Source of the DNA: Bacteriovoracaceae bacterium
Lineage (GTDB): Bacteria > Bdellovibrionota > Bacteriovoracia > Bacteriovoracales > Bacteriovoracaceae
NCBI GenBank assembly: GCA_947446575.1
Contig: CANFHC010000007.1
Location: 65,763 to 129,762 of the forward strand
Length of the DNA stretch: 64,000 nucleotides
Reading direction: 5' to 3'
A model generated the notes under the pieces. That model saw nothing but the letters and a program-made list of their open reading frames with translations. It was not told the DNA's origin and ran no database searches. How positions within the stretch are numbered: position 1 is the stretch's first letter; each line of letters opens with the position of its first letter. Position numbers and translations under genes: made by a program. Of this stretch, positions 1 to 64,000 are shown one piece after another.

Positions 1-1
1 G

Positions 2-172
2 GTCAATAAAGAATATCAGGAATTAAAATCTGCTGATATTGGGATGATTTTCACGATTGCAAAAAATCTTACCCTCCAAGCTAAATACACAAACGGTAAA
101 AATAACTCAAACAATACCACTGCTGCCTATAAAGCTGATGCCCTTAGCATGGGCTTAGGGTTTAAGTTTTAG
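2..172 (+). CDS. 3' end of an outer-membrane porin/β-barrel-like protein (partial; N-terminus lies off the window)
   Basis: An open frame from the window edge ends ...ADALSMGLGFKF* with a terminal Phe, a signature of outer-membrane β-barrel proteins. The frame has no start inside the window. Confidence 0.45.
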   Translation, partial: VNKEYQELKSADIGMIFTIAKNLTLQAKYTNGKNNSNNTTAAYKADALSMGLGFKF

Positions 173-203
173 TCATTTCCTCACTAATGCCGCTTGGCTT
201 CAG

Positions 204-240
204 ACCTCGTTTTTACGAGGCTATTTTCTTTTCTTTTAAG
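204..240 (+). terminator. Rho-independent terminator (hairpin cctcgt-tttt-acgagg followed by a T-rich run)
   Basis: A perfect 6-bp stem is followed by 'ctattttcttttctttt' directly downstream of the partial porin gene. Confidence 0.6.
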
Positions 241-293
241 CCTTCTTGGCCTAACCTAATCCAGTCGTTTTACATTCTTAAATAACCAAGGAA

Positions 294-2630
294 TTGACCG
301 TGAGTAATCAACGAAATGATCGCAATGACCGAACTGAAGCAGACGAAAAAAGACAACAGGCCCTAGACTATCACTCGGAAGGGCGCCCAGGCAAAATCGA
401 GGTCATTTCGACTAAGCCTACACTAACATCAATGGATCTAACTAAGGCTTATTCTCCCGGGGTAGCATGGCCCTGCTTAGAAATCGCAAAAGATCCAGAA
501 CTCGCTTATAAGTACACCGCAAAAGGAAACTTAGTTGCAGTAATCTCTAACGGGACAGCTGTATTAGGTTTAGGAAATATTGGTGCACTTGCTGGTAAAC
601 CAGTAATGGAAGGAAAAGGATTACTCTTTAAACGTTTTGCTGACATCGATGTTTTTGACATCGAACTCAATGCACCTACAGTTGAAGAGATGGTTAATAT
701 AGTAGCTGCAATGGAGCCAACTTTCGGTGGAGTAAACTTAGAAGACATCAAAGCGCCAGAGTGTTTTGAAATTGAAACTCAACTAATAGAAAGAATGAAT
801 ATTCCGGTTTTTCACGACGATCAGCATGGAACTGCTATTATTGCGACTGCGGCTTTTTTAAATGCAATCGAAATAACTAACAGAGATATTAAAAAAATAA
901 AAGTCGTAGTCTCTGGGGCAGGAGCTGCTGCTATTTCAGTTTCAAAATTATTTTTTGAACTTGGATTGCCTCACGCCAATTTAATCATGTGTGACTCTAA
1001 CGGTGCTATCTATAAAGGCCGTACAGTTGGTATGAATAAATATAAAGAAGAATTCGCAGTAGATACAAAAGCTAGAACTTTGGCCGAAGCGATGAATGGT
1101 TGTGACTGCTTTCTTGGTTTATCTGCTCGAGGGCTTGTAAGCCCAGAGATGGTTGCTTCAATGGCAAAAAATCCTATCATTTTTGCAATGGCAAACCCGG
1201 ATCCAGAAATTTATCCTCACGAAGTTCATGCCATAAGAAACGATGCAATCATGGCAACTGGAAGATCAGACTTTCCAAACCAAGTTAACAACGTTTTAGG
1301 ATTTCCATTTATTTTCCGTGGAGCTCTTGATGTAAGAGCTAAAAAAATTAACATGGCAATGAAACTTGCTGCTGTAAAAGCTTTAGCTGAACTTGCTAAA
1401 GAAGAAGTGCCTGAAGAAGTTAAGATGGCCTACAGTGGAGAAGATTTTAAATTTGGTGTAAATTATCTTATTCCAAAACCATTTGACCCGCGCGTTCTTA
1501 CCCGCGTAACTCCAGCTGTAGCAAAAGCTGCAATGGATTCAGGTGTGGCTCGAATTAATATAGACGATCTTCAAGCTTACGCTCGTTCACTTGAAGGAAG
1601 AATGGGCAACACTGCTCAATTTATGAAATCTCTTCGTGACCGACTAGAAACTCATGTCGCTAAACGTGGATCGAAAATTAAAATGATTTTTGCAGAGGGA
1701 ACAAATACTCGTATTCTTCAAGCTGTTAAACAACTTGTTGAAGAAGACAAAATTGAACCAATTCTTCTTGGAAGAAAAAAAGCAATACACAAAAAAATGG
1801 ATTTACTTGGTTTAGAAAAATTAAAAGATGAAGTAAAAACAATTAACCCTAGAAAACATGAACAATTTGAAAACTACGTTCGCATGTACTCTAAAGAGAG
1901 ACAAAGAAGTGGGATTTCAATTTATCATGCTGAAGAATTAATGAGTCACCAAAATTACTTTGGCTCAATGATGGTTAAGCACGGTCTTGCTGATGCCGTA
2001 ATCGCAGGTCCAACACTTAATTACGCTGACTGCTTCCCTCCTCTTATGCACGTTCTTGGAACGCAAGATAAGAAGAGTGCTGCAGGTATCTTCATTATGA
2101 CTTTCAAAAACCGCGTGCTATTCTTTGCAGACTGTGCAGTTCAGATCGAACCTACTGAAGATCAATTGTGTGAGATCGCAGCTGGAACGGCTGATCTTTT
2201 CAGAAAACTTATGAAACGAGAGCCTCGTATCGCTTTCCTTAGTTACTCAAACTTTGGATCAAACGATCACGAAAAAGCATTAAAAGTTAAACGTGCAGTT
2301 CAAATGACTAAAACACGTTATCCAAATTTAATCGTTGATGGTGAAGTTCAAGCTGACGTAGCAGTTAACAAGAATTTAATGGATAAATTATTTAACTTCT
2401 CAACTCTTGATGGGCCAACAGACATTCTCATTTTCCCTGAGCTAAACTCAGCGAACATCAGCTATAAACTTCTTGCTCAACTGGCCAACGCTAATGCTAT
2501 TGGACCAATCCTTGTTCCAATGAATCATTCAGCGAACATTATTCCAAGAACAGCAAGTGTGACTGAAATTGTTAATATGTGTGTTTTATCAGCCATGCTA
2601 TCTGATAAAAAAATTAGTCCTAGAGAGTAG
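294..2630 (+). CDS. maeB: NADP-dependent malic enzyme with a C-terminal phosphotransacetylase-like domain (MaeB-type); the start may be the GTG at 300
   Basis: The 778 aa product has an N-terminal malic-enzyme/NAD(P)-binding region (GAGAAAISVSKL Rossmann motif) and a C-terminal PTA-like half of about 330 aa. An AAGGA ribosome-binding site lies 10 nt before the GTG at 300. Confidence 0.9.
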   Translation: MTVSNQRNDRNDRTEADEKRQQALDYHSEGRPGKIEVISTKPTLTSMDLTKAYSPGVAWPCLEIAKDPELAYKYTAKGNLVAVISNGTAVLGLGNIGALAGKPVMEGKGLLFKRFADIDVFDIELNAPTVEEMVNIVAAMEPTFGGVNLEDIKAPECFEIETQLIERMNIPVFHDDQHGTAIIATAAFLNAIEITNRDIKKIKVVVSGAGAAAISVSKLFFELGLPHANLIMCDSNGAIYKGRTVGMNKYKEEFAVDTKARTLAEAMNGCDCFLGLSARGLVSPEMVASMAKNPIIFAMANPDPEIYPHEVHAIRNDAIMATGRSDFPNQVNNVLGFPFIFRGALDVRAKKINMAMKLAAVKALAELAKEEVPEEVKMAYSGEDFKFGVNYLIPKPFDPRVLTRVTPAVAKAAMDSGVARINIDDLQAYARSLEGRMGNTAQFMKSLRDRLETHVAKRGSKIKMIFAEGTNTRILQAVKQLVEEDKIEPILLGRKKAIHKKMDLLGLEKLKDEVKTINPRKHEQFENYVRMYSKERQRSGISIYHAEELMSHQNYFGSMMVKHGLADAVIAGPTLNYADCFPPLMHVLGTQDKKSAAGIFIMTFKNRVLFFADCAVQIEPTEDQLCEIAAGTADLFRKLMKREPRIAFLSYSNFGSNDHEKALKVKRAVQMTKTRYPNLIVDGEVQADVAVNKNLMDKLFNFSTLDGPTDILIFPELNSANISYKLLAQLANANAIGPILVPMNHSANIIPRTASVTEIVNMCVLSAMLSDKKISPRE

Positions 2631-2636
2631 TAGGCG

Positions 2637-2668
2637 GAAAAAATGCTCCCACAGGAGCATTTTTACAT
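2637..2668 (+). terminator. Rho-independent terminator hairpin (aaaaatgctcc-cacag-gagcatttttt)
   Basis: An inverted repeat with flanking A and T runs between maeB and ridA could terminate in both directions. Confidence 0.55.
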
Positions 2669-2671
2669 CGC

Positions 2672-3109
2672 TTGAAAATAATTAAACGCGGAACTTCTTT
2701 TTTAAGAGTTCCGCCTACCAAGAGGTTTTGGATGACAAAAATTATTGTTAAAACTGATAATGCACCAGCGGCCGTTGGAACTTACTCTCAGGGAGTAGGT
2801 GTTAATGGAACATTTTATTTTTCGGGACAAATTGGAATTGATCCAAAAACAAACAATCTTGTTGATGGTTTTGGACCTCAACTAAAGCAAGTTATGAAAA
2901 ATATCGATGGTCTGTTGGGATCTCAAGGTCTCACTCGTGAAAATATTATAAAGACGTCTATTTTCTTAACTGACTTAAATAATTTTGCCGAAGTGAACCA
3001 AGCTTATGTAGAATTTTTTAAAGAACCATATCCTGCTCGCAGTACGGTAGAAGTTTCTAAGCTACCAAAAGGAAGTTTAGTTGAAATTGAAGTTATTGCC
3101 GCAAAATAA
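2672..3109 (+). CDS. ridA: RidA/YjgF-family reactive-intermediate deaminase; the true start is probably the Met at 2732, giving about 126 aa
   Basis: The YjgF/RidA pattern reads ...DNAPAAVGTYSQGV...GQIGIDP...ARSTVEVSKLPKGSLVEIEVIA. The family length argues for the internal start. Confidence 0.85.
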   Translation: MKIIKRGTSFLRVPPTKRFWMTKIIVKTDNAPAAVGTYSQGVGVNGTFYFSGQIGIDPKTNNLVDGFGPQLKQVMKNIDGLLGSQGLTRENIIKTSIFLTDLNNFAEVNQAYVEFFKEPYPARSTVEVSKLPKGSLVEIEVIAAK

Positions 3110-3126
3110 GGTAACATAAGAACAAA

Positions 3127-3783
3127 ATGATTTTAAAAAGTAAGTACGTATTCGAATCTAAATCAACCAAAATGTATCGGCATCTTCAAGGGGTGCTGAT
3201 TATTCTGGTTTCTATATTTATTACTTATTCATTTGTTTGCTCAATTCTTCTTTTAGATGCTAGAAATGAAACAAAAAACGCCAAGACTACTTTTGTAAAC
3301 TCTCCACCAGATCTTATTGTTGTTTTTACCGGTGGCCCTGGTCGAATTGAATACGCGGTTAAAAAGGCTCAAGAATTTAAGCAACCGAATGTTTTTATCT
3401 CGGGAGTTTATGAAAAAAATTCGGTTAAAACTTTAATTAACCCGATTAATCCAAACTCTACTGAAACTGATCATATTGAAATTGATTATACCGCTAGAAA
3501 TACTGTGGAGAATGTCATCTCTACTTTAAAATACCTTAGAAACAATCGTGGACTTGAAAAAATCCTGATTATCTCAAGTGACTATCACATTATGAGAATT
3601 AAGCAGATTATTAACACTCTTATTCGCGAAGAAGATAAATTTACTTTTTACTTCTCAGCCGTTTCTTCTAATTATTTGCATTTAAAAAATATAAGATTAC
3701 TCTATATCGAAACTTTTAAATTAGTTCGCACTAAAGTCTTCTTAATGTTTTGGGATCAGAAATCACCAATAGATGTTTCGTGA
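3127..3783 (+). CDS. DUF218/YdcF-SanA-family membrane-anchored protein
   Basis: An N-terminal transmembrane helix is followed by a DUF218-like core (LIVVFTGGPGRIEY...ISGV...SSDYHIMR). Confidence 0.6.
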   Translation: MILKSKYVFESKSTKMYRHLQGVLIILVSIFITYSFVCSILLLDARNETKNAKTTFVNSPPDLIVVFTGGPGRIEYAVKKAQEFKQPNVFISGVYEKNSVKTLINPINPNSTETDHIEIDYTARNTVENVISTLKYLRNNRGLEKILIISSDYHIMRIKQIINTLIREEDKFTFYFSAVSSNYLHLKNIRLLYIETFKLVRTKVFLMFWDQKSPIDVS

Positions 3784-3797
3784 CGTTACCCCAGAGC

Positions 3798-5990
3798 CTA
3801 GACTCTGGTTACCGAAATAACTTCTTCAAGAGATTCAATGCTGGAAATTGTCTTCAGTAGTTCACTATAATCTTTAACTTCGATTTCAAAGATGAAACTA
3901 CCTTTTCGATCCGGCATAGATTTAGCCATCGCACTTCGAATATTGATTCCACTATTATTGATCGTCTTAGAAATAAGTGAAAGAATTCCTGGCTTATCTT
4001 GAGTCATAACTCGCACACTCACAGGATGAGTGAAGTTAAATCCTTTATTCCAACTTACTTTAATAGTGCGCACGAGTGTTTCAGCGTCTACGCGATTACA
4101 ATCTGACTTGTGCACAGTAATTCCACGTCCACGCGTGATGAATCCAACGATTGAATCGCCAGGAATCGGGTTGCAGCATTTTGCCATGCGAACCATTACA
4201 TCACTCATCCCATCGACAATAACTGCATTGTCCGAATGAGTTTTCTTGCGGACATTTTTTGTCATCTCACTGCTGTAAGATTCAATATCTTCAATTTCAG
4301 AAATTTCTTGTTTAGCCGCTTGCTCTTTTAGTGAAGGAAGATTTTCGATAACTTGTTTTGCTGAAAATTTCCCAGAACCAACTTGTACACAAAGTTCGTC
4401 TTCATCAATGATATGATTTTCATCAAAAAAATCTTTGAAATCATTTTTCTTTAAAAGTGCCTTTAGGCTTGTATTAAATGATTTGAAAGCTTTCTCTAAA
4501 ATATCGCGACCTAGGTCTCTATTTTCATCACGTTCAACTTTTAATAGCCATTGCTTAATTTTACTGCGGGCTTTAGAACTTTTAGCAATATTCAACCAAT
4601 CTTTTGAGGGAGATTGCGTTTTGCTTGTTAAAATTTCAATTGAATCACCTGATTTTAAAACGTGGCGAAGAGGAACGATCTTACCGTTAATCTTAGCTCC
4701 AACGCAGTGATGCCCAACTTCTGTATGGATTTCATAAGCAAAGTCTAGCGGTGTTGCCCCGTATTTTAGCTCGCGAACGTCTCCCTTCGGAGTAAAAACA
4801 AAAACACCATCGAGATCTAAATCGTTTTTAATAACATCTAAAAATTCACGATTGTTATCTGTATTTTTATTGTACTCAAGAAGCTCTTGAACCCAATCAA
4901 GTTTAGGTGCAGATTTTCCTGCCAACCCTTCTTTATATTTCCAGTGAGCTGCAACCCCAGCTTCAGCAACTTCATCCATCTCGTTAGTTCTAATTTGGAT
5001 TTCAATGCGCTCTGCTCTCGGTCCCATGACGGCCGTGTGAAGTGATTGATAATTATTTACTTTAGGAATAGCAATATAGTCCTTAAAGCGTCCAGGAATA
5101 GGAGTAAATGACGAGTGGATAATTCCGAGTGCTTTATAACATTCAGTAATATTGGAGACAATTAAACGGAAGGCAAGTAAGTCCTGCACTTGTTCAAAAT
5201 CAACTCCACGAGCTGTCATTTTTTTGTAGATAGAATAAAAATGTTTCGGACGTCCCTTCACTTCTGCGTGCAGAGAGTATTCCAAAAGTTTTTCTTTAAT
5301 GGTTGTGATTACTTCTCTAATGTAATTATCTCGTTCCGATTTTTTCATCGAAACTTTTTCAGCTAAACGATAATAAATTTCTGGCTTCAAAAAACGCAGG
5401 CACAAATCTTCCAGTTCAGACTTAACAGAGTTAATCCCCAAACGACTTGCAAGTGGTACATAAATATCGAGCGTTTCTTGTGCGATTTTTTTTTGTTTTT
5501 CATCAGAAACGTATTGTAACGTCCTCATGTTATGCATACGATCGGCAAGCTTTACGATGATGACTCTTAAGTCTTTTGCCATCGCCACAACCATCTTACG
5601 AAAGTTTTCAATTTGCGATTCTTCTTTTGTCTTAAATTTAATCTTTGAAATTTTAGTAAGACCAACAACTAAGTCAGATACCCCTATATTAAATTCTTTT
5701 TCAATTTCTTGAGGAGTAACACCGCAGTCTTCGACAACATCGTGGAGAAGGCCCGCCATGATTGTATCTAGATCCATATGTAAACGAATCAAAGTCGCTG
5801 CAACGTTAACTGGATGAATAATGTAATCTTCCCCTGAACTTCTTTTTTGCCCCTTATGTGCATTTTCAGCAAATAAATAGGCTTTACGAAGCATAGTGAA
5901 ATTGGCATCGGGATAATACGCTTCGACTCTTCTAACGAGGTCGTCAATGGTAAGATCTCTTTCATGAGAAAAATCTAAGTTTTGGTACAT
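3798..5990 (-). CDS. spoT: Bifunctional (p)ppGpp synthetase/hydrolase (RelA/SpoT family, with the HD hydrolase motif intact)
   Basis: The 730 aa product has an HD domain (HDVVED), a RelA/SpoT synthetase core and TGS and ACT-like C-terminal regions. Confidence 0.9.
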   Translation of the reverse strand: MYQNLDFSHERDLTIDDLVRRVEAYYPDANFTMLRKAYLFAENAHKGQKRSSGEDYIIHPVNVAATLIRLHMDLDTIMAGLLHDVVEDCGVTPQEIEKEFNIGVSDLVVGLTKISKIKFKTKEESQIENFRKMVVAMAKDLRVIIVKLADRMHNMRTLQYVSDEKQKKIAQETLDIYVPLASRLGINSVKSELEDLCLRFLKPEIYYRLAEKVSMKKSERDNYIREVITTIKEKLLEYSLHAEVKGRPKHFYSIYKKMTARGVDFEQVQDLLAFRLIVSNITECYKALGIIHSSFTPIPGRFKDYIAIPKVNNYQSLHTAVMGPRAERIEIQIRTNEMDEVAEAGVAAHWKYKEGLAGKSAPKLDWVQELLEYNKNTDNNREFLDVIKNDLDLDGVFVFTPKGDVRELKYGATPLDFAYEIHTEVGHHCVGAKINGKIVPLRHVLKSGDSIEILTSKTQSPSKDWLNIAKSSKARSKIKQWLLKVERDENRDLGRDILEKAFKSFNTSLKALLKKNDFKDFFDENHIIDEDELCVQVGSGKFSAKQVIENLPSLKEQAAKQEISEIEDIESYSSEMTKNVRKKTHSDNAVIVDGMSDVMVRMAKCCNPIPGDSIVGFITRGRGITVHKSDCNRVDAETLVRTIKVSWNKGFNFTHPVSVRVMTQDKPGILSLISKTINNSGINIRSAMAKSMPDRKGSFIFEIEVKDYSELLKTISSIESLEEVISVTRV

Positions 5991-6005
5991 TCCCTGCTCT
6001 ATGCC

Positions 6006-6602
6006 TTAGTCTGCTAAAATCTTGGCGGTGATTTCAGTCAATCTCTTGTAGGCGTGTTCGATATCATCGTTATAAATTAAAAAATCAAAATCATTTTTTC
6101 TTAAAAGTTCTTTGTGGGCATTCATCAATCGCAAGTTAATCACCTTTGTATTTTCCGTGCCTCTATTGCGTAAACGTTTTTCTAGTTCCTCAACCGATGG
6201 TGGCGAAATGAATATGACGTTTGCTTTCTCTCCGAAATATTGTTTTATAGAATCTGTTCCTTGAACGTCTAGATCAAAAAGCAAATGTTTTCCTTCATGC
6301 AAGCTTTGTTCAACAAACAATTTAGAAGTTCCATAAAAATTGCCGTGAACTTCTGCCCATTCTAAAAATTCGTCTGCTTCTTTTTTTTCCAAGAACTCTT
6401 CACGCCCAATGAAAAAATAACTTTCCCCATGAACTTCACCAGATCGCATGGGTCTCGTGGTAAAAGAAACCGATTCAACTAAAGATGGAAAATCCAACTT
6501 CAGTCTCTTAATCATAGTCGATTTTCCAGTTCCTGACGGGGCAACAATGACAATTAATTTTCCATATTCAATTTTCTTACTCAATATTGAGTCCTTGCTC
6601 AC
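6006..6602 (-). CDS. gmk: Guanylate kinase
   Basis: P-loop SGTGKST is followed by ...FTTRPMRSGEVHGESYFF, and the length is 198 aa. The gene lies immediately upstream of spoT. Confidence 0.88.
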   Translation of the reverse strand: MSKDSILSKKIEYGKLIVIVAPSGTGKSTMIKRLKLDFPSLVESVSFTTRPMRSGEVHGESYFFIGREEFLEKKEADEFLEWAEVHGNFYGTSKLFVEQSLHEGKHLLFDLDVQGTDSIKQYFGEKANVIFISPPSVEELEKRLRNRGTENTKVINLRLMNAHKELLRKNDFDFLIYNDDIEHAYKRLTEITAKILAD

Positions 6603-7452
6603 GCATCTTTTCTAACTGCACTTTCATCTGCACAACTGCATCTGAAATTTCTTTCATAGTTGACTTAGATCCCATGGTATTAGTCTCGCGACCTAATTCT
6701 TGGATTAAAAAATCAATCTGTCTTCCAACTTCATTAGTTGATTTTATAAGATTTTGAAATTTTTCCAAGTGGGCATGAACGCGATTTATCTCTTCATGGA
6801 TATCAATCTTTTCTAAATAAAAGACGACTTCCTGTAAAAGCCTACTTTGGTCCACATCCACCAGCTTTTTATAATCATCAACACGTTTTTTTAGTTTTTC
6901 TTCTACGTTGGATTTAAAATGCTCGGCATTTTTCTCTATCACTACAAAGTATGTTCTATAGTTTTCTAAGTGCTTTTCTAAAACTTTAATGAGCTTAGCT
7001 CCTTCGCTGGCCCGAGATCTTTTAAGTTCCGCCAGAGCACCTCGAAAAGCTTTCATTGCTAAATCTTTTAGCTCCACTTGGTTGATTTCATCTCCATCAC
7101 GCATAAACTCTGAACGAAGAAAATCAGTCATGTTTACTTTTGCTTCTAATCCGCTCTTTTGTAAAATAGGAGCAAGCTTCGTTACAAATTGAGAAATTTT
7201 ATTTTCATCCAAATCATCAAATCGACTTTTATTTGCAGCAGTCTTTACGTTGATATAAACATCAAAAGTTCCGCGTGAAAATGAATCACCGAGTTCTTTT
7301 CTTAATTCGATTTCCAAAGCACTTAAACTGCCAGGCATTTTAAAGCGGATATCTTTGAATCGATTATTTACACTCTTTACTTCAACTGAAACAACGTAAT
7401 TTTCCGATTCAACACTTGCTTCACCGAAACCTGTCATAGACTCTGCTGTCAT
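6577..7452 (-). CDS. yicC: YicC-family stress-induced protein (DUF1732 C-terminus)
   Basis: The 291 aa product has YicC_N-like and C-terminal ...GRETNTMGSKS... regions. It overlaps gmk by 26 bp, consistent with one operon. Confidence 0.75.
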   Translation of the reverse strand: MTAESMTGFGEASVESENYVVSVEVKSVNNRFKDIRFKMPGSLSALEIELRKELGDSFSRGTFDVYINVKTAANKSRFDDLDENKISQFVTKLAPILQKSGLEAKVNMTDFLRSEFMRDGDEINQVELKDLAMKAFRGALAELKRSRASEGAKLIKVLEKHLENYRTYFVVIEKNAEHFKSNVEEKLKKRVDDYKKLVDVDQSRLLQEVVFYLEKIDIHEEINRVHAHLEKFQNLIKSTNEVGRQIDFLIQELGRETNTMGSKSTMKEISDAVVQMKVQLEKMREQGLNIE

Positions 7453-7499
7453 TGGTATTATCCCCTTAAAATCTTTGCCCGAGGATATTACTTTTTAAT

Positions 7500-8162
7500 T
7501 TAGAGATCAAGGGCCCATCCTTCAACCTTGCCATTCTCAAAATATATTTGCTTCACGTTCCCGTCTTCATTGAAAAGCCATCTTTCGTTTTGGTTTTTGG
7601 GATTTCCGGCAATTTCAACGCGGGCGGGTTTTCCCCAAGCTTGCATGACTTGTCCTTTATCCATTCCAAGATACAAATCTTTACTATGGATTGAGTGCTT
7701 TTGAATAAAATCCTGCCCTTTCCCCTGATCCTCTTGCATATCTTGCTTTTTGAGGTTGATATAATTAGGTCTCTCACTCAAAGCGAGACTCAAGTAATAG
7801 AGTTTATCAGAATCTCCCGGAAGGTATTTTTTGTCCTTGGTGTACTGGTCCAGATATTCTTCAGGAATATCTGCCTCTTTCTGGAGCAATTCTTGCTGTA
7901 ATGAATCTTCTTCTTTTTGCTTCATTCGACTGCGTTCGCTAGCCGGCGTGCGCTTTTTGACTTCTTCGCGACTGCGATAAGCTTGACCGGTATCTCCACT
8001 TACAACAGGAAAGTCCTTTCCTGCTACAAAATAAGAGTCACTTTCGCGATTCATTTCTTCTATAAAACTTCTATCGGGCAAAAATCCTGAACAACTTACA
8101 AAAAGTAAAGCTGTCGCGGTCATCATCGCCCCATTTAATAAATTATTTTTTGTAAATTTCAT
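7500..8162 (-). CDS. Lipoprotein, hypothetical; start set at MKFTKNN... (the ORF-track start at 8240 is probably too far upstream)
   Basis: A signal peptide with lipobox LLFVSC|SG is followed by a low-complexity, charged mature part. Confidence 0.5.
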   Translation of the reverse strand: MKFTKNNLLNGAMMTATALLFVSCSGFLPDRSFIEEMNRESDSYFVAGKDFPVVSGDTGQAYRSREEVKKRTPASERSRMKQKEEDSLQQELLQKEADIPEEYLDQYTKDKKYLPGDSDKLYYLSLALSERPNYINLKKQDMQEDQGKGQDFIQKHSIHSKDLYLGMDKGQVMQAWGKPARVEIAGNPKNQNERWLFNEDGNVKQIYFENGKVEGWALDL

Positions 8163-8330
8163 ACACACTCTCCTGCCAGTCCTTTCGGGTGAGTGCTCTT
8201 TAAAAGTAAAATTCTGCAAAGAAAGATTGAGTTGAGGCAAGTTTTACCGATTACCTGAGTTGTTAACTCGGACTCAAAAATGTTTTTAATCTTTATTAAA
8301 TATTCTCCGATAAAAGTATGAGGAGATCGG

Positions 8331-9482
8331 GTGAATTTTTTAATAAAACTAGAAGATGCCATTAATAGTCTATTAGAAAAACTTTTAGAAAAACTAAAAG
8401 GCTTTACTCCTGCGTTCGTTTTTGAGTTTCTAATACTACTTAAACATCTTCCTTCATTTATAAAAAAGAAAATACAAAGCTACATGCCAAGATTGCGAAT
8501 CATGGGATTAAAATTTGTTGGCTACATTGAGCACTACACGACAATGATTCGTGGAGCCTTGATGAGTGTTATAATGTATCTTCGATCAGAAGAATTTAAA
8601 AAAGCGAATAAAAAAGATTTGCTTCTAGCTCCTCTTCGATTTGCTAAATTTCATCCACTTAAAGCACTCTCTGCTCTTTTTACGTTTTGTATCTTCGCAG
8701 GAGCAGCAGCTATCATCTTTCAAAATACAGAAAAAATTGTTACCGGAACAAGAGCGCTTAGAAAACCTGCTTCAAGTGAGCTGGCTGAAGAAGATAAATT
8801 TATTGAATTAAAAAATCACAAGTTTGAAGTAAAGCTCGGAGGTGGTGGTCATGGCGGTGGACATGGAGCAGCTCCAGCAGAAGAGCATGAGTACGAACTT
8901 TATCTCGACGTAAAAATTGAAGCCCTAAATGAAAGAGAAAAAGAATTTTTAGAACATATGGAAGAAATGTTAGATGATAACCTAGAAGCGTTAGAGCTTC
9001 CAGTTGTTCAGTTGCCGCTTGTTCCTGAAAACCAAAAACTAATTGAAGAGTTCATGGTTAAGTCTTTAAACACAGACTTCAAAGAAATTGGTCATGAAAA
9101 TCCGATTAAAAGTATTCACTTAAAACAAGTTCTCTCTAGCCGTCCAGTTTACTACCGACAAGCAGAAAGAATGATGAAAGTTGAAGATATCAGCTTGCAA
9201 CTTTTCTTAGAAGATACACACAGAAATAGACAGGTATGGATAGATTTTTCTGTCCTTGCTTCAAACCGCAATGTGATCCTCTATTTAAAAGAGCATGAAG
9301 TAGAATTAAAAGATCACCTCTCAACAAATGTAGAACCAGTCATCCCTCAACTTCCAGTGGAAGAAGAAGGACGAATGATTATTAAAGACAAAATGAGATT
9401 AGAAATAGATCAATTCTTAGAAAAAAATAAAATTGAAGGTAAGGTTTTAGAAATTTATCTTGATTACCTCATGGCCTCTTAA
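8331..9482 (+). CDS. Hypothetical membrane-associated protein with a Gly/His-rich stretch (GGGGHGGGHG); GTG start
   Basis: The 383 aa ORF has a hydrophobic helix near residue 100 and an acidic, coiled-coil-like C-terminal half. I recognise no family. Confidence 0.5.
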   Translation: MNFLIKLEDAINSLLEKLLEKLKGFTPAFVFEFLILLKHLPSFIKKKIQSYMPRLRIMGLKFVGYIEHYTTMIRGALMSVIMYLRSEEFKKANKKDLLLAPLRFAKFHPLKALSALFTFCIFAGAAAIIFQNTEKIVTGTRALRKPASSELAEEDKFIELKNHKFEVKLGGGGHGGGHGAAPAEEHEYELYLDVKIEALNEREKEFLEHMEEMLDDNLEALELPVVQLPLVPENQKLIEEFMVKSLNTDFKEIGHENPIKSIHLKQVLSSRPVYYRQAERMMKVEDISLQLFLEDTHRNRQVWIDFSVLASNRNVILYLKEHEVELKDHLSTNVEPVIPQLPVEEEGRMIIKDKMRLEIDQFLEKNKIEGKVLEIYLDYLMAS

Positions 9483-10794
9483 GCACACTGAGTGTTTCTC
9501 GATTTCCCAGCATCGCTTTTAAAGTATTAGGACTGATTTCTAAAAGTTTGGAAGCTCTCGTAATATTTTTATCCGATTTATTAAAAATACTTAGGCAATA
9601 ATCCATTTTAACTTGTTCCAGAGATTTCAATTGGTGATTTTCTAAATTTGTAGCATGCCCCATATCCTCTAATAAAGAATAGTCCGATTTGTCCAAAATT
9701 ATTTTTTTACCACCCGATAAAATTTTTTTCTTCTTTAAATGTGATAGCAGCTGCCTGATATTTCCAGGCCATGAACACTCAGTATAGAACTGTAAAAGCT
9801 CCTCTGAAATCACACAAAAATTATTTTTTTCAAACTCCAAACAAAAATCTCTAATTTTATCAGGTTTATCTCTCAAACTATCTAGACTCACAACAATACC
9901 AGAAGTAAGTCGGTAATAAAAATCTCTGCGCATTTTTTCTTCTGCTATTAGTTTTTTCATTTTTGTACCAGAAGCAAATAGGATACGAACATCTGCCTTC
10001 TGCGCATTACTTCCACCAACTGCGCGCACTTCATGATTATCTAAAAACAAAAGGAGTTTTGTTTGCAGTTCAATGCTTAATGAATCGATCTCATCTAAAA
10101 ACAGAGTTCCTTTATTTGCTTCGAGAATAGCTCCTTTTTTTTCAACAATTGCTCCAGTAAAAGCTCCTTTGACGTGTCCAAATAGTTCCGATTCGATAAG
10201 CCCTGGAGAAAAAGAAGAAAGGTTCAAATGAATAAATTTTCCGATGCGGTTACTTTCTTCATGAATTGCTTTTGCCAACGTGGTTTTCCCAGTACCCGTT
10301 TCTCCTTCGATCATAATATTAAGTGGACTACGGATCATATCAGTGGAGATGAGGTTTTCTTCTGTGCTTAATTTCAAATGAGTATGTGGGCGTAAAAAAT
10401 GAATGCTATTAAATCCAATATCTACAACGTCTCCTCTTTCAATAAAAGCTTCAAAGCTATGCACTCCGTTTAACCTGAAAGGAAATTTCCCTAAACTTCG
10501 AAGTAAAAACCGCGATTTTTCGTCGAAGTCATGAGACGTCGTGTTTTTGATGAGCTGTAATTCATATTCGTGAAACTCTTTATCAAAAACAGGTAAATGA
10601 ATTTCGCCTGTAGTACCATCAAAAGAAAAGCTCAAGGCTGTCCGGATGTGATACTTAAATCGCTTTAGTCGCAAAGTCCGTTTTCTTTCTTGAAAGATAT
10701 CTAGTGTAAATTCATCATCTTCCCGCACTCCTCTTAAACCAATACTGCTCTCCAATGAGTGTGTAATTAAACGATCTAAATTTCTTTCTCCCAT
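9469..10794 (-). CDS. σ54-dependent transcriptional activator (enhancer-binding protein) with an N-terminal FHA-like region and a C-terminal HTH
   Basis: The AAA+ σ54-interaction domain is marked by GETGTGKTTLAKAIH with a Walker A motif and ...ESELFGH..GAFTGA (the GAFTGA motif). The C-terminus carries a Fis-type helix-turn-helix. Confidence 0.85.
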   Translation of the reverse strand: MGERNLDRLITHSLESSIGLRGVREDDEFTLDIFQERKRTLRLKRFKYHIRTALSFSFDGTTGEIHLPVFDKEFHEYELQLIKNTTSHDFDEKSRFLLRSLGKFPFRLNGVHSFEAFIERGDVVDIGFNSIHFLRPHTHLKLSTEENLISTDMIRSPLNIMIEGETGTGKTTLAKAIHEESNRIGKFIHLNLSSFSPGLIESELFGHVKGAFTGAIVEKKGAILEANKGTLFLDEIDSLSIELQTKLLLFLDNHEVRAVGGSNAQKADVRILFASGTKMKKLIAEEKMRRDFYYRLTSGIVVSLDSLRDKPDKIRDFCLEFEKNNFCVISEELLQFYTECSWPGNIRQLLSHLKKKKILSGGKKIILDKSDYSLLEDMGHATNLENHQLKSLEQVKMDYCLSIFNKSDKNITRASKLLEISPNTLKAMLGNRETLSVLKRP

Positions 10795-10835
10795 GATTCT
10801 CCCCTCTTAAAAATTAAGCTGCGCATAGATTTCTA

Positions 10836-10853
10836 TTGCTCAACTTGTGCCAA
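10836..10853 (-). promoter_or_regulatory. Candidate σ54 (-24/-12) promoter TGGCAC-N5-gaGCa upstream of the σ54-activator gene
   Basis: The minus-strand sequence ttggcacaagttgagcaa has the GG and GC elements 12 nt apart, about 45 bp upstream of the start at 10794. The -12 element is imperfect (GAGCA instead of TTGCA). Confidence 0.3.
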
Positions 10854-10922
10854 AGAGTTTGAGTGCAAAATCAAGTAGAATAGATTAAGATGGGTCCTAT
10901 AAATTAACTTGGGTCTACAATC

Positions 10923-11621
10923 ATGAGCTATCTAATCAAACCACATACTGCTGAATTCAAAATGGGAATTTCAGATCCCGCACAATTTGAGGAATGGCTT
11001 TCCAATCATCCAGACATTATTGGAGTGAGTTTTGTTGGAAGATCAAATGTTGGTAAATCAAGTATTATAAATGCACTTTTTGGATCTAAAACGGCTCGCG
11101 TTTCTAAAACTCCAGGACGCACAAGAGAAATAAATATTTTCGAATTTGAACTTGGACTCAATGGAAAAAAATGTGATCTTCCAAAATTTTTTCTAATCGA
11201 TCTTCCAGGTTATGGTCACGCGGAAGTTTCAAAAGAAATGTCAAAAAATTGGGATCAATTGATGGGATCGTTTTTCTCTCATCTTTCAGCAGGAATGCTT
11301 TTAGTCAATTTGCAAGATGCTCGTCACCCCAATCAAGAATCAGACAAAGGTTTTCACAAATTTTTAAAAACGTTTACTCGCAATGCGATTTTAGTTTTTA
11401 ATAAAATGGATAAATTAAAAACTCAAAAAGAGCGCGCGGAATTAGAAAAATTAAAGCCAGCACTTTCAAAAGAATATAAATGGATTCGCCAAATGTATTT
11501 TGCTTCGGCAGAAACTAAAAAAGGTCTTCCACAAGTTGAAGAAGCAATCGTGGCACATTTATTAGAAGAATTAGAAATCAGAAAAACAGATCGAGTTGAA
11601 CTAGATGATGATGAGGCTTAA
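10923..11621 (+). CDS. engB: Ribosome-biogenesis GTPase EngB/YihA
   Basis: The G1 motif GRSNVGKSSIIN, a DLPGYG G3 motif and NKMDK G4 motif are present. Confidence 0.85.
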   Translation: MSYLIKPHTAEFKMGISDPAQFEEWLSNHPDIIGVSFVGRSNVGKSSIINALFGSKTARVSKTPGRTREINIFEFELGLNGKKCDLPKFFLIDLPGYGHAEVSKEMSKNWDQLMGSFFSHLSAGMLLVNLQDARHPNQESDKGFHKFLKTFTRNAILVFNKMDKLKTQKERAELEKLKPALSKEYKWIRQMYFASAETKKGLPQVEEAIVAHLLEELEIRKTDRVELDDDEA

Positions 11622-11977
11622 TCCTTTTTCTTTTCACTATCATCTGGCGGAGCTTGAAGCGCAATATCTTGAGGTCCTTTAGGACCAGCTGAGAATTTTA
11701 TTTTATAAACTTGGCGTTCAATTTCTTCAAGATCTTTTCGACAAGCCTTTACTGTATGAAGCAGAGTTCGCACTTTGGCAGAATCCCACTCCACCTCACC
11801 AGACTCAATGCCCTTTTCCAATAGGCGGCCCAATTCTTCGTAGGTATCTTTCAAATGTGCGTTGGTTCGAGATGCAGTGAGCATCTTTTTTCCAATAACA
11901 CTTGTTTTCATAACTTCTTGGTGAAAGCTAAAAAAGAATCGATTTAATTTCGCTTTCCAATTTGAATTATTTTTCAT
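11618..11977 (-). CDS. Hypothetical protein (basic and coiled-coil-rich)
   Basis: The 119 aa ORF is convergent with engB. I recognise no family. Confidence 0.4.
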   Translation of the reverse strand: MKNNSNWKAKLNRFFFSFHQEVMKTSVIGKKMLTASRTNAHLKDTYEELGRLLEKGIESGEVEWDSAKVRTLLHTVKACRKDLEEIERQVYKIKFSAGPKGPQDIALQAPPDDSEKKKD

Positions 11978-12089
11978 CGATCCTTAGTATACACAAATGC
12001 ATCTAATCTTGTGAAGATTGAATATTTTGGTAACATTGTATGAGTAAAGTCAGTTAATGGAATTTAGCGACCAAGAGAAATAGTACGGT

Positions 12090-12893
12090 ATGTTTAAAAA
12101 ATTTGAAGAGATAGAAAAGAAATTACAAAATCGCTACAGTGAACAAAGAGATCCTTGGGGACTTGAGCCCAAAAGAGCACTCGCAGATATAAAAGTGCTC
12201 TGGCCATTTTATAAGTACTATTTCGACGTTCAATTGCACGGCAAGGAATATGTGAAGGACCATCCTTACATGGTTGTCTCCAATCATACTGGTCAAATTC
12301 CCATTGACGGGATGCTAATATGCACAGCATTTGCTACAGAGCTAGAATCCCCACGCATTCTGCGCCCGCTAGTTGAAAGATTTTTAACCTCACTTCCCTT
12401 TTTAGGTCGCTGGTCAAGCGAAGGCGGAGCCGTTTTAGGTGACAGACACAATTGCCTCAACCTACTTAAGCGTGGCGAGTCAGTTTTAATTTTTCCTGAA
12501 GGTGTAAAAGGAATCGCGAAAAACACTAAAGATTATTATAAACTACAAAAGTTTACCCGTGGCTTTTTGAGAATGGCGATTGCTAGCGACGCTGAAATTC
12601 TTCCGATTGCAGTGGTGGGAGCTGAAGAATTTTTTCCTTACGTATTACAGATGAAGAAGCTGGCTAAATTTTTAAAAATTCCAGCTCTTCCACTAACAGC
12701 CAATTTATTTCCTCTACCTTCTCCGATTGATATTTATATTGGTGAACCATACTCTTTGCCAAAAGATTTAAGTCCGGAAGCTTTGGATGATGAATTGGAA
12801 TTGCATCTGATTATCATTGAGAAAAAAATTCAAGAGCTCACAGAATTTGGTTTAAAAAATCGCCGGACTATAATGCAGAGATTGAAATCATGA
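12090..12893 (+). CDS. Lysophospholipid/glycerolipid acyltransferase (PlsC/LPLAT family)
   Basis: The HX4D motif (VVSNHTGQIPIDG) and an FPEG motif (IFPEGVKG) are present. Confidence 0.75.
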   Translation: MFKKFEEIEKKLQNRYSEQRDPWGLEPKRALADIKVLWPFYKYYFDVQLHGKEYVKDHPYMVVSNHTGQIPIDGMLICTAFATELESPRILRPLVERFLTSLPFLGRWSSEGGAVLGDRHNCLNLLKRGESVLIFPEGVKGIAKNTKDYYKLQKFTRGFLRMAIASDAEILPIAVVGAEEFFPYVLQMKKLAKFLKIPALPLTANLFPLPSPIDIYIGEPYSLPKDLSPEALDDELELHLIIIEKKIQELTEFGLKNRRTIMQRLKS

Positions 12894-13849
12894 ATGAACG
12901 TACAAAATTAAAATCTGTTTTGATCATTGGTATCCAGGGTGCATTAGCTAAAATCACTGCTGAAATTTTGATAAAAAAACATCCTGAAATAAAAATTCAC
13001 GGAGTTGATTCACGAGAAATTGATCAAGTTCCCAATCGCACTCAACTCACGACTCAACAATTAAAGTACACGCGAACTAATTTTGAAAAAATGTTTCGTG
13101 AACATCACTTCGATACAATTTTGCACTTAGGTCGTTTAGGCCACTCACCTGCATTGGGAAATATTCATAAACGCATCGATATTAATTTAGTAGGAACCAA
13201 TACAATTTTAGAGCTCGCTCATAAATTTAATTGCAAAAAAGTTGTAATCCTCTCTACACATCACGTTTATGGCGCTCACTCTGATAATTCGATGTTTCTA
13301 AAAGAAGATGCTCCCTTGCGCGGAAGTTTTAAATACGCCGAACTTCGTGACGTGGTTGAAATGGATCAAATGTGTACGAACTGGATGTGGAAAAACCAAA
13401 ATCAAATCGATACTGTGGTTCTTCGCCCTTGCAATATCATCGGCCCACAAATAAAAAATTCGATCACCCAGTATTTAAAAACTCCATATGCTCCACTCCC
13501 GATTGACTACAATCCAATGTTTCAATTTGTGCACGAATTTGACATGGCCTCTATCATTGTCGGATCTGCTGAAGCTCTAAAAACCGGCATCTATAACGTG
13601 GCCGGTGACGATGTAATCAGTTTGCATGAAGCGGCCGGCATCATTGGAGTCAGAAAACTCAAAGTTCCCATAATTGTTGTAGAACAACTGGCAAAGATTA
13701 TGACGCCCATTTGGAAATTCCCCCATTACCTCATCGATTACTTAAAATTTCCGTCAACACTCGACAATAGCGAACTAAAGAAAAATCTTGGAGGCGATAT
13801 CTTCAGATTTAGCGCAAAAGAGGCCCTAGAACTCCTTAAATTGCATTGA
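12890..13849 (+). CDS. NAD(P)-dependent epimerase/dehydratase-family (extended SDR) protein
   Basis: The N-terminal Rossmann-like region (VLIIGIQGALAKI...) and the roughly 320 aa length fit the family. It overlaps the acyltransferase gene by 4 bp, consistent with one operon. Confidence 0.55.
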   Translation: MNERTKLKSVLIIGIQGALAKITAEILIKKHPEIKIHGVDSREIDQVPNRTQLTTQQLKYTRTNFEKMFREHHFDTILHLGRLGHSPALGNIHKRIDINLVGTNTILELAHKFNCKKVVILSTHHVYGAHSDNSMFLKEDAPLRGSFKYAELRDVVEMDQMCTNWMWKNQNQIDTVVLRPCNIIGPQIKNSITQYLKTPYAPLPIDYNPMFQFVHEFDMASIIVGSAEALKTGIYNVAGDDVISLHEAAGIIGVRKLKVPIIVVEQLAKIMTPIWKFPHYLIDYLKFPSTLDNSELKKNLGGDIFRFSAKEALELLKLH

Positions 13850-13889
13850 CAAAAAAGGAGCCTCTCTCTTAGTATAAATATCTCACAAT

Positions 13890-13975
13890 GCCTTGGTGGT
13901 GGAATGGTAGACGCAGCGGATTCAAAATCCGCCGTTCGAAAGGATGTGCGAGTTCGAGTCTCGCCCGAGGCACCA
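13890..13975 (+). tRNA. tRNA-Leu (anticodon CAA), type II with a long variable arm, CCA encoded
   Basis: I folded it by hand. The acceptor stem gccttgg pairs with ccgaggc. The anticodon stem gcgga and tccgc flanks the loop tt-CAA-aa. The variable arm is 18 nt, the T arm is gcgag-ttcgagt-ctcgc, and the 3' end is a-CCA. Confidence 0.85.
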
Positions 13976-13995
13976 TCTATACGTATAGTGTAACC
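13966..13995 (+). repeat. att-type direct repeat, copy 1 (3' end of tRNA-Leu plus flank: cgaggcaccatctatacgtatagtgtaacc)
   Basis: About 26 of 30 nt recur at 14137-14167 and 20605-20634. Confidence 0.7.
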
Positions 13996-14112
13996 TAAGC
14001 TAAAATCAATTATAATATTTTGAATCAGGACATATAGATGACAAAGTTTAACGGGCAATGGAATGGGCCTGACGTTTTTACTAGCTGTAATCAAGTTCCA
14101 TGAAAATTGATA

Positions 14113-14167
14113 TCTCAGTTCGATATTCGTCAACTACGGTGCACCATCTATGCGTATAGTGTAAACT
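14113..14167 (+). repeat. Composite att-like repeat: a degenerate tRNA T-arm/acceptor 3'-half copy (tctcagttcgatattcgtcaactacggtgcacca) fused to copy 2 of the tRNA 3'-end repeat
   Basis: The first 34 nt recur nearly identically at 16230-16263 and 21990-22022. The following 31 nt match the tRNA-Leu 3' end and flank. Confidence 0.7.
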
Positions 14168-14300
14168 CCGCTATTACTTCAAATCATGCTTGATCTAAAA
14201 ATATTTAAAGAAATCTCTATTGTGAGTTAACGAAAGATCAATTCTCAACGATTAGTTGAGGCAGGTATTCAATTTAATAATTAAAACTATGCGAACATAA

Positions 14301-14789
14301 TTAAAATTCAACAAACAATCCCTCAACTTGCCCAAGATTGTTTATTCTTACTTTTCTTCCAAGACCACAATCAAGATAATTTTTTTTCAACACAAAGGGC
14401 CGAGATGAATCTATCTCTACTTTCTTAATACAGTTATTTCCCCAATACTTGGAAATTTGATCGATTGAAAAATTCTCTTCATTAGAAAAATTTGGAAAAA
14501 AACTTATCGCTTTTAACTGTTCATCTTTAATACCAATAGACCAACTTTGATGATTAGTATTTTTGTCTTTGTAAATTAAGTATATATGCTTTGATTTGAC
14601 ATCGTTATAAACTTCAGTTGGATTTCCTAGAATTTGAACAATTTTCTCTCTACTCCATTTTTCATTTTGCATACTTAGCAAATATTTCCATTCTCGATCA
14701 ACATTATCAGTTAAATTTTCATTTTTGGTCACAAGAGAACAAGAAAGAGTTGTGAGCAAGAAACCGATTAAATAGAACTTTTTTTTCAT
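14301..14789 (-). CDS. Lipoprotein, copy 1 (intact), partner of the upstream HExxH protein; candidate cognate inhibitor or immunity protein
   Basis: The lipobox is TLSC|S. It has conserved W...SIGI...FFPN.SN...YWGNNC...LDCG.GRKV..NNL motifs shared with 18510..19031 and the 16329..16808 pseudogene. Its ATGA start overlaps the upstream gene by 4 bp. Confidence 0.6.
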   Translation of the reverse strand: MKKKFYLIGFLLTTLSCSLVTKNENLTDNVDREWKYLLSMQNEKWSREKIVQILGNPTEVYNDVKSKHIYLIYKDKNTNHQSWSIGIKDEQLKAISFFPNFSNEENFSIDQISKYWGNNCIKKVEIDSSRPFVLKKNYLDCGLGRKVRINNLGQVEGLFVEF

Positions 14790-15496
14790 CTTATAATTCC
14801 TAAAAGCGAACGGAGATAATTCATAATTTCTTTATCAATGACTTTGGAATGATTTTTATCACTAATTAAATGTTCTACATTGTTTGCAAAATCTTCTTCG
14901 GGACTTAATTTACCATCAGGTTCAGAAAATTGCGTTCGAGGTGTGTGGAAAACATCTTTTTCAATTTCATTCCACTTTGAAATAGATCGGTAATCTTCTT
15001 TTTCATTTTTATCCAGATGTGAATAAAGAACATGGGCCATCTCATGAGCAAGAGCTCTCTTCAGTCCAAATTTAAATACACTGTCGTATAACACAATTAT
15101 TGAATCATCTGGACCTGACGAAGAATGGTTGTCTGGGAAAGCTGACTTCACTGCCCTAAAAATTCTTATTTCACCAAGATCTTTTAATGTTTTTGGAAGT
15201 GAATTAATTGCGCTCTCAATTTCTTTTTTTTCGTTTTCAGATGAGGACTTAAAAATTTCTAATTGAAAAGGCCATCCCCTTGGCATTGTATCTTTAAAAA
15301 CTAATTTGAGTGGATTAAAAAAATGATTAGTTCGGCAATGAGCTGAGACAGTTGTTTCTTTTACGAATGTGCCATCAGTTCTGTAGTAAGCATTGCGCTT
15401 ATAAGTATTTACAAAATACTGCCCGCTTGGACACTTTGAAGTTTCAGCACTCGAAATCTGAGCAAACAATATAAAAAATAAAAAAATGAACTTCAT
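14786..15496 (-). CDS. Secreted HExxH-motif putative zinc metallopeptidase, copy 1 (intact)
   Basis: It has a signal peptide and a conserved CP.GQ...C pair. The HExxH motif is ALAHEMAHVLY, and a conserved SPEEDFANNVEH lies about 45 aa downstream, a gluzincin-like spacing. It has two paralogues in the island. Confidence 0.6.
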   Translation of the reverse strand: MKFIFLFFILFAQISSAETSKCPSGQYFVNTYKRNAYYRTDGTFVKETTVSAHCRTNHFFNPLKLVFKDTMPRGWPFQLEIFKSSSENEKKEIESAINSLPKTLKDLGEIRIFRAVKSAFPDNHSSSGPDDSIIVLYDSVFKFGLKRALAHEMAHVLYSHLDKNEKEDYRSISKWNEIEKDVFHTPRTQFSEPDGKLSPEEDFANNVEHLISDKNHSKVIDKEIMNYLRSLLGIIR

Positions 15497-15626
15497 AATA
15501 TGATCATATAATTTTATACAGTTACGTCAACTGCTAATTCAAATTTGAAATAATCTATCATTTTCTTATCAAATTTATTTTTTTAATCTTCATCTCTCCT
15601 TATAAGTAAAATTTAAGGAGATTCAA

Positions 15627-16154
15627 ATGACAAAAATAGAAAATGAAATTTTCAAAATTAAAAATATGATTTACTTAATAAGAGATCATAAGGTAATGCT
15701 TGATAGCGACCTAGCTCTGCTTTATGGAGTCGAAACGAAAGTTCTTAATCAGCAGGTCAAAAGGAATTTAAAAAGATTTCCTCCCGATTTTATGTTTCAA
15801 CTCACAAGTGAAGAATTCAATATTTTAAAATCTCAAATTGCGTCTTCAAAATTTGGCAGCGGAGGAAAACAAAAACTCCCATTAGTCTTTACTGAAAATG
15901 GAGTAGCGATGTTATCTGGTATTCTTAACTCTGATCGAGCCATCAATGTAAATATCAGTATTATGAGAATTTTTACAAAGCTCCGAAGCTTTCATGCACT
16001 AGAAACTAACTTGTCTGGAGAAGTAAAAGAGTTAAAAGAAAATTCAAACAAACTATTCAAAGCCATTTTTGAAAGACTAGATTCTATAGAAGATGATCTA
16101 ATTCCCAAACTTCCTAACCAACGAAAAAAAATTGGTATTAACGCTAATGAATAA
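15627..16154 (+). CDS. ORF6N-domain protein (KilA-N/antirepressor-like DNA-binding domain family)
   Basis: The N-terminus (KVMLDSDLALLYGVETKVLNQQVKRNLKRFPPDFMFQLT) matches the ORF6N domain pattern. Its C-terminal half is duplicated at 21714..21959. Confidence 0.65.
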   Translation: MTKIENEIFKIKNMIYLIRDHKVMLDSDLALLYGVETKVLNQQVKRNLKRFPPDFMFQLTSEEFNILKSQIASSKFGSGGKQKLPLVFTENGVAMLSGILNSDRAINVNISIMRIFTKLRSFHALETNLSGEVKELKENSNKLFKAIFERLDSIEDDLIPKLPNQRKKIGINANE

Positions 16155-16202
16155 GTTTGAAGTCACAACTCATGTCCCTAAGTGTCTAAAACAATGAGCT
16201 TT

Positions 16203-16227
16203 TTGAAGTCACAAATTGTGACTTCAA
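16203..16227 (+). terminator. Perfect palindrome ttgaagtcaca-aat-tgtgacttcaa immediately downstream of the ORF6N gene, followed by att-like repeat A2
   Basis: It is an 11-bp inverted repeat. An analogous, sequence-unrelated palindrome (aaggttccaa-at-ttggaacctt) at 21965-21987 precedes repeat A3. Confidence 0.4.
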
Positions 16228-16229
16228 AA

Positions 16230-16263
16230 TCTCAGTTCGATATTCGTCAACTCCGGTGCACCA
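16230..16263 (+). repeat. att-like repeat A2 (tctcagttcgatattcgtcaactccggtgcacca)
   Basis: 33 of 34 nt are identical to 14113-14146. Confidence 0.7.
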
Positions 16264-16328
16264 AATATTTTAACTAACTAATTTCTTAAGTTTTCTAAAA
16301 AATACCACCGAAGGTATGCGAACCAGAA

Positions 16329-16808
16329 CTAATTCTTAAGAAGTAGATATTGAATTTCTTTTTTATTAAAATAGTAAACTTTTATCTTATTAGTACATTC
16401 AAACCAAAATTTATTTTCAATAAAATCTGGATGGACAACTTGTCCTTTAGAATCAGTACAGTTAAAATTTTTCCAGTGACTTTTTATCCCATCATAAGAA
16501 AATTCATTTAAGTCTTTCTCTTGTGGGATGAAGGAAAAGCTATTTACCTGATGATTTCCCTTATACATGATTGCAAAAGTTTGAAGTTGTGAATCTTGAT
16601 TCACTTAAATATTGGCACCATCACTTAATTGCTTTTTTGGTTTCCCCAAATTAAGTTCAATTTGTTCTCTTGTTAATTGATTAGAAATAATGCCATTAAT
16701 AATATCCCAAGAAGTGAGAGCTTTCATTGGTTTTTGCAAAGGCTTGGTGCCAGTAGTGCAAGAAAATATAAATAGAATTAATAAGAAAAGGCTATTTTTA
16801 TTTGTCAT
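16329..16808 (-). pseudogene. Lipoprotein, copy 2, interrupted by an in-frame TAA (16605-16607) directly followed by GTG
   Basis: The 67 aa piece (lipobox IFSC|T) and the 91 aa piece are contiguous in one frame. Their combined length and conserved Cys and Trp pattern match the intact copies. Confidence 0.55.
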
Positions 16809-16872
16809 TTTTTATCCCCAAAATATTTTTCAAACAATTTTCTATTGCTGGAGAGATCTTTTGTTTGTAATT

Positions 16873-17500
16873 TTAATTTGTTATTAAATGCTCTACATTG
16901 TTCGCAAAATCTTCTTCTGGACTTAAACGTCCATCTTCTTCAGATATAACTGCTCTTTGATTAATTACTTCACCTTTTGTATTTAACGCCCAATCGGCAT
17001 CGGAGAAATATTTTTCTTTATTACTTCGATCCAAATTTTTCCATAAAATATGTGACAGTTCATGCACGAGTACTTTTTTAAGGCCGTAAGACTCAGCCTT
17101 ATCATAGACTGTAATAATATTTTCTTCAGCAGCGGTAGTTGCTCCATTCTCTGGCCATTTTGACTGACTAGCTCTAAAGATTTTTAACTCTCCAATTTGC
17201 GTCAGAACGTTAGGGAGCGATTTTAAAATTAACTTTAATTCCTTTTTGTCTTTTGCAGTCCAGCGTTTAAATTTTTCTGTTTTGTTGGGCCAATTTAATG
17301 GCATTTCATTTTTAGGTGTCACCTTTGAAAGTATAGGGTCTCCAGGATTCTTTAACATTAGCAGCACTTACATATTTACCATCTTGTCGTGTGTAATCAC
17401 TTCTGTAGTGAGAAATGACACTGAATGCTCCATCAGGACATTCCTCAGCTAAAACTTTCCCACAAAGCACAAAAAATATTAAAAATATGATCAATCTCAT
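16873..17500 (-). pseudogene. HExxH putative metallopeptidase, copy 2, with a single-base frameshift near 17340-17365
   Basis: The N-terminal 62 aa fragment (signal peptide plus ECPDGAF...) and the 164 aa fragment (…VHELSHILW…SPEEDFANNVEHLI) align to copy 1 in two different frames. Confidence 0.55.
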
Positions 17501-17513
17501 CGTTTTTCTATTC

Positions 17514-17762
17514 TTAATTTACAAGTTTCCAAATTCTTTTTAAATCTTCGACCAAAAGCTCACTTAAAAAAGTAGTCATTGGTTTACTTGATCTCTTCGC
17601 TAATTCTTTAGCTATTTTTAAAATATCAGGAGTTAGTCTCATATTAACTTGCTCTGATTTTATCATCGGAACTTTCCTTTTCTTGGAAGCTTTTTCCATA
17701 ATTTCTTCAAAGTCATTTTTTGTTAAGTCATTTACAGATATTACTTTTTTATTTTTCTTCAT
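17514..17762 (-). CDS. Ribbon-helix-helix/BrnA-like antitoxin
   Basis: The 82 aa product reads ...VNMRLTPDILKIAKELAKRSSKPMTTFLSELLVEDLKR, an RHH-like pattern resembling the BrnA family. The upstream partner is degenerate. Confidence 0.4.
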   Translation of the reverse strand: MKKNKKVISVNDLTKNDFEEIMEKASKKRKVPMIKSEQVNMRLTPDILKIAKELAKRSSKPMTTFLSELLVEDLKRIWKLVN

Positions 17763-17866
17763 TTTTATTTCCTATTTTTTTGCCTTTTTAATTCTAAATG
17801 CATTAATAACACCAATTATCTCCAGATGATTTCCTTCAAAAAGCCATATTAAGCGATAGTATTTAT
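17759..17866 (-). pseudogene. Short ORF (MKKKNKYYRLIWLFEGNHLEIIGVINAFRIKKAKK*) resembling only the C-terminal end of BrnT/DUF497 toxins; truncated toxin remnant
   Basis: It is immediately upstream of, and overlapping, the BrnA-like gene. Its ...IIGVINAFRIKK ending resembles the ...IRIISARKATKKE ending of BrnT. The N-terminal two thirds are missing. Confidence 0.3.
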
Positions 17867-18178
17867 TTTTTTTTCTTCATTTTGTAATTGAATGTCTGAT
17901 ACATAGTATTCAGTGCCTTTTGAGGTCGAGTCTGCTGAGAAGGTTTTTTCATCAAGAGCTAAAATGAGTTGTAAAATGATCACATCGTTAATAGATTCAG
18001 CATGATTTTCTTTGTAATGTTGGCCTATAATCACTCCAGTGATTATATGATCATTTACAGTAATTGGCGCTTTTAAGATAATTAATGCAGATTTTTTCAT
18101 GCTATACATATCATAGCATAAGTACTTATAAATGTATATGTTTGCAGATAAATTGCTATACGCTAAAGTGTTAAACAA
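17849..18178 (-). CDS. Hypothetical ORF (109 aa), possibly non-coding or the frame-shifted N-terminal part of the BrnT-like remnant
   Basis: It is ORF-only evidence in an AT-rich region with no recognisable motif. Confidence 0.2.
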   Translation of the reverse strand: MFNTLAYSNLSANIYIYKYLCYDMYSMKKSALIILKAPITVNDHIITGVIIGQHYKENHAESINDVIILQLILALDEKTFSADSTSKGTEYYVSDIQLQNEEKKINTIA

Positions 18179-18258
18179 TTACTGAATAAATTCAACTTGT
18201 TGGTAATAGTCTGCAGAAACATTTGGAGTTCTTGAAATCTCTTTGAATTTCAAAAATT

Positions 18259-18444
18259 CTAAAGCAGAGTAATACCTTTTTTCTTAATCTTCTGAAAATA
18301 ATTCTGGATGGCGTTTTCAGTCCTTCCGTAATGTTCAGATAATTGTTTCCGAGACCATCCATCTATAAAGCGTAACTTTGCCAACTCACGCAAATCGACT
18401 CTTGGTTCTTGCCACTCAATCAGGTGTGATAAATCAACCGACAA
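18259..18444 (-). CDS. Small helix-turn-helix protein (61 aa), with a truncated second copy at 20406..20597
   Basis: ...LRELAKLRFIDGWSRKQLSEHYGRTENAIQNYFQKIKKKG is HTH-like, possibly a remnant of a transposase or σ-region-4-type DNA-binding domain. Confidence 0.4.
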   Translation of the reverse strand: MSVDLSHLIEWQEPRVDLRELAKLRFIDGWSRKQLSEHYGRTENAIQNYFQKIKKKGITLL

Positions 18445-18509
18445 TAGTGGTTCGTCGATCTTTGCATGGCAGGCACCAATTGGAAGACTAGACGAACCAT
18501 TTAATTTAC

Positions 18510-19031
18510 TTAAAAAACCAATAACAATGAAGAAATTTCCTTTAGATTGTTGAGATAAACTTTTCTTCCCTCACCGCAATCCAAAAAATAAATATTATCA
18601 ATAAAATCTTTATTGTTAATCTGTTCCTTCTTTTCAAGACAAGAATTTCCCCAGTAATTTATTGTATTTTCTTTTTTAAATAAATCTCGATTTGAAATAT
18701 TTGGAAAAAATGTAACAGCGAAAATTTTACCATCAGAAGAAACACCTATGGACCATTTTTGAATATCCAAATTCTTATCTAGATAAATCCAATACTCTTT
18801 ATTCTTTTTTCCTTCACGTAAAATAGAATTAGGAGGACCAAAAACGGCAGTTATTTTTTCACTATTCCAATTTTCATGCTTAATCTTGTTCAGCAACTCC
18901 CATTCATTTTCTTGCTTATTTATTTTATCTGAAACGTGTGGGTGTGTTGTGCAGCCTAAAATGACAAGTAAGAAAATAATGTTTTTAAAAAGTGATATCA
19001 TTTTTTTATACCTAAAATATTTTTTATGCAT
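18510..19031 (-). CDS. Lipoprotein, copy 3 (intact), paralogue of 14301..14789
   Basis: The lipobox is ILGC|T. The conserved motifs W.IYLDKN...WSIGVS...FFPNISN...YWGNSC...LDCGEGRKVYLNNL are present. Confidence 0.6.
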   Translation of the reverse strand: MHKKYFRYKKMISLFKNIIFLLVILGCTTHPHVSDKINKQENEWELLNKIKHENWNSEKITAVFGPPNSILREGKKNKEYWIYLDKNLDIQKWSIGVSSDGKIFAVTFFPNISNRDLFKKENTINYWGNSCLEKKEQINNKDFIDNIYFLDCGEGRKVYLNNLKEISSLLLVF

Positions 19032-19712
19032 TTTTCAATACTGCTACTGATTGCACTGTTATGTTTTTTATCAATCAAAATATGCTCAACATTATTCGCA
19101 AAATCTTCTTCGGGACCTAGTATTCCATCAGTTTCAGAAAATTTTTTTCGAGTTGTTTTAAAATTACTAGACTCTTGTCCCAACCAATCTGCTGCTTTGT
19201 AATAGCTTTTTCGCTCATCATCCGACAGTTTCTTTAAATAACAAATGGGCCATTTCATGAGCTAGGATTCTTTTATAACCAAATGTCTGTGCGTTATCAT
19301 AAAAAACAATGATTGATTCATCGGGCGCTGCCGTTGATGGATTATCTGGAAAAGCTGATCTAATAGCTCTGAGTAGAGTTATTTCTCCCTGATCTCTTAA
19401 CATTTTTGGAAGTTTTGCAATTTCTTTTTCTAATGATTTTTTCTCTCTTGGACTCCACGCTTTAAAAAGTTCTAGTTGATTAGGCCAACCTTCTGGCATG
19501 CTCGAAAGATATTTCAAAATAAGAGGTTTAGAGAAAGTAGATACTTTGCAATACGCTTCAACGTTAGATGAATTTACAAAAGTACCGTTCGTGCGATAAT
19601 AAGAAGTTCGAGGATGCGCATTTACAAGAAATTGCCCCTCCGGGCATTCAAGGGCAAAGACCGAATGAGATAAAAGACTGATAATAGTAATAAAAAAGTA
19701 TCTATTCATCAA
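18998..19712 (-). pseudogene. HExxH putative metallopeptidase, copy 3, with a single-base frameshift inside 'ttgttatttaaagaaactg' at about 19225-19245
   Basis: The 164 aa N-terminal ORF (signal peptide, ECPEGQ, ...AHEMAHLLF) and the 86 aa C-terminal ORF (...GPEEDFANNVEHILI...) are adjacent collinear frames of the copy-1 protein. Confidence 0.55.
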
Positions 19713-19818
19713 AAAATTTTAATTTACCTCTAGATGCAAGTCAACGAAACTGAGGCTTTCAACCAAGTACAATACTCTATAGCTTTGACAAAATGTTCGG
19801 AATAGCGTACATTGACGT

Positions 19819-20109
19819 ATGGTTGTTTTTTAAAAATTTAAAGAATATTCAGATTGGTATGAAGAACAAACGGCCAAAATAAGGGCACAAATTGATGGCC
19901 GACTTGAGAAAATTCGCGACTTCGGCCATTACGGACATGTGAAGAAACTAAGTTCCGTTTTATATGAAATTAAATTTAACAATGGAAATCGAATTTATTA
20001 CACAGAGAGGATGATCAACGGAGAAGTATTGATTTTAATCCAAGGAGGAAATAAAAATGGACAAGACAAAGATATCAAAAAAGCCCAAAAAGCAGCCGAA
20101 AAAATCCAT
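19819..20109 (+). pseudogene. HigB-like 'addiction-module killer' (RelE/ParE-superfamily) gene with TAA at codon 5 (19831-19833)
   Basis: ATG GTT GTT TTT TAA is followed in frame by KFKEYSDWYEEQTAKIRAQIDGRLEKIRDFGHYGHVKKLSSVLYEIKFNNGNRIYYTERMINGEVLILIQGGNKNGQDKDIKKAQKAAEKI. This matches the conserved GDVK.VG.G..ELRI..G.GYRVYF....II.LL.GGDK..QDKDI.KAK pattern of HigB-type killer proteins. Confidence 0.6.
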
Positions 20110-20386
20110 GATGATTAATGGAATAGAACTTTTCAATCACGATCCATCCCTAATCTTTAAGAATCATAAAGAAATTAAGCTAGCACTCTTTGAGGCGTTG
20201 TTTGATGGAGACAAGGAAGCTTTTGTTGATATTTTATCAGGCTATGTGCGCGCACATAATATTTTAGAGGTTTGCCAGCGAACGGGTTTAAGCCGTACCG
20301 TAGTTTATGAGGCCATCAGTGATAATGGCAACCCATCGCTGGATACATTGTGTAAGATAATGACTTCGTTTAAAAAAGTGGCGTAA
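20057..20386 (+). CDS. HigA-like addiction-module antidote (HTH DNA-binding) protein
   Basis: The 109 aa gene overlaps the killer gene 3' end in the +1 frame. The C-terminal HTH reads ...VCQRTGLSRTVVYEAISDNGNPSLDTLCKIM. Confidence 0.6.
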   Translation: MDKTKISKKPKKQPKKSMMINGIELFNHDPSLIFKNHKEIKLALFEALFDGDKEAFVDILSGYVRAHNILEVCQRTGLSRTVVYEAISDNGNPSLDTLCKIMTSFKKVA

Positions 20387-20405
20387 ACACATTCACAATT
20401 AAAGC

Positions 20406-20597
20406 TCAAAAACCTTTCTTTTTAATATTTTGAAAATAATTTTGAATGGCCATCTCTGTCCACCCATAATGTTCTGCTAATCGTTGCCTCGACCATCCAT
20501 CAATAAAGCGTAGTTTTGCCATCTCCGCTAGATTCACTCTCAACTCGCGCCACTGGATCGTGTAAAGTGTCCCTGTCGTCAGTGGTTCTTCTACCTT
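20406..20597 (-). pseudogene. Degenerate second copy of the small HTH ORF (no proper start; MAKLRFIDGWSRQRLAEHYGWTEMAIQNYFQNIKKKGF*)
   Basis: It is about 70% nucleotide similarity to 18290-18430. An upstream in-frame TAG and the absence of ATG leave a 38 aa Met-initiated remnant. Confidence 0.4.
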
Positions 20598-20604
20598 ATT
20601 GCGA

Positions 20605-20634
20605 CGGGCACCATCTATACGACTAGTGCAAACT
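20605..20634 (+). repeat. att-type direct repeat, copy 3 (cgggcaccatctatacgactagtgcaaact)
   Basis: It matches the tRNA-Leu 3' end and flank (gcaccatctatacg.a.tagtg.aa) at 13966-13995 and 14137-14167. Confidence 0.65.
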
Positions 20635-20680
20635 AAATTGATTAATCTTCTTCTAACCTAAACATTTTTATCAATTTTTT

Positions 20681-21604
20681 TTAATGTCGTTTTAAAGCAG
20701 CATCTAGATAACTCTTAGCCACAAAAGGATTGGACAAAAAATTATTCATTTTTAAAATTTGTTCAGAGGAATAAAAGCTAGATTTATAGAACTTAGCATA
20801 TGACTCAATTAACCAGTAAGTGGCATCTGACGTACTAATTCTTAACTCCGCTGCAGGGTAAGACATAATTACATCATATACAGAATTGGCTATATTTTTT
20901 GTCTTAAAGTTAGCTACAAGATAAGAGGCATATCTCTTAATTCTTTCATCTTTTGATTTTAGTGCCTCAATTACTAAAGGTTCTAAAGACGATAACTGTT
21001 TTTTAGACATTACGACTGAGCCATTAGAATATGTAATTTTATCTTGCTTAAAGTTTGAACCTAATGCTTCATAAAATCTTTTATCTTTTCCAAATCCTAG
21101 GTCGTTTGCCATGATTGTAAAAGGACGATCTGGTTCATCGGTATTTGAAGAGAACAGTTCAACATTTCCAGAAAGTGGTGAAAAGTCATAATAAAAAAAC
21201 ATTGAAGATTTTAATTGTAATTTTTCGGAATCAAATTCACGAATCCCTCTATTCGTAGAAACGAAAATATTTCCTGAATTAGAATTTTTAACAAAATCAT
21301 TTACGAGAAGAGATTCAACTCCCTGTCCACCATATGAAAGTAGTAACTTGTGAGAGTTTTTATCATAGACTTGAAAACCATCTCCTCTCCAATCATATTC
21401 GCCACCAGAGCCAAATGCGATCCAGATCTGATTATCAAATTCTTTTACAGTAACAATTAAGCAGCCATACTCAGGACAGAGGTTAATTATCTGAAGTTTA
21501 AACTTATCGTTCTTTATTTTTATAAAAATTTCTTTGCAAAATGATCCTCCCTCTTGACTCTGATCTAAGTTTTGACATTTTAAATACTCAACATTGATAT
21601 GCAT
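20681..21604 (-). CDS. Hypothetical protein; the ORF track extends it to 21769 (362 aa), but the upstream part overlaps the ORF6N fragment, and the internal Met at 21604 (307 aa) is more likely
   Basis: It is a long open frame with no signal peptide and no family recognised by eye. Confidence 0.4.
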   Translation of the reverse strand: MHINVEYLKCQNLDQSQEGGSFCKEIFIKIKNDKFKLQIINLCPEYGCLIVTVKEFDNQIWIAFGSGGEYDWRGDGFQVYDKNSHKLLLSYGGQGVESLLVNDFVKNSNSGNIFVSTNRGIREFDSEKLQLKSSMFFYYDFSPLSGNVELFSSNTDEPDRPFTIMANDLGFGKDKRFYEALGSNFKQDKITYSNGSVVMSKKQLSSLEPLVIEALKSKDERIKRYASYLVANFKTKNIANSVYDVIMSYPAAELRISTSDATYWLIESYAKFYKSSFYSSEQILKMNNFLSNPFVAKSYLDAALKRH

Positions 21605-21713
21605 TTTATCATTTATCAGAAACTCATTAACTACCCCGTTTGCAGGTAGACCTCTTCTAGATTCAAGTCTAGGGTTAATGATTGATCCTGCTTTTAGCGA
21701 GAAAGATGTTGAA

Positions 21714-21959
21714 ATGCTATCAAGTGTTTTATCAAGTGACCGTGCTGTTGAAATTAATATCTCAATCATGAGAATTTTTACAAAACTTAGAAGTTTTCAT
21801 GCACTTGAAAGTAATTTAGCCACAGAACTCCAAAATTTTAAGGATAATGTAAATGGTCTATTTAAAGTTGTTTTTACTAGATTGGATGGCATTGAAGATG
21901 ATCTAACACCAAAACTTTCAGAGCAGCGAAAAAAAATTGGAATCAAGGTTGAATCTTAA
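21714..21959 (+). pseudogene. Truncated duplicate of the ORF6N-protein C-terminal half (N-terminal DNA-binding domain missing)
   Basis: MLSSVLSSDRAVEINISIMRIFTKLRSFHALESNLATELQNFKDNVNGLFKVVFTRLDGIEDDLTPKLSEQRKKIGIKVES is about 70% identical to residues 95-175 of 15627..16154. Confidence 0.5.
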
Positions 21960-21989
21960 AGATTAAGGTTCCAAATTGGAACCTTAATA

Positions 21990-22022
21990 GCTCAGTTCGA
22001 AGATCGTCAACTCCGGTGCACT
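21990..22022 (+). repeat. att-like repeat A3 (gctcagttcgaagatcgtcaactccggtgcac), the probable distal boundary of the island
   Basis: About 29 of 33 nt are identical to A1 and A2, and a palindrome precedes it at 21965-21987. Confidence 0.6.
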
Positions 22023-22059
22023 ATCTTATATTATTTGTATCTAGATTCCTAAAAAATAT

Positions 22060-23784
22060 TCAAACGTCGATAAATCGATGATCCTCACTTGCTGGTAAAT
22101 TAATCTTATTCGTTTTATCTTGCTTCAAGCTAATTGGTAAAGTCGGTTTTGTTTTTGTTATAACACTTTTAACTATTTTTTCATTGTTAATATATGCTGC
22201 TTTCTTTGTATTATCTTTGTTGCCGCCCTCTATAGTTTTAGTCAAATCGAAGATTAGTTCTTTTAGTAAATGCGCTTCTTGAGATAATGCTCCTGCCGCA
22301 TTAGAAGATTCAGTTGCATTGGCAGTATTTTGTTGAGTTACCTGATCGAGTTGAGCAATGGCTTTGGTAATTTCTTGCATTCCCTGAGATTGCTCCTGGC
22401 TTGCACTTGAAATTTCAGTAATTGAATTAGATACACTTGCCACCGATTTAACGATTTCACTCAAGACCTCACCAGATTCATTGGCAACTCTAATACCTGC
22501 TTCAACGTTTAGTTTTCCATCTGCGATTAATTTCCCAACTTTATCTTGAGAATTTTTAGCTATTTCTTCTACTCTTTGAACGCTACTTTCTAGCATTGTT
22601 GTTATTTCGACAGCAGCGTTACCACTCATTGATGCCAAATTCCCAATCTCTTCAGCTACAACTGCAAATCCTTTTCCATGTTCTCCAGCTCTGGCTGCTT
22701 CTACAGATGCATTGAAAGAAAGCAGCTTGGTTTGAAATACAATGTCATTGATAACTTTAGTCTTAATACCAATTTCACCAATGACCTTAATAATATTCTC
22801 CATCTCTTGGTTGTTATGATTAACCTGGCCCATAATGCTATCGTTACTTGCATTAATAGCACCAATGGATTTAATCATATTGTTTACGATAACTTTTCCT
22901 TTTTCTGCAATATCTAAACTTTTTTGAGAGTTAACAGTTGATTGCTTGGCATTTGCAGAGTTTGAACTAATCATTGAACTTATTTCTTCAACAGATGAAG
23001 ATGTTTCTTGTAATGAGGACGCTTGTTCAATACTAGCTTGAGATAGTTCTTCAGAAGCAGAGGCGATTTGGGTAGCGGTACTGCTGACTTGGGAACTTGA
23101 TCTTTCAAGTTCTGTTGATATATGTGTAATAGAATTTACAGCTGACGAAATAGTTTTCCAAAGGAGAATGAAACCTATAAATATAGATGCCCCCAGGCCC
23201 AAACTTACCCAAAGATATGTCGTCTTGGCGGCAGCTTCACTTTTTGCCATTCGTTCAATATTTAATTTGTCTTCCATTTGAGTGGCATCATAAATAATCT
23301 TTCGAAAGCCATCCATCGAAACTTTCCCTAGACCTTTTTTTAAAATAGTTTGAAACTCATCAATAGATATTTTTTTAGCATCTAAATCCATTCTTGCTTT
23401 CATCTCAGTGGATTCAGCAATTTCGAGCCATTGATTTTTTATATTACCAGCTTCTGTCAATCGCTTCGTTTGAGTAGGATTATCACTAACAGTTACTTTT
23501 AGTTTTTCAAGTGCGGGATCAAACTTCTCCTTTGCTCCAATAAATGGCTCTAGAAACTTTTTATCTCCACTCATTAAATAACCACGTTCTCCAGTTTCCA
23601 TATCGATCAACATGCTCTGAAGCTCTTTAAAAGATGCAATTGCATCGTCTGTATGTTTCACCCAACCAAATGTAGACACCATATTTGAAACATTGAAATA
23701 TATGACAAGAGCAACTGTCACCGAAAGTAGCGCGGACAGCAGAGCAGATAAGATAATTTTTGCTTTTAAAGATAATGTATTCAT
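22060..23784 (-). CDS. Methyl-accepting chemotaxis protein
   Basis: An N-terminal transmembrane helix precedes a periplasmic ligand-binding region, a second transmembrane helix, a HAMP domain and the conserved MCP signalling domain (...[19 protein letters not shown]...). Confidence 0.85.
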
Positions 23785-24086
23785 TTGAGATATTCCTACT
23801 ATTTTAATTAAGGCCGCTTAATTGATTTACTAAGCTATCGGACGATAAGATAAAATATGAACGAAAAGTTCACTTTTATAATGAATCTTGAGGAAGAATT
23901 ATAGTTAGTAATCAATAATTCTTTCACTTGATTCTTAATTAGCGTTGCCAAAAGTTTAAGCAAAAAACAAGCTTAATAGCAACTTCTCTCCTGTATATAT
24001 GCCGGGAAGCAATGTTCCCCAAAAGGTATGTTGGAACCTAATTAATAGTTACACTTTGTTTTTGGTTGAAATAAGATTCTAGAATA

Positions 24087-24494
24087 TTATTTTTCTTTTT
24101 TATTATCCGTTTTAATGCCGATTCTCTCAAGGTCTTCTATGACCGATCTACCACTATCTCCATATCCATAGCCAATTGATCGCGGAGGAGGTTGAAACTC
24201 ATCAGGAGTACCTGCAGGGACTTTAGAGAAGTCATTGTGATATTCACCATCATCTTGGTCTTTTTCGTGCACTTTACTTTCTTCTATCTCTTGTTTTTCA
24301 CGCCCCCTGTTTGAAACATTATTGTACCAAGCAAGAACTGCTAATAAAGGCATAATTATTGTAACTGCAATACCGAAGTACTGAGCGAATCCACCAAATA
24401 AAACCACTCCAGCAATCACCAGTAATGCAAGCATTGAGCTAGTAAATTTATTCAACATCGAAGCTCCAAGAAAAAATTGTTTTGAAAGTAGCAC
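24087..24494 (-). CDS. Small membrane protein with an acidic C-terminus; start perhaps at the internal MLNKF...
   Basis: Two hydrophobic helices are followed by a charged tail. Confidence 0.4.
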   Translation of the reverse strand: MLLSKQFFLGASMLNKFTSSMLALLVIAGVVLFGGFAQYFGIAVTIIMPLLAVLAWYNNVSNRGREKQEIEESKVHEKDQDDGEYHNDFSKVPAGTPDEFQPPPRSIGYGYGDSGRSVIEDLERIGIKTDNKKEK

Positions 24495-24570
24495 TTCTAA
24501 ATGTTATTTTGAATTATTGCCGATGTATTGACAATCTAGCAGCGCAATGAAGACTGGAATCAACTAAAAG

Positions 24571-25362
24571 ATGCATTACTACAAAACAACAATTCAATAC
24601 GAAGGCACAAACTACGCTGGTTTCCAGTGGCAAAACGGACTTAAAACTATTCAAAGCGAATTTAATAGCGCTGTTTCCAAACTGCTTGATGGAAAATTCA
24701 CAACAATGGCCGCCTCTAGAACAGACACTGGAGTTCATGCTATAGAACAAGTTGTGAAAATTAGCGCAGAGAATCCAATTGATCTTTTATCCTTTGTAAA
24801 AACATTTAATCATTTTCTTCCACGAAATATTAGCTGCCTTGATATTAATGAATGCGCGGGTCTCTTCAGACCAGCATCTGCAGAATCAAAAGAGTATCGG
24901 TATTTTTTTACTAATAAGACTCGGGTTTCAAAAGCAGAACAACAGTTTATTGGAAATATTTCTAATCCACTTAATATTGAAGAGATGATGACTTGTGTTC
25001 GGGCACTTGTGGGAACTCATGATTTTTGTAATTTTTATTCAATAGGAAGTAATGTAAAAAGCTCAATTCGTTGTATATCGGTCTGTGAGTTATCAGAGAT
25101 TAATCCTCATGTTATATTTTCTAATTTCGAGTTGTTTAAAATCCCAAGCGAGCTTGACAGCTGTTATCAATTACAAATTCAAGCCAATGGATTTTTAAAA
25201 CAAATGATAAGGCATATTGTAAGCGCTTTGTGGATGGTTGGAACTGGAAAACTCTCTGGCGATGACTTTCTAGCTTTATTAAATGGCCCAAAAATTGACA
25301 AGCAGTTGTGGAAAGTCGCAAGTCCTAATGGACTTTTCCTTTATCAAATATTTTACTCTTAG
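24571..25362 (+). CDS. truA: tRNA pseudouridine(38-40) synthase
   Basis: The TruA pattern reads ...YEGTNYAGFQWQ...AASRTDTGVHA (the catalytic Asp motif), and the length is 263 aa. Confidence 0.85.
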   Translation: MHYYKTTIQYEGTNYAGFQWQNGLKTIQSEFNSAVSKLLDGKFTTMAASRTDTGVHAIEQVVKISAENPIDLLSFVKTFNHFLPRNISCLDINECAGLFRPASAESKEYRYFFTNKTRVSKAEQQFIGNISNPLNIEEMMTCVRALVGTHDFCNFYSIGSNVKSSIRCISVCELSEINPHVIFSNFELFKIPSELDSCYQLQIQANGFLKQMIRHIVSALWMVGTGKLSGDDFLALLNGPKIDKQLWKVASPNGLFLYQIFYS

Positions 25363-25363
25363 T

Positions 25364-25576
25364 TTAGTAATGAGGTGGAACATCGTCCTCTAAAGTTCTC
25401 TGGCCAGAGGCCCCTTCTGATTGAGAAAGCTTAAGATCTCTAATATCAAGTTGTAGCTTTTCAATTGCTAACTGTTGATTGGCCACAATTTTATTTAATT
25501 GATCTAATAAATAATCTTGATGCGAAAATTTTATTTCAAGCTCAGCAATACTTTTTCCCAGCATTAATACTCCCAA
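25364..25576 (-). CDS. slyX: SlyX-family coiled-coil protein
   Basis: The 70 aa product has a heptad coiled coil and the characteristic C-terminal ...PPHY. Confidence 0.6.
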   Translation of the reverse strand: MGVLMLGKSIAELEIKFSHQDYLLDQLNKIVANQQLAIEKLQLDIRDLKLSQSEGASGQRTLEDDVPPHY

Positions 25577-25610
25577 TTTATTATCTATAAAGTTGCGCTA
25601 ATTTTGAAAA

Positions 25611-26120
25611 TCATTTTTTCACCAAGTCGTCAGAGCACGTTGTTTTTAAAAGCAGAAAATGAGTCGTGGCTCCAGCACCAACTTCATCGAATTGATTAAA
25701 GACAGTGAGCTCCAATAGGTCTTGTCCGACTTTTTTAAAATCAATTTTTATGTGTAAGTTAAAAACTTTATCGGGATTTGTCGTAAACCGAATTTTGTCA
25801 TCAAATGAATAGTGATCACCAAATTCATCTGAAATCGTTAATCCACGATCAGGAGGTAAATAACTTAACTGCATATGGTGTCCATCACTAAATTTTCCTA
25901 GATAGATAAAAAATTTAATGGCCGGAATTTGTGTTCTAGTTTCTGCATCTAAAAAAGGGGAAGTGTCTGGAGCAATTTCTGTTTCAAGTGGATTGTCTGA
26001 TTCGACAACTCTTTGATTTACGCTCTTTGTTTGATAGCAACCAAAGTATTGATCAAAGTGTCCTTCGGCATTAGCAACAAAAGGCAGTAGTACAAAAATG
26101 GTTATAATAATGGCTTTCAT
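25611..26120 (-). CDS. Secreted hypothetical protein
   Basis: It has a signal peptide (MKAIIITIFVLLPFVANA) and no recognised family. Confidence 0.45.
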   Translation of the reverse strand: MKAIIITIFVLLPFVANAEGHFDQYFGCYQTKSVNQRVVESDNPLETEIAPDTSPFLDAETRTQIPAIKFFIYLGKFSDGHHMQLSYLPPDRGLTISDEFGDHYSFDDKIRFTTNPDKVFNLHIKIDFKKVGQDLLELTVFNQFDEVGAGATTHFLLLKTTCSDDLVKK

Positions 26121-26240
26121 TGCTATGCTCCCAGAATGTCTTTTGGAAGAATTTATAGCAAGAAACAGGGCCTATCAAAACAAAATTATTTTCAATAACC
26201 CCTTCTAAATATTAACTGCGATTAAGAAATGAGTCGCAAA

Positions 26241-27098
26241 TTAGGGTCGTTTTGATAATTTTTTCGCCTCTAGTTCCAACCAGTCGCGAACAGTCGCAAG
26301 CTCTTCAACACTAAGTGCTTCTAGCTTATTGGGAGGCATTTTTCCGCTAGCAATTATCGTATACATTTTTGATTGATCAGGCTGATCAAGATTTATATAT
26401 TTTCCTTTAAGCAATTCGTCAGTATTTTGTAAATTTTCAAAACTTCCTTTGTGGTTTCCATTAGCATGACAACGATAACATTTTTGCTCTAAAACTTTAT
26501 GAGCAACAGTCGGTACACTAGTGTCCTCACTGTTATATTTCAATTCATATTCGGTTAGCTTTTCTATCACTGGATCTATCCAATCAAGGATTCTCTTTTC
26601 ATCATCGCCGTTAATTTTTTTATGGGGGTATACTAACGTATAAGCACGAATCGGCATTGTCCTTTCTGTCACAGCATTTCGAATAGATTTTAAAAGAGAA
26701 ATTTGTGGAGGGTTGCCTGTTGCTTTAAAAGGAAATCCTTCTGAAAAATCCAAGGCCTTCAATCCATCTTCTTGGTGCTTATGAACGGGATTGATTCCGG
26801 GTAAAATTCGCCCATAGATTGGTAGTTTTGTATTAGCATCATGACAACTAAAACATTTATTTCGAATAATTTCACTTATGCCTTGAAAAGATTCTTTGGC
26901 ATCAGCATTGATTTCACTCCAGACTCTTTTTTTATCCTCTAGAAATTTTTTTCGCTCTTGAGCAATGGTTTCCAGTTTAATAACTTCATTTAGCTTTTCT
27001 TGATTAGAATCGCTGAATTTTAAAGTGCTCGCATCTTTTGATGCAATCGGATTCCCGCAGGAAACAAGGATAAATAGAGGAATAAATACGTATTTCAT
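26241..27098 (-). CDS. Diheme c-type cytochrome (lipoprotein)
   Basis: Two CxxCH haem-binding motifs (CFSCHD, CYRCHA) are present. The signal peptide carries an LVSC|GN lipobox. Confidence 0.7.
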   Translation of the reverse strand: MKYVFIPLFILVSCGNPIASKDASTLKFSDSNQEKLNEVIKLETIAQERKKFLEDKKRVWSEINADAKESFQGISEIIRNKCFSCHDANTKLPIYGRILPGINPVHKHQEDGLKALDFSEGFPFKATGNPPQISLLKSIRNAVTERTMPIRAYTLVYPHKKINGDDEKRILDWIDPVIEKLTEYELKYNSEDTSVPTVAHKVLEQKCYRCHANGNHKGSFENLQNTDELLKGKYINLDQPDQSKMYTIIASGKMPPNKLEALSVEELATVRDWLELEAKKLSKRP

Positions 27099-27157
27099 TA
27101 CGTGAGTCTAACAGAGCTATAAAAAAGAATTCGAGAAATTAATAAGGTCTGTAAAAT

Positions 27158-27682
27158 TTACTTATGTTCTTTTTCAAAACGATTTTTTATGAGCTTTGTA
27201 TATGACTTATTCAACTGATATTCGCTCACTTCTTTGCTCTTATCCACTGCGAGGTCGCATTCCATACTTAATTCTTCAGTGCTGTTTTGAGTTTGAAAAT
27301 TGAAAATTGTATAATACCAATTCTGAACATTATTCCACTTAGGCGTAGATGTATAAATTGGTTTTTGTAGATTTAAACCATGCTCTTTACTTAAAAGACG
27401 AGCACATTCTATAATGAGATAATTGCGGTATTCAGGAATATTTTGCAAGCTCGTAAAGTAGTCATTGCGGTCAATTTCTTTCGGTATGAAATTATCCACT
27501 CCACTTGCTTTAAAGGAAGCTTTGGAATCTGCTGTTAAATCTTTTGTTGAAAGATCTACAAAGCTCCCTGCGGGATGAACTTCAATACCACTACAACTTG
27601 TTAGAAAAATAAGTACAACAATTAGATTTTTCATGCTTTCGAGATTATCAAAAACGTGACGACTATAAAAGAACTTTTCCAA
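27158..27682 (-). CDS. Lipoprotein, hypothetical
   Basis: The lipobox is LTSC|SG. The gene overlaps lepB by 20 bp. Confidence 0.45.
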   Translation of the reverse strand: MEKFFYSRHVFDNLESMKNLIVVLIFLTSCSGIEVHPAGSFVDLSTKDLTADSKASFKASGVDNFIPKEIDRNDYFTSLQNIPEYRNYLIIECARLLSKEHGLNLQKPIYTSTPKWNNVQNWYYTIFNFQTQNSTEELSMECDLAVDKSKEVSEYQLNKSYTKLIKNRFEKEHK

Positions 27683-28367
27683 TTCGCGACGGCGTCACTG
27701 TCATTCCTTCATCTGAAAAAGGAGTCGTAAGCGACATCCAAACAAACAAGGCCCTTCCTTTGATATTTTCTTTAGGTACAAATCCCCAATAACGTGAATC
27801 AGCAGAGAAATCACGATTGTCACCCATAACAAAAAATTTACCTTCAGGGACTTTAAATTTTGCAACAGTATCCACTCTGGTTTCTTTGTTAGTCATTTGG
27901 ATGTCATAATCTCCTCTAGGGCCTTTAACTTTGAAAAAATCGACTTTGATTCCATCAAAACTAGTGGCAAATTCTAAAGTCTTAGAAGAATTGTCATTCA
28001 TTGCAGTAACTATTTTCCCATTCACGTAAACCGACTTATTAACTAATTCAATTTCGTCCCCAGGAGTACCAATGACTCTTTTGATATAACTAATACTTGG
28101 ATCCATCGGATATTTAAAAACAATAATATCTTCCTTTTTAGGTTCATCAAATTGAATCAAATATATTGGAGCAGAAAACATATCAGAAAAGGGTAATTTA
28201 ATTCCATAAGAAAATTTATTCACAACAATAAAATCTCCAATTTTAATAGTTGGAATCATCGAACCAGTTGGGATGCGAAATGGCTCAAAACAAGCAGAGC
28301 GAAAAGCAAAAACCAAAAATACGGTTAACGCCAGTGATCTTACTTCTTTAAAATTAATTTTTTTCAT
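27663..28367 (-). CDS. lepB: Signal peptidase I
   Basis: An N-terminal transmembrane helix precedes the catalytic Ser box (PTGSMIPTIKIGD) and the S26-family Lys box (YIKRVIG) and C-terminal GDNRDFSADSRYWGFV. Confidence 0.85.
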   Translation of the reverse strand: MKKINFKEVRSLALTVFLVFAFRSACFEPFRIPTGSMIPTIKIGDFIVVNKFSYGIKLPFSDMFSAPIYLIQFDEPKKEDIIVFKYPMDPSISYIKRVIGTPGDEIELVNKSVYVNGKIVTAMNDNSSKTLEFATSFDGIKVDFFKVKGPRGDYDIQMTNKETRVDTVAKFKVPEGKFFVMGDNRDFSADSRYWGFVPKENIKGRALFVWMSLTTPFSDEGMTVTPSRIGKVLL

Positions 28368-28483
28368 CGAAATTCCTCATTAAAATTAGATCTGATTATA
28401 CTAATAAAATTTTCCAAGTTTGACTAAGCTTTAGTCAGTACTCTACTGTTTGTTGATATCGAACATCTTAAGGAAGCATCAAA

Positions 28484-29158
28484 ATGATAACCGTTCATCA
28501 CTTAAATAACTCTCGCTCTCAAAGAATTTTATGGCTGCTTGAAGAGTTAAATATTCCTTACGAAATAAAATTCTACCACCGCGATCCACAAACGATGCTT
28601 GCTCCTCCCGAGTTAAAAAAAATCCATCCTCTTGGGAAATCACCAGTCATCAGCGACTCTCAAGGCTTTGTAATAGCAGAATCTGGAGCGATTATTGAAT
28701 ATATCTTAGACAATTTTGAAGTGGGTGCTCTTAATCCGCCCAAGAGGACAAAAGCAGCCTATGCTTTCAGCTACTGGCTTCATTATGCGGAAGGTTCAGC
28801 AATGCCCCCATTGCTCTTATACTTAGTCTTTAATCGTCTTCCAAAGGGGCCTATTCCTTTTTTCCTTAAACCCATTGTTAAGTTGATTTCTGATAAAGTT
28901 TTAAAAGCTTACGTAAACCCACAAATCAAATTGCATATTGATTATATTGAAGGCCATTTAGAAAAAAACTTATGGTTTGCTGGTGAGAATTTTACTGCAG
29001 CCGATATTCAAATGAGTTTTCCACTTGAAGCAGCTTCAACGGGGATAGATTTTAAAAACCAATATCCTAAAATTGAGAATTTTCTTAATCGAATACATGC
29101 TCGAACTTCTTATCAAGCTGCATTGAAAAAAGGTGGTTCATACGATTTATTGAGCTAG
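28484..29158 (+). CDS. Glutathione S-transferase-family protein
   Basis: It has an N-terminal thioredoxin-like GST domain (...HPLGKSPVI...ESGAIIEYI) and a C-terminal helical domain. Confidence 0.7.
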   Translation: MITVHHLNNSRSQRILWLLEELNIPYEIKFYHRDPQTMLAPPELKKIHPLGKSPVISDSQGFVIAESGAIIEYILDNFEVGALNPPKRTKAAYAFSYWLHYAEGSAMPPLLLYLVFNRLPKGPIPFFLKPIVKLISDKVLKAYVNPQIKLHIDYIEGHLEKNLWFAGENFTAADIQMSFPLEAASTGIDFKNQYPKIENFLNRIHARTSYQAALKKGGSYDLLS

Positions 29159-29535
29159 TGCAGTGAGGCAATTTCTCTAACTGTTTCTAGGAGATGGTTT
29201 AGCTCAAGAGGTTTCCTGATAAAATTCTCCAATCCGTATTCAGCTAATTTATTATTGCTTTGCTCTTGTGCTGACATGACGAGCACTGGAATTGAATTCC
29301 ATAGGGGATGCTTTAGTTGTTCTTCGCGAAATTCGTATCCATTCATAACAGGCATCATCACGTCCATCAATATGACGTCAGGCAAATTATTTTCTAGAGA
29401 TTTGATTCCATCTAGACCATTTGTAGATGAGTCAACGTAATAACCTTCACTTTCAAAGATTTCTACTAGTAACTCCCGAATAGATGCATCGTCTTCGACG
29501 ATTAATATCTTTTTCATAGGATGAGTATTCAACAC
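29155..29535 (-). CDS. Single-domain CheY-like response regulator
   Basis: The receiver domain reads KILIVEDDASIRELL...DVILMDVMMPVMNG...LVMSA..., with the phospho-acceptor Asp and the conserved Lys present. Confidence 0.8.
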   Translation of the reverse strand: MLNTHPMKKILIVEDDASIRELLVEIFESEGYYVDSSTNGLDGIKSLENNLPDVILMDVMMPVMNGYEFREEQLKHPLWNSIPVLVMSAQEQSNNKLAEYGLENFIRKPLELNHLLETVREIASLH

Positions 29536-29807
29536 GTATTCAAAATATAAAAGAAATTCCCTCTTACAAAAACTATCAATTTCATAATTAAAAAATTCGT
29601 CATTGTAACTTATAATTTTTACCTATGAGAGATCTTTATTCGGTTGCACTTTGATACCAATACATATGCATTGTTGAAAAAATGTTACAATTTGTACTAA
29701 TTCAAAGTAAGAATTTTTTTTTCGCATTAATTTTTTACAGGACATTTGATCCTCTTGGTTTGAGGTGGTACCGCTTAAATAACAAATAATTTTATGGTGG
29801 AGACCGT

Positions 29808-30281
29808 ATGAAGAAAAATATCTACTCTCTTGTCGTTGTTACCTTTATTTTGATGGTATCCTGTGGAAAAACAAATACCATAAATACCAATGCAACTGTG
29901 AATGGCGTAAATGGCATTAATACCAACACGACACTAACAGCATTAAGTAGCTTCGAGGGAAACTACGATCTCATAAGAATGGGATCTAATGATTGTGGGG
30001 CAAGCATTCAATTAATAAGGGACTGCAACGGTCTTATGCTTTTGAGTAATAATCATATGGGCGCAGAAGAATTTTGCAATATCAACAGAGGACAAAATCG
30101 CAATTCCGCAATCGTGACACTTGAAGGAAATGTTATTAAGTCTGTTGTTTCGATGGGCGAGAGACCAGGGCAATTTCAAGTAAGTTATACGAATACACTT
30201 ACACTTAATAGCGATGGTACTCTCGTCAAGATTTCTAATTTAAAAAGCAGAGAGAGTCGCTGTCTATACCAAAAAAGATAA
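29808..30281 (+). CDS. Lipoprotein, hypothetical
   Basis: The lipobox is MVSC|GK. Confidence 0.45.
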   Translation: MKKNIYSLVVVTFILMVSCGKTNTINTNATVNGVNGINTNTTLTALSSFEGNYDLIRMGSNDCGASIQLIRDCNGLMLLSNNHMGAEEFCNINRGQNRNSAIVTLEGNVIKSVVSMGERPGQFQVSYTNTLTLNSDGTLVKISNLKSRESRCLYQKR

Positions 30282-30284
30282 TAA

Positions 30285-30833
30285 CTATTCTTCTAGTGTA
30301 CAAACGATGCGCTTATGAACATCTTTACCTAAGTAAGCGCCATCGATATTGCTTTTTAAAATTTTTCCCTCGCGAAAAATACTAGAAGTGAAGCTTCCAA
30401 CTTTAGCACCTAAAAAATAAACATCTGCATCTGAATTAACTGCAAGGCCCTCGCAACGAGCTTTACCTTCGATGCGAACCCGTACGTTAATTCTTGGTAG
30501 TACTTCTTTTCTTGAAATGACTTGGTCATTTGTTTTAAATTGTTCTGTACGGCTTTCACCAGTTTCATCATCGTTATATTCAATATCGTAAACTTCATAA
30601 TTAGATTCTTGGTGTTGATCAACTATGTATTCACCTTTGATTGTTCTGACTTCTGAATAACATTTATTGTAGCGGCCTTGGAGTGCTGGACATTCAGCGT
30701 ATGAAAGAGCAGAAAACGTGAGGGTAGAGATTATGAATAATAATTTCATTAGATACATCCTTGTTCTAAATTTTTTAAATGTCCTATTAGAATAAAAAGA
30801 AATGGAAGCTGCTGTCATTGTGCAAACGATCAC
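30285..30833 (-). CDS. Secreted hypothetical protein (start probably the internal MKLLFIIS...)
   Basis: A signal peptide follows the internal Met. Confidence 0.4.
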   Translation of the reverse strand: MIVCTMTAASISFYSNRTFKKFRTRMYLMKLLFIISTLTFSALSYAECPALQGRYNKCYSEVRTIKGEYIVDQHQESNYEVYDIEYNDDETGESRTEQFKTNDQVISRKEVLPRINVRVRIEGKARCEGLAVNSDADVYFLGAKVGSFTSSIFREGKILKSNIDGAYLGKDVHKRIVCTLEE

Positions 30834-31072
30834 ACTTACTCTTTCAGATCAGTTCCCCCATTAATAATATCTGAAACAAGGCCTTCATTTTTGCCCATTT
30901 CTGCTCTAATCGCACCAGTGATACCCATTATTGTAAGAACAATATAGAAAAGACTGTATGATTTTTTTATTACTTTGAAGTAGGTCGATTTGTTTTTTTC
31001 TAAACATAATTCTCTCTTTAAAATCTGATCTTAAAATTATCGCTTTCAAAGAGAGAATCTTTAAATTAAAAA

Positions 31073-32929
31073 TTAAACAATATCATTTTGCGGTTTAATC
31101 TCATTTTTGTCCTGTAAATTAGACAAGATCGAGGCCATTATCAGTCCTTGCATTCCTCCACCTTCACTACCACCACCAGCATAAATATCTGGAGTGATCT
31201 TAATATTTTTCTCAGCAAGCTTATTGATGATTTCAACGGCTGCAAGATTTTTAGGACCAAGAGCTTTTGCACTAGCAAGATATGCTTTTGCGCGCGCTTC
31301 CCCAACTCTTTCAATTGATTCAGCTTCAGCGATTGCTTTTACACGAACTGATTCAGCCTGAGCAATTGAGCTCACTCGAAGAGATTCGGCTTCTGCTAAA
31401 GCCTGAACTTTTACTTTTTCAGATTGCCCTTTTGCTTCTTCAATAGATTGTTGAGCGCGAGAATTAGCAATTTTAATTCCTTGCTCCTGTTTAACAACTT
31501 CGGCTTGAGATTCAGCTAAGGCAATTGATTCAAGAAGTTTTTTTCTTTCATCTTGAGCTAATTTTTGAGAAGCATAAGTTGTTCTTTCTTCATCAGCAAT
31601 TTTACGATTCGTGAGAGTTAACATCAATTGTTCTGGTGGAACCAAGTCACCAATCAACGTATCTACTGCTTCAACATCGTATTCAAGAAGTGCATCTTTG
31701 ATGAACCTTGCAGCTTCTTTTTGTCTTTCAGATCTCGTTTTAATATAATCCAGAGCTTCTGAAGCCTGACAAGAGTTTCTAAAATAGTTTCCAATGATTG
31801 GTTGTAAAATATTATCAACTAAGTTTTGCATAGAACCAACTCTTGCAATTACTTTTGAGGCCATACCTGCGCCAACGTGAATGATTTGAGAAACATCAAT
31901 ACTCATTGAGAAACCATCTTTAGTTCTTGCAGTAATTGAATTTAAGTTTTCATCATACTTATGACTTGAACTCTCTCTTCCCCAATTTAAAACAATATTA
32001 GTTGTAGGAATTTTTTCAACTTTTAAAATTTTTGTATTGAGGGCATGCTTCCCTGGGAAAAGTGGTTCAGCCCAAATACCACGATTACCTTTTTTCACTA
32101 AATTGCTATGAGTAAATTCCGCACCTGAGACGTCTTCATCCGAATCCCCTGATGAAGAAACGACCACTCCTACATAACCAATGTCAATTTCGGTCATTGG
32201 GATTTGTTCAATTTTAGCAAACCATGGATTGATTGTGTACGAACCAGGTCTTAACACATCTTCTTGCAAACCTTTAAAACCACCATTTTTAATAAATAAT
32301 TTTCCATCTTGGAAAGAAGAGTGACCTGGAATACTAGTTCCAGCAATGCGCCCTTCAACTAATGGCTGACCATCTAAAACAGTGACGAGGCCCACAAAGT
32401 CACTTTTAATTTGAGTCATTTTTAAAAATTCTTTTGTGACTCCAGTCAGATTTTTTTGTTCAATATTATCAGTCGTGATGACTTCAAATAAAGAAGTGTT
32501 GATACGATAAACACCTGCAGTAAGAAGACCTAACTGACGACCTTTTTCCCCACCATTATTTAAAAACTTTCCAGCGTCTTGAAAGTTATTACAGTCAACA
32601 ACTTCTGCCAGAATTCGATTCGCTGGAATTTGACCACCATCGCGAGCTACAACTAATCCAATTTCACCTTCTTTAATAATAGTGATTGGCTGTTTAATAA
32701 CATCGTACATGAAACTCCACAGCCATAAATGCCAACCTGGAGCAAGTGTGTTGGCTTGATAACCAGCTTCGCCATCAGTTGCCACGAAACGATTATTCGG
32801 AAGTGGCTTACCAATTTTTTTAACAAGGATTCCAACTTGCGCTTCACCAATAACTACTAGGCCAAAAGCAAACTTAACTAGAACAAAAGCTAAAACGATC
32901 GAGAGAAAAATCCAAAAGGGAATGGGCAT
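31073..32929 (-). CDS. SPFH/band-7 (flotillin/YqiK-like) membrane-scaffold protein
   Basis: An N-terminal transmembrane helix and SPFH domain are followed by a long Ala/Glu-rich coiled-coil C-terminus (…AEAESLRVSSIAQAESVRVKAIAEAES…). Confidence 0.7.
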   Translation of the reverse strand: MPIPFWIFLSIVLAFVLVKFAFGLVVIGEAQVGILVKKIGKPLPNNRFVATDGEAGYQANTLAPGWHLWLWSFMYDVIKQPITIIKEGEIGLVVARDGGQIPANRILAEVVDCNNFQDAGKFLNNGGEKGRQLGLLTAGVYRINTSLFEVITTDNIEQKNLTGVTKEFLKMTQIKSDFVGLVTVLDGQPLVEGRIAGTSIPGHSSFQDGKLFIKNGGFKGLQEDVLRPGSYTINPWFAKIEQIPMTEIDIGYVGVVVSSSGDSDEDVSGAEFTHSNLVKKGNRGIWAEPLFPGKHALNTKILKVEKIPTTNIVLNWGRESSSHKYDENLNSITARTKDGFSMSIDVSQIIHVGAGMASKVIARVGSMQNLVDNILQPIIGNYFRNSCQASEALDYIKTRSERQKEAARFIKDALLEYDVEAVDTLIGDLVPPEQLMLTLTNRKIADEERTTYASQKLAQDERKKLLESIALAESQAEVVKQEQGIKIANSRAQQSIEEAKGQSEKVKVQALAEAESLRVSSIAQAESVRVKAIAEAESIERVGEARAKAYLASAKALGPKNLAAVEIINKLAEKNIKITPDIYAGGGSEGGGMQGLIMASILSNLQDKNEIKPQNDIV

Positions 32930-33195
32930 ATAATACTTCCTTCAAACGAAACTCATAATGAGTTCTTATATTTTTTCCGTATGACGGATTTTATACCTCC
33001 CAACCTTGCTACACAAGGCTCTAACTAAGAATAAAATTATATAAGCTCTCAACCAATAGTTTTATTCAATCAAACTTTGACTCATGATTGAAATTAAGCT
33101 TTCAAATATATCTTATCATTTGCACTCTCCCTATTGACGAGCCCCCTTGAGGTGCGATTTGCTAAGCCAGCACAATTTTCAATCCCAAGGAGCCC

Positions 33196-34458
33196 TTGAT
33201 CATGAAAATTAAATGTCTGCTGCTTTTTTTGACAATTCTAATTTGTTGTTCGTGCAAAAATGCCGAAAATTCTAATGTAGAATCCGATGCCATTCATCGA
33301 GGTGAATACAGAATAGGTCTATACAAAGATACAATATTAGATAAAACAAAAATCACTCATATTATTGTCGTTGGCTCCGCTCTAAAAGAAGACTCCGATC
33401 AATTTTTTCAATCGGGTCTAGGTCGCGCTCAAAGATATAAAGAGCTATGGCCCGATCATCAAGTAGTGATCATGAGTAGCCCTGATGTTCTCAATATGAC
33501 CGATGAAGCTGTTTTTACAAAATATAAAATACCTGTTGTAAAAGCTGTCTGGCAAAAATTCACGGCCCCACTTTTATTAAATGAAATCGAAGTTTTTGAT
33601 CGCATAGCAAGTTTTGATTTTTATGGTCATGCTTCTCCATGGTCACTCATCATAGGCAAAACGGCTGCTGCTTTTGACCCGAGCACTCACTATGAAAGAT
33701 TAAAACAAATGCGCTCGCATTTTGTCGATAATGCCTCTGCCACACTCAACGCTTGCAACACAGGTTTTTACTTAGCTCCCGACTTAAGTCAAGGATTAGG
33801 CATTCCTGTTTCTGGGTCACTCACTAGCTCAGTATTTGAAACAGTAGAAGCAGATGGACTTTGGTATAAAGAAGAAGATCGAACACTGAAAGATTATGTT
33901 CAAAATAATAAAGTTAGTTACAAAAATAGTTTCTCTTGTAGTTTAGGACTTTGCTCCCGTATGAAATCTTCAAGAGTTAATTATTCATCTTATTGGGGAA
34001 GTTTTACCGAAGGTGGATTAAGTTTTGATAAATTTTTCTGTAATTACGAAAATAGTCGAGATGGTCGTTGTGAGCGTGGAATGGCAATGTCGCTTTTAAG
34101 TTTTCCTTCTGTTCGCCCAATAAGCATAAACTCTAGCCTCGAAGACTTCAAAGCAGTTGTCTTTGATTGGCTTTGTTCAACAGGCAATACTAAAAACTAT
34201 TTTTCAAAATGTGTTATTGGTTTAAAGAATGCTACAGATCGAGGCGATTTGGTATATCAGGCTCATCCTGGAAATGAACTCGATTGCGATTTTATTTCCT
34301 GTCATACTAAAATTGTCTGCAAGTTTAAAACAACAGAAGAAGGACCAATTCCTGGTTCATGTAATCTAGAGACAGTACCCAATTCAAATCCTACAAACGT
34401 GGCACGTGAATATTTAAGTTTGATTCACGGGTTCCAAGATCTTAAAAATTCAAACTAG
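33196..34458 (+). CDS. Cys-rich lipoprotein, hypothetical
   Basis: The signal peptide carries a Cys cluster (LICCSC). The protein is 420 aa with about 18 Cys. Confidence 0.45.
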   Translation: MIMKIKCLLLFLTILICCSCKNAENSNVESDAIHRGEYRIGLYKDTILDKTKITHIIVVGSALKEDSDQFFQSGLGRAQRYKELWPDHQVVIMSSPDVLNMTDEAVFTKYKIPVVKAVWQKFTAPLLLNEIEVFDRIASFDFYGHASPWSLIIGKTAAAFDPSTHYERLKQMRSHFVDNASATLNACNTGFYLAPDLSQGLGIPVSGSLTSSVFETVEADGLWYKEEDRTLKDYVQNNKVSYKNSFSCSLGLCSRMKSSRVNYSSYWGSFTEGGLSFDKFFCNYENSRDGRCERGMAMSLLSFPSVRPISINSSLEDFKAVVFDWLCSTGNTKNYFSKCVIGLKNATDRGDLVYQAHPGNELDCDFISCHTKIVCKFKTTEEGPIPGSCNLETVPNSNPTNVAREYLSLIHGFQDLKNSN

Positions 34459-34910
34459 AACCATACTTCCATTTGCATTCATAGAGAGTTGGCTCCCTTT
34501 CTTCCTTGCAAGTTGACTTATATGAACAGAAGAGAAATTATACTCAAGTGATTACGTAATTTAATCAATTGTTTAAAACAAAAATCCAAATCGCAAAAAC
34601 TCAAAATTAGATCGGAGTTATTGGCGCTGGTTCTCTTCCTATATTTATGATGATGAAAGAAATAATTCCACACTACATAAGCAGTTTTGATCTCGAGGAA
34701 GCTCGACTTGGTCAGGCGATTCAAAAAACAAAAATAGAACTTTCTGCTGAGGTTTTAAAGAAAATTCTTAGGATCGTTAAAAAAGATAGTGTAAATGCTG
34801 AATTCGCAGCACTTACAATCGCAAATCAACTTGATGCTAGTAATTCTCTTGAAGTTATTGAGATCCAAAAAATATTTAACCTTATTCAAACACTAATAGA
34901 TAAAAAATAA

Positions 34911-34936
34911 AAAAAGCCCTCTTTTGAGGGCCTTAA
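34911..34936. terminator. Bidirectional Rho-independent terminator (gccctc-tttt-gagggc) flanked by A and T runs
   Basis: It lies between the convergent ORFs 34647..34910 and 34942..35748. Confidence 0.6.
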
Positions 34937-34941
34937 TTTTT

Positions 34942-35748
34942 TTATTTGCTTACGTTTGTTGCCGGAGCATCGTCTTTCATCCAATCAGGTTGAGTGTAGG
35001 CGTTAGGAGTAGATTTTTTTCCTTCTTTGCCAGAACGAGCACTGTTGTCTACTGAAGTATTCTCTTCTTTTTTAGGAGCTTTTAAATCAGGAGGTAAAAC
35101 TAAAAGATCTTCAGTTAATTTTTTATAAACAGCATCTGAATTTTCGATGCTCTTATCTTTTCTTCTCACACAAGTAATTTCGACATATTTTCTAATTGTG
35201 AATTTTCCTGCTTCATCAACATAAAGCTCAGGATCTTTTGGATTGCCCAAAAAATTTGTGTCGATCACTAATCCTTGCTTATCAAGTTTATCAACTGACT
35301 TATCTGGATTAACTTTATTTTCCCAAACTTCTGCCGAGATCACGCTCTTTACAGATTTTTCATAACCTAAGTAACTACAAAGAGCATCGCCACTAGTTAT
35401 TCTTTTTTCCTTTGGTGGATTAAAACGATAATCAATTCTCATTGCAAAAAATGGTTTCCCAAATCCTGCATCAAAGAGTTCATCCTTAGTGAATTTTTTA
35501 AATTCAATATTCTCTTTTTTCTGAGCATCTGCTGCACTTTGATTTTTAGATGCATCTTCTTTAGCTTTGCTCTTTGCCACTTGTTCTTTAGAGTAATCAG
35601 AAACGCCAAACTTATCCTGGCATTTTTTTATTTGCTCTGCAGATGATCCACCACTTTCAATCAAATCATCACAAAGATTTTTTGAAGCAGCATTAGCTAC
35701 AGAAAGAGTCGATAGAGTTAAAAGAATAGTAAAATATTTTAATTTCAT
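34942..35748 (-). CDS. Secreted hypothetical protein
   Basis: It has a signal peptide (…LSVANA|AS) and a Lys-rich mature region. Confidence 0.45.
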   Translation of the reverse strand: MKLKYFTILLTLSTLSVANAASKNLCDDLIESGGSSAEQIKKCQDKFGVSDYSKEQVAKSKAKEDASKNQSAADAQKKENIEFKKFTKDELFDAGFGKPFFAMRIDYRFNPPKEKRITSGDALCSYLGYEKSVKSVISAEVWENKVNPDKSVDKLDKQGLVIDTNFLGNPKDPELYVDEAGKFTIRKYVEITCVRRKDKSIENSDAVYKKLTEDLLVLPPDLKAPKKEENTSVDNSARSGKEGKKSTPNAYTQPDWMKDDAPATNVSK

Positions 35749-35834
35749 TATGAAACCTCACTATCAATAGTTTAATCTATTTTGTTCTTCTCTATCAACT
35801 TTAGATGCCATACCGGCAAAATTTGGCCGAGTAA

Positions 35835-36443
35835 TTAGATCGGATTTGGATCTACCTTAAAACGGTTCTCATTATGAATGTATTCACATTTATAGACCAC
35901 ACAATTAGGAATAGTGAGCAGGCTATGATTTTCAGGTAAAAAACTATGTAAAATGTTGCGGAGGGCACCGCCATGAGTGCTGATTCCGATGAATTTGTGA
36001 TTAGTTGTTTCAATGATCTCCATCAGTGCTTTATGGAATCTGTCTCTGGCCTCAAATCTTGTTTCTCCACCGGGAAAAGAAATTTGGTCATTAGCGCGAT
36101 TGAAAGTCTGAAAGCGGAGCCACAAATCTTCACCATAAAGATTGATTGCTTCATTGTACAAGAGCCCTTCGGCTTCCCCGTAACTCATTTCTCGCAAACG
36201 CGGATCAATTACAATTGGAATTCCTTTTTTCTCTGCTACTAATTTTCCCGTGTTATGCGCTCGAGCCAAATCACTAGAAATAATGATGTCCATTGGAAAA
36301 TCCGACATCTTCATAGCTAAGTTCGCTGCTTGCTCTATCCCTGTGGCGTTTAGTTGCACATTAGTATGTCCTTGGCAGCGTCTTTCTCGATTCCAATCTG
36401 TCTCCCCATGCCGAAAAATATAAAACACTCTATTCATAGTCAT
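35835..36443 (-). CDS. Histidine-phosphatase-superfamily (phosphoglycerate-mutase-like) protein
   Basis: The N-terminal RHGETDWN catalytic motif is present, with a later ...ISTHGG... motif. Confidence 0.75.
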   Translation of the reverse strand: MTMNRVFYIFRHGETDWNRERRCQGHTNVQLNATGIEQAANLAMKMSDFPMDIIISSDLARAHNTGKLVAEKKGIPIVIDPRLREMSYGEAEGLLYNEAINLYGEDLWLRFQTFNRANDQISFPGGETRFEARDRFHKALMEIIETTNHKFIGISTHGGALRNILHSFLPENHSLLTIPNCVVYKCEYIHNENRFKVDPNPI

Positions 36444-36468
36444 TAATTTATCCTAAAATCCAAAAATT

Positions 36469-37008
36469 ATGAACCTCTTGATTATAAAATCTCTCCATAT
36501 CATTTCAGTTGTAACCTGGTTTGCAGGTCTCTTTTATATGCCTAGGCTCTTCGTTTATTTTGCTGAAGCCGAGGCTAAAAATCCAACCGAAAAAAAAATA
36601 TTACAAGACCAGTTTAAAATTATGCAGCGTCGACTTTGGTATGGAATCACATGGCCTTCGGCCATTGCAGTTCTCATTCTTGGTTCTGCGCTTGCTAGTC
36701 AGTTCTGGCCGCTTTCTCAATATCCATGGCTTATCGTCAAACTAGTTTTTGTGTCCGGGCTTTATGGATATCATTTTTTTCTAGGTAATATTTTTAAAAA
36801 ACAACAAACTAATATTATATCTTTTTCACCAATGGCATTAAGAGTTATTAATGAAATTTCTACGCTTTTTTTAGTGTCTATCGTATTTCTCGTTGTCTTA
36901 AAAAATGTATTGAGTATGGTGTATGGATTAGTCGGGCTTTTACTTTTCATTGCTCTGCTAATGATAGGTATTAAAACCTATAAAAACATACGCGAGAAAA
37001 ACATATGA
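36469..37008 (+). CDS. hemJ: Protoporphyrinogen IX oxidase HemJ-family (UPF0093) membrane protein
   Basis: It has four or five transmembrane segments and the conserved HemJ motif ...WFAGLFYMPRLFVY... Confidence 0.6.
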   Translation: MNLLIIKSLHIISVVTWFAGLFYMPRLFVYFAEAEAKNPTEKKILQDQFKIMQRRLWYGITWPSAIAVLILGSALASQFWPLSQYPWLIVKLVFVSGLYGYHFFLGNIFKKQQTNIISFSPMALRVINEISTLFLVSIVFLVVLKNVLSMVYGLVGLLLFIALLMIGIKTYKNIREKNI

Positions 37009-37379
37009 GTGACGATTGGAAAAATAAATTAAGTGAAGATGAATATCGCGTATTGCGAATGTGCGGAACCGAAGCACCCTTTACAGGTGTTTATGATTCT
37101 TTTTATGAGCCTGGCACCTACGTTTGCGCAGCTTGCGGACAAGAACTCTTTAGCTCAACTACCAAATTTAACTCTCATAGTGGATGGCCATCATTCTACG
37201 ATGTATTAACTAAAGGAAATGTTCGTCTTATAGAAGATCATGCGCATGGAATGACTAGAACAGAAGTAAGATGTGATGCTTGCGACTCTCATCTTGGCCA
37301 CGTTTTTAGCGATGGACCTCCTCCGACCGGATTAAGATATTGTATTAACTCTATCGCCCTAAAGCATCATAAGCCTTAA
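37005..37379 (+). CDS. msrB: Peptide-methionine (R)-S-oxide reductase
   Basis: Two CxxC zinc motifs are present, and the active-site region reads ...RCDACDSHLGHVFSDGP... It overlaps hemJ by 4 bp. Confidence 0.85.
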   Translation: MSDDWKNKLSEDEYRVLRMCGTEAPFTGVYDSFYEPGTYVCAACGQELFSSTTKFNSHSGWPSFYDVLTKGNVRLIEDHAHGMTRTEVRCDACDSHLGHVFSDGPPPTGLRYCINSIALKHHKP

Positions 37380-37464
37380 ATTTTATTAAGCCTGTAAGCT
37401 TTATTTAAAACAATCGTTTTAAATATTTAAACACACGTGTTATTATATCAAACGATTGCGTTAA

Positions 37465-38157
37465 TTGAATTTTCGGCCCCAGAGGTACTTTATGGTTAAT
37501 AAAGAATCATTAAATAAATGTATTTTCGGTAAAAAGGATCTAAGTCCTGAGACAACCAAAGATTTAATCCTAGATGCTGCCCGAAAGTATTTTTGTGATA
37601 AAGGTTATGAAGGTGCTTCCATAAGAGATATCTGTGAGGAAGCTCACGCAAACGTTAGTGCGATTAAATATCACTTCGGTGGAAAAGAAGGACTTTATCG
37701 TGAGTGTTTTAAAATTTATGGTGAAAGTAGACTTCAATCAGCTTCAAAAATTTTAACTAAGGCCAATTCAGCCGAAGAACTAAAACTCAGACTTAAACTT
37801 TTTTGCGAAGATTTCATAAATGAAGGTCTCGCAAACATGCACACAACAAAGATGATCTGTCGTGAAATTGAAACAGAAAATCCATTAATAGATGATATTT
37901 TCCAAGAAACTTTTTTAAAAGTTTACTCTACTCTTTTGATCTTATTTGAAGATGCACAAAAAAATAATCTTATTCGAAAGGATGTAGATCCTTCAGTCTC
38001 TACATCAATTCTTTTTAACAGTCTTACTACGGCTCTTCGCTTTGACCATGTTGGGTCAAAATATTTTAACAAAACTTTACGCGATCCAATTTATGCAAAA
38101 ACTTTTATCAATAATATGTTGGCCATCCTATTTGATGGTTTAAAAATTCAGGAGTAA
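37465..38157 (+). CDS. TetR-family transcriptional regulator
   Basis: The N-terminal HTH reads ...ILDAARKYFCDKGYEGASIRDICEEAHANVSAIKYHF. Confidence 0.8.
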   Translation: MNFRPQRYFMVNKESLNKCIFGKKDLSPETTKDLILDAARKYFCDKGYEGASIRDICEEAHANVSAIKYHFGGKEGLYRECFKIYGESRLQSASKILTKANSAEELKLRLKLFCEDFINEGLANMHTTKMICREIETENPLIDDIFQETFLKVYSTLLILFEDAQKNNLIRKDVDPSVSTSILFNSLTTALRFDHVGSKYFNKTLRDPIYAKTFINNMLAILFDGLKIQE

Positions 38158-38161
38158 TCTT

Positions 38162-39589
38162 ATGAAACTTGCACCCTCCAGTGCACTTACGTTCCTATTG
38201 GTAGCAATACCATCTTTAAGTTTTGGGGCAACACTTAGCCTCGAAGATTTTTTGAAACAAGTCGAACAAAAAAATCAATCTATGACCGCCAGTAAATTAA
38301 TTATTGAAGGTGCTGATTTAAAAGCAAGCGAAAGCAAACTGCTTTTTAGGCCAAACGTTTTTGCTCAAGCCCAAACTGCTTCAGACAAAAAACCTACGAC
38401 TAACGTGAATGCTCAGGGCGATCGAACCGATTACACTTTTTTTACTGCGGGTTTAACTCAGCAATTTAACTTCGGTTTACAAGGAAAACTTGGTTATAAT
38501 TTTTCTCATACAAAAATTTATAATGCTCAACCTAACTTTCTTCCGGTAAGTGATTTTCATGATGGCGTAGCGACTTTGGAGCTTTCACAATCTTTGTGGA
38601 GAAATTTCTGGGGCAACGAATCTAGATCTCAACAATCAATTATTTCTGCTCAATCTCTTGCTTCTAAGCACACTGAAAATTATAAAATAAAAGCAACTTT
38701 AGCACAGGCTGAATCTTTATATTGGTCACTTTCTCAAATTAGAAAAGTAGTAATAGTACAAAAAGAAAGTTTAGAACGTGCTCAAAAAATTAGAAGCTGG
38801 AACCAAAACCGTTTGAAGAGCGGTCTGGCGGAAAGCTCTGATTTTTTACAATCAGATGCAAATTTTAAAGCTCGTGACTACGAATTAAAAAATTCACTTC
38901 AAGATTTAAAGAACCTTGAGCGTGCAGTAAATGCTCTTCGTGGTGTAGATAATGAAGTTTTTTCTGAAGATGTAGAATCGGTAAATTCAAATAAGATTAA
39001 AACACTCACCCTACCTTCTAAAGCTGAACTCAGAGATGATACAAAAGCAGCACTAGAACTTCAGAAAATTGCCAAAGCCACGGCTGCACTATCAATCGAA
39101 AAAAATAAGCCAACATTTGAGTTGTATGGAACTTATGCTCTCAACGGTCGAAATCCAGAAAGTAGTCAAGCTGTTACTAATTCATTTAAAACGGATCACG
39201 ACACAAAAGCGATCGGACTTCGGTTCGTAGCTCCTCTTGATTTTGATACTACTCACGACAACATCAATGGGTATAAAAATGATCAAATAGCAGCGGAACA
39301 AAACTACCAACGTAAACTTTTTGAGCAAGACCAGCAATGGAATGATTTAGTTTCTAAATTTGATGATGCTAAAATTAAACTATCACTTGTTGAAAAAATC
39401 GAAGAAGCTCAAAAAATAAAAGCAAGTAATGAAAGAGATCGTCTAAGCAAAGGTAGAACTGTAACTTTCCAAGTTCTAAATTTTGAACAAGATTATGCTC
39501 AGTCAGAATTAGCAAGAATTCAAAATGAAACAAATATTTTAAATATATATGCTCAACTTAAAATTTACAGTGCTGGAGGTAGCAAATGA
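38162..39589 (+). CDS. TolC-family outer-membrane efflux channel
   Basis: It has a signal peptide and the characteristic repeated TolC helical/β pattern (LSLEDFLKQVEQKNQ...). Confidence 0.75.
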   Translation: MKLAPSSALTFLLVAIPSLSFGATLSLEDFLKQVEQKNQSMTASKLIIEGADLKASESKLLFRPNVFAQAQTASDKKPTTNVNAQGDRTDYTFFTAGLTQQFNFGLQGKLGYNFSHTKIYNAQPNFLPVSDFHDGVATLELSQSLWRNFWGNESRSQQSIISAQSLASKHTENYKIKATLAQAESLYWSLSQIRKVVIVQKESLERAQKIRSWNQNRLKSGLAESSDFLQSDANFKARDYELKNSLQDLKNLERAVNALRGVDNEVFSEDVESVNSNKIKTLTLPSKAELRDDTKAALELQKIAKATAALSIEKNKPTFELYGTYALNGRNPESSQAVTNSFKTDHDTKAIGLRFVAPLDFDTTHDNINGYKNDQIAAEQNYQRKLFEQDQQWNDLVSKFDDAKIKLSLVEKIEEAQKIKASNERDRLSKGRTVTFQVLNFEQDYAQSELARIQNETNILNIYAQLKIYSAGGSK

Positions 39590-42500
39590 ATTTGGCCAGT
39601 CTATCAATAAAACGGCCAGTCTTCATCACCTGTGTAGTTACAGTCATTCTGGTGGTTGGATGGTTATCTCTTAAAAAATTACCAGTAGATTTATTCCCTA
39701 ACGTAACATTTCCGATCGTAACTGTTAGTACTGTTTATCCGGGAGCTGGTCCGGAAGAAGTTGAAACACTGGTTTCTAAAGTTTATGAAGAAGAACTCTC
39801 AAACGTACCAGGTCTTAAAAAACTCTCTTCAAACAACCTTGAGAATGTTTCAGTAATCATTGCTGAATTTAATCTTTCAACTGACATTAAGTACGCCGAA
39901 CAACAAGTTCGCGATAAAGTTTCAGCAGCTAGAAAAAAACTTCCTTCCGACATAGATGAGCCCGTCATTCGTAAAATCGACCCGGCAGATCAACCAATCG
40001 TAACAATTGCAGTACAATCAGACCTTCCAGACGGAGAGCTTTATCAAATCGTAGATAAAAAAATCAAACCACAATTTGAGCAAGTTAACCAAGTAGGTCT
40101 AGTTAACATTATCGGTGGTCGTAAACGTGAAATTAAAGTTGAGCTCGATAGAAATAAATTAAAGTCGCGCGAAATTTCTGCTTCTCAAGTAGCAAGCCGT
40201 TTAAAAATTTCTGGCCAAAATATTCCTGCCGGAAAAGTTTCAAGTTCAACAAAAGATTCTGTTTTCAGAACTCTTGGTGAATACAAGACTATTGATGAAA
40301 TTGAATCAACTATTGTAAACTTCATTGGAAATGATATTCCAGTAACTGTTAAAGATGTTGGTACAGTTAAAGATTCATTAGAAGAGCGCGTTGGTTACGG
40401 TTATTACAACGGTAAAAAAGCAATTCTTCTTTCAATCTATAAACAGTCTGGATCAAATACAATCGGTGTTGCAGAAGCTATCAAGGCTAAATCAATAAAG
40501 ATTAATAATTCACTAAAAGATGAAGGAAAAATTCAATTAGAAGTAGTTCGCGATGGTGCAAAACAAATTAAGGCCAACGTAGATGACGTTTATGAAACAA
40601 TTCTCTTCGGCGTTCTTCTGACAGTCATCGTTGTTTATTTCTTTTTGGGATCAGGACGCTCAACAGTTATTACAGCACTTGCTCTTCCCAATTCTCTTTT
40701 AGGTTCATTCATTCTTTTAGCTGCAGCTGGATTTACTGTTAACATAATGACCCTACTTGCACTCTCACTCGCAGTAGGTCTCTTGATTGACGATGCGATC
40801 GTTGTTCGTGAAAATATTTTTAGACATATAGAAATGGGCGCTGATCCCGTGAAGGCTGCGATCGAAGGAACAAACGAAGTAACTCTAGCAGTTGTTGCGA
40901 CAACTCTTACGGTTATTGCAGTTTTTGGGCCCATCGCATTTCTTGATGGTGTCGTAGGCCAGTTCTTTAAAGAATTTGGTCTCACTGTGTGTTTCGCACT
41001 CGCTATTTCCCTTTTTGATGCCCTTACTATGGCACCAATGCTTTCAGCTTATTTTGCTGGAAAAATTGAACACCATGAACCAGGTTACGTAAAAGTTAAA
41101 AAAGGTTTCTACGATCATACTCTGGGAGCTTTATTGGAAAAATTCAACCAATTCCAAAATTGGTTAGAAGATGTTTATGTTAGCGTTTTAAAATTTACAC
41201 TTAAACGTCCATTCATCGTTCTCATAAGTGCTGTTGTTATCTTCTTTGCAAGTTTTGCGGCTCTTAAAGTTGTACCAAAAACGTTCATTCCTCCTCAAGA
41301 TTCCGGCGAGTTCATGATCTCAGTTGACCTAAAACCGGGAACAAGTTTGGAAGGGATGAATACAGTCGCTACTGAAGTCGATCAAACAATTAGAAAGAAT
41401 AAAGAAGTATTAAATACAGTTCTTACTGTAGGAGATGCTAACGGTCAGCCTGAAAAGGCCAGCATCTTTGTTAATCTTGTTCCTGCAAAACAAAGGAAAG
41501 GAATAAACACTTCTGCATTTAAAGAAATCGTAAGAACTCAATTAAAGCCTTTTGCTTATGCTAACCCAGCCGTTAAAGATATCGATAACGTCGGTGGTGG
41601 CCAGCGTCCTTTCAACGTCAACATCGTTGGTGAAGACATGAAAGAAATCCAAAAATACGCAGGACTTTTATTTGAAAAAATTAAACACAATCCTGCTCTA
41701 AAAGATGTTGATACATCTGACCGTCCAGGTAAGCCTGAATTTCAAGTTGTACCAAATAGATCTAAAGCGGAAAAACTTGGAGTTTCTACTACTCTAATGG
41801 GAAGTGAACTTCGTACAATGATCGAAGGATCAAAGGCTGCAGTATTTAGAGAACAAGGTGAAGAGTATGATATTCGTGTTCGTTTACAAGAAGATCAACG
41901 TGATCTGAAAAAAGCATACGACTTTACTTATGTACCTAACATCAACAACTCGCTTATTAAACTTTCGAGTATGACAACTCCGTTTGAAACAGCAGGACCA
42001 GCAAACATCAATCGCCAGGATCGTGGTCGCTATATACAGATCTCTGCTGATATTGCTCCGAATGGACCAGGCATGGGTGGAGTCATTACAGATATCAATC
42101 GCATCATGAAAGAAGAGTTAAAACTTCCAAGCACAATGCGCTATCAATTCGTAGGTCAAGCAGAAAACTTTCAAGAGCTCATCGCCAACATGATCGTTGC
42201 AGCGGGCCTCGGTATTATGTTTATCTACTTTGTTCTCGCTTCATTATATGAATCTTTTGTAACTCCATTTACTATCATGCTCGTTCTTCCACTCGCGATG
42301 TGTGGAGCATTCTACGCACTTGCTATAACGGGAGCATCGCTGGATTTATTCTCAATGATTGGCTGTATTATGCTTTTAGGGGTTGCAACGAAAAACTCTA
42401 TCCTCCTTGTTGACTACGCTAACCAACAAGTACAATTAGGATTAAGTTTATCTGAAGCTATTATTGCTTCAGGTAAATCAAGACTTCGTCCAATTCTTAT

Positions 42501-42717
42501 GACGTCATTTGCTCTTATTGCTGGAATGATTCCACTAGCAATCGGGCTCAATGAAGCTTCTAAGCAAAGAACTTCAATGGGTATCGCTGTTATTGGTGGA
42601 TTAATATCTTCTACTCTTTTAACTCTTGTGGTTATTCCAGCTGCCTATACTTATATTGAAAGATTTAGAGTATGGGCCGGAAGTAATATGAAAAAACTTT
42701 TTATGACTCAAGAATAA
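39586..42717 (+). CDS. RND-family inner-membrane efflux transporter (AcrB/HAE1-like)
   Basis: The 1043 aa product has 12 transmembrane helices and two large periplasmic loops. It overlaps the TolC-like gene by 4 bp. Confidence 0.9.
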   Translation: MNLASLSIKRPVFITCVVTVILVVGWLSLKKLPVDLFPNVTFPIVTVSTVYPGAGPEEVETLVSKVYEEELSNVPGLKKLSSNNLENVSVIIAEFNLSTDIKYAEQQVRDKVSAARKKLPSDIDEPVIRKIDPADQPIVTIAVQSDLPDGELYQIVDKKIKPQFEQVNQVGLVNIIGGRKREIKVELDRNKLKSREISASQVASRLKISGQNIPAGKVSSSTKDSVFRTLGEYKTIDEIESTIVNFIGNDIPVTVKDVGTVKDSLEERVGYGYYNGKKAILLSIYKQSGSNTIGVAEAIKAKSIKINNSLKDEGKIQLEVVRDGAKQIKANVDDVYETILFGVLLTVIVVYFFLGSGRSTVITALALPNSLLGSFILLAAAGFTVNIMTLLALSLAVGLLIDDAIVVRENIFRHIEMGADPVKAAIEGTNEVTLAVVATTLTVIAVFGPIAFLDGVVGQFFKEFGLTVCFALAISLFDALTMAPMLSAYFAGKIEHHEPGYVKVKKGFYDHTLGALLEKFNQFQNWLEDVYVSVLKFTLKRPFIVLISAVVIFFASFAALKVVPKTFIPPQDSGEFMISVDLKPGTSLEGMNTVATEVDQTIRKNKEVLNTVLTVGDANGQPEKASIFVNLVPAKQRKGINTSAFKEIVRTQLKPFAYANPAVKDIDNVGGGQRPFNVNIVGEDMKEIQKYAGLLFEKIKHNPALKDVDTSDRPGKPEFQVVPNRSKAEKLGVSTTLMGSELRTMIEGSKAAVFREQGEEYDIRVRLQEDQRDLKKAYDFTYVPNINNSLIKLSSMTTPFETAGPANINRQDRGRYIQISADIAPNGPGMGGVITDINRIMKEELKLPSTMRYQFVGQAENFQELIANMIVAAGLGIMFIYFVLASLYESFVTPFTIMLVLPLAMCGAFYALAITGASLDLFSMIGCIMLLGVATKNSILLVDYANQQVQLGLSLSEAIIASGKSRLRPILMTSFALIAGMIPLAIGLNEASKQRTSMGIAVIGGLISSTLLTLVVIPAAYTYIERFRVWAGSNMKKLFMTQE

Positions 42718-42741
42718 AATATTTTTCAAAGGAGCCTTCTT

Positions 42742-43896
42742 TCATTGAGAAGGCTCCTTACTTTTCAAGTTTGTTAAAGCAGCGTTGAGCGTTTCATCTT
42801 TTTTAGCAAAACAAAAGCGAACCATTCGTGTCCCCTCATCAGATTTTATATAAAAAGCAGAAGTTGGGATCACCGCTACTTTTTTTTCACGAATAAGTTT
42901 TTGGCAAAATTCTATATCTGATTCACCATCTTTTAAAATGGCCATCGTAAAATATGTTCCCGCTGGTTTAATTACATTAAAGCCTACTTCTTTCAAACCA
43001 TTGACTAGAAGATCTCTTTTAGCACGGTATTGCCTCTTAAAATCTACTAAATATTCATCCATATTGGCTAAAGCTTCCGCCATGGCAACTTGTAGTGGGT
43101 GAGCTACGCAAAAAGTGGTGAACTGATGAACGTTGTGAATCGCTTTTATTATTTCACTCGGTCCACATGCCCATCCTACTTTCCATCCAGTTAATCCAAA
43201 AGTTTTTCCAGTAGAAGAAATCGTTATTGTACGTTTCCGTAAATTTTCAAAACAAGCAGTGGGGTTATGAGCTTGATCAAAAGTTAAAAACTCATAAACC
43301 TCGTCAGAAAGAATGTAGAAATCAAATTTTTCAGCAAGCTCTGAAATTTCTTTTATTTCTGCTGGAGAAAATATTTTCCCTGTTGGATTGTGAGGATTAT
43401 TCACAATGACCATTTTTGTCTTTACCGTTATGGCTGCTTTCAAATCAGACATTTTATAAGTGAACTCTGGAGCAAACAAAGTCACCGGTATGACTTTTGC
43501 TCCTGCCATTTTTAAGGATGCATAATATGAATCGTAAAAAGGTTCAAATACAACAACTTCGTCTCCTGGATTGATTAGGGCCATGGCCGCACAAAAGATA
43601 GCTTCTGTAGCACCATTAGTTACTACAATCTCACTAATAGGATCATAATCGAGGTTGTAAAAACGTTTATAGTTATTAGCAATAGCTGTTCTAAGAGGAA
43701 GAATACCAAGAGAGGGGGCGTATTGATTTTTCCCATCCGCCATTGCTTTTGCAGCCAAATCTCCCACCCACTTAGGGCCGTCGAAATCAGGAAACCCTTG
43801 AGAAAGGTTAATAGCTGAATTTTCAAGGGCCATTTTTGTCATGGTAGTAAAGATCGATTCTTTAAACTCACTGACGGTATGATTTAACGGCTTCAT
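42742..43896 (-). CDS. PLP-dependent aminotransferase, class I (methionine/kynurenine aminotransferase, YbdL-like); candidate final enzyme of methionine salvage
   Basis: ...INLSQGFPDFDGP... and an ...SSTGKTFGLTGWKVGW... PLP-Lys region are present. It lies divergently adjacent to mtnBDC. Confidence 0.75.
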   Translation of the reverse strand: MKPLNHTVSEFKESIFTTMTKMALENSAINLSQGFPDFDGPKWVGDLAAKAMADGKNQYAPSLGILPLRTAIANNYKRFYNLDYDPISEIVVTNGATEAIFCAAMALINPGDEVVVFEPFYDSYYASLKMAGAKVIPVTLFAPEFTYKMSDLKAAITVKTKMVIVNNPHNPTGKIFSPAEIKEISELAEKFDFYILSDEVYEFLTFDQAHNPTACFENLRKRTITISSTGKTFGLTGWKVGWACGPSEIIKAIHNVHQFTTFCVAHPLQVAMAEALANMDEYLVDFKRQYRAKRDLLVNGLKEVGFNVIKPAGTYFTMAILKDGESDIEFCQKLIREKKVAVIPTSAFYIKSDEGTRMVRFCFAKKDETLNAALTNLKSKEPSQ

Positions 43897-44009
43897 AAGG
43901 CAAATCCCTTAGGTTTAGTAGTCATTTTTTAGCATAATCTTAGTATTACTCATGGCCAAAAAAAGCAAGTTTTACTATAAAGAACTAGCCTTTAACCATA
44001 GGATAAAAA

Positions 44010-44657
44010 GTGTCATTCATCAATAGTGCTCAAGATTATGAAGAGATGAAAAAACTAGCGAGTCTAGTTCGCGTGATGAATAGTTTTGGGCATAATCCGG
44101 CCACTAGTGGTAACTATTCACTGCGCTCTAAAACGTCTCCAGAAATAGCTCTCGTCTCAGAATCCGGAATCGATAAAAGTAAATTTACTGAAGATAATTT
44201 CCTTCCGCTTTACTATAAAACAAGACAAATGCTTGATGATTATAAAAACTCAGGTCGTAAATCCTCTGATGAAACCGATATTCATTTAACTATTTATCAA
44301 ATTACAAATGCCAATTGTGTTCTCCACAGTCATATTCTCGATTCACTGTTATTTGCTGATCTTTTTTATGGAAAGCCTTATGCAACCATAGAAGGTTTAG
44401 AACTTTTAAAAGGTTTCAAAGGAATTAAAACTCACGAGTTAAAAATTAACATTCCTTGTTTTGAAAATACTCAAGACATAGCTCTTTTAGCAGAGCAAAT
44501 TAAACCGGCCATTTTAGCTCAAGAAAATAATTATGGACTGCTCTTAAGAGGCCATGGTGTTTATGTCTGGGGCGATAGTGTTGAAGAAGCTAAAAGACAC
44601 TTAGAAGTTTTTGAATACATATTTAAATATTACCTTAACTCTCGCAGAGGCTACTAA
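44010..44657 (+). CDS. mtnB: Methylthioribulose-1-phosphate dehydratase (class II aldolase fold)
   Basis: ...GHNPATSGNYSLRS... and the HSH metal ligands are present. It is the first gene of the mtnB-D-C cluster. Confidence 0.75.
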   Translation: MSFINSAQDYEEMKKLASLVRVMNSFGHNPATSGNYSLRSKTSPEIALVSESGIDKSKFTEDNFLPLYYKTRQMLDDYKNSGRKSSDETDIHLTIYQITNANCVLHSHILDSLLFADLFYGKPYATIEGLELLKGFKGIKTHELKINIPCFENTQDIALLAEQIKPAILAQENNYGLLLRGHGVYVWGDSVEEAKRHLEVFEYIFKYYLNSRRGY

Positions 44658-45178
44658 TGGCGACACTGTTTATTGCTCGTGAAAATGTAACTGTCACGGA
44701 TTTTAAATCCATTCAAAACTTACTAAAAGATCACGGAGTGATGATTGCAAAATGGGAAGCATCAAAGCCGCTAGCTAACGACGCCTCTCAAGACGAAATA
44801 CTTTCAGCCTATGCTCATGAGTTAAAACCATTTATGGAAAAAAATGGTTACGCCACGGCCGATGTTATCAATGTTCATCCCGAGACTCCAAATCTTTTGG
44901 CGATTAGAGAAAAATTTATGAAAGAGCACACTCACAGTGAAGATGAAATACGCTTCTTTGTGGATGGCCAGGGTAAATTTTGGTTTCACTTAGATAATGA
45001 AGAAATTCTTTGTGTCACTTGTGAGCGTGGGGACTTTATGTCGGTGCCTAAAAATGCTCGGCATTGGTTTGACCTTGCTCCTGGCTATTTTGTTAAGGCC
45101 ATTCGCATTTTTTCAAATATGGAAGGATGGGTTCCTAACTATACTGGTTCAGGTGTTGATGCGAGTTATAACCCATGA
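44657..45178 (+). CDS. mtnD: Acireductone dioxygenase (cupin)
   Basis: The ARD pattern HxH...E...H reads ...NVHPETPN...EHTHSEDEIRFFVDGQGKFWFH... Confidence 0.8.
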   Translation: MATLFIARENVTVTDFKSIQNLLKDHGVMIAKWEASKPLANDASQDEILSAYAHELKPFMEKNGYATADVINVHPETPNLLAIREKFMKEHTHSEDEIRFFVDGQGKFWFHLDNEEILCVTCERGDFMSVPKNARHWFDLAPGYFVKAIRIFSNMEGWVPNYTGSGVDASYNP

Positions 45179-45855
45179 AATATATTTTAATGGATGTAGA
45201 AGGAACAACTACTTCAATCAGTTTTGTCCACGAAGTTTTATTTCCCTATTCGATTGAAAAACTTCGCGACTATATCAATTCGCATTTTGACGACACTCCT
45301 GTGCAAGAAGCTTTACTAGAAACTTTCAACACTGCTTTCGAAGAAGAAAAACTTATCCTCAATCACAATGGCCTCATTGAAAAACTTCTTTCATGGGTTA
45401 GTATTGATAGAAAACATAGTGCTCTAAAAAAACTTCAAGGATTAATTTGGAGCGAAGGATATAAAGCAGGTGCTCTGAAAGGTCATGTTTATGAAGATGT
45501 GCCAGTTGCTTTAAAAAAATGGAAAGAAAGCGGACTGACTCTGGGAATTTATTCTTCTGGTTCTATTGAAGCTCAAAGAGTTTTATTTGGTTATTCAATT
45601 AGCGGCGATCTTAATAACTATTTTTCAAATAATTTTGATACAAGCGTTGGCCAAAAGAGAGTTGTGACTTCCTATCAAAATATTTTATCTGAATTAAAAA
45701 TTGAAGCAAACGACGTTCTTTTTCTTTCAGATATAGCTGAAGAACTAGATGCTGCTCAAGAAGTTGGGATGCAAACGTTACAACTAGTTCGATTAGGAGA
45801 TGTCCCATTTGCAGGGCACACGCAGGTAAAAAGTTTTAACGAAATTAATCCTTAA
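45175..45855 (+). CDS. mtnC: Enolase-phosphatase E1 (HAD superfamily)
   Basis: The N-terminal HAD motif ILMDVEGTTTSISFV is present, and the length is 226 aa. Confidence 0.8.
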   Translation: MKYILMDVEGTTTSISFVHEVLFPYSIEKLRDYINSHFDDTPVQEALLETFNTAFEEEKLILNHNGLIEKLLSWVSIDRKHSALKKLQGLIWSEGYKAGALKGHVYEDVPVALKKWKESGLTLGIYSSGSIEAQRVLFGYSISGDLNNYFSNNFDTSVGQKRVVTSYQNILSELKIEANDVLFLSDIAEELDAAQEVGMQTLQLVRLGDVPFAGHTQVKSFNEINP

Positions 45856-46847
45856 AATCTCCACCAGAAATCTAAATTGATTAAATAACCTTGTTTTCCT
45901 AATCGGAATTCCGAAAAATCATTGGATGAAACACCAAACATAGTATTGAAATTTTTCTCAATTAAATAGTATGCAACATTACCCCCGACTCGTTTTTTGT
46001 TAACGTCGAGTTTAGGACCGAAAATAAGTTGATTCCAATTCGAAAAAATATATCCATAAGAAAATTGAACTTCTAAGTTTAGATCGCGTTGATACTCTTC
46101 ACTGTTACTTAAAGATTGATCCTCAGGTTTTTTCGTAAATAATTTAAATTTTGCATAAGACTTAAAATTAGAATTAGAAGCCATGTCAAGATAACCCGTA
46201 AATTGATATGAGCCCTTTTTGGTTAACGGGTAATACTGAAACCCATTTTCAATAGAAAGCTCAAGGGTCTCGTTATCAACTAATTTATTTTTAGCAGACA
46301 AGTTAAGAACATTAAAAATTGAAGAGGCAAGATTCACATTCAATTGGGTATTAGAAGTCACACCGTAAGAAAGTATTGAAGGGCCAATGAGAAATTCATT
46401 CTTAAAAAGATTAGAAGCAGTCATTCCCTGAACAAGGCCAGCATAAACCAAGGGGCGGTATTTAGCTGCCGCTTTACTTTCATCTTTATAGGTAAGATCA
46501 TATCGAGCAGGTATGTCATTGTCAGGTTTAGTAAGGTCTAATTTTTTTAAGTAATTTTCTACCCTGATGATTCCATTTTTATTATGAGTTTCAACAGTGG
46601 CCATAAATAGGTCTGAGTTATCAGTGACAGATGAAACGCGAGCATAACCCAATACGTCCTTAGTTTCATGAGAATAAATTGCTAAAATATCACCGGGCAA
46701 TAGGATAATTAGTTTGTTTAGCCTTTGAATTTGTATTGAATTATCACTTACTAAGTCCGTAATTATGAATTCATGGTCATAAGCGAAACTATTGCCCATA
46801 AAAATAATAAAAAATGTTAATATAAAAAGTGCGCGTGCGAATTTCAT
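45852..46847 (-). CDS. Outer-membrane β-barrel protein, hypothetical
   Basis: It has a signal peptide, alternating amphipathic β-strand patterns and a C-terminal ...WWRF. Confidence 0.5.
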   Translation of the reverse strand: MKFARALFILTFFIIFMGNSFAYDHEFIITDLVSDNSIQIQRLNKLIILLPGDILAIYSHETKDVLGYARVSSVTDNSDLFMATVETHNKNGIIRVENYLKKLDLTKPDNDIPARYDLTYKDESKAAAKYRPLVYAGLVQGMTASNLFKNEFLIGPSILSYGVTSNTQLNVNLASSIFNVLNLSAKNKLVDNETLELSIENGFQYYPLTKKGSYQFTGYLDMASNSNFKSYAKFKLFTKKPEDQSLSNSEEYQRDLNLEVQFSYGYIFSNWNQLIFGPKLDVNKKRVGGNVAYYLIEKNFNTMFGVSSNDFSEFRLGKQGYLINLDFWWRF

Positions 46848-46893
46848 CGATTAAAATATCTCATATCAAAATCAATATTCAAAGGATATCCTA

Positions 46894-47286
46894 ATGAAAG
46901 TTGGCGACATTCACCAAGAAGAAATTCAAATTACTCCAGAACATATTAAAAAATTTGCAGAATTTTCCGGTGATTTCAATCCAGTTCATTTTGATGATTC
47001 AGCAGCAATTGCTCAAGGATTTAACAGTCGCATTGCTCATGGAATGATTTCAGCTTCATTTTTTTCAAAAATATTTGCTAATACTTTTCCTGGAGCGGGA
47101 ACAATTTATTTAAACCAGACCTTTAAATTTCATGCGCCCGTGTATGTTAATGAAGTTCTTAGTTATCGATTAGAAGTTATTGCAGAAAAAGAAGGCAAGC
47201 CGATTTTTACTGTAAAGACGGAAGCGTTTGGAAGCGACAAACAGCTTCGCATCAGTGGCGAAGCTGTTATCAGAGCAAAAAATTAG
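46894..47286 (+). CDS. MaoC-like (R)-specific enoyl-CoA hydratase/dehydratase
   Basis: It has a hot-dog fold and the motif ...FAEFSGDFNPVHFDD..A...G...RIAHGM... Confidence 0.8.
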   Translation: MKVGDIHQEEIQITPEHIKKFAEFSGDFNPVHFDDSAAIAQGFNSRIAHGMISASFFSKIFANTFPGAGTIYLNQTFKFHAPVYVNEVLSYRLEVIAEKEGKPIFTVKTEAFGSDKQLRISGEAVIRAKN

Positions 47287-47717
47287 TTTTTTATTTCAAT
47301 TGGAATAATAATATTTTGTGCGACACCTGCATCGGTAAAGCTTATGATGACTTGCCAATTCCCGTTCATTACAAACCAAGCATTTCCAATGAGAAAATGA
47401 TTTAATTCATCTAGGTTTTCAATAGAAACTGGTGCTGATCCATGTCCATGGCCATGCCCCATATCCATCCAAAGTTTTACTTTTACATTTTCAACGGCCG
47501 TATCATTGACAGAAAAAACATGCAGTACAAACTCGTTAGCGACTTGGGATGTAGGAAGAGTGTCAAATCTTAAGTGAGCACAAACTTTTTCGTTAGATGC
47601 TGAACAAAAATTTGGAGTATGAGTTCCACCTTCATCTGCAAAGGCAAAATTAATTAAAAATAGGGTAAAAAACATTACGATCAGCTTCATTAAGGACTCC
47701 TTGTATGATCTTTTCAC
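47283..47717 (-). CDS. Secreted putative periplasmic metal (copper)-binding protein, paralogue of 48363..48791
   Basis: It has a signal peptide and a ...WMDMGHGHGHGSAP... His/Met-rich motif. Its C-terminal β-rich region is shared with 48363..48791. Confidence 0.45.
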   Translation of the reverse strand: MKRSYKESLMKLIVMFFTLFLINFAFADEGGTHTPNFCSASNEKVCAHLRFDTLPTSQVANEFVLHVFSVNDTAVENVKVKLWMDMGHGHGHGSAPVSIENLDELNHFLIGNAWFVMNGNWQVIISFTDAGVAQNIIIPIEIKN

Positions 47718-47811
47718 GACCTTAATTTACGTTGGATTAAATCAATTGAGAAACAAAAAACATGGCACAAATCACATTTCTTTTCTGAGGAAAAACTGGT
47801 AAAAAAAACAG

Positions 47812-48357
47812 ATGAAAACAGTCATTCTTATAAGCTCAATCTTATGTTCATTGAGTGCCTTTGCTCATTTTTCGCTGGAAAAAATAAATGCGTTTTCTTT
47901 GAAGACAAATTCAAATGAATTAATTTCATTCAAAAATACACCAAGACCCACTGTCGTCATATTTCTTTCTAAAGACTGTCCGTGTTCAAAAGGAAACCTT
48001 GATTATATTAACCAGCTAAGTATTGAATTTAAGGATATTCGTTTTATTGGAATCCACTCAAAAAGAAATTCAACTTCAGAGGATATTACAGGCTACCTGC
48101 AGGATAAAAAATTAAATTTTGAAATTTATAATGACAGCGATTTAAAAATTGCCGACAACTTTAAAGCGCTTAAAACACCGCATGCCTTCATCGTTAATAC
48201 TGAGGGAGCTGTCGTCTATAACGGTGGTATAACCAACACAACGTTTCCAAAAAATGCTAAAGAATTTTTCTTGAAAAATGCATTACTGGACATAGAAAAT
48301 CACAAACAGCCAGCAATCGCCGAGACGAGGACCTTAGGCTGTTTCATAATGAGATAA
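47812..48357 (+). CDS. Thioredoxin-fold (redoxin/TlpA-like) periplasmic protein
   Basis: It has a signal peptide. The thioredoxin-like redox motif region (...VVIFLSKDCPCSKGN...) is atypical, C-P-C rather than CxxC. Confidence 0.5.
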   Translation: MKTVILISSILCSLSAFAHFSLEKINAFSLKTNSNELISFKNTPRPTVVIFLSKDCPCSKGNLDYINQLSIEFKDIRFIGIHSKRNSTSEDITGYLQDKKLNFEIYNDSDLKIADNFKALKTPHAFIVNTEGAVVYNGGITNTTFPKNAKEFFLKNALLDIENHKQPAIAETRTLGCFIMR

Positions 48358-48362
48358 TTACG

Positions 48363-48791
48363 ATGAAAACGATGATTTCTGTCATTTTTTTATGCCTCCT
48401 TTTTTCTTGTGGAAAATCCCCACTCCAATTAAAAAAATCAAATGAGACTTCAGGTATAGCTGGATTAGAAAGTAAAAAAGTTTTTAGCAGCACTAACCAA
48501 AGCCTTTTTTTAAATTGGCTATCTCCAATTAATAGCGCAGAAGAAGGCCATGCTCTTTTAATCGTTAAAAAAAATCAGTTTGCTTCAGATCTGCCTTCGG
48601 ATTTTAAAATATTTCTTTGGATGCCAGATATGGGACATGGATCAAGCCCTATCTCAGTTAAAAAAATAGGAACTGGTTTATATGAGTTTTCTCAAATTTA
48701 TTTTATTATGGATGGATTCTGGCAACTAAAAATTCAATTAAAGAATGGTTCGACACTTCTAGATGAACAAATTTTTGAGTACAACTTGTAA
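48363..48791 (+). CDS. Lipoprotein paralogue of 47283..47717, a putative metal-binding protein
   Basis: The lipobox is LFSC|GK. ...WMPDMGHGSSP... and the C-terminal ...MDGFWQLKIQL... are shared with the paralogue. Confidence 0.45.
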   Translation: MKTMISVIFLCLLFSCGKSPLQLKKSNETSGIAGLESKKVFSSTNQSLFLNWLSPINSAEEGHALLIVKKNQFASDLPSDFKIFLWMPDMGHGSSPISVKKIGTGLYEFSQIYFIMDGFWQLKIQLKNGSTLLDEQIFEYNL

Positions 48792-49693
48792 TGAAATTCA
48801 TTTTCCTTCTTACTTTTATTTTATCCTCTCAAGTTCTTCATGCATCTTCTTGTTGTGGGGGAGGCTCTAGCTCATCACTGATAATAACAGGCGATAATAT
48901 TGAAGAATGGAACTTAGGAATGAGTTACCGCAATGACCTCGGACAAACTGACAATCTGGGCTGGGCCAGTTTTCATAATGACGGAATCACTGATCACCAA
49001 AGTGCTCTTAATTTTCAATACCAACGCCAAATTATTGAGCAGTTTCAGTTAGCAGCAAAGTCTTCACTTATCCAAAAAACGATAGAAAAACAAAATCGTA
49101 AAGAAGTAAAAAATGGTTTAGGAGATCTAGAACTGCAAGCTAGTTTTGAATTTTTGCCTGAGTTCACTTATTCTGCTTATAAGCCACGCGGTTTTGTCTA
49201 TTCCAAATTATCTATTCCTAATTCTCGCAGTCTTTATGATTCTAAGTCTGCCATCTATAGTGATGTAAGAGGCTCTGGCCTCTATTCAATTTCAATAGGA
49301 TCATTTTTTCTCAAAAGATTTGCCAGCACTACTTTAAAAGCAGGTCTTGAAGCTCAACATCTTTTTGGACGTAGTTTTGATCAAAGTCACCTCAATGACT
49401 ATAATAAAATCATTCTTCCACTGGGGATAACTTATTCATTTGACCCAATGCCAATTTCACTGGGATTTAACTCTACTTGGAATTATCAAACAAAAAAACA
49501 ACTGACAGGTGAAATCAACACAACTTCTTCTAAAGAATATTTTTGGGAGTTAGGCACATTTATTAATTGGACTGTTAACAGAGAAGAAACTTGGGGAATA
49601 ACTTATTCAGACTCAACACTTGTGGGGAAAAATATTAACTCACCTCTTTATCGAAGTTTCTCCTTGAATTATACACACGCAACAGAGCTCTAA
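48791..49693 (+). CDS. Secreted hypothetical protein with an N-terminal CCGGGSSSS motif (possible outer-membrane protein)
   Basis: It has a signal peptide and a β-rich composition. It is translationally coupled to the upstream gene by an ATGA overlap. Confidence 0.4.
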   Translation: MKFIFLLTFILSSQVLHASSCCGGGSSSSLIITGDNIEEWNLGMSYRNDLGQTDNLGWASFHNDGITDHQSALNFQYQRQIIEQFQLAAKSSLIQKTIEKQNRKEVKNGLGDLELQASFEFLPEFTYSAYKPRGFVYSKLSIPNSRSLYDSKSAIYSDVRGSGLYSISIGSFFLKRFASTTLKAGLEAQHLFGRSFDQSHLNDYNKIILPLGITYSFDPMPISLGFNSTWNYQTKKQLTGEINTTSSKEYFWELGTFINWTVNREETWGITYSDSTLVGKNINSPLYRSFSLNYTHATEL

Positions 49694-50262
49694 TTTTTTT
49701 CCTGATAACTGTCCCAAAGCAATACTTTTTCTAAAATCGCGATCAAAGCATGATTTATAGGTATTTCTTTTTCTAAAAAATGAGGATCAAGTGTTTCAAG
49801 GTTTTTATTCCAAATTTCGATAAAGGGAATTTCACTTTCCGCGAAATTAAGATCCTCAGTAATTTGATTTGTATCTTTAAAAACTTTACAAATATTATAT
49901 TCGATTTGATTATTTTTCCCATGGCGAGCACTTATTCCAAATGCTCTACAAAGAAATGGACGATGCTCATACTCTCGACAACTGCCTAATCCTTTTTCTT
50001 CATCTGTAACTTTCAAGAAAAGACATCTTCCGTCTTTTTTTATTTTTGCCTCTTCTAAATAAACTTCAGCTTTTTTTGTAGCAAGTAAATGCAGGGCCAT
50101 GGGAATTAGTTCATAAGGCGTGCAAGATATTTCAGGATTAAAACAACACTTCCCACAGCCTGTTGGGCAGTGAAGATTGTTTTTCTTTTGAAAGTCTCCA
50201 AAGACTTTGGAGACTTCTTCATACTTGTTCAAAATAGAAAGCGAGAGCTTTTCATCAATCAT
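49690..50262 (-). CDS. YkgJ-family (UPF0153) Cys-cluster zinc/iron-chelating protein
   Basis: The CxxCxxCC motif reads CPTGCGKCCFNPE, and further Cys are conserved. It is the last gene of the phosphonate operon and overlaps the upstream gene by 4 bp. Confidence 0.6.
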   Translation of the reverse strand: MIDEKLSLSILNKYEEVSKVFGDFQKKNNLHCPTGCGKCCFNPEISCTPYELIPMALHLLATKKAEVYLEEAKIKKDGRCLFLKVTDEEKGLGSCREYEHRPFLCRAFGISARHGKNNQIEYNICKVFKDTNQITEDLNFAESEIPFIEIWNKNLETLDPHFLEKEIPINHALIAILEKVLLWDSYQEKN

Positions 50263-50265
50263 AAC

Positions 50266-51378
50266 TTAAATGATTTTTTTAACTCTTAAATACTCTTCAA
50301 ACACTTTTAGAAAATCTTCAATGTCTTGAGGATATATGGCGCCAATATTTGAAAGTCTAAAAGTATTAACATCACCCACTTTACCTGGGTAAATAGTGAA
50401 ACCACGCTCGAATAAAAAATCGTGCATTTCGTTAAAAGAATAATTAGGACTTTTTGGATCCATAATAGCTGTTAAAAGTTTGGCATGGTCTTTTTCTTCT
50501 ACTAAAAAAGTAAATCCAAGCTCTAGGACTCTTTTCTTCATAATTTCATACATTGAAGAGTAACGTGCAAATCGCTGCTCCGGACCTTCTTCAAAATACT
50601 CTGTAATGGCCTGTCTTAAAGCATAGAGAGTTTGAACTGGAGGAGTAAAAAGAAACTGCTTGTTTTTTTCTAAGTACAAATGATTTTCAAGTAGATTGAA
50701 ATAAAAATTACGAGCTTTAATTTCTTTAGTTTTAAGAAGTGACTTTAGATTTGCAATGACAAAACTGATTCCTGCCATTCCTTGAATACATTTATTTGAA
50801 GAAGAAACGAGGTAATGAATATTGTCTTTTTCAACATCAATCATCATTCCTGCAAATGACGACATTGCGTCCACAATTGTTTCAACTCTATACTTTTGAG
50901 CTAAAGTAGAAATAGCACTCATTGGATTTAAAATACCAACTGTCGTTTCATGATGAATAAAAGCAACATGAGATATTTCTCCCTGATGAGCTTTAAAAAA
51001 CTTTTCAACTTCCTTGAGATCTAGGGCCAATCCCCATTTTTGATTATAATCAATATGACCTACATTATAAGCATCACAAATTTTTTGCATCCGCTCCCCA
51101 TAAGCTCCATTATTTAAAATAAGAACTTTTTTATTATGAGGAACAACTGATGTTAGGCATGCCTCTACTCCGCCAGTACCAGAGGATGTGAGCATTACAC
51201 ATGTATGGTTTTTTTCACCATAAGCAGCTTTGATTAAATCATTGCGAACTGAAAGAGTTAATTCTCCAAACTCCAATTCACGAGGACATATATCTGGAAC
51301 GACCATCGCATTTTTAACTGTATCAGTTGTTGTCGCTGGACCTGGATTAAGGAGAATATTTCGTTTTGTCTGAATCAT
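50266..51378 (-). CDS. 2-aminoethylphosphonate:pyruvate aminotransferase (PhnW/AepZ-like, class V aminotransferase)
   Basis: The N-terminus ...ILLNPGPATTTDTVKNAMV... is typical of PhnW-type enzymes. It lies in an operon with ppm and ppd. Confidence 0.75.
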   Translation of the reverse strand: MIQTKRNILLNPGPATTTDTVKNAMVVPDICPRELEFGELTLSVRNDLIKAAYGEKNHTCVMLTSSGTGGVEACLTSVVPHNKKVLILNNGAYGERMQKICDAYNVGHIDYNQKWGLALDLKEVEKFFKAHQGEISHVAFIHHETTVGILNPMSAISTLAQKYRVETIVDAMSSFAGMMIDVEKDNIHYLVSSSNKCIQGMAGISFVIANLKSLLKTKEIKARNFYFNLLENHLYLEKNKQFLFTPPVQTLYALRQAITEYFEEGPEQRFARYSSMYEIMKKRVLELGFTFLVEEKDHAKLLTAIMDPKSPNYSFNEMHDFLFERGFTIYPGKVGDVNTFRLSNIGAIYPQDIEDFLKVFEEYLRVKKII

Positions 51379-51401
51379 TTTAAAACCTCTAAATTAATAA
51401 A

Positions 51402-53375
51402 TTACCAAATATGCACTCTTTTATCAGCGGGTAAAACCATAGGATCAGTGTCAAGGCATCCAAATGCTTCTTTGAACCCTGAAAAGTGTTTTACCACTTC
51501 ATTGACTCTTGCTACGCCTAACGAATGTGGATCAGATTTTAAACGTAACTCACGCACACCTGGAAGCTGAACTTCACACCATGAGCGGGCATAACTTAAG
51601 AAGAAACTCTTTTGTTCTTTCTTTAATTCTGCTGGATTGAATTTGTTATTAGCAAAAGCGGCATCATATGCTGCTGTTAATCCAACCAAGTCTCCAATAT
51701 TTTCGCCTAAAGTAAATTCGCCATTCATTCCCGCTTTAGAATATTGATCGATTAAAGATTTTGTGAGTTCCTTAAATTTCTTTAAATCAGAGGCACTCAT
51801 CCAATCGTAGAGCTTTCCGTCAGCATCGTATTTTGAGCCTTGATCATCAATCCCATGCCCTAATTCATGGCCCACCACCATTCCGACTCCAGCCAGATTT
51901 TCAGTTAAGCTGCTCTCTTGTGAGTAGAAAGGATATTGTAAAATCCCTTGAAGCATTGTGAATTGGTTATAAGAAGGTTGATAAAATGCATTAACCACAA
52001 GTGGTTCAACGCCCTCCCACGAACGAATATCTTTTAATTCACTAAAATATTTAAATTCGCGCACATCAACAATATCATTTCTTCTTTCAGTATTCGCAAT
52101 ATAAGCATTTTCCGAATAATCCGCTGTCGGATAAAATTTCCAGTCTTCTAATTTAGCAGGGGCCACTAAACGCATAAAGGCTGATGAAATTTTTCGTTGA
52201 GCTTCTTTTTTTGCCTTTGGTGTAAGCCATGTGTTTTTAGCCAGTGAAGCTAAAATACTTCCTTTTATTTTCTCCACCATTTCAGCTACTTTTACAGAAG
52301 AGAAATTAGGAAACATCTTAGGCAATACAAGATAATCAAATTCAACACCAAAGTGATTCATAGTGATATCAGTACATTCTTCTTCTAATTCTGAACGTTT
52401 ATTTTTGCCACCTAAGAATTTATTTTTAAAAGCAAAAGCTTTATCGTAGAAAGTTGGATATCCCTTATCTAGTTTAGAATATAATTCATAAAAAATTTGA
52501 ATGGTTTTTAACTCTTCTAAAGAATAATTTTTTACCACATTAGCTAAAAATGGCATTGTCTTTGAATTAAGAACTCTTATCTTTGTTTCTTTGGGAACTG
52601 CTTTTAAAAATTCGTTGAGCTCTAGCTCTGGAAAATTCTTTAGCAACTCTTTTTTAGTTGTAAAATTTCTTCGAGAATAGGCAATACGAGATTCTGCGGG
52701 AAATAATCGATTTTCTTGATTCTCCACTTCATATTTTACAATCGTCTTAGCGCGCTCCTCAGGATTACTCACTTCAATAGTTTTAAAAAAATCTATCAAT
52801 AAGACTTCTAAGGCCTTTATTAACTCTGGATTTTTTGCATAACTTTTTTCTGGAAGTAACGAATACCCCACGCCCATCATTAAATCTGATTTTTTTGGGT
52901 CATCAAAATTATCGACTGAATAATAACCAATAAAACCAGCATTCCCGCTGTGAATTCGTTTAGTTTGAGAGGCAATCCAATCTTTTTTTGTTTCTACTTT
53001 TTCAAGATCTAATAATTTTTTAGCCACATATGTAACTTCTTCTTTTGCTCGTGCCTCTTTATTTACACAAGAAAGATAATAATTTCGAATTTCGCCGCCA
53101 ATTGCATTTTCAGCAGGAGCTTTCGTAAGCTCCTTAATATAATTTTTTTTGAATTCTAAAATGCGTTCTGCTGAGTCGCTAAAAGCAAAAGTATGCTTTC
53201 TTCTATCTGCTCGAAGCTGAAAGCTTTCAATAACTTTAGAACAAGCATGTTCATAAAGATTTTCGCATGGATTAATCTTTTCATTAATGGGGAATTCTCT
53301 TCTAAGTGGAATATCACTGCTGGCAGCAAGAACAACTCCTGAGAATAATAATGAAAGCAAAAAATATTTTAACAT
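51402..53375 (-). CDS. M13-family (neprilysin/PepO-like) zinc metallopeptidase, secreted
   Basis: It has a signal peptide. The HExxH motif is VGHELGHGIDD, and the downstream ...GENIGDL... contains the third-ligand Glu. The length is 657 aa. Confidence 0.85.
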   Translation of the reverse strand: MLKYFLLSLLFSGVVLAASSDIPLRREFPINEKINPCENLYEHACSKVIESFQLRADRRKHTFAFSDSAERILEFKKNYIKELTKAPAENAIGGEIRNYYLSCVNKEARAKEEVTYVAKKLLDLEKVETKKDWIASQTKRIHSGNAGFIGYYSVDNFDDPKKSDLMMGVGYSLLPEKSYAKNPELIKALEVLLIDFFKTIEVSNPEERAKTIVKYEVENQENRLFPAESRIAYSRRNFTTKKELLKNFPELELNEFLKAVPKETKIRVLNSKTMPFLANVVKNYSLEELKTIQIFYELYSKLDKGYPTFYDKAFAFKNKFLGGKNKRSELEEECTDITMNHFGVEFDYLVLPKMFPNFSSVKVAEMVEKIKGSILASLAKNTWLTPKAKKEAQRKISSAFMRLVAPAKLEDWKFYPTADYSENAYIANTERRNDIVDVREFKYFSELKDIRSWEGVEPLVVNAFYQPSYNQFTMLQGILQYPFYSQESSLTENLAGVGMVVGHELGHGIDDQGSKYDADGKLYDWMSASDLKKFKELTKSLIDQYSKAGMNGEFTLGENIGDLVGLTAAYDAAFANNKFNPAELKKEQKSFFLSYARSWCEVQLPGVRELRLKSDPHSLGVARVNEVVKHFSGFKEAFGCLDTDPMVLPADKRVHIW

Positions 53376-53429
53376 CGTGTCGTCTCCAATAGAAAAGGGC
53401 CATCCGGCCCTTAGTCATAATTTATTTTT

Positions 53430-54587
53430 TTACTTTGACTGAACAAAATCAGCAAAACGCACACTCACTTCCGCGGGAGTGACTTTTGGTCTACCTAATT
53501 TTTCCGGTGAGCCTTTTTGAGTTTTTAAGTGAATAAAAGTAGCTCCATTATTGGCCTTAACTTCATTCAATATATTTTCAAATTTAGAAAGTAAGTCTGT
53601 AGAATAAACTTGTTCATATCCAAAGCCTTTAGCAATTGCACCGAAAGAAATTCCTCCCGTAACAGTACCTTGTCCGCCAGTTGAATCGTGAGCTTCGTTG
53701 TCGATTAATAAATGGACTAGATTTTTGGGTTTAAAAGCTCCAACTGTGGCCATAGATCCAGTTCTCATTAAAAGGGCCCCATCTCCATCTACAACAATTA
53801 CTTTTAAATTTGGTTTGCAAAGAGCGATACCAAATCCAAAAGCCAGAGCACATCCCATCGATCCCACCATATAGAATTGGTTTTTAAGATCTCCTACTTC
53901 ATAAAGTTCACGTCCAGTTTTACCTGTTGTTGCAACGACTGCTACTTCTTGTCCCAATACTTTTTGCATAACTTCTAAAACAGGAGTTCTAGTTGTGCGC
54001 TCTTTGTATTCCAATTCAAAATGGTCTGTGTGACTGATAGAAAAATCTTTTTTAGAAGGAGCTGGTTTTTTCTGAAGTTTATAATCAGCTATGTCATCTT
54101 TTCTCATGACAAAAACAAATGGTTGATGATTTTTTTTCATATATTCATCAGCTAATTTTAGAGCTGGTATAACTTCCGCGTCAGTCTGTGGAAAATAAGC
54201 CCACTTCAGTCTCATTGTCTCCAGCATTTCAGTAGTAATTTGTCCCATCAATTCATGTTGAGGCTCATCATGAGCTCCACCAGGTTCACCACGAAGAGTT
54301 GTGATAATCATCACTGGTAAATTAAAAGTGTAAGTTAAAGAGGTAATGGGGTTAACAGCATTTCCCAGTCCTGAGTTTTGAAACATAACAACCGCACGCT
54401 TGCCGGCCACTGTTGCTCCAGCAGCGATTGCAATAGCATCACCTTCGTTAACGCTATCGATGAAATCAAATCCATCGGTATCTATAACGTAATTAATGAA
54501 TGGTTTTAAATATGAACAGGGAGTTCCTGTAAAAAAATTAAACCCCAATTCGCGAGCTGGTGTTAAAAACTTATCTGCTGTTATCAT
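53430..54587 (-). CDS. ppd: Phosphonopyruvate decarboxylase (TPP-dependent)
   Basis: The N-terminus ...FFTGTPCSYLKPF... matches Ppd. The TPP-binding GDG...N motif (…VVDGDGALLM…) is present, and the gene lies adjacent to the PEP mutase. Confidence 0.85.
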   Translation of the reverse strand: MITADKFLTPARELGFNFFTGTPCSYLKPFINYVIDTDGFDFIDSVNEGDAIAIAAGATVAGKRAVVMFQNSGLGNAVNPITSLTYTFNLPVMIITTLRGEPGGAHDEPQHELMGQITTEMLETMRLKWAYFPQTDAEVIPALKLADEYMKKNHQPFVFVMRKDDIADYKLQKKPAPSKKDFSISHTDHFELEYKERTTRTPVLEVMQKVLGQEVAVVATTGKTGRELYEVGDLKNQFYMVGSMGCALAFGFGIALCKPNLKVIVVDGDGALLMRTGSMATVGAFKPKNLVHLLIDNEAHDSTGGQGTVTGGISFGAIAKGFGYEQVYSTDLLSKFENILNEVKANNGATFIHLKTQKGSPEKLGRPKVTPAEVSVRFADFVQSK

Positions 54588-54602
54588 ACGATCCTCTTAA
54601 TA

Positions 54603-56243
54603 TTAAAATTTTTGTCCACGTGAAACGTCAGCGTAGTTATCTACATCTAACCAGTGTCCATCTATATACATGACATTGATTTTTACTTTTTTCTCTAGAA
54701 GCTTGTTCATCAAGTCTGGCAATTTCATTTTGCTGAAACCTGAATCATTTGATAATTCTGTTAAAGTTTTCGATAGGACGTCTGAACCAACTTTATTAGT
54801 TTTAATCAATCCAATCCACTCACCTTGAGCTTCTTTATTATCAGATGCTTTTCCAAATTTAATTCCTTTTAGCTCAGCATTTTCAGCACTAAAAAGAGTG
54901 TGGTTATGGGCACGAGAGCAATTTACGAAGTCACCTTCGTATCCAGGTGCTCTGTCTTTTAAAGCTGCATCAACTACAATGGTGATATCGCCTTTTTCTT
55001 CTAACAAGCGAGATAAGATATATTTTCTATAAAGAATATCACCGTATGAAATTACAGTATGATCAACAATTTCTTTTTTAGCTAAAAACAGTGATGATAG
55101 CTCACTTGTCGTTTCAAAGTTATCATTATCAAAATATTTAATATTTTGAAGCTTGAAAGCTTCTTTTTTGTATCCGCGAACAATTGAGATATCTTTGATG
55201 TCATGTTCATAGAAATGATTGATTGATTGCTCAATTAACGGTTTCCCATTGATATCAATTAAAACTTTTGGTTTATCTTCAGTTAGTTCTTTTAACTCAG
55301 CTCCGCGAGATGCCGCTAAGAAGATTGCTCTTGGTTTGTCAGCATCAGCAACTGATAAATATAATTTTTCAGCTGCTTCAAGTTCTTTGTCATTTTGAAG
55401 ACGGAAAAGCTCAGCCACTGAAACGATTTTATCTTCAACATTCATTAATGATTGTTCTTCAAAAATAGTCTTTGTTACATTTTGCATCGCTGTTACGGCC
55501 ATTCTCATTTGGTGGTTGGCCCAAATACAAACAGAAATATTCGCTTCTCTAAATGCGTTTGTCGGAGTTGCATAATATTTAGTTGGAACGATTACGATTG
55601 GACAAGACTTGCTTCTTTCTCCCCATTCTTTCATGAAAGCGAGAATTTCATCTGGCTTAGAAATTTTTGAGTGCATAAGAATTCCGTTAGCACCAGCTAA
55701 GCGATAAGCTTCAGCTCTCTTCAACGCTTCTCCCATTCCCCAACCAGCGATTAAAGCTTCAACTCTCGCGATGATATTAAAATCATCATCAAGTTTTGTG
55801 TCTTGACCAGCTTTGATTTTCCCACAAAATTCTTCTATGTCGGCAAGAGGCTGTGCCTCTGTTCTTAAGAATGAGTTTGTTTTAGGGAAAATTTTATCTT
55901 CAATACAAACTCCAGCAACTCCACGTTGTTCTAGTTTTGTAACAAGTCTTCTCATGTTGTTGAAGTTTCCGTATCCAGTGTCTCCGTCGAGAAGAATTGG
56001 AATCTTTGTTGCATCACTCATGAATTCTACTACTTCTAAAACCTGAGTCCATGAAGCTTCGTTATTATCACGAACACCAAGTGCCGCTGAAATAGAAAGT
56101 CCTGATCCCCAAATCCCTTTAAAGCCAGCTTCTTCTGCGATTTTCGCAGACATCCCATTATGTGCTTCCATTAAAAATTCTAATTCATTACTCATCAACA
56201 TATTTCTTAGTTGTGTAGTTTTTTTAACTGTAGGTGTTTTCAT
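54603..56243 (-). CDS. pepM: Phosphoenolpyruvate mutase fused to a C-terminal nucleotidyltransferase domain (a fusion type described for phosphonate-cytidylyltransferase)
   Basis: The N-terminal 290 aa carry the PEP mutase hallmark ...[13 protein letters not shown]... (the EDKxxxxxNS motif). The C-terminal 240 aa form an NTP-transferase fold (...[19 protein letters not shown]...). Confidence 0.85.
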
Positions 56244-56875
56244 ACAAAGGTTTCCTTATAAACATTAAATGCCATGTAGAGACTAAAAAGCACAATAAGA
56301 GCTCCGCAAGCACGAGAGAAATTAATAAAAAATCGTTCCGGTATTTTATTTTGATAACGAGAAACTATTCTTAAAAGTAAGTAGAACCATGAAGCCGATC
56401 CCATTCCTAAACCTAATGAAAGGCAAAAATAATTAAAGACCGTAGAATGAAAAAGTCCCCATGATTTAATAACGGCCGCAATTCCCGACATCGTTGCAAT
56501 CAAAGTTGGATTAGAAGAGTAAATGAGAACTCCCAAAAAAAAGAAGCTCGCCGTCTTTGGCTCTTTTTGCCCTTCATTGTGTTTCATATCGAAATTCTTT
56601 TTCCCCAATAATTCTTTAAGACCAAAACCTAAAAGAAAAAGGACTCCAACTATTTTTAAAATTAAAACCGTCTTGGCATTAAAATGAAAAAGAGAGAGAC
56701 CTGTCAGAATCACCATGAAGTAAACAAAGTCCATCAGCGATCCGCCAAGTGCGATAGAAAAGGCTGAACGGAAGTTATGTTTGATTAAAGTATTTACGAC
56801 CCATACGTTGATTGGACCAACGGGGATACAAATAAGAAAACCAACAATAAAACCTACGAGTAAAGCAATGATCAT
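56240..56875 (-). CDS. LysE/RhtB-type small membrane translocator
   Basis: It has six predicted transmembrane helices and an N-terminal ...[11 protein letters not shown]... motif. It overlaps both neighbours by 4 bp. Confidence 0.5.
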
Positions 56876-57627
56876 CTAGGCATACCTTCGAACAATCCTT
56901 TCGCTTTCTCTAAATCTTCTTTATTATCAATTTCAACCCAACGGTTATTAATCGTCCGATGAATATTCATATCGTGATTTAGAAGGAACTCGTTCATAAC
57001 GTGTTCCCAGTTTTTAGAAATATTTTTTTCTTCAGCTAAAAAAGATTTACAAGCAGCCAGCATGTCATCTCTATAATTTTTTGAAAATTTAAGAATCCCT
57101 ACCGCTTCACCAGCAAAAGTAAAACGCGTACGCTCTTCTTCGGTAACAGCTCGCTTATCGATCGTCATGCGGACAAATCCATCTTTGTCCAGCATAGCTT
57201 TGGCACATTCAATATCGTCGATTGAACTCTCGCCCACTAAAATTTGATTTGGTGATTTATCTTCTAAGAATCTTTTCAGTATCGCGGTATCGTAAATGAG
57301 ATCGGCATCAAACAGTAAAAAATCACCATGCGTTTTTTCTAGTCCGTAGTAAAAAGAATAAGTATTCCCTTTTACACGAAAATCTTCGTTGACTGCAAAA
57401 TGAATATCGAAGTCTGACTTAAATTTTTCTAAGTATGATTCAAGCACATCGCGTTTGTAACCAGTCACGACAACGACATTTCTAATCCCGACTGATTTCC
57501 AAGCTTCAAAATGCCAATCCATAAGAGGTTTGCCATTTACCATTAGTAAACTTTTCGGATTTTCTGTAATGTCCGCTATGCGAGAGCCATATCCAGCAGC
57601 GAGAATAAGTGCAGTATATTGTGCCAT
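56872..57627 (-). CDS. Stand-alone nucleotidyltransferase (LicC/MobA-like NTP-transferase family)
   Basis: ...ALILAAGYGSRIADITENPKSLLMVNGKPLMDW... is the G-x-G-x-R NTP-transferase signature. Confidence 0.75.
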   Translation of the reverse strand: MAQYTALILAAGYGSRIADITENPKSLLMVNGKPLMDWHFEAWKSVGIRNVVVVTGYKRDVLESYLEKFKSDFDIHFAVNEDFRVKGNTYSFYYGLEKTHGDFLLFDADLIYDTAILKRFLEDKSPNQILVGESSIDDIECAKAMLDKDGFVRMTIDKRAVTEEERTRFTFAGEAVGILKFSKNYRDDMLAACKSFLAEEKNISKNWEHVMNEFLLNHDMNIHRTINNRWVEIDNKEDLEKAKGLFEGMPR

Positions 57628-57634
57628 AAAATTA

Positions 57635-58564
57635 CTATCTCTTTTTTGCCCAAAGGCGATCCATTGTTCTTTTCATTGGATGGTGATGATCTTTTTTATA
57701 TTCATGAATTGTTACAGCATTATAATAATCAGAAAAACAAGTGCGCCCATGAAGAACTTGAGCATCGTGAGTTAATAAAATTTCACCTGCTGAAAAACTA
57801 TGGCGGTATTGATTATCTGAATGCTCTAAAATGGCATCGAGTGTATCAAGTGCATACATTTGTTCGTCTGTTAAAGGACGATCAAGTTTTAAATGTGCTG
57901 ATTCCATATAGGGACGAAGATGACGAAATTCTGGTTCACCTTTTTTATTATAAATAATTATCGGTGCTTCATAAGTCGCGTCAGCGACTCCACGTTGTTC
58001 CCAGAAAAAATTCTTTTCTAGTATTGCGAGAACATCAGGGTGTTTTTCTTTTAAAATTTTATGAACAATTAAAGCGTTCACTAAAATATTTTCACCACCG
58101 GCCATAGCGGGAGCGATACAAGCCAGAACAAGATATTCCCATTTATAGGGAACGTTAACGTTATCAGTGTGAATTGTTCCACCCTCTCTTGTCTGGTGAT
58201 AACGAGCACCTTTTAACATTGAATTATTTCTATCGCGATCATAAACGAGAATTGCTCTCTCGCCTGCTTCGTTTTGAATTAAAGTTTCACCTAAAACATT
58301 TCCAAGTAGCCAACTAATCGTTCTTTGTTCTTGAATTGTGTATTTATTGTGAAGATCGATAAATGGTTTTACGATGACTAATCTTTTTCCATTTTCTAAT
58401 TCATTTCTAACTTCCTCTACTTCACGTTTAAAAGTAGGACAGTCATCGTCTTCTAAAATTTTTGCATCTTCAACTTTGTTGTAAACATGCAAAGCTTTTA
58501 TATAGTCGTAAATTTCATTCTGAGCTTCACCCGAAAACGAGTAATAAAAATTATCATTTAGCAT
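57635..58564 (-). CDS. TauD/TfdA-family Fe(II)/2-oxoglutarate-dependent dioxygenase
   Basis: The HxD facial-triad motif (GGTIHTDNVNVP) is followed by ...GGENILVNA... (TauD-like spacing) and a distal ...LHGRT... His/Arg. It is the first gene of the operon. Confidence 0.7.
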   Translation of the reverse strand: MLNDNFYYSFSGEAQNEIYDYIKALHVYNKVEDAKILEDDDCPTFKREVEEVRNELENGKRLVIVKPFIDLHNKYTIQEQRTISWLLGNVLGETLIQNEAGERAILVYDRDRNNSMLKGARYHQTREGGTIHTDNVNVPYKWEYLVLACIAPAMAGGENILVNALIVHKILKEKHPDVLAILEKNFFWEQRGVADATYEAPIIIYNKKGEPEFRHLRPYMESAHLKLDRPLTDEQMYALDTLDAILEHSDNQYRHSFSAGEILLTHDAQVLHGRTCFSDYYNAVTIHEYKKDHHHPMKRTMDRLWAKKR

Positions 58565-58627
58565 GGCATCATCCTGTCTATGTTAGGGGAACAAAATAGC
58601 ACTCCCCTAGGGAGAATTCAACAGTAA

Positions 58628-59068
58628 TTAGAGCTCAATTTTGATAGTGGAATGGTCGTGATTGAAGAGGAATTTTGCTTTTTCAAAACTCGGTGGAAGC
58701 ATGCAATTCTTACAGTTGGAAAAACCGTATTTCTCCTTCGGTATATTGAGAGCATTCTTATCTAAATCCTGGTTCATATTGGCATCGTGATAAAGTTTTA
58801 TTGCATATTCCCCGCAAGGAACATTTTTAAACACGTACTCCACTTTTTTATCATTAATGGGAGATCGCCCTTTCATAAACGACGGCGGGCCATTTTCTTG
58901 AGGCTTAAACGTTAGGGCCTTATCATCTAAGTCGAATTTTATTTGACCATCACTGTTATCAAGCCCCGTGACAATCATTAACAAATCGCCCGAACACGTT
59001 GAAATGGGTAAATCAGCGCTCTGAGCATCGCCCCAAAATAATGCAACTAGAACAAATTTTAAAATCAT
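58628..59068 (-). CDS. DUF2141-family secreted protein
   Basis: It has a signal peptide and ...CGEYAIKLYHDANMNQDLDKNALNIPKEKYGFSN..., the DUF2141 pattern. Confidence 0.55.
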   Translation of the reverse strand: MILKFVLVALFWGDAQSADLPISTCSGDLLMIVTGLDNSDGQIKFDLDDKALTFKPQENGPPSFMKGRSPINDKKVEYVFKNVPCGEYAIKLYHDANMNQDLDKNALNIPKEKYGFSNCKNCMLPPSFEKAKFLFNHDHSTIKIEL

Positions 59069-60894
59069 AATTGTTCGAGTTCTTTATCGTATTTTTTATT
59101 GATAAAATCTAGATTTTCAATTGAGTTAGTCAGTTTTTCGAGCAGATTTTCGATTATCTGATTTAGTTTTCCAACTGCATGAGTGTAGTCATTTAATTTT
59201 GCCGCATCTTGGGCCGCTGCTGCTTTTTCTAACTCAACGGTAATTCTTTGCAGTAAATCTTCGTTTTTAGTAATTTCAGTTTCACAAACTTCAATTTCTT
59301 CCTTTATCGGTTTTGTGAGTTTTCCACGCAAAACGGCAATCTCAGCTCTTCTTTGTTTTATTTCTTTTTCCGTTAATTTCTTTTTTTGATTTCGCGGTTT
59401 AGACTCTTCACTTTCCCAACCAATTTTTTCTAAGAAATCGTCGTAATTTCCATTAAAAAATTCGGCATTTCCGTTGTGAAAAATAACCAGTTTTGTCGCT
59501 AAATTTCGCAGCATAATTTCACTGTGAGTTACAATGACGACGGCACCTGGAAAATTTCCAATTTCTTCAGTTAAAGATTCAATTGATTCCATATCCAAGT
59601 GGTTGGTTGGCTCATCGAGAAGTAAAAGGTTAGCAGGTTTTGCTAAAATTTTCCCAAGTAAAACGCGAGCGCGCTCTCCCCCAGATAAAACTTTTATTTT
59701 CTTTTTAGCCAAATCCCCTTCAAACATCATGGTTCCACAAATATTGCGGACGCCTGAAATAGTGAGTTCATTATTTTCTGCCTGAATTTCTTCAGCAATC
59801 GTATTTTCCATGTTCAAACGATTAATATTCGTTTGACCAAAATGCCCTGTTCTGGCCGCAGGATGATAACTAACTTTTCCCTCAACCGGATCAAGTAATC
59901 CGCCAATGACGTTTAATAAAGTCGATTTACCTTTTCCGTTTTTCCCGATGATTCCGATGCGGTCTTCGCGATTGATGGGAAAACTTAAATTATGAAAAAG
60001 CAGATCATTTTTTGTGCCATCATAAGAAAAACTTAGGTGCTTAACTTCTGCAATTTGTTTGCCCGGACATTCAATAAAACGAAAACGAAATCCCAATGAA
60101 TCCACGTTGTCGAGCTTGTCCATGGTGCTCATTTTTTCCAGCGCTTTCATACGCGATTGTGCTTGAGCAGCCTTTGAAGCTTTCGCTTTAAAGCGCTCAA
60201 CGAACGCTTCCATTTCTTTTCTTTTTTTATCGAGATTTCCGCGCGTTTTTTCGTACATTTCTTCATCTTGAATAATCTGTTCGTAAAATTTCGCAGTATC
60301 GCCTTTAATTTTTTTTAACTGCTTTCTATGTAAGCCCATCGTGTGAGTGACTACATCATCCATAAACTCGCGATCATGGGTAATGATCATAATTTCGCCG
60401 GGAAAACTTTTAAGAAATGTTTTTAGCCAGCGCATACTTACGATATCTAAATAGTTGGTTGGCTCATCTAATAATAATAAATTAGGGGCTTGAAGAAGTA
60501 CTTTGGTTAGATTAATACGAATCTGATACCCACCAGAGAAGCTCTTGGGATCTTTTTGCATGTCTTCTTCAGAAAAACCTAAACCAAATAGTATTTTTTC
60601 TGCTTCGTGCTCATTGAAATCTTCGGGATTTAATACTTGAATACATTCTTCTAAAACACTGGGTTTAGTAAAGTGAATATGTTGCTCAAGAGCACCGAGT
60701 CTATACCCCTTTGGTATAGTCAGTTCTCCAGAATCGGGAGATAACTCTCCGAGAATTAGTTTAAAAAGAGTCGATTTACCCGATCCATTTCTTCCAACTA
60801 GACCCACGCGTTCACGCGGCCCCAGTTGAAAACTGACATTGTCAAAGAGGTCTTGTGCACCGAAATGTTTCGATAAATTTTTTGCTTGGATCAT
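59065..60894 (-). CDS. ABC-F family ATPase (Uup/EttA-like, tandem ABC domains, no transmembrane domain, coiled-coil C-terminus)
   Basis: It has two Walker A motifs (GRNGSGKST, GKNGKGKST), two LSGGE signatures and a C-terminal coiled coil. The length is 609 aa. Confidence 0.85.
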   Translation of the reverse strand: MIQAKNLSKHFGAQDLFDNVSFQLGPRERVGLVGRNGSGKSTLFKLILGELSPDSGELTIPKGYRLGALEQHIHFTKPSVLEECIQVLNPEDFNEHEAEKILFGLGFSEEDMQKDPKSFSGGYQIRINLTKVLLQAPNLLLLDEPTNYLDIVSMRWLKTFLKSFPGEIMIITHDREFMDDVVTHTMGLHRKQLKKIKGDTAKFYEQIIQDEEMYEKTRGNLDKKRKEMEAFVERFKAKASKAAQAQSRMKALEKMSTMDKLDNVDSLGFRFRFIECPGKQIAEVKHLSFSYDGTKNDLLFHNLSFPINREDRIGIIGKNGKGKSTLLNVIGGLLDPVEGKVSYHPAARTGHFGQTNINRLNMENTIAEEIQAENNELTISGVRNICGTMMFEGDLAKKKIKVLSGGERARVLLGKILAKPANLLLLDEPTNHLDMESIESLTEEIGNFPGAVVIVTHSEIMLRNLATKLVIFHNGNAEFFNGNYDDFLEKIGWESEESKPRNQKKKLTEKEIKQRRAEIAVLRGKLTKPIKEEIEVCETEITKNEDLLQRITVELEKAAAAQDAAKLNDYTHAVGKLNQIIENLLEKLTNSIENLDFINKKYDKELEQL

Positions 60895-60976
60895 TGTTAT
60901 CTCGCTTAAGGGGCCATCTTATGCTAAAGTCTCCCGAAATTCATTATATATTTTGATCACCTAGAACAAAGGAAAT

Positions 60977-62818
60977 TTGCCCATGTCTAAGTCTTATAGT
61001 CACCTTAAAAACATCGCGGTCGTAGCTCACGTTGACCATGGTAAAACTACACTTGTAGACTGTCTTTTAAGACAATCTGGAACTTTCGAAGCTCGCGCTG
61101 AGATGACAGACAGAGTAATGGACTCTGGGGAAATCGAAAAAGAACGCGGGATCACAATCACTGCTAAAAACTGTGCATTTGTTTGGAAAGATACAAAAAT
61201 TAATCTTCTAGATACTCCAGGCCATGCTGACTTCGGTGGTGAAGTTGAAAGATCTCTAATGATGGTTGATGGTATTTTACTTCTAGTAGATGCATCTGAA
61301 GGACCCCTTCCTCAAACTCGTTTCGTTCTTACTAAAGCAATGGAACAAAGATTAAAAATCGCGGTTGTTATCAACAAAATCGATAGACCCGATGAACGTA
61401 TTGAAGAAGTTAAGCACGATATCGAAGAACTTTTCTTAGAACTAGCTTCAATGTTAAACATTGAAGACTTCGATTTAGATATTCCTATTATTTACTCATC
61501 AGCTCGCGCTGGTTGGGCAACTCATGACTATAAAGTTGTAAGAACAGATATTAATCCAATCCTAGATTTAATGGTTTCTGATTTCTTCCCTTCTCCACGT
61601 ATTTCAGAAGGACCAGATCTTCAACTTCTTGTTACCAATCTTTCATACTCTCCATACCTGGGACCACTAGCTATCGGACGTATTCAGCGAGGATCAATTA
61701 AAAAGGGTGGTAACTACGCTCTTTGTGACGTTGATAAGAAAAACAAAACTTCAAAAATCACAGCGATCCAAGAATTCTCTGCTTTAGCAATCACTGAAGT
61801 TGAATCTGCTGACGCTGGAGAAATCGTAATCGTTGCAGGTATCGATAACGCTAAAATTGGAGATACAATCGTATCGACAAACAATATCGATCCACTTCCA
61901 CGTATTACTGTTGAACCTCCAACTGTTGGGGTTCAGGTTTCTGTATCTACAAGTCCTATGTCTGGACAAGAAGGTGAATACTTGACGAGTAGAAAGCTGG
62001 AAGAATTTTTACAAGACTCAATTAAAACAAACGTTGCTCTTCAATATGAAGGGACAGATGATCCAAAAGTTTTCATCCTTAAAGGACGTGGAGAACTTCA
62101 ATTAGCAATCGTTTTCGAACAACTTCGTCGTAAGGGATTTGAGTTAATGGTTGGTCGTCCTCAAGTTCTTTTCCAATACGCAGAAGATGGATCAAAACTA
62201 GAACCATTTGAAAAAGTAGTTCTTGATATTCCAAATGAATCAACTGGAGCTATCACTGAGCGTCTTTCTACAAGAAAAGGGATCATGGAAAACATGATGC
62301 CACTTGGAGAATCTAGAACTCGTATGGTTTTCATTATTCCTTCACGTGGATTAATTGGTTACCGTGGGATTTTCTTAACTGATACTCGTGGAGCAGGACT
62401 TATGTCTTCAGAGTTTATGGGATACAAACCATTCACTGGAGAAATGTTAGGAAGACAAAACGGTGCACTAGTTTCAGATAGGGCCGGAAAGATGACTCCA
62501 TACGCTCTTTACAATCTTCTTTCATCTGGAAAACAATTCGTTAAACCAGGAGAGATGACTTATGAAGGTATGGTTATCGGTGAAGCCACTCGCCCGAACG
62601 ATCTAGTATTAAACTGCGTTCGTGAAAAACATTTAACTTCTGTTCGTACTGCTGGAAAAGATGAACAACCAATTCTTCCTCCAATTGTTAACCGCACACT
62701 TGAGTGGGCACTAGATTGGATTGATAATGATGAATGGGTAGAAATTACTCCACAATCAATCCGTATCAGAAAGAAAGAACTTCAAGGAAATAAACGTTCA
62801 GTCGTAAGAAAGGGATAA
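60977..62818 (+). CDS. typA: Translational GTPase TypA/BipA
   Basis: The G1 motif AHVDHGKTTL is followed by DTPGHADF and NKIDR, with EF-G-like domains. The length is 613 aa. Confidence 0.9.
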   Translation: MPMSKSYSHLKNIAVVAHVDHGKTTLVDCLLRQSGTFEARAEMTDRVMDSGEIEKERGITITAKNCAFVWKDTKINLLDTPGHADFGGEVERSLMMVDGILLLVDASEGPLPQTRFVLTKAMEQRLKIAVVINKIDRPDERIEEVKHDIEELFLELASMLNIEDFDLDIPIIYSSARAGWATHDYKVVRTDINPILDLMVSDFFPSPRISEGPDLQLLVTNLSYSPYLGPLAIGRIQRGSIKKGGNYALCDVDKKNKTSKITAIQEFSALAITEVESADAGEIVIVAGIDNAKIGDTIVSTNNIDPLPRITVEPPTVGVQVSVSTSPMSGQEGEYLTSRKLEEFLQDSIKTNVALQYEGTDDPKVFILKGRGELQLAIVFEQLRRKGFELMVGRPQVLFQYAEDGSKLEPFEKVVLDIPNESTGAITERLSTRKGIMENMMPLGESRTRMVFIIPSRGLIGYRGIFLTDTRGAGLMSSEFMGYKPFTGEMLGRQNGALVSDRAGKMTPYALYNLLSSGKQFVKPGEMTYEGMVIGEATRPNDLVLNCVREKHLTSVRTAGKDEQPILPPIVNRTLEWALDWIDNDEWVEITPQSIRIRKKELQGNKRSVVRKG

Positions 62819-62819
62819 T

Positions 62820-63365
62820 ATGAAAAAGCTTATTTGTTTTCTAACACTCGCCATTACACTTAATCTTTCTGCCGCTACCCTGGACGGAATCACTTTTGCA
62901 GACAAAGCTAATGTTGAAGGGAAAGAACTTGTACTTAATGGAATTGGAATCAGAAAAGCAACTTTTCTAAAAATCAAAGTTTATTACGGTGCTCTTTATT
63001 TAGAAGCAAAATCAAAAGATGCGGCTAGCTTTATTGCAGCATCAACTCCAAAACAAATTGTTATGCATTTTGTTCGTGAAGTTGATGCTAAAAAATTGCG
63101 AGATGCTTTTGTTGAAGGAATGGAAGGTTCTAATAAAAACCATGAAGCGTTAAAATCTTCTTTAGAAAAATTTAATTCTTTTATTCCCGACGTTGTAAAA
63201 GATGATTTAATTACCATCACTTTTTTAAATGATGGTGTAACGGTCGCGACTAAAGGAAAAACTTCAGAAAAAATTTCTGGGACTGATTTTTCTAAAGCTC
63301 TTCTCAATATTTGGTTCACTAACCCTCGTGATGAAAACTTAAGAACTGGTCTTTTAGGACTTTAA
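62820..63365 (+). CDS. Chalcone-isomerase-like secreted protein
   Basis: It has a signal peptide and the CHI-like fold pattern (...LVLNGIGIRKATFLKIKVYYGALYLE...). Confidence 0.5.
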   Translation: MKKLICFLTLAITLNLSAATLDGITFADKANVEGKELVLNGIGIRKATFLKIKVYYGALYLEAKSKDAASFIAASTPKQIVMHFVREVDAKKLRDAFVEGMEGSNKNHEALKSSLEKFNSFIPDVVKDDLITITFLNDGVTVATKGKTSEKISGTDFSKALLNIWFTNPRDENLRTGLLGL

Positions 63366-63570
63366 AAACTCAGAAAAATCGCACTCTTAACAATAAGAGT
63401 GCGCTTTCTACCTTATTTCTTGCCACATCGTCCCTTTCCACTCCTTTAATTATCATGTAAAATCAAACCATTAAGGGTCCAAGCTCAAGGTCAAGGCAAT
63501 TTAAACATAATAAATTGATAACTGTTGGTTCTAGTTTATAATTAGTAATAAACAATTTAAGGACAAATTA

Positions 63571-64000
63571 TGGAGCGGAAAATGCACATTACTATAGTCG
63601 ACGACGTTAGAGATAACTTAAGAAGTTATAACGAATTGCTTTCGCCAACCTTTAATCTTGAGCTTATCCAAAACCCAATGGATCTTTTAGGATTTCTTGG
63701 AAAAACACAAACGGATTTAATATTACTGGATCTACATATGCCGACGATTAATGGATTTGAGCTTTATCAAAAATTTAAAGTGACTCATCCTGAGCTTCCA
63801 GTGATTTTCTTAAGTGGAGATCCATCTGAAGAATCCGTTATTAGAGGATTAAACTTAGGCGCAGATGATTTTATAGTAAAACCAGTTTCACTCCGTGAAT
63901 TAGTCGCCCGTATAAAGAATAAAATAAATGTAAACCCCGGCCCTAATTCAGCTGATAACGTTTTATCTTTTGATGGATTTAAACTTTATTGTGATATGCA
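63571..64000 (+). CDS. Response regulator, partial at the window end (receiver domain; likely OmpR or another DNA-binding class)
   Basis: The receiver domain has the DD pair (…TIVDDV…), the phospho-acceptor Asp (ILLDLHMP) and the conserved Lys (…FIVKP). The ORF runs off the window end. Confidence 0.7.

Follow-up and report, generated by a model that had tools for sequence, protein, structure and literature searches.

How an 8-kb island comes to lie downstream of tRNA-Leu(CAA) in a predatory Bacteriovorax genome without encoding an intact integrase is the question raised by positions 13976–22023 of the window (the whole 64-kb stretch of DNA analysed here). The region is a low-GC (30–32% over 14–19 kb vs. 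about 36% in the surroundings), hypervariable, integrase-less composite island. We favour, with a probability of roughly 0.75, its reading as at least five decayed integrative elements (S0–S4) that are non-autonomous and stacked in tandem, accreted at the tRNA 3′ end via a large serine recombinase (LSR) that the island itself no longer encodes. This retains the core of the original prediction, i.e. a composite, decaying island without an intact integrase, built by several insertions at this tRNA with repeats marking the junctions. The implied tyrosine-type scheme of attL/attR copies displaced from the tRNA gave way, since the enzymes that relatives encode at this tRNA are LSRs and the junctions have LSR architecture.

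Two repeats, A and B, recur along the array at the predicted positions. The B element (GCACCATCTATACGTATAGTGTAA) was found at 13970, 14141 (one mismatch) and 20608 (three mismatches), and the A element at 14116 (one mismatch), 16233 (none) and 21993 (three mismatches). Shuffling the sequence 100 times gave an expectation of 0 chance matches for each, and neither A nor B has a further copy elsewhere in the 64-kb window. Alignment of the copies yielded pairwise identities of 97, 85 and 82% for the 34-bp A element and 87, 83 and 77% for the 30-bp B element. B includes a 12-bp palindrome (CTATACGTATAG), GGTGCACC within A is likewise palindromic, and by eye GGTGC...TATA appears loosely dif-like. 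Two of the A copies (16233 and 21993) belong to a larger repeated module, which had been overlooked, of an ORF6N 3′ end, a perfect 25-bp palindrome and A.

A had been taken for a diverged copy of the tRNA. Aligned to the tRNA 3′ end, it carries exactly five extra bases between GTTCGA and GCACCA, with GTTC lying 18 nt from the GC in A and 13 nt in the tRNA. This offset (N18 vs. N13) matches the known shift between LSR attachment sites, as the zinc-ribbon-domain motif sits 5 bp nearer the centre in attB than in attP, and attB is ~10 bp shorter (Rutherford et al. 2013, PMC3783163). Judged by this spacing, A is best described as an attP-type half-site (arm P_A) of an LSR, mimicking the tRNA with a 5-bp offset, and the tRNA-Leu(CAA) 3′ end as the attB-type left half-site. 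B, previously read as duplicated tRNA flank, is element-borne: its flank is present three times and hence carried by the elements, where it forms the left terminus of small ‘B...A’ cassettes and is not chromosomal DNA. Only its location, at the left ends of cassettes, suggests that the B-flank may itself be an LSR half-site; the spacing to its GTAAC/GCAAAC motif varies (18–20 nt).

All junctions have GCACCA in common. To its left stands either the tRNA, whose T-loop GTTCG precedes the GC of ..GAG-GC-ACCA by 13 nt, or one of the element arms P_A and P_H, with GTTC at 18 nt; to its right follows an LSR gene 3′ end (GAAC 19 nt past the GC), the B-flank or another flank. An architecture scan placed GTTC at N18 in all five element arms of the window and at N13 in the tRNA, and 30-odd arms in relatives show the same N18 spacing. 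The scan count by itself is statistically weak (7 window matches vs. a shuffle mean of 2.0 and maximum of 6), and the weight of the argument lies in clustering, strand, homology and relatives. The two arm types alternate along the array, and between different types identity is confined to GCACCA. Instead of four predicted junctions we count six or seven; J3 and a probable one at about 14233–14297 had been overlooked:

13890–13975, + strand: tRNA-Leu(CAA) (ARAGORN; Rfam RF00005, 52 bits as tRNA)
14113–14166, + strand: J1, P_A arm (A element, GTTC at N18) joined to B-flank
14233–14297, + strand: tentative decayed P_H–P′ junction, GGCAGGtattCAATT...CTATGCGAAC (sequence comparison)
16203–16263, + strand: 25-bp perfect palindrome (16203–16227), then J2 (P_A arm, 16230–16263)
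18262–18519, − strand: vestigial LSR gene 3′ end, 86 stop-free codons that cross J3 and continue into the HTH tail
18446–18502, + strand: J3, P_H arm joined to P′_LSR arm, GGTTC-N18-GC-N19-GAACC
20581–20631, + strand: J4, P_H arm joined to B-flank
21990–22023, + strand: J5, last P_A arm, ending in GCACTA; right end of the array
22060–23784, − strand: CHASE3 methyl-accepting chemotaxis protein, first gene outside the junction array

J1 is what a ‘B...A’ cassette in circular form would have as its attP. The 58 bp containing it (14110–14167) are 100% identical to the matching stretch in another species (L047), which has another cassette and whose epimerase–tRNA DNA is only 75% identical. The tentative junction at 14233–14297 is followed by a compact P′-lipoprotein fusion, as in L024 and L058. 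J3, in which both arms are present, resembles an attP where two LSR-type elements meet in tandem and lies inside an 86-codon open frame made up of an LSR gene 3′ end and the HTH tail. Past J5, the flank (ATCTTATATT) resembles that past the last P_A in three relatives (L003, L019, L015). As the CHASE3 gene is not conserved at its position in other species, the hypervariable zone may reach as far as truA at 24571.

The claim that no integrase is present thus holds for an intact one, tblastn detecting no encoded LSR in the 64-kb window, but an LSR 3′ vestige with HTH tail persists at 18259–18520 and a second such tail at 20409–20607. The vestige is colinear with residues 547–617 of the full-length LSR P0060 (BLASTP, 40% identity, E 8e-15). 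In relatives, the 3′ ends of intact LSR genes for Resolvase+Recombinase proteins (L013, 574 aa, which also has a Zn-ribbon domain; L016, 539 aa) read into the tRNA, and LSR 3′ remnants lie just past it in L010, L012, L018 and L023. L042 carries two intact LSR elements in tandem at tRNA-Leu(CAA), with CC as the dinucleotide in the tRNA and both P arms, whereas it is GC everywhere else. A 9.7-kb island at tRNA-Leu(TAA) has clean attL and attR (L046), and an attP, GTTCT-N18-GC-N18-CGAAC, was located inside the LSR ORF of L045. On integration, the LSR loses its last 70–90 residues (HTH tail) and gains a few that the tRNA encodes. Targeting of this kind looks family-wide, as 97 of 120 LSR homologs end in tRNA-encoded-looking residues when scored by pattern matching on C-terminal tails.

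Epimerase–tRNA-Leu(CAA) synteny is kept in about 35 Bacteriovoracaceae genomes. What follows the tRNA is different in almost all of them, and the modules of the window recur recombined, with breakpoints falling exactly at the junctions. Related genomes show insertion polymorphism at this tRNA and not fixed content. For instance, L051, a close relative, matches 16104–16263 at 100% identity, is unrelated past 16263 for 32 bp, and then is 90% identical to 18446–19282, i.e. these 32 bp replace the whole of S2. An S3-like module without LSR, bounded by the same arms, also occurs at tRNA-Leu(GAG) (L058/L059). The segments and their cargo are:

13976–14140, + strand: S0, gutted ‘B...A’ cassette, with B-flank (13976–13993) and 21-codon remnant ORF (14038–14103)
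14301–14789, − strand: S1 lipoprotein
14786–15496, − strand: S1 secreted HExxH protein
15627–16154, + strand: ORF6N-domain (anti-repressor-like) gene, right end of S1 (Pfam PF10543, 2.4e-32; PHROG anti-repressor)
16264–18445, − strand: S2, lipoprotein to HTH tail genes
16329–16808, − strand: S2 broken lipoprotein gene
16873–17500, − strand: S2 broken HExxH gene
17514–17762, − strand: S2 p82
17849–18178, − strand: S2 p109
18259–18444, − strand: S2 HTH tail ORF
18503–20580, − strand: S3
18510–19031, − strand: S3 lipoprotein gene
18998–19712, − strand: S3 broken HExxH gene
19939–20118, + strand: S3 truncated RelE/ParE toxin
20057–20386, + strand: S3 HI1420 antitoxin
stop at ~20409, frame through J4 to ~20607, − strand: S3 second HTH tail, without start codon, probably a pseudogene
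20632–21989, no strand assigned: S4, comprising p362, ORF6N fragment and palindrome
20681–21769, − strand: S4 p362
about 21690–21959, + strand: S4 C-terminal ORF6N gene fragment
21963–21987: S4 perfect palindrome

Much of this cargo is indeed pseudogenised. Two of the three paralogous lipoprotein/HExxH pairs are broken, that of S1 being the sole intact one, and truncation has affected an ORF6N gene, one HTH tail and the RelE-type toxin. The lipoprotein/HExxH family was seen only in Bacteriovorax-type genomes and bears no functional name in the sources. S0, formerly interpreted as a 140-bp ‘empty scar’, turned out to be a cassette with an in-frame internal deletion: its remnant ORF (MTKF joined to NGQWNGPDVFTSCNQVP, then a stop) derives from a 131-codon lipoprotein gene of which L019 has an intact version (blastn, translation). 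The palindrome at 21963–21987 differs from that at 16203 by four compensated pair differences.

Could a classical array of tyrosine-integrase islands, its integrases since deleted, have left the repeats as displaced tRNA 3′ fragments (attR core)? tRNA genes are used by 44.5% of Y-Int vs. 4.9% of S-Int elements (PMC7192596), the repeats do resemble the tRNA 3′ end, B identity extends past CCA like a long Y-type core, and visual inspection shows an R...HxxR...Y-like pattern in an ORF next to the L014 tRNA. Yet no tyrosine integrase is Pfam-detectable in the island or among five candidate ORFs, that of L014 included, which lie downstream of the tRNA in related genomes, and the recombinases abutting the tRNA there are LSRs. 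Moreover, the five extra bases of A would destroy the T-arm, so A is not a tRNA fragment, while the restriction of identity to GCACCA and the position of J3 within an LSR reading frame also speak against this origin, which we consider quite improbable. Local segmental duplication or unequal crossing-over, by which one ancestral module was tandemly copied and carried its repeats along without site-specific recombination, would account for the S1, S2 and S3 pairs (about 2.0–2.2 kb spacing, 66–79% DNA identity) and for the 74% identity of the two HTH tails. It is unlikely as the source of the array, because in other species the cargo between these junction motifs is unrelated (GNAT, kinase, esterase-like and toxin/antitoxin genes), single modules are present elsewhere both at this tRNA and at tRNA-Leu(GAG), junctions are far better conserved than their surroundings (the 58 bp around J1), and arm types alternate. 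The S3 of L051 (90% identity) and the pair of L024 (74% amino-acid identity to that of S1) likewise point toward closer copies in other genomes; some duplication on top of integration may nevertheless have occurred.

The palindromes in both repeats and the dif-like stretch would fit a dispersed REP-like or Xer/dif-like family with no tRNA connection, but this explanation is effectively refuted already. Besides the absence of A and B from the rest of the window, A was found solely downstream of the tRNA, in one constant orientation, across 39 related loci. Only nine contigs in 241 million metagenome records matched, two with tRNA-Leu upstream of the match and three with cassette genes of the window, the rest being short and of unidentified context. 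Finally, there is no GC-skew switch within the 64-kb window, which places the locus away from the replication terminus.

Under LSR-driven accretion, the recombinase would cut at or next to the GC (tRNA positions 71–72), and the element would supply ACCA and so regenerate the tRNA. Each newcomer would insert at the site nearest the tRNA, so that P–P′ junctions come to separate adjacent units. Two kinds of unit may be distinguished: an LSR-type unit, (LSR)-lipoprotein-HExxH-toxin/antitoxin-HTH tail-P_H (S2, S3), and a small ‘B...A’ cassette of B-flank, one to three genes, optional ORF6N plus hairpin, and P_A (S0, S1, S4). S1 is apparently a hybrid, combining a lipoprotein–HExxH core and a decayed LSR-type P′ arm with present ends of the ‘B...A’ type. 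In characterised serine integrases a non-palindromic central dinucleotide sets orientation; here the symmetry centre is the palindromic GC, and the crossover is consequently placed no finer than GCACCA. Since canonical LSRs recombine only attP with attB, insertion beside a tRNA that is already occupied, which makes the site attL-like, requires less strict site selection of the sort described for SCCmec Ccr recombinases.

Phage serine integrases (A118/LI, Bxb1, phiC31) similarly use 40–50 bp sites with dyad symmetry about a central dinucleotide and an attB motif 5 bp closer (PMC3783163), but hit protein-coding or intergenic sites with non-palindromic dinucleotides; in 2020, the use of a tRNA gene by a serine integrase was still described as unreported (PMC7192596). 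SSV-type ‘suicidal’ archaeal tyrosine integrases share an att site within the integrase gene and a product altered by integration (PMC8371274), yet are split and inactivated, whereas the LSR here merely exchanges its HTH tail of 70–90 residues. CIMEs and tandem accretions of ICE/IME-derived elements, in Streptococcus and others, consist of elements that lost integration and transfer genes, kept their att sites and pile up beside tRNA 3′ ends by site-specific integration of newcomers; the tRNA-linked ones (e.g. tRNA-Lys) use tyrosine integrases and longer identical cores (PMC5704250), as opposed to the 6-nt core and 5-bp-offset LSR arms here. Integron arrays also stack promoter-poor cassettes of one to three genes with a conserved end site at one locus, but the present array has LSR half-sites and lacks an IntI tyrosine recombinase, attI and attC-type imperfect hairpins.

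The closest analogy may be to the SCCmec/SCC composite islands of staphylococci with their pseudo-SCC elements: LSR-driven (by Ccr), inserted where a single conserved gene ends (3′), in tandem with a short integration-site repeat at each junction, and with many members that have no recombinase of their own and presumably move in trans. Differences are the target (tRNA-Leu instead of rlmH), an LSR family from an unrelated host (Bdellovibrionota) with attP inside its own reading frame, the lack of a recombinase in the whole array and the possibility of one-gene cassettes. By this analogy, the array would represent an LSR-driven tandem accretion of non-autonomous elements at a tRNA gene. Its units without an LSR, lost or never carried, would be mobile only via an LSR encoded elsewhere and acting in trans, and would otherwise decay in place.

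The only tRNA gene of the window, tRNA-Leu(CAA) (ARAGORN; Rfam 52 bits), is intact and stands at one end of the island at 13976–22023; an E-value scan of 13500–22500 returned no Rfam family besides tRNA. The main features are:

13890–13975, plus strand, tRNA-Leu(CAA)
14301–15496, minus strand, lipoprotein + HExxH pair 1
16329–17500, minus strand, lipoprotein + HExxH pair 2
18510–19712, minus strand, lipoprotein + HExxH pair 3
18259–18520, helix-turn-helix (HTH) tail ORF
20409–20607, HTH tail ORF

The three pairs, each a lipoprotein and a secreted HExxH protein, are paralogous, and pair 1 alone is intact. The island further holds an ORF6N gene and the C-terminal fragment of a second, each followed by a perfect 25-bp palindrome and then by a copy of a repeat (A), a truncated RelE/ParE toxin with an HI1420 antitoxin, two small HTH ORFs, and a few orphan ORFs. 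GC content is 30–32% at 14–19 kb and 32–36% in the rest of the island, vs. ~36% in the surroundings. Pfam, NCBIfam and PHROGs returned no function for the lipoprotein, p82, p109 or p362. The HExxH protein, the only one also used for a PDB sequence search, had no match in Pfam, NCBIfam or PDB; none of its 48 database clusters carries a functional name, and those named are Bacteriovorax or Bacteriovoracaceae.

Two repeats punctuate this content, at the positions originally predicted and not by chance (zero matches expected for each in 100 shuffles). Copies of the 24-bp B element, GCACCATCTATACGTATAGTGTAA, stand at 13970, 14141 and 20608 with 0, 1 and 3 mismatches (pairwise identity over 30 bp: 87, 83 and 77%), and the A element at 14116, 16233 and 21993 with 1, 0 and 3 mismatches (97, 85 and 82% over 34 bp); the 64-kb window contains no further copy of either. 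The palindrome (16203–16227 and 21963–21987; also in L007, L050 and L051 among the loci and contigs from other genomes or metagenomes, numbered L001–L059) lies 7 nt upstream of the GTTCGA of A wherever an ORF6N gene precedes. Its copies differ by four compensated pairs, TTGAAGTCACA.AAT.TGTGACTTCAA vs. TTAAGGTTCCA.AAT.TGGAACCTTAA, so structure rather than sequence is conserved, and as it lacks a U-tract it may not be a simple terminator.

Using the upstream epimerase as query and one genome per species, we collected 39 loci, mostly from Bacteriovorax/Bacteriovoracaceae MAGs. Epimerase–tRNA-Leu(CAA) synteny was kept in ~35 of the 39. Insertion polymorphism was looked for and found: the sequence past the tRNA is different in nearly every genome, and truA follows the tRNA at a distance of between 3.1 kb and, in the window, 10.6 kb. 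Read across these genomes, the tRNA-Leu(CAA) locus is an insertion hotspot, not a stretch of fixed content. Components of the island recur individually past the tRNA: ORF6N in L005, L006, L007, L009, L022 and L023, the HTH ORF in L012, L022 and L024, and the A element, always in a single orientation, in L003, L015 and L020 (two copies each) as well as L005, L007, L019 and L022. The lipoprotein/HExxH pair, present after the tRNA in L010, L022 and L024, is a recurrent cargo of both tRNA-Leu(CAA) and tRNA-Leu(GAG) hotspots (the latter in L058). The right edge of the hypervariable zone may lie beyond the last repeat-bearing junction, J5, as other species do not keep the chemotaxis receptor gene (22060–23784) at this locus.

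The segments of the island, S0–S4, are bounded by junctions that all share GCACCA. To the left of the GC, the T-loop GTTC of the tRNA stands at a distance of 13 nt, while every element arm has GTTC at 18 nt: the A element, or P_A arm, reads GTTCG-ATATTCGTCAACTCCGGT-GC, and the arm beside the HTH ORF, P_H, reads GTTCG-TCGATCTTTGCATGGCAG-GC. On the right, the arm at the end of large serine recombinase (LSR) genes, P', places GAAC 19 nt past the GC (GC-ACCAATTGTCAAGCTATT-CGAAC). From these spacings, the complete attP would be GTTCN-N18-GC-N18-CGAAC, 48–50 bp long and with the dyad symmetry characteristic of the ~50-bp attP of LSR elements. It is found intact within the LSR ORF of L045, and attP-type sites with dyad symmetry around the central dinucleotide are also present in L007 and L015.

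Junctions bounding segments S0–S4 (junction; position; half-sites)
J0; 13970; tRNA / B-flank
J1; 14141; P_A / B-flank
J2; 16258; P_A / AATATTTTAACTAA, the same flank type as after P_A in L003
J3; 18473 (site 18446–18502); P_H / P'_LSR, both arms, GGTTC-N18-GC-N19-GAACC
J4; 20608; P_H / B-flank
J5; 22018; P_A / ATCTTATATT

The original prediction counted four junctions, missing J3, where six are found. A seventh, degenerate one is likely at ~14233–14297: in S1, CTATGCGAACATAATTAAAATTCAACAAAC is fused to the 3′ end of the lipoprotein gene, a compact P′–cargo junction as in L024 and L058, and is preceded by an apparent decayed P_H arm.

Serine integrase sites follow a known rule (Rutherford et al. 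2013, PMC3783163), in which attB is ~10 bp shorter than attP and has its zinc-ribbon-domain motif 5 bp closer to the midpoint. The same 5-bp offset separates the left arms here, N13 in the tRNAs scanned vs. N18 in all P arms, and the five extra bases thus mark A as an attP-type arm instead of the diverged tRNA copy it had been taken for. The repeat at the far end (21990–22023) is likewise a P_A arm with five extra bases relative to the tRNA, having only GCAC(T)A in common with it. Complete islands show both ends: L046 carries a clean 9.7-kb island with attL (tRNA N13 / P′ N18) and attR (P N18 / flank), and L042 a tandem of two intact LSR elements at tRNA-Leu(CAA), its junctions being of types B/P′, P/P′ and P/B′. 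The central dinucleotide is GC in tRNA and P arms at most loci and CC in the tRNA and both P arms of L042, the one covarying case. A palindromic symmetry centre such as GC is unusual for serine integrases, and the crossover presumably lies somewhere within GCACCA. A displaced tRNA fragment in the true, classical sense does occur in one Bacteriovoracaceae MAG (L035, 12309), 1.2 kb downstream of the tRNA: it looks like an exact copy of the tRNA-Leu 3′ end and has GTTC at N13, unlike the window's arms with N18.

The B element invites a different reading, as the ancestral chromosomal flank (B′) of the target. A serine recombinase duplicates nothing beyond the crossover dinucleotide, so the three B-flanks cannot all derive from the chromosome, and B invariably marks the left end of cassettes terminated by P_A (S0, S1 and S4; a GNAT cassette in L003; L019; L047), for which reasons the flank reading was rejected. 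B is instead the element-borne left end of such cassettes, its position suggesting a role as half-site. The A+B composite at 14113–14166 is what the attP of a circular ‘B…A’ cassette would be expected to look like. S0, previously read as a 140-bp ‘empty scar’, is itself a ‘B…A’ cassette with a 131-codon lipoprotein gene (intact in L019) that has lost codons 5 to ~113 in frame.

Which enzyme uses these sites is indicated by the relatives. In L013 and L016, the first gene past the tRNA, on the opposite strand, encodes a protein of 574 and 539 aa, respectively, and its 3′ end runs into the tRNA, with the tRNA 3′ end, translated in reverse, supplying the C-termini (..GAPGQTRTGT and ..WCLGRDSNSH). 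Both are LSRs with Resolvase and Recombinase domains, L013 with an additional Zn ribbon domain (Pfam). Together with L042, this makes intact LSR genes at tRNA-Leu(CAA) in three loci; the last 30–80 codons of an L013-type gene remain after the tRNA in L010, L012, L018 and L023, and remnants adjoin A elements on their downstream side in L007 and L015. ISL3-family transposases (DDE_Tnp_ISL3, 9e-54) lie beside LSR remnants in two species (L018 11482–12672 and L012 12247–12708), inserted from a few hundred bp to ~1.2 kb past the tRNA.

The L013-type family has >1000 database homologs (E ≤ 1e-30). Pattern matching on the C-terminal tails of the best 120 of these found an apparently tRNA-encoded C-terminus (PGRT*, QDWT*, TRTRT…) after a conserved GSxSLTxGA motif in 97. 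By context, members sit at tRNA-Leu(CAA) (L042), tRNA-Leu(GAG) (L043) and tRNA-Leu(TAA) (L046). In L044 (reverse complement, 3324–3410), LSR homolog P0001 adjoins a partial, ARAGORN-negative tRNA-Leu-like sequence, conserved from the anticodon arm to the 3′ end and degenerate in its 5′ part, with acetyltransferase, methyltransferase and hydrolase genes as neighbours; it may serve as a secondary site, or else be an extended mimic of the tRNA that the element itself carries. A conserved 64–65-aa ORF overlaps the start of four divergent LSR genes (L042, L044, L045, L046) from upstream, ending 8 nt inside; its product, for which Pfam lists no hit, is a candidate for an accessory or directionality factor. 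The 31-kb contig L045, carrying LSR homolog P0014, also encodes TrbC, a TrbE/VirB4-like ATPase and a faint Replic_Relax match (20841–21983, 8780–9613), which makes at least some full-size family members conjugative elements.

In the window itself, tblastn with both LSR types found no LSR gene, the sole match being to the tRNA-encoded tail. The integrase-less character originally ascribed to the island therefore stands as regards recombinase genes (tblastn, Pfam), but an LSR 3′ vestige of 86 codons remains. This stop-free frame (18262–18519, minus strand) contains J3 and is colinear with residues 547–617 of the 636-aa LSR P0060 (40% identity, E 8e-15), and hence is the 3′ part that remains of an LSR gene after loss of its first ~540 codons; S2 + S3 are accordingly a decayed version of the tandem seen in L042. 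The array may be dead. A 131-aa ORF at 13738–14133 (minus strand), antisense across the tRNA and J1, is not a gene; it is an artefact, arising from the frame that LSR genes keep open at such sites.

The P′ arm lies within coding sequence: it encodes the GSxSLTxGA motif, GGTTCG corresponding to Gly-Ser. In five homologs in the attP state (P0014, P0060, P0105, P0088 and the 614-aa LSR2 of L042, 5595–7439), the frame continues past the crossover, with Glu-Pro or Glu-Leu (GAACC, the P-arm motif) exactly six residues past the GA, and in four of the five it then enters a 60–90-residue HTH tail with homology to the HTH ORFs of the window. The tail is in unchanged frame relative to the GC at attR sites (window 20608, L046, L044); with a P_A arm instead, the enzyme would terminate in GAPELTNIELRF*. 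Integrated-state proteins terminate in tRNA-encoded residues, while the HTH tail ORF, its frame unchanged, is left behind at the opposite end of the element, from which we infer that integration exchanges the tail of the enzyme. The nearest precedent is found in archaea, where tyrosine integrases of the SSV type have their att site inside int itself (PMC8371274).

Several contigs speak for movement of the units. Metagenome contig L051 is 100% identical to 16104–16263, up to the last base of the GCACCA of J2, and continues with 32 unrelated bp, a P_H/P′ junction and then S3 at 90% identity; S2 is missing, its left breakpoint exactly at the junction. In L058 and L059, a 2.1-kb LSR-less module of the S3 type (P′ remnant, lipoprotein, HExxH, toxin/antitoxin, P_H), with an attL-type and an attR-type site at its ends, occupies a different tRNA-Leu gene, tRNA-Leu(GAG). 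L047, with 75% DNA identity in the epimerase–tRNA region, has a different 1-kb cassette past the tRNA, and yet 58 bp including the A+B junction are 100% identical to the window. In L055, the S3 toxin/antitoxin is joined to a terminator and A+B in place of the HTH tail. The polymorphism of L051, the L058 module and the 58-bp identity of L047 are indirect pointers to mobilisation of the units in trans; insertion beside an occupied tRNA requires relaxed site choice. Independent assemblies 100% identical to the window (L001, L056, L057) break at 13975, the tRNA 3′ end, and such assemblies also break at 18438–18467 (30-bp overlap), within the P_H arm of J3. These assembly-graph branches suggest a second context for the P_H arm in those samples, whether in strain variants or through a duplicate of the arm. 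Looking up window proteins by exact match revealed no alternative arrangement, all matches being window-identical or short contigs.

Other explanations of the repeats were considered. A as the 3′ half of a different tRNA was rejected for its missing T-stem pairing and its five extra bases. A Xer/dif (IMEX) interpretation of GGTGCACC…TATA was dismissed, since the copies go with tRNA-Leu and the window shows no skew switch. Nor does A behave like a dispersed REP-like repeat, as it has one orientation in the related loci, no further copies in the 64-kb window, and matches in just 9 contigs among 241 million metagenome records (two with tRNA-Leu upstream, three with window cassette genes, the remainder short and of unidentified context). 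A tyrosine integrase past the tRNA was sought in the relatives and not found in a crude HxxR…Y screen of 117 ORFs with Pfam on five candidates. L014 has a 329-aa ORF 254–1243 nt past the tRNA (minus strand), with an R…HxxR…Y-like pattern suggestive of a divergent tyrosine recombinase and no Pfam match at E ≤ 0.01. The composite, repeat-bounded island of the original prediction is thus retained, and its mechanism is reassigned to an LSR on the grounds of site architecture and of LSRs found at the tRNA.

Measured against known classes, the island has the intact tRNA gene at one end that defines tDNA islands in the Islander sense; the far end bears a P_A arm instead of a displaced true tRNA 3′ fragment, and a Pfam scan of island ORFs of at least 50 aa found no integrase, tyrosine type included. 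A gene with Resolvase and Recombinase domains (plus Zn ribbon), as carried by LSR integrative elements, is absent from the window (tblastn). S0–S4 are att-flanked and contain neither recombinase nor transfer genes, as in CIMEs or pseudo-SCC elements, and related autonomous elements exist at the same site (L013, L042) and at other targets (L046, TAA; L043, GAG; L044, partial tRNA-Leu-like copy). CIMEs are tandem accretions of non-autonomous elements (PMC5704250), a behaviour that the island matches. The closest pattern is that of the SCC composite islands of staphylococci, also LSR-driven and rich in recombinase-less members; what sets the island apart is a tRNA gene as target, a different enzyme family and an attP located inside an ORF. 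An integron proper, with its IntI integrase, attI and attC sites, is not matched, as there is no tyrosine recombinase in the island and the junctions are LSR half-sites.

A large Bdellovibrionota LSR clade may be specialised on tRNA-Leu genes, with attP inside its own coding sequence. The free enzyme would carry a C-terminal HTH tail, which integration would trade for a few tRNA-encoded residues, leaving the tail ORF stranded at the far end. This exchange could act as a built-in switch between integration-state and excision-state enzymes, a hypothetical role in directionality. The same LSRs would serve, in trans, recombinase-less mini-cassettes (‘B…A’ and ‘P′…P_H’) that stack at tRNA-Leu genes, and the window would be one such array, its enzyme missing. 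Taken together, this would amount to a gene-cassette system resembling integrons, with a serine recombinase in charge, a tentative reading to which, as a whole, we assign a probability of about 0.4.

Integration into tRNA genes is usually treated as a hallmark of tyrosine integrases; the populous LSR family described here uses them as well. According to a 2015 survey, tRNA genes were not among the known targets of serine integrases (PMC4383910); a computational survey of 2020 detected such targeting (4.9%) and described it as unreported until then (PMC7192596). With a P_A arm at the far end and no tyrosine integrase, islands of this kind would be missed by tools seeking a displaced tRNA fragment plus a tyrosine integrase. 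Their att sites can be read straight from the sequence and fit the structural rule for serine integrases, providing ready-made attP/attB pairs for enzymes that target the tRNA-Leu 3′ end, which is conserved across many bacteria. For predatory bacteria, the finding marks tRNA-Leu genes as exchange hotspots for lineage-specific secreted proteins and toxin–antitoxin modules.

Follow-up and report, generated by a model that had tools for sequence, protein, structure and literature searches.

A Bacteriovorax-like predatory bacterium carries three minus-strand modules, each a peptidase gene followed by a lipoprotein gene, at positions 14301-19712 of the window (the whole 64-kb stretch of DNA analyzed here). 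Its fold, motifs, and export signal predict that the peptidase is a zinc endopeptidase of the HExxH...E type, exported by Sec and belonging to a family that had no name before; its partner is predicted to be a lipoprotein of the outer-membrane type that consists of two BamE/BLIP-like repeats. We consider it about an even chance that the lipoprotein is the cognate, self-protecting inhibitor of a mobile secreted peptidase. The three copies were probably acquired separately, by serial site-specific insertion of cassettes at tRNA-Leu(CAA).

State of the three modules

All three modules described in an earlier note on this DNA were found in place (Table 1), but two of the three are disrupted, and copy 1 alone is fully intact. 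PEP1 has a signal peptide, a Cys22/Cys54 pair, H151-E-x-x-H155, and E201 within PEEDFANNVEH. The ATGA overlap reported for the intact copy is present at 14786-14789 and again in copy 3 at 18998-19001. In PEP3 the short A run at 19233-19235 is one base too long, which breaks the gene into two ORFs (19218-19712 and 18998-19258); P0039, an intact relative 91% identical to the rebuilt PEP3, reads AHLLFKKLSDDE uninterrupted across this point. Copy 2 is dead in both genes, and in PEP2 a Trp replaces the second conserved Cys. Six-frame profile searches of the 64 kb recovered the peptidase pieces at E = 1e-116, 3.5e-52, and 3.5e-67 and the lipoprotein pieces at E = 5.5e-49, 1e-15, and 1e-45, and found no further module copies.

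Several details of the earlier description needed revision. Identity between copies, given as about 35–45%, was measured at 38-50% for the peptidases and 24-38% for the lipoproteins. The peptidase motif called invariant holds for PEEDFANNVEH but not for the residue before it, which is G rather than S in copy 3, and the conserved Glu lies about 50 residues from HExxH, not 45. The lipoprotein motifs WSIG, FFPN.SN, YWGN.C, and LDCG.GRKV occur in copies 1 and 3, but copy 2 has FAIM, FIPQEKD, HWKNFNC, and FECTNKIKV in their place.

Table 1. Features of the module array and its surroundings (window coordinates)
Feature	Position	Strand	Description
tRNA-Leu(CAA)	13890..13975	+	anchor of cassette array; ARAGORN; Rfam tRNA 52 bits
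Boundary site 1	14118..14146	+	closes empty 171-nt unit, 13976-14146
Terminator-like hairpin	14244..14260	-	3' of LIP1; consensus match only
Near-end motif AAACTATGCGAACA	14285..14300	+	adjoins LIP1 stop codon
LIP1	14301..14789	-	intact lipoprotein, 162 aa; lipobox LSC with Cys17
PEP1	14786..15496	-	intact secreted zincin, 236 aa
Promoter-like site TTGACG-16-TATGAT	15503..15530	-	just 5' of PEP1; consensus match only
ORF6N-domain gene	15627..16154	+	unit 1 co-cargo; Pfam ORF6N 2.4e-32
Boundary site 2	16235..16263	+	end of unit 1 (14147-16263, 2117 nt)
Near-end motif AAGGTATGCGAACC	16311..16324	+	unit 2
LIP2 pseudogene	16329..16808	-	in-frame TAA 16605-16607
PEP2 pseudogene	16798..17500	-	frameshift near 17320; in-frame TAA 16873-16875; Cys-to-Trp
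Small RHH/CopG-like ORF	17514..17762	-	unit 2 co-cargo; weak assignment
61-aa HTH ORF	18259..18444	-	starts right after boundary site; Pfam HTH_23 4e-4; recurrent cassette gene
Boundary site 3	18450..18478	+	end of unit 2 (16264-18478, 2215 nt)
Near-end motif AGACTAGACGAACC	18485..18500	+	near-perfect inverted copy of GGTTCGTCGATCTT in boundary site 3
LIP3	18510..19001	-	intact lipoprotein, 163 aa from ATG at 19001 (real start)
PEP3	18998..19712	-	peptidase with single +1 frameshift, otherwise complete
Promoter-like site TTGACT-17-TAAAAT	19716..19744		beside PEP3
HigB/HigA-like genes	19939..20386	+	unit 3 co-cargo; candidate truncated HigB-like toxin remnant (19939-20118) and intact HigA-like antidote (20057-20386)
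Boundary site 4	20585..20613	+	end of unit 3 (18479-20613, 2135 nt)
362-aa ORF	20681..21769	-	unit 4 cargo; no family match
Boundary site 5	21995..22023	+	outer island end; unit 4 = 20614-22023

The two protein families

Family searches bore out the impression that neither protein belongs to a named family. The peptidase had no family match in Pfam, NCBIfam, PHROGs, or PADLOC, and the window sequence had no Pfam match at E up to 1; among 48 family members, sub-threshold Pfam matches were to M90, ATLF, Mx1, and M78, the best reaching 3.5e-4 (M90) and 0.04 (ATLF). A fold check had been proposed, and the AlphaFold2 model (pLDDT 88) is indeed a zincin, with MtfA (M90) and the Pro-Pro endopeptidase/anthrax lethal factor group (M34) as its nearest neighbors. 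Unlike these, members of the family carry an additional disulfide-bonded beta domain at the N terminus, and whereas MtfA is cytoplasmic, the window peptidase carries a signal peptide. The HExxH motif and the downstream EEDFANN glutamate are conserved: across 48 homologues, H151, E152, E201, and D202 never vary and H155 hardly does, and the motifs are retained in 32 of 33 module peptidases, the exception (L025) having YEFSH instead of HExxH.

The lipoprotein model (pLDDT 81.5) consists of two tandem BamE/BLIP-like repeats with a helix pair packed on a four-stranded sheet. This fold is shared by BLIP, BLP, BamE (SmpA_OmlA), DUF4309, and the T6SS immunity proteins TsiN and BtiO, several of which are tight-binding inhibitors or immunity proteins, compatible with the inhibitor fold for which a test had been suggested. 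The known targets of the group are beta-lactamases or T6SS toxins, and to our knowledge no metallopeptidase is among them. Sequence similarity lies under all family thresholds (Pfam BamE E 0.22), and the alignment profile gives a weak match to BamE (E 0.007). At least 90% of the lipoprotein sequences have the lipobox Cys, and none has Asp after it. Across the whole family nothing is conserved beyond this Cys and one Gly, and an inhibitory loop therefore cannot be pointed to.

A cassette array at tRNA-Leu(CAA)

The array adjoins tRNA-Leu(CAA), as the suggested tRNA linkage had implied. Modules in L003, L008, L009, and L005 are flanked by the same tRNA-Leu and the same upstream epimerase and acyltransferase genes, and in L001, L003, and L006 the module directly adjoins tRNA-Leu(CAA), tRNA-Leu(GAG), or tRNA-Arg. 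Each boundary site is a 29-nt pseudo-tRNA 3' end, GTTC-N19-GCACCA. The search pattern GTTC-N19-GCACYA occurs five times in the 64 kb against 0.11 expected, in one orientation and always at a unit end, and it recurs in the same relative orientation in nine other loci. Its 29-nt geometry, compared with 24 nt in the real tRNA, means that the boundary sites are not simple displaced tRNA fragments. The sequence flanking site 1, TCTATGCGTATAGTG, also flanks the tRNA on its downstream side; site 4 with its flanks is nearly identical to both L004 junctions; and a chemoreceptor-like core gene follows site 5. The same array extends from tRNA-Leu toward truA in L005. At the other end of the units, the three window copies and L001, L003, L004, L007, L026, and L044 share an inverted motif, AAGSTATKCGAACC, at a distance of 1-10 nt from the lipoprotein stop.

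From this layout we infer that related cassettes of ∼2.1 kb were inserted serially and site-specifically at tRNA-Leu(CAA), producing the three copies. Typically, a cassette carries the peptidase and lipoprotein genes together with a small HTH gene and either a toxin-antitoxin or an ORF6N gene, and every unit closes with the 29-nt site. The ORF6N-domain gene also matches PADLOC PDC-S05 (3.3e-54) and a PHROG anti-repressor; the RHH/CopG-like ORF matches Pfam NikA-like, CopG_antitoxin, and BrnA only at E 0.02-0.06; and the HigA/HigB-like region matches dnstrm_HI1420 (8e-11) and TIGR02684 (1e-12), with comparable toxin-antitoxin pairs in the cassettes of L001 and L003. The HTH ORF has a paralogous remnant at 20406-20543, and L004 and L007 carry the same ORF after their junctions. 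A 1.7-kb insert in L025 contains the peptidase and lipoprotein genes alone and sits between a partial tRNA-Leu copy of ∼55 nt and the tRNA itself. Two tyrosine recombinase genes lie beside the module in L026; the window island contains none, so any movement would need a recombinase supplied from elsewhere.

The earlier note had read the copies as an old local duplication. Units 1-3 do share orientation and similar size (2117, 2215, and 2135 nt), as expected if an old tandem duplication in place had copied the pseudo-tRNA ends along with the modules. However, each copy lies in its own bounded cassette and has closer relatives in other genomes (98% identity for copy 1, 60% for copy 2, and 91% for copy 3) than in the window (38-50%); for copy 2 these are the peptidase (60%) and lipoprotein (50%) of L011. 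Moreover, the co-cargo differs from unit to unit (ORF6N; RHH plus HTH; HigBA remnant plus HTH), the boundary sites are of three sequence types that each occur in other genomes, unit 4 holds unrelated cargo without a peptidase module, and L005 holds other cargo at the same array position. Tandem duplication is thus improbable. Serial insertion resembles the tRNA-integrated tandem islands and integrase-less cis-mobilizable elements described by Islander (PMC4383910), in which insertion is likewise at the 3' end of a tRNA gene, tRNA-end-like repeats mark the unit ends, and several units stand in series; the recombinase of the related element L026 adds to the likeness. The window units differ in being only 1.4-2.2 kb and lacking an integrase, and GCACCA is all that their boundary site, a 29-nt pseudo-tRNA end paired with an inverted motif, has in common with the tRNA. 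The layout is also similar to an integron cassette array, but without intI or attC.

Coupling of the pair and the role of the lipoprotein

At 45 related loci a homologous lipoprotein gene lies directly 3' of the peptidase gene, usually with an ATGA overlap. In 40 loci the ORF after the peptidase gene, overlapping it mostly by 4 nt, always belongs to one family by iterated HMM, and loci recovered by a lipoprotein query likewise have the peptidase upstream. The pairing is close to universal, and all of the loci that are named have Bdellovibrionota-type titles; the survey suggested in the earlier note thus came out in favor of nearly constant co-occurrence. The two genes diverge together (pairwise identities correlate with r = 0.90), with the lipoprotein diverging further in all 528 comparisons. 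Both are under purifying selection, with dN/dS in unsaturated pairs of 0.10-0.20 (peptidase) and 0.14-0.33 (lipoprotein), and dN/dS indicated gene-wide positive selection in neither. In seven modules the peptidase is broken and the lipoprotein intact, and in none is it the other way round (about p 0.025 given gene lengths), an asymmetry expected if an unopposed peptidase is harmful, although most of these cases come from metagenome assemblies, in which frameshifts may be artifacts.

We propose that each module is one operon in which translation of the peptidase is coupled to that of the lipoprotein. In the producer's envelope the lipoprotein would bind its cognate peptidase and block or sequester it, protecting the producer. 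Peptidase free of it would act on an external target, plausibly envelope proteins of prey or competitors, because among named genomes the family is seen only in predatory Bdellovibrionota. Secreted peptidases with co-encoded inhibitors are known from the KLIKK-peptidase/potempin pairs of Tannerella forsythia, where each secreted peptidase shares its transcript with a small lipoprotein of the outer membrane, a specific inhibitor of that peptidase that protects the producer's surface, and where several diverged pairs occur per genome, as here (PMC9890683). Potempin genes lie upstream of the peptidase genes, whereas the window lipoprotein gene lies downstream and overlaps; potempins are OB-fold or eight-stranded beta-barrels rather than BamE/BLIP-like repeats; and KLIKK peptidases belong to the known families M10, M43, M4, and S8 (PMC9890683). 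The two systems have no sequence homology. In the same phylum as the window pair and with the same self-protection logic, the secreted hydrolases Bd3459/Bd0816 of the predator Bdellovibrio bacteriovorus are neutralized by the adjacent gene product Bd3460 (PMC4686830). This precedent, also cited earlier, holds as a functional analogy but not as homology, since Bd3459/Bd0816 are peptidoglycan DD-endopeptidases, Bd3459 being of the PBP4 type, and Bd3460 is a soluble ankyrin-repeat protein (PMC4686830), with no relation in fold or sequence to the window pair.

Strict 1:1 coupling and co-divergence would suit any obligate complex, including one in which the lipoprotein docks, activates, or chaperones the soluble peptidase and tethers it to the outer membrane or cell surface as a two-subunit surface protease. 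BamE-type lipoproteins are as a rule scaffold subunits, and the closest structural matches of the lipoprotein are not known inhibitors. An obligate helper, however, would be useless without its peptidase, yet it is the lipoprotein that stays intact in the seven one-sided modules, and its faster evolution in every comparison suits a binder that tracks its target better than it suits a structural scaffold; we regard this role as unlikely. That the lipoprotein is instead the substrate is very improbable. The top structural matches of the peptidase model include PPEP-2 and PPEP-3, and the substrates of PPEP-1 and PPEP-2 are encoded by adjacent genes (PMC12828418). Cleavage would release or remodel a surface lipoprotein. 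But of 33 lipoproteins only 3 contain a Pro-Pro dipeptide, in no case at a conserved position, the family has no conserved linear motif, and PPEP substrates are large adhesins rather than compact two-domain lipoproteins.

The BamE-like fold, the weak structural similarity of the peptidase model to BepA and M48, and the purifying selection on both genes could also reflect housekeeping, such as outer-membrane protein quality control with a BamE-like partner, with tRNA proximity incidental. This is quite unlikely: the module varies in copy number, is often pseudogenized, lies beside several different tRNAs, travels with toxin-antitoxin genes in bounded cassettes, and has its best-matching paralogues in other genomes, the behavior of an accessory rather than a core system.

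Three peptidase-lipoprotein modules in the window

The minus strand at 14301-19712 carries three modules, each with the peptidase gene followed by the lipoprotein gene, in a stretch (14-19 kb) where G+C is ~30-32% against ~35% across the window. Copy 1 is intact, and its peptidase and lipoprotein genes, PEP1 and LIP1, overlap by ATGA; LIP3 overlaps PEP3 in the same way. The ATGA overlap that the earlier note described for the intact copy is thereby present in copies 1 and 3. The PEP3 reading frame is broken by a single extra A at 19233-19235. Rebuilt PEP3 is 91% identical to P0039, an intact database homologue of 236 aa that reads continuously (AHLLFKKLSDDE) at the frameshift point. Copy 2 is dead: the PEP2 reading frame is shifted near 17320 and interrupted by a TAA at 16873-16875, the second conserved Cys of the peptidase has become Trp, and LIP2 contains a TAA at 16605-16607. 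Stop-codon recoding in this copy was considered and ruled out, since both in-frame stops are TAA and are accompanied by the frameshift and the lost Cys.

A six-frame profile search found no fourth copy in the 64 kb. Identities among the window copies came out at 38-50% for the peptidases and 24-38% for the lipoproteins rather than the ~35-45% first estimated, and the lipoprotein motifs first ascribed to all copies are present in copies 1 and 3 and not in copy 2. Promoter-like sites lie immediately 5' of PEP1 and PEP3 and a terminator-like hairpin 3' of LIP1, all as consensus matches only.

Features of the tRNA-linked array and its modules (window positions)
Feature	Position	Strand	Remarks
tRNA-Leu(CAA) gene	13890-13975		
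Boundary site 1	14118-14146	plus	pattern match
LIP1	14301-14789	minus	intact lipoprotein, 162 aa
PEP1	14786-15496	minus	intact peptidase, 236 aa
ORF6N-domain gene	15627-16154	plus	PADLOC candidate defence family PDC-S05, 3.3e-54; PHROG anti-repressors
Boundary site 2	16235-16263	plus	pattern match
~60-aa HTH ORF	18259-18444	minus	contains WQEPRVDLRELAKLRFIDGWSRKQL; weak HTH_23, Terminase_5 matches only
Boundary site 3	18450-18478	plus	pattern match
LIP3	start ATG at 19001	minus	intact lipoprotein, 163 aa; ATGA overlap with PEP3
HigA-like antidote with overlapping upstream toxin remnant	19939-20386	plus	antidote intact; remnant 59 aa, C-terminal; read from ORF list
~60-aa HTH ORF	20406-20543 (remnant)	minus	contains WQEPRVDLRELAKLRFIDGWSRKQL; weak HTH_23, Terminase_5 matches only
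Boundary site 4	20585-20613	plus	pattern match
362-aa ORF	20681-21769	minus	unit 4 cargo; no match in Pfam, NCBIfam, PADLOC, PHROGs
ORF6N paralogue remnant	21594-21959	plus	C-terminal; end of unit 4
Boundary site 5	21995-22023	plus	pattern match

Two coupled, unnamed protein families

Scanning genomes with the peptidase alignment yielded 39 loci, and coupling was examined in these together with L001, a further related locus, making 40. Loci titled by lineage come from Bdellovibrionota (Bacteriovorax, Bacteriovoracaceae, Bdellovibrio, Pseudobdellovibrionaceae, Bdellovibrionales) or carry older umbrella names. An ORF of ~160-190 aa nearly always lies 3' of the peptidase gene in the 40 loci, most commonly overlapping it by 4 nt, and a lipobox is present in almost all of these ORFs. 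By iterated HMM searches these ORFs and the window lipoproteins belong to a single family, and a six-frame search found the order peptidase to lipoprotein in every locus with enough sequence. Because of its divergence, the full lipoprotein alignment could not serve as bait for finding loci; a narrower one returned only four metagenome loci, with the peptidase likewise upstream. The co-occurrence of both families across genomes, for which the earlier note proposed a survey, was borne out, coupling being nearly universal in the 40 loci. With the ATGA overlap goes a Shine-Dalgarno-like sequence, AGGA or GGGGA, which falls within the codons for the conserved LLGI at the peptidase C-terminus. On the minus strand of the window, the peptidase LLGI(K/I)(K/R) end coincides with this sequence at 14790-14810, 16809-16830, and 19002-19020, and the motif may be under RNA-level constraint too.

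The two genes diverge together (r = 0.90 between their pairwise identities), with the lipoprotein the more diverged in 528 of 528 comparisons. In unsaturated pairs, dN/dS was 0.10-0.20 for the peptidase and 0.14-0.33 for the lipoprotein. Purifying selection acts on both genes, and dN/dS gave no sign of gene-wide positive selection on the lipoprotein. In seven modules (window copy 3, L027, L036, L037, L038, L043, and L044) the peptidase is broken and the lipoprotein intact, and none of the damaged modules shows the reverse. Given the gene lengths, the probability that all seven lesions fall in the peptidase is ~0.025; assembly errors could have added to the count of seven.

Both protein families are unnamed in all libraries tried. 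The peptidase has no match in Pfam, NCBIfam, PADLOC, or PHROGs, nor does the window protein match Pfam at E up to 1. All 48 homologues from a word-indexed search are unnamed or "hypothetical"; the few with an organism name belong to Bacteriovorax or Bacteriovoracaceae metagenome-assembled genomes. An exhaustive profile search (E up to 1e-3) enlarged the family to 670 clusters at 50% identity; 166 of them reach E up to 1e-30, nearly all of 230-265 aa. Ten distant cluster representatives sampled for their names were "hypothetical protein" or nameless. All matches of the profile to PDB sequences had E > 0.03, and viral contigs scanned with the alignment contained no relative, leaving a phage origin without evidence.

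Across the 48 homologues H151, E152, E201, D202, F203, and N205 are invariant, and H155 (at least 90%), Cys22, and several other residues nearly so; HExxH is retained in 32 of 33 module peptidases. An AlphaFold2 model of PEP1 (pLDDT 87.8, pTM 0.82) comprises a signal peptide, a small N-terminal beta domain with the Cys pair, and a catalytic domain. In this model HExxH lies within helix 145-160, and E201 of PEEDFANN, 50 residues past H151, lies within helix 199-212; by analogy with lethal factor and MtfA, we infer that E201 would be the third zinc ligand. The model has the zincin fold that had been expected, and with its HExxH helix and downstream Glu helix the protein is a predicted zincin/gluzincin. 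Profile matches place it in neither related family: 2 of the 48 relatives match ATLF (M34; best E 0.042) and 4 match MtfA (M90; best E 3.5e-4), the window protein matching none. One peptidase, from a Bdellovibrio sp. metagenome-assembled genome (L025, 4615-5394), has YEFSH in place of HExxH and may be an inactive or altered-metal variant; its dN/dS against the L028 peptidase is low (0.10, with dS near saturation).

The lipoprotein likewise has no match above family thresholds in Pfam, NCBIfam, PADLOC, or PHROGs. Its lipobox (LTTLSC in LIP1, with LSC ending at Cys17; VILGC in LIP3) has the Cys in at least 90% of 38 sequences, followed by S, A, or T and never Asp. In E. coli, lipoproteins lacking Asp after the Cys are sorted to the outer membrane, and by that rule outer-membrane targeting is indicated here. 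The family is highly divergent (mean column identity 24%), with only the Cys and one Gly near-invariant. A model built from a 13-sequence alignment (pLDDT 81.5 overall, >87 past residue 30) shows two copies of a unit in which a helix pair is followed by four strands, which is the tandem helix-helix and antiparallel-sheet arrangement of the BLIP-like/BamE/SmpA_OmlA fold group. The profiles PF04355 and PF07467 do not claim the protein (BamE E 0.22, 11.8 bits against a cut-off of 23.2), and the lipoprotein alignment profile matches PDB BamE at E 0.007.

A probable cassette array at tRNA-Leu(CAA)

Between tRNA-Leu(CAA) and a chemoreceptor-like gene, 13976-22023 is an array of five units, each closed by a 29-nt boundary site, GTTC-N19-GCACYA. 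The pattern occurs exactly five times in the window, always on the plus strand (0.11 expected; 0 of 100 shuffles reached five), and ends in GCACCA or GCACTA. The units measure 171, 2117, 2215, 2135, and 1410 nt. The 171-nt unit is empty, one has cargo unrelated to the peptidase module, and modules 1, 2, and 3 occupy one unit each, oriented so that the lipoprotein gene ends towards the boundary site before it. Between stop codon and site lies a near-end motif, AAGSTATKCGAACC, which repeats the GGTTCG...CTT part of the site in inverted orientation. Other loci (L001, L003, L004, L006, L007, L009, L014, and L043) have a boundary site in the matching orientation relative to the module, and junction sequences are near-identical across genomes. 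The sites share only GCACCA with the real tRNA; the idea that they are displaced tRNA halves was dropped, as Rfam makes no tRNA-fragment call, and we refer to them as pseudo-tRNA ends. Right 3' of three GCACCA ends (13976-14002, 14147-14173, and 20614-20640) stands TCTATRCG.ATAGTG, containing the palindrome CTATACGTATAG and also conserved in L004 past its junction. This flank may be the native tRNA flank, or a second recombination or terminator element.

The earlier note had seen an old tandem duplication on a tRNA-linked island. The island stands: the array starts at tRNA-Leu(CAA), and insertion at tRNA ends recurs elsewhere. A gap of 3-24 nt separates the lipoprotein stop from the 3' end of tRNA-Leu(GAG), tRNA-Leu(CAA), or tRNA-Arg in L001, L003, and L006; L025 has a 1.7-kb insert, containing just the two genes, flanked by a partial tRNA-Leu copy of ~55 nt on one side and the tRNA on the other; and tRNA-end repeats occur in L022 (perfect, 47 nt) and L006. 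Local duplication gave way. The copies lie in separate bounded units with different cargo, and their closest peptidase relatives are elsewhere (PEP1-P0001 98%, PEP2-L011 60%, PEP3-P0039 91%, against 38-50% within the window). Read from the sequences, the three copies are most probably a cassette array rather than a local duplication. The window's core genes beside tRNA-Leu(CAA) are shared with L003, L008, L009, and L005, and L005 has an array in this position whose cargo is partly different.

In the accepted picture, islands integrate serially at tRNA genes and tRNA-end repeats mark their ends (PMC4383910). The window array resembles such islands in its insertion at a tRNA 3' end and the tRNA-end-like repeat at the far boundary; it differs in its very small units, its lack of an integrase, and its 29-nt pseudo-tRNA-end repeat. 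No integrase lies within 13976-22023, and tyrosine recombinases adjoin the module in L026 only, where there are two. To integron gene cassettes the array is alike in layout only, with no intI-like gene among the ORFs examined at 12-34 kb. The units are putatively mobile.

Beside its module, unit 1 carries the ORF6N gene; unit 2 an RHH-like ORF, a 109-aa ORF, and a small HTH ORF; and unit 3 a truncated HigB-like and HigA-like pair and an HTH remnant. A perfect hairpin lies between the ORF6N gene and the next boundary site, and likewise between the paralogue remnant of unit 4 and the site that follows it. The ~60-aa HTH ORF begins directly after boundary sites in several genomes (after each junction in L004 and L007) and could be an excisionase-like or regulatory cassette gene. 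Other small gene pairs occur in cassettes of five further loci, HigBA-like by Pfam in L001 and L003 and read from ORF lists only in L004, L005, and L007. A run of fragmented, transposase-like ORFs (L007, 6926-9340; ORF list only) lies between such a pair and the peptidase and lengthens its unit from ~2.5 to 5.2 kb.

The role of the lipoprotein

Both proteins would be exported, in a fixed proportion set by one message, and the secreted peptidase would be kept in check within its producer by the cognate lipoprotein. We give about even chances to the lipoprotein being a putative inhibitor or neutralizer of its linked peptidase. This reading fits best because the conserved catalytic residues go with a faster-evolving, co-diverging partner, because the lipoprotein fold is one used by inhibitors and immunity proteins, because the lipoprotein is kept when the peptidase decays, and because the genetics are accessory and putatively mobile, with toxin-antitoxin stabilizers and a predator-only range. 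Precedents are the potempin/KLIKK-peptidase system, in which a secreted peptidase is kept in check by a cognate lipoprotein in the producer (PMC9890683), and Bd3459/Bd3460, a secreted hydrolase restrained in its producer (PMC4686830). As in potempin-type systems, the peptidase and lipoprotein genes are adjacent; they share the ATGA overlap in copies 1 and 3, and they overlap or abut in most of the 40 loci. The dedicated delivery of polymorphic toxins (T6SS, CDI, Rhs) is not seen; unlike those toxins, the peptidase is a stand-alone protein of 236 aa with a Sec-type signal peptide, and the island holds no secretion-system genes.

That the lipoprotein instead tethers or activates its peptidase is unlikely, and that the pair is a housekeeping envelope system is less likely again. 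Least probable is an enzyme-substrate pair of the PPEP kind, with the lipoprotein as substrate: PPEP substrates are indeed encoded beside the protease gene (PMC12828418), but Pro-Pro occurs in only 3 of 33 lipoproteins and no motif is conserved, and a PPEP-style relationship was rejected on this ground.

In general terms, tRNA-linked islands that encode a secreted peptidase together with its lipoprotein protector are already known. What appears new is that an M34/M90-like zincin is combined with a tandem BamE/BLIP-like lipoprotein and that the two are stacked as ~2-kb cassettes that lack an integrase and have defined junctions. In a joint reading that we offer as speculation, and as a whole doubtful, Bdellovibrionota would exchange mini-cassettes encoding a zincin directed against prey or rival envelopes and its cognate outer-membrane lipoprotein antidote; these would stack and shuffle in integron-like fashion at a tRNA anchor, using 29-nt sites with a T-arm-mimicking half-site and recombinases supplied in trans, and orphan lipoproteins would guard against other predators' peptidases.

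How predatory bacteria protect themselves from their own secreted hydrolases is little known; to our knowledge, the mechanism has been established for one self-protection pair, Bd3459/Bd3460. The present analysis defines a sizeable, wholly unannotated protein pair (~670 peptidase clusters at 50% identity), confined to predators among named genomes, putatively mobile, and with the genetic signature of an enzyme and its cognate neutralizer. If the lipoprotein is an inhibitor, a BamE/BLIP-like scaffold would have been turned against a metallopeptidase, in a simple two-protein test system. The stacking at a tRNA gene of integrase-less ~2-kb units with 29-nt junctions may account for the spread of accessory weapons between predators.

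Follow-up and report, generated by a model that had tools for sequence, protein, structure and literature searches.

A likely operon for the head groups of (hydroxy)aminoethylphosphonate lipids in an uncultured member of the Bacteriovoracaceae, with its CAPT-desaturase pair probably relocated

Eight consecutive ORFs, all on the minus strand, span 49690-58564 of the window (the whole 64-kb stretch of DNA that was analysed), and we consider it likely that they are an operon supplying the head groups of (hydroxy)aminoethylphosphonate lipids; in this lineage, an uncultured member of the Bacteriovoracaceae, a CDP-alcohol phosphotransferase (CAPT)-desaturase pair has probably been relocated. Clusters of this type are already catalogued (GCF 761; Burkholderiales CDP-OH group; Li & Horsman 2022, PMC8942020); what is unusual in the window lineage is that the lipid-attaching enzyme has probably moved out of the operon to another site in the genome. 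ORF calls on the window matched all eight gene positions of the initial annotation exactly, and every domain it had listed was recovered by profile match (Table 1). Its statement that most junctions are 4-bp overlaps has to be corrected: only the NTase/LysE and LysE/PepM junctions overlap in this way (2 of 7), and the other five are gaps of 7, 15, 54, 23 and 3 nt in order of transcription.

Table 1. Genes, domains and intergenic elements of the locus (window coordinates; scores in bits for Pfam models)
Feature	Position	Strand	Length	Evidence or remark
Candidate operon promoter	58593..58621	-		-35/-10 motif search and conservation
TauD-family Fe(II)/2-oxoglutarate oxygenase	57635..58564	-	309 aa	PF02668 75.9
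Free PntC/LicC-type nucleotidyltransferase (NTase)	56872..57627	-	251 aa	PF12804 (NTP_transf_3) and PF00483
Scar, CAPT slot	56876..56886	-	11 nt	blastn vs L044, junction sequences
LysE/RhtB-family six-TM membrane protein	56240..56875	-	211 aa	PF01810 70.5
PepM-NTase fusion	54603..56243	-		PEP_mutase and C-terminal NTP_transf_3
PEP mutase (PepM) domain of fusion	55359..56243	-	aa 1-295	TIGR02320 396.4
LicC-like NTP_transf_3 domain of fusion, C-terminal	54603..55358	-	aa 296-546	PF12804 29.9
PepM-NTase/Ppd gap	54588..54602	-	15 nt	GNAT slot in several relatives
Phosphonopyruvate decarboxylase (Ppd)	53430..54587	-	385 aa	TIGR03297 405.7; TPP_enzyme_N and TPP_enzyme_C
GC-rich hairpin, Ppd-M13 gap	53395..53412	-		Terminator- or attenuator-like
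M13 (PepO/neprilysin-type) metallopeptidase	51402..53375	-	657 aa	PF05649 and PF01431; secreted, signal peptide
AepZ-type 2-aminoethylphosphonate aminotransferase (biosynthetic)	50266..51378	-	370 aa	Aminotran_5; TIGR03301 410.3
YkgJ/CxxCxxCC protein, final gene of the strand	49690..50262	-	190 aa	PF03692 38.2

Across about 45 related loci we found a conserved seven-gene core, TauD-NTase-CAPT-LysE-PepM_NT-Ppd-AepZ, the order of which holds in Bacteriovoracaceae, Methylococcaceae and one Sulfitobacter-labelled MAG. The window cluster has no CAPT, a point overlooked in the initial annotation, although every one of the 26 non-self loci covering this junction has CAPT between NTase and LysE. In its place is the scar, where relatives have CAPT (~870 bp) or CAPT plus a Δ4-desaturase (1,991 bp, L044); blastn against L044 gives colinear blocks pairing 58622-56887 with 4433-6176 and 56875-54602 with 8168-10444, and the free NTase now ends in four codons (GMPR) that arose through the deletion. 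An identical junction occurs in L041-L043 and L046, and the gap recurs in four independent assemblies (ERZ19025975, SRR9214414, ERR3761232 and ERR10509558). The CAPT of the relatives matches PF01066, with the motif D(X)2DG(X)2AR(X)8G(X)3D(X)3D (taken from PMC9550178) complete in 30/30 copies, and a Lipid_DES/FA_desaturase protein (sphingolipid Δ4-desaturase) is encoded in the operon in L002, L044, L048 and L049. Using tblastn, regular expressions and a profile HMM, we detected no CAPT in the 64-kb window (best 5.2 bits, as compared to 431.8 for the positive control), nor was one found within 10 kb past its right end.

Such an absence would also be expected if the transferase was truly lost and the pathway truncated, with soluble AEP, hydroxy-AEP or CMP conjugates exported via LysE or used outside lipid; the operon does retain a conserved LysE-family transporter-like gene that is translationally coupled within it, and its remaining genes are intact, with no rate acceleration in Tajima tests. 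The CAPT-desaturase pair was nevertheless probably relocated rather than lost, because an off-operon CAPT-DES module encoding identical proteins is present in three of the four gap-bearing samples (ERZ19025975, SRR9214414 and ERR10509558). The GC content of the module (on an L052-type contig) is 0.356, equal to that of the window, and its identity profile tracks that of the window core proteins (Spearman 0.83; same-genome controls 0.72-0.92, with a fifth control, L001, at 0.38). Neither can LysE stand in for CAPT, being equally conserved in CAPT-bearing relatives: it lies between CAPT/DES and PepM in 26/26 non-self loci spanning the region, and is a conserved core member and putative AEP or hydroxy-AEP transporter. 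Taking both sides together, we regard outright loss as unlikely. The module appears to belong to the window genome, by sample co-occurrence and composition in separate assemblies. ERZ19025975 also contains another Bacteriovorax (L044).

Under relocation, the CAPT-desaturase pair would have been cleanly excised from the operon in the window lineage and would most probably reside at a second locus beside an acyltransferase-like gene. Of the head-group transferases for which a search was suggested with the initial annotation, CAPT is missing from the window and apparently present at a second locus, and no LicD-type transferase lies in or beside the operon. The phosphonyl head group would be passed by the putative CAPT to a lipid alcohol, of which ceramide is the most likely. 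A parallel is CPES, the Drosophila ceramide phosphoethanolamine synthase: this ceramide-acting CDP-alcohol phosphotransferase has the same motif as the relatives' CAPT and the chemistry proposed here (an ethanolamine-type head group passed from a cytidine-activated donor to ceramide); the likeness is one of family motif, whereas here the donor would be a CMP-phosphonate and the gene is absent from the window.

The link to sphingophosphonolipids drawn in the initial annotation is strengthened by the close relatives that carry CAPT and the Δ4-desaturase in the same operon. In the literature, the 1-hydroxy-AEP sphingolipid of Bacteriovorax stolpii has been linked to a Ppm-PF12804/AEPT cluster, and a 1-hydroxy-AEP lipid has been predicted for a Burkholderiales seven-gene core with an oxygenase, two PntCs and lipid genes (PMC8942020). 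At the level of cluster type, the window resembles the GCF 761 cluster of B. stolpii DSM 12778 (Ppm WP_102244880), which is from the same family-level taxon, is of the AEPT type with Ppm fused to PF12804, and is tied to that structurally characterised sphingophosphonolipid; the window GC of 35.6% and best identities of ~87% indicate a different species or genus. By gene content, the window's family follows the same seven-gene logic as 'Burkholderiales_CDP-OH' or Group 1 (PMC8942020; Yu et al. 2013), both having a Ppm-PF12804 (PntC-like) fusion, Ppd, AEPT, an α-ketoglutarate/Fe(II) oxygenase, a further, free PntC, and transferase genes of the phospholipid type. The two differ in phylum, in the LysE-type membrane protein in the core of the window's family, in the lack of a CDP-alcohol transferase in the window's cluster, and in the Δ4-desaturase of the window's closest relatives, which points to ceramide and not to a glycerolipid. 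Attachment of the product to a glycan or protein, as with the phosphonoglycans of Bacteroides fragilis PS B or the Treponema/Atopobium Pnt systems, would be compatible with the PntC-type activation common to phosphonoglycan systems (PMC6697681) and with the lack of any lipid gene in the window operon itself. We find this improbable, as there is no LicD-type transferase or glycosyltransferase in or beside the operon, the operons of all relatives carry an integral-membrane CAPT and, in the nearest, also the sphingolipid Δ4-desaturase, and sphingophosphonolipids are documented for Bacteriovorax (PMC8942020).

CMP activation had been proposed for the free and the fused nucleotidyltransferase alike; it remains the likely role of the free copy and is not safe for the fused one. 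The best PDB match of the free NTase is Tde1415 PntC (6pd1, 57 bits, a low identity), followed by LicC (1jyk), and it belongs to the fold family of the PntCs (Tde1415 and Ari1348) and LicC. Its GXG(S)R-X7-PK consensus is intact (GYGSRIADITENPK, aa 12-25; consensus GXG(T/S)R-X7-PK from the PntC work of Rice et al. 2019, PMC6697681), and the enzyme retains both the DAD/ESD Asp and the EID motif. These features support a PntC/LicC-like enzyme, which would use CTP to form a CMP-phosphonate donor. In the fused NTase, the loop reads SRGAE (55296-55310) instead of GXG(T/S)R, and the gap-free alignment with its best PDB match, LicC 1jyk, has G replaced by S and R by E. This type of loop is kept in 12/12 fused homologues examined; library-wide, none of 15 PepM-fused representatives has the canonical loop and 13 have no Arg at position 5. 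Replacing the equivalent residue of Tde-PntC, Arg15, by Ala reduces activity to <10% (PMC6697681). The activity of the PepM-fused domain is uncertain because its PPi loop has diverged and the consensus Arg is missing.

The three-step route from PEP to AEP is borne out by curated NCBIfam equivalog models: the PepM domain, Ppd and the transaminase score (Table 1) above the cut-offs of TIGR02320 (319.55), TIGR03297 (312.5) and TIGR03301 (PhnW-AepZ, 360.8), respectively. By these assignments, PepM would convert PEP to phosphonopyruvate, Ppd would decarboxylate it to phosphonoacetaldehyde, pulling the equilibrium, and AepZ would transaminate the latter to 2-AEP. The possibility raised earlier of a methylisocitrate lyase paralogue without the EDK…NS loop is answered by the EDKxxxxxNS motif (aa 115-124, window 55872-55901) and the TIGR02320 score; the models for phosphonopyruvate hydrolase and methylisocitrate lyase were both below their cut-offs, as was the catabolic transaminase model TIGR02326 (341.9 vs 400.8).

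The TauD-like gene, to which no role had been assigned, is by conservation and profile similarity a core member nearest to the phosphonate hydroxylases FrbJ and TmpA. It adjoins the free NTase in 33/40 loci, and H132/D134/H272 (the Fe/2OG triad) are invariant among 17 homologues. Its best profile matches in the PDB are FrbJ (5eqn, 73 bits), 7n7v, BBOX, TmpA (6npb) and DfmD (9j0j), and Foldseek with the AF2 model (pLDDT 87.6) ranks TtnM, FrbJ ('phosphonate hydroxylase'), CsiD, BBOX and TmpA at the top. FrbJ, TmpA and DfmD, among its nearest solved relatives by both searches, share its TauD/CsiD-type fold and HxD...H triad, and TmpA C1-hydroxylates an aminoethylphosphonate derivative. Against this, identity to the three is only 16-19%, TtnM (no phosphonate enzyme) matches equally well, BBOX and TmpA (~380 aa) have an N-terminal domain that the window protein is without, and the context of TmpA is catabolic whereas that of the TauD-like gene is biosynthetic. 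The protein probably makes 1-hydroxy-AEP, by a putative C1 hydroxylation of AEP or CMP-AEP (substrate, regiochemistry and stereochemistry all being predicted), and is likely to account for the 1-hydroxy-AEP head group described in B. stolpii; B. stolpii was absent from the TauD-based genome scan and the named matches, which counts against tying its lipid to this oxygenase family. A catabolic or salvage role, with PhnW-type transamination and oxidative C-P cleavage of prey-derived AEP as in PhnY*/PhnZ or TmpA/TmpB, is very improbable: AepZ/PhnW is reversible and TmpA is the best NCBIfam match of the TauD-like protein, but that match (43.5 bits) falls well short of its cut-off (400), the scores of PepM and Ppd exceed the biosynthetic cut-offs, the transaminase is accepted by the AepZ model and rejected by the catabolic PhnW model, and no HD-domain PhnZ/TmpB, PhnX, PhnA or PbfA was found in the operon or flanks (a scan of 64 window ORFs gave HD-domain matches in RelA/SpoT alone, 3798-5990).

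Upstream of TauD, the candidate promoter comprises a -35 element TTGAAT (58621-58616), a 17-nt spacer with the palindrome CTCCCTAGGGGAG and an extended -10 element TGC-TATTTT (58598-58593), followed by an SD sequence (AGGA) and the TauD ATG at 58564. The motif occurs once in the window (0 expected by chance) and the same architecture is found upstream of TauD in L001, L002, L003 and L044, with a second copy upstream of LysE in L044 and L002; we infer that this conserved promoter-like element is the operon's own promoter. This element had initially been classed as a terminator-like hairpin. The 54-nt gap between Ppd and M13 contains a strong hairpin (AAGGGCC-GGAT-GGCCCTT) followed by the T-run TTTCTATT; its position suggests a terminator or attenuator, the number of terminator-like sites in total (11) not being above the shuffle expectation of 8.5. 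A single eight-gene transcript is therefore not assured, and the hairpin could break the coupling between AepZ and the genes before it.

An operon of eight AEP genes, as first described, holds for the core genes; M13, inserted between Ppd and AepZ, and YkgJ are, to judge from their distribution, clade-specific passengers outside the pathway. M13 was found only in L001, L002, L004-L007, L014 and the window lineage and is absent in L003, L048 and all distant loci, where Ppd adjoins AepZ. YkgJ has just 50-60% identity in close relatives and is absent from distant loci. Between PepM-NTase and Ppd, L001, L044, L048 and L049 carry a GNAT acetyltransferase gene (172-175 aa), and the blastn comparison with L044 leaves 13 nt (54589-54601) of the window unaligned at this site.

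The eight minus-strand ORFs that the initial annotation had grouped into an operon for 2-aminoethylphosphonate (AEP) biosynthesis and activation in a relative of Bacteriovorax, feeding phosphonolipids, were recovered with exact coordinates; every domain call was borne out by Pfam and NCBIfam, and this core reading proved right. The genes lie on one strand with junctions of -4 to 54 nt, a promoter-like element before the TauD-like gene and an internal hairpin with a T-run. Overlaps of 4 bp, said to occur at most junctions, are found only at the NTase (nucleotidyltransferase)/LysE and LysE/PepM (PEP mutase) junctions, and the remaining five junctions are gaps of 7, 15, 54, 23 and 3 nt.

Features of the phosphonate operon and loci of the separate CAPT-DES module (CDP-alcohol phosphotransferase and sphingolipid Δ4-desaturase; L-numbers are comparison loci from other genomes or assemblies)
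Feature	Position	Strand	Models or elements
TauD (PF02668)	57635-58564	-	Pfam/NCBIfam
Free NTP_transf_3/NTP_transferase protein	56872-57627	-	Pfam/NCBIfam
LysE	56240-56875	-	Pfam/NCBIfam
PEP_mutase + C-terminal NTP_transf_3 domain	54603-56243	-	Pfam/NCBIfam
TPP enzyme (Ppd)	53430-54587	-	PF02776 + PF02775, TIGR03297
M13 peptidase	51402-53375	-	Pfam/NCBIfam
Class-V aminotransferase (AepZ)	50266-51378	-	TIGR03301
CxxCxxCC protein (YkgJ)	49690-50262	-	Pfam/NCBIfam
Promoter-like element	window 58593-58621	-	TTGAAT, 17-nt spacer, TGC-TATTTT; upstream of TauD
CAPT-DES module loci	L052 8499-11646; L050 8001-15590; L047 808-2764		

The route to AEP is covered by three of these genes. PepM scores 396.4 against TIGR02320 (cut-off 319.55), which is above the equivalog threshold, and stays under the cut-offs of the paralogue models compared, i.e. 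phosphonopyruvate hydrolase, methylisocitrate lyase and CPEP mutase (TIGR02321, 232.9 vs 374.4; TIGR02317, 134.1 vs 354.4; TIGR02319, 86.5 vs 420). The catalytic-loop motif EDKXXXXXNS, used as a PepM criterion (PMC6697681), is found at aa 115-124. By equivalog model and motif the protein is a PEP mutase, predicted to catalyse the conversion of PEP to phosphonopyruvate. Phosphonopyruvate decarboxylase (Ppd), whose gene lies 15 nt downstream of PepM, carries both of its Pfam domains in one chain and scores 405.7 (cut-off 312.5), with the sulfopyruvate decarboxylase models under their cut-offs. The biosynthetic AEP transaminase AepZ reaches 410.3 with the PhnW-AepZ model TIGR03301 (cut-off 360.8), and the catabolic model TIGR02326 stays under its cut-off (341.9 vs 400.8).

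Wherever a homologue of the TauD-like protein or the PepM fusion carries a name, the label is Bacteriovorax, Bacteriovoracaceae or Bdellovibrionales. Scanning the TauD-family alignment against one genome per species gave 40 loci; the closest ones reach 86-87% identity at the protein level, which means that the representatives do not include the source species, and the B. stolpii cluster is found neither among these loci nor among the named matches of the homology searches. According to tblastn of ten window proteins against the loci, the conserved order is TauD, free NTase, gene X, LysE, PepM-NTase, Ppd and AepZ. Besides Bacteriovoracaceae, a Methylococcaceae MAG (L020) and a Sulfitobacter-labelled MAG (L032) keep this order; the NTase directly follows the TauD gene in 33 of the 40 loci. 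Of the membership proposed in the initial annotation, this seven-gene core stands (without gene X, a CAPT, in the window), and the M13 peptidase and YkgJ, which are not conserved outside the nearest clade, are two passengers and not pathway members. Among the loci, M13 is found in the nearest clade only (L001, L002, L004-L007 and L014) and is missing from L003, L048 and every distant locus, where Ppd adjoins AepZ; YkgJ is clade-restricted and just 50-60% identical.

Distant TauD-family members with 41-49% identity (L026, L035, L036 and L038) lie in unrelated contexts, as does a paralogue with 58% identity (L018 3610-4518), so the argument from family context is mainly good at identities of at least about 50%. 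The L018 paralogue is a second TauD-family copy in MAG LF-bin-6, on a separate contig beside an O-antigen-ligase-like (Wzy_C) gene. Pelagibacteraceae (SAR11) loci have a variant with TauD, NTase, a TylF-type methyltransferase and CAPT, seen on the single-cell/MAG contigs L034 (1165-7101), L037 (10001-14552) and L039; L034 additionally has a TupA-like ATP-grasp gene and an unfused PepM upstream, and L037 a B12/radical-SAM gene. The variant seems to represent a separate phosphonate pathway, leading to a lipid or glycan that is possibly methylated.

Gene X encodes a membrane protein of ~285 aa with a match to PF01066 (CDP-alcohol phosphotransferase); every one of the 26 non-self loci spanning the NTase and LysE has it between the two. 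All 30 recovered CAPT copies have a complete D(X)2DG(X)2AR(X)8G(X)3D(X)3D motif, as given for the Drosophila CPE synthase (PMC9550178). At this junction in the window the stop codon of the NTase overlaps the start codon of LysE (ATGA), which leaves no room for a CAPT, and none was found in the whole 64 kb by tblastn with the relatives' CAPTs, by a six-frame regular expression of the consensus, or by a profile HMM built from the 30 CAPTs (best window match 5.2 bits, E = 0.32; positive control 431.8 bits). The other five cluster members (the Ppm-PF12804 fusion, Ppd, AEPT, the oxygenase and a second PntC) are present together. The window thus shares with the CDP-OH-type phosphonolipid gene cluster all clustered members except the PF01066 CAPT.

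The junction can be compared with that of L044, a Bacteriovorax locus in ERZ19025975 whose PepM is 96% identical to the one in the window. In L044, as in L048, L049 and L002, the CAPT is followed by a sphingolipid Δ4-desaturase (DES; PF08557 + PF00487), and a GNAT gene lies between PepM and Ppd in L001, L044, L048 and L049. Aligned by blastn, the window and L044 form three colinear blocks that leave two L044 segments unmatched: CAPT plus DES (1,991 bp), in place of which the window has 11 nt (56876-56886), and the GNAT segment (527 bp), replaced by 13 nt (54589-54601). The CAPT-DES excision is clean; it lengthens the NTase by four codons (GMPR) and restores translational coupling to LysE. An assembly artefact is ruled out as the cause of the gap, because the same junction, with proteins 100% identical, occurs in four independent public assemblies (ERZ19025975, SRR9214414, ERR3761232 and ERR10509558). 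If the operon had been decaying after the loss of the CAPT, its remaining genes should evolve faster than those of CAPT-bearing relatives; in Tajima relative-rate tests the rate of the six remaining core proteins is not raised (e.g. 75 unique changes in the window vs 80 in L002, with L012 as outgroup), and in no comparison is the window lineage significantly faster, so decay is ruled out as well.

With the L044 CAPT as homology query, a tight subclade (74-84% identity) was retrieved, two members of which lie outside phosphonate operons and keep the desaturase pairing. One of these library proteins, P0392 (L047), adjoins a two-component system; the other, P0394 (L050 and L052), is encoded downstream of a P-type ATPase gene and a 375-aa acetyltransferase-like gene. 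The CAPT and sphingolipid Δ4-desaturase pair behaves as a mobile two-gene module, found in the phosphonate operon or elsewhere. P0394 and P0517, the proteins of the module, recur as identical sequences in ERR10509558, SRR9214414 and ERZ19025975, i.e. in three of the four samples with the deletion allele (the NTase/LysE junction without CAPT-DES), and both the module proteins and the window proteins have been recorded from NCBI, Logan and ENA. L052 has the GC content of the window (0.356), with a tetranucleotide correlation of 0.986, and the identity profile of its CAPT tracks that of the window core proteins (Spearman 0.83, L044 nearest in both; same-genome controls 0.72-0.92, n=4, and 0.38 for a fifth control, L001). 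All this is consistent with the same genome, and it is very probable that the window organism encodes the transferase and the desaturase at a second, L050/L052-type locus.

Further along from CAPT-DES, L050 has genes for a lipocalin, a GT2 and an FA_hydroxylase (OlsE-like). In L050/L052 the acetyltransferase-like gene of 375 aa that precedes the relocated CAPT has no NCBIfam match and is a possible candidate for a bacterial ceramide synthase.

The initial annotation had placed the TauD-like gene in the right dioxygenase family and listed it without a role; a likely role can now be proposed. The protein matches PF02668 with 75.9 bits (gathering score 27), and the HxD...H triad (H132, D134 and H272) is invariant among 17 homologues. 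When PDB sequences are searched by profile, the first match is FrbJ (73 bits), which carries the annotation phosphonate hydroxylase, followed by 7n7v (TtnM), γ-butyrobetaine hydroxylase, TmpA (a 2-trimethylaminoethylphosphonate hydroxylase) and DfmD; Foldseek with the AlphaFold (AF2) model (pLDDT 87.6, pTM 0.86) returned the same set at TM 0.57-0.71. The Pfam match, the facial triad and the modelled double-stranded β-helix fold identify a predicted TauD/TfdA Fe(II)/2-oxoglutarate dioxygenase. TmpA is its best NCBIfam match (43.5 bits vs a cut-off of 400). The 'CDP-OH' clusters of Burkholderiales comprise a Ppm-PntC fusion, Ppd, AEPT, a 2OG oxygenase, a second PntC and lipid genes, with 1-hydroxy-AEP lipids as predicted products, and B. 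stolpii produces a 1-hydroxy-AEP sphingophosphonolipid (PMC8942020), the head-group configuration of which is unknown in the literature (PMC12366243, PMC8154272). From the genomic context, the presence of FrbJ and TmpA among the nearest solved relatives, the Burkholderiales clusters and the B. stolpii lipid, we infer that the enzyme would hydroxylate C1 of AEP or CMP-AEP. A catabolic pair of the PhnY*/PhnZ or TmpA/TmpB type is excluded, because neither the operon nor its flanks encode an HD-domain partner (PhnZ/TmpB); a scan of 64 window ORFs gave HD-domain matches only in RelA/SpoT (3798-5990).

The free NTase and the NTase domain fused to PepM are only about 25% identical, and both are kept throughout the family. 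In the free enzyme the consensus GXG(T/S)R-X4-8-PK is complete (GYGSRIADITENPK, aa 12-25; GYGSR...PK), including Arg15 and Lys25, each of which is needed for >90% of activity (Rice et al., PMC6697681). Its PDB matches are the PntC Tde1415 (57.3 bits) and then LicC (53.2), a ranking that is suggestive only of a preference for AEP or a derivative over phosphocholine. The fused domain (54603-55358) aligns to LicC without gaps and reads SRGAE (window 55296-55310) followed by X8-PK, i.e. the Lys equivalent is kept and the equivalent of Arg15 is Glu, and every fused homologue that was examined shares the deviation. To survey the loop library-wide, an exhaustive HMMER search of 1.84 billion representatives was used, which gave 150 diverse hits (P0241-P0390). 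None of the 15 PepM-fused representatives (with the EDK...NS motif and an aligned loop) is canonical and 13 lack Arg at the fifth position, vs 23 canonical loops among 50 stand-alone relatives; in the fused domain of this family and of these 13, GXG(T/S)R is replaced by [S/T][R/Q/K]Gx[E/D], and the Lys and the acidic metal-binding residues are retained.

Given the intact consensus in one and the diverged loop in the other, we take the free enzyme to be the genuine PntC. The reading of both as activating enzymes thus carries over to the free NTase, and the role of the fused domain, which lacks the consensus Arg, is uncertain: it resembles or derives from a LicC-type NTase, and its cytidylyltransferase activity is putative. 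Domains of the NTP_transf_3 type are fused to about 1/3 of all PEP mutases (Rice et al., PMC6697681), and functional divergence of the fused domain may extend to a large part of them. The domain could also be a sensor of CMP-phosphonate or CTP through which PepM is controlled, or an enzyme whose chemistry has changed, leaving the real activation to the free PntC. We consider this rather unlikely; if true, it would explain why two 'redundant' NTases are always kept in these clusters.

The 23-nt motif that directly precedes TauD occurs only once in the window. It is conserved upstream of TauD in L001, L002, L003 and L044, with a second copy upstream of LysE in desaturase-bearing relatives (L044 8080-8113; L002 about 13610-13640). 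It reads as a putative extended -10 σ70 promoter with a palindromic spacer (CTCCCTAGGGGAG), which could be an operator for a regulator. A terminator at the 58617-58601 hairpin was considered and dropped in favour of the promoter, the motif being kept upstream of TauD, and of LysE in relatives. In L001, L005 and L014 a divergent gene (~400 aa) lies between DUF2141 and TauD, which indicates that the operon starts at TauD and that ABC-F/DUF2141 form a separate unit; L006 and L007 have a gap of ~1.35 kb between DUF2141 and TauD, as in these three. The internal hairpin, strong and GC-rich, lies with its T-run in the 54-nt gap between Ppd and M13 (53412-53395, minus strand); the downstream genes M13-AepZ-YkgJ may be partly shielded by it from the five upstream ones.

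Phosphonolipids, including the 1-hydroxy-AEP sphingolipids of Bacteriovorax, have been chemically known for decades and their gene clusters have been inventoried; to our knowledge, none of the post-AEP steps (hydroxylase, second NTase and lipid transferase) has been demonstrated. The cluster in the window is not a new kind of system, and the initial annotation set its novelty too high: both the type of cluster and its connection with the B. stolpii lipid have been published before. The new finding is a modest one, namely a lineage whose CAPT-DES module has left the operon, which points to the module as a candidate ceramide-phosphonate synthase. Two candidates are named by the comparison: the CAPT that travels with a sphingolipid Δ4-desaturase, as ceramide-(hydroxy)AEP synthase, and the TauD-family oxygenase, as biosynthetic source of hydroxy-AEP. 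The lineage is a natural experiment in which the supply and transfer genes are split onto two loci, a split useful for assigning functions and for designing heterologous expression.

A search of the rest of the window for head-group transferase and sphingolipid genes did not find LicD, CAPT, Spt or ceramide genes. The class I/II aminotransferase at 42742-43896 (minus strand), considered as Spt, is a methionine aminotransferase (NF006569, 425.6 vs a cut-off of 420); it is followed by plus-strand genes for a class II aldolase (MtnB-like), an ARD dioxygenase and a HAD enolase-phosphatase-like protein, which together make up a methionine-salvage region (42742-45855). Other genes are housekeeping or unrelated, including malic enzyme, RelA/SpoT, guanylate kinase, a σ54 activator, an MCP, signal peptidase, a TetR/OEP/AcrB efflux set, methionine-salvage genes and BipA. 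At 12090-13849 a PlsC-type acyltransferase gene (PF01553) and an NAD-dependent epimerase/dehydratase-family gene overlap by 4 bp; they look to be a lipid-modifying pair, with no specific assignment and no obvious link to sphingolipids.

The segment 14000-21800 has a GC content of 0.31-0.32 (vs 0.36) and many ORFs without a Pfam match, and is possibly a genomic island or prophage remnant. It contains an ORF6N-domain gene (15627-16154), paralogues of which also flank the relocated CAPT-DES locus (L052 792-2115, about 66% nucleotide identity); this paralogy is the only blastn match between L052 and the window. Finally, a convergent plus-strand gene (48791-49693) overlaps the YkgJ stop by 4 bp and encodes a secreted protein of 300 aa with N-terminal SSCCGGGSSSS and no Pfam or NCBIfam match. 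YtkA-like and thioredoxin-like genes lie upstream of it, and homologues are found at the same position in L004 (68%) and, more distant, in L009 and L013.
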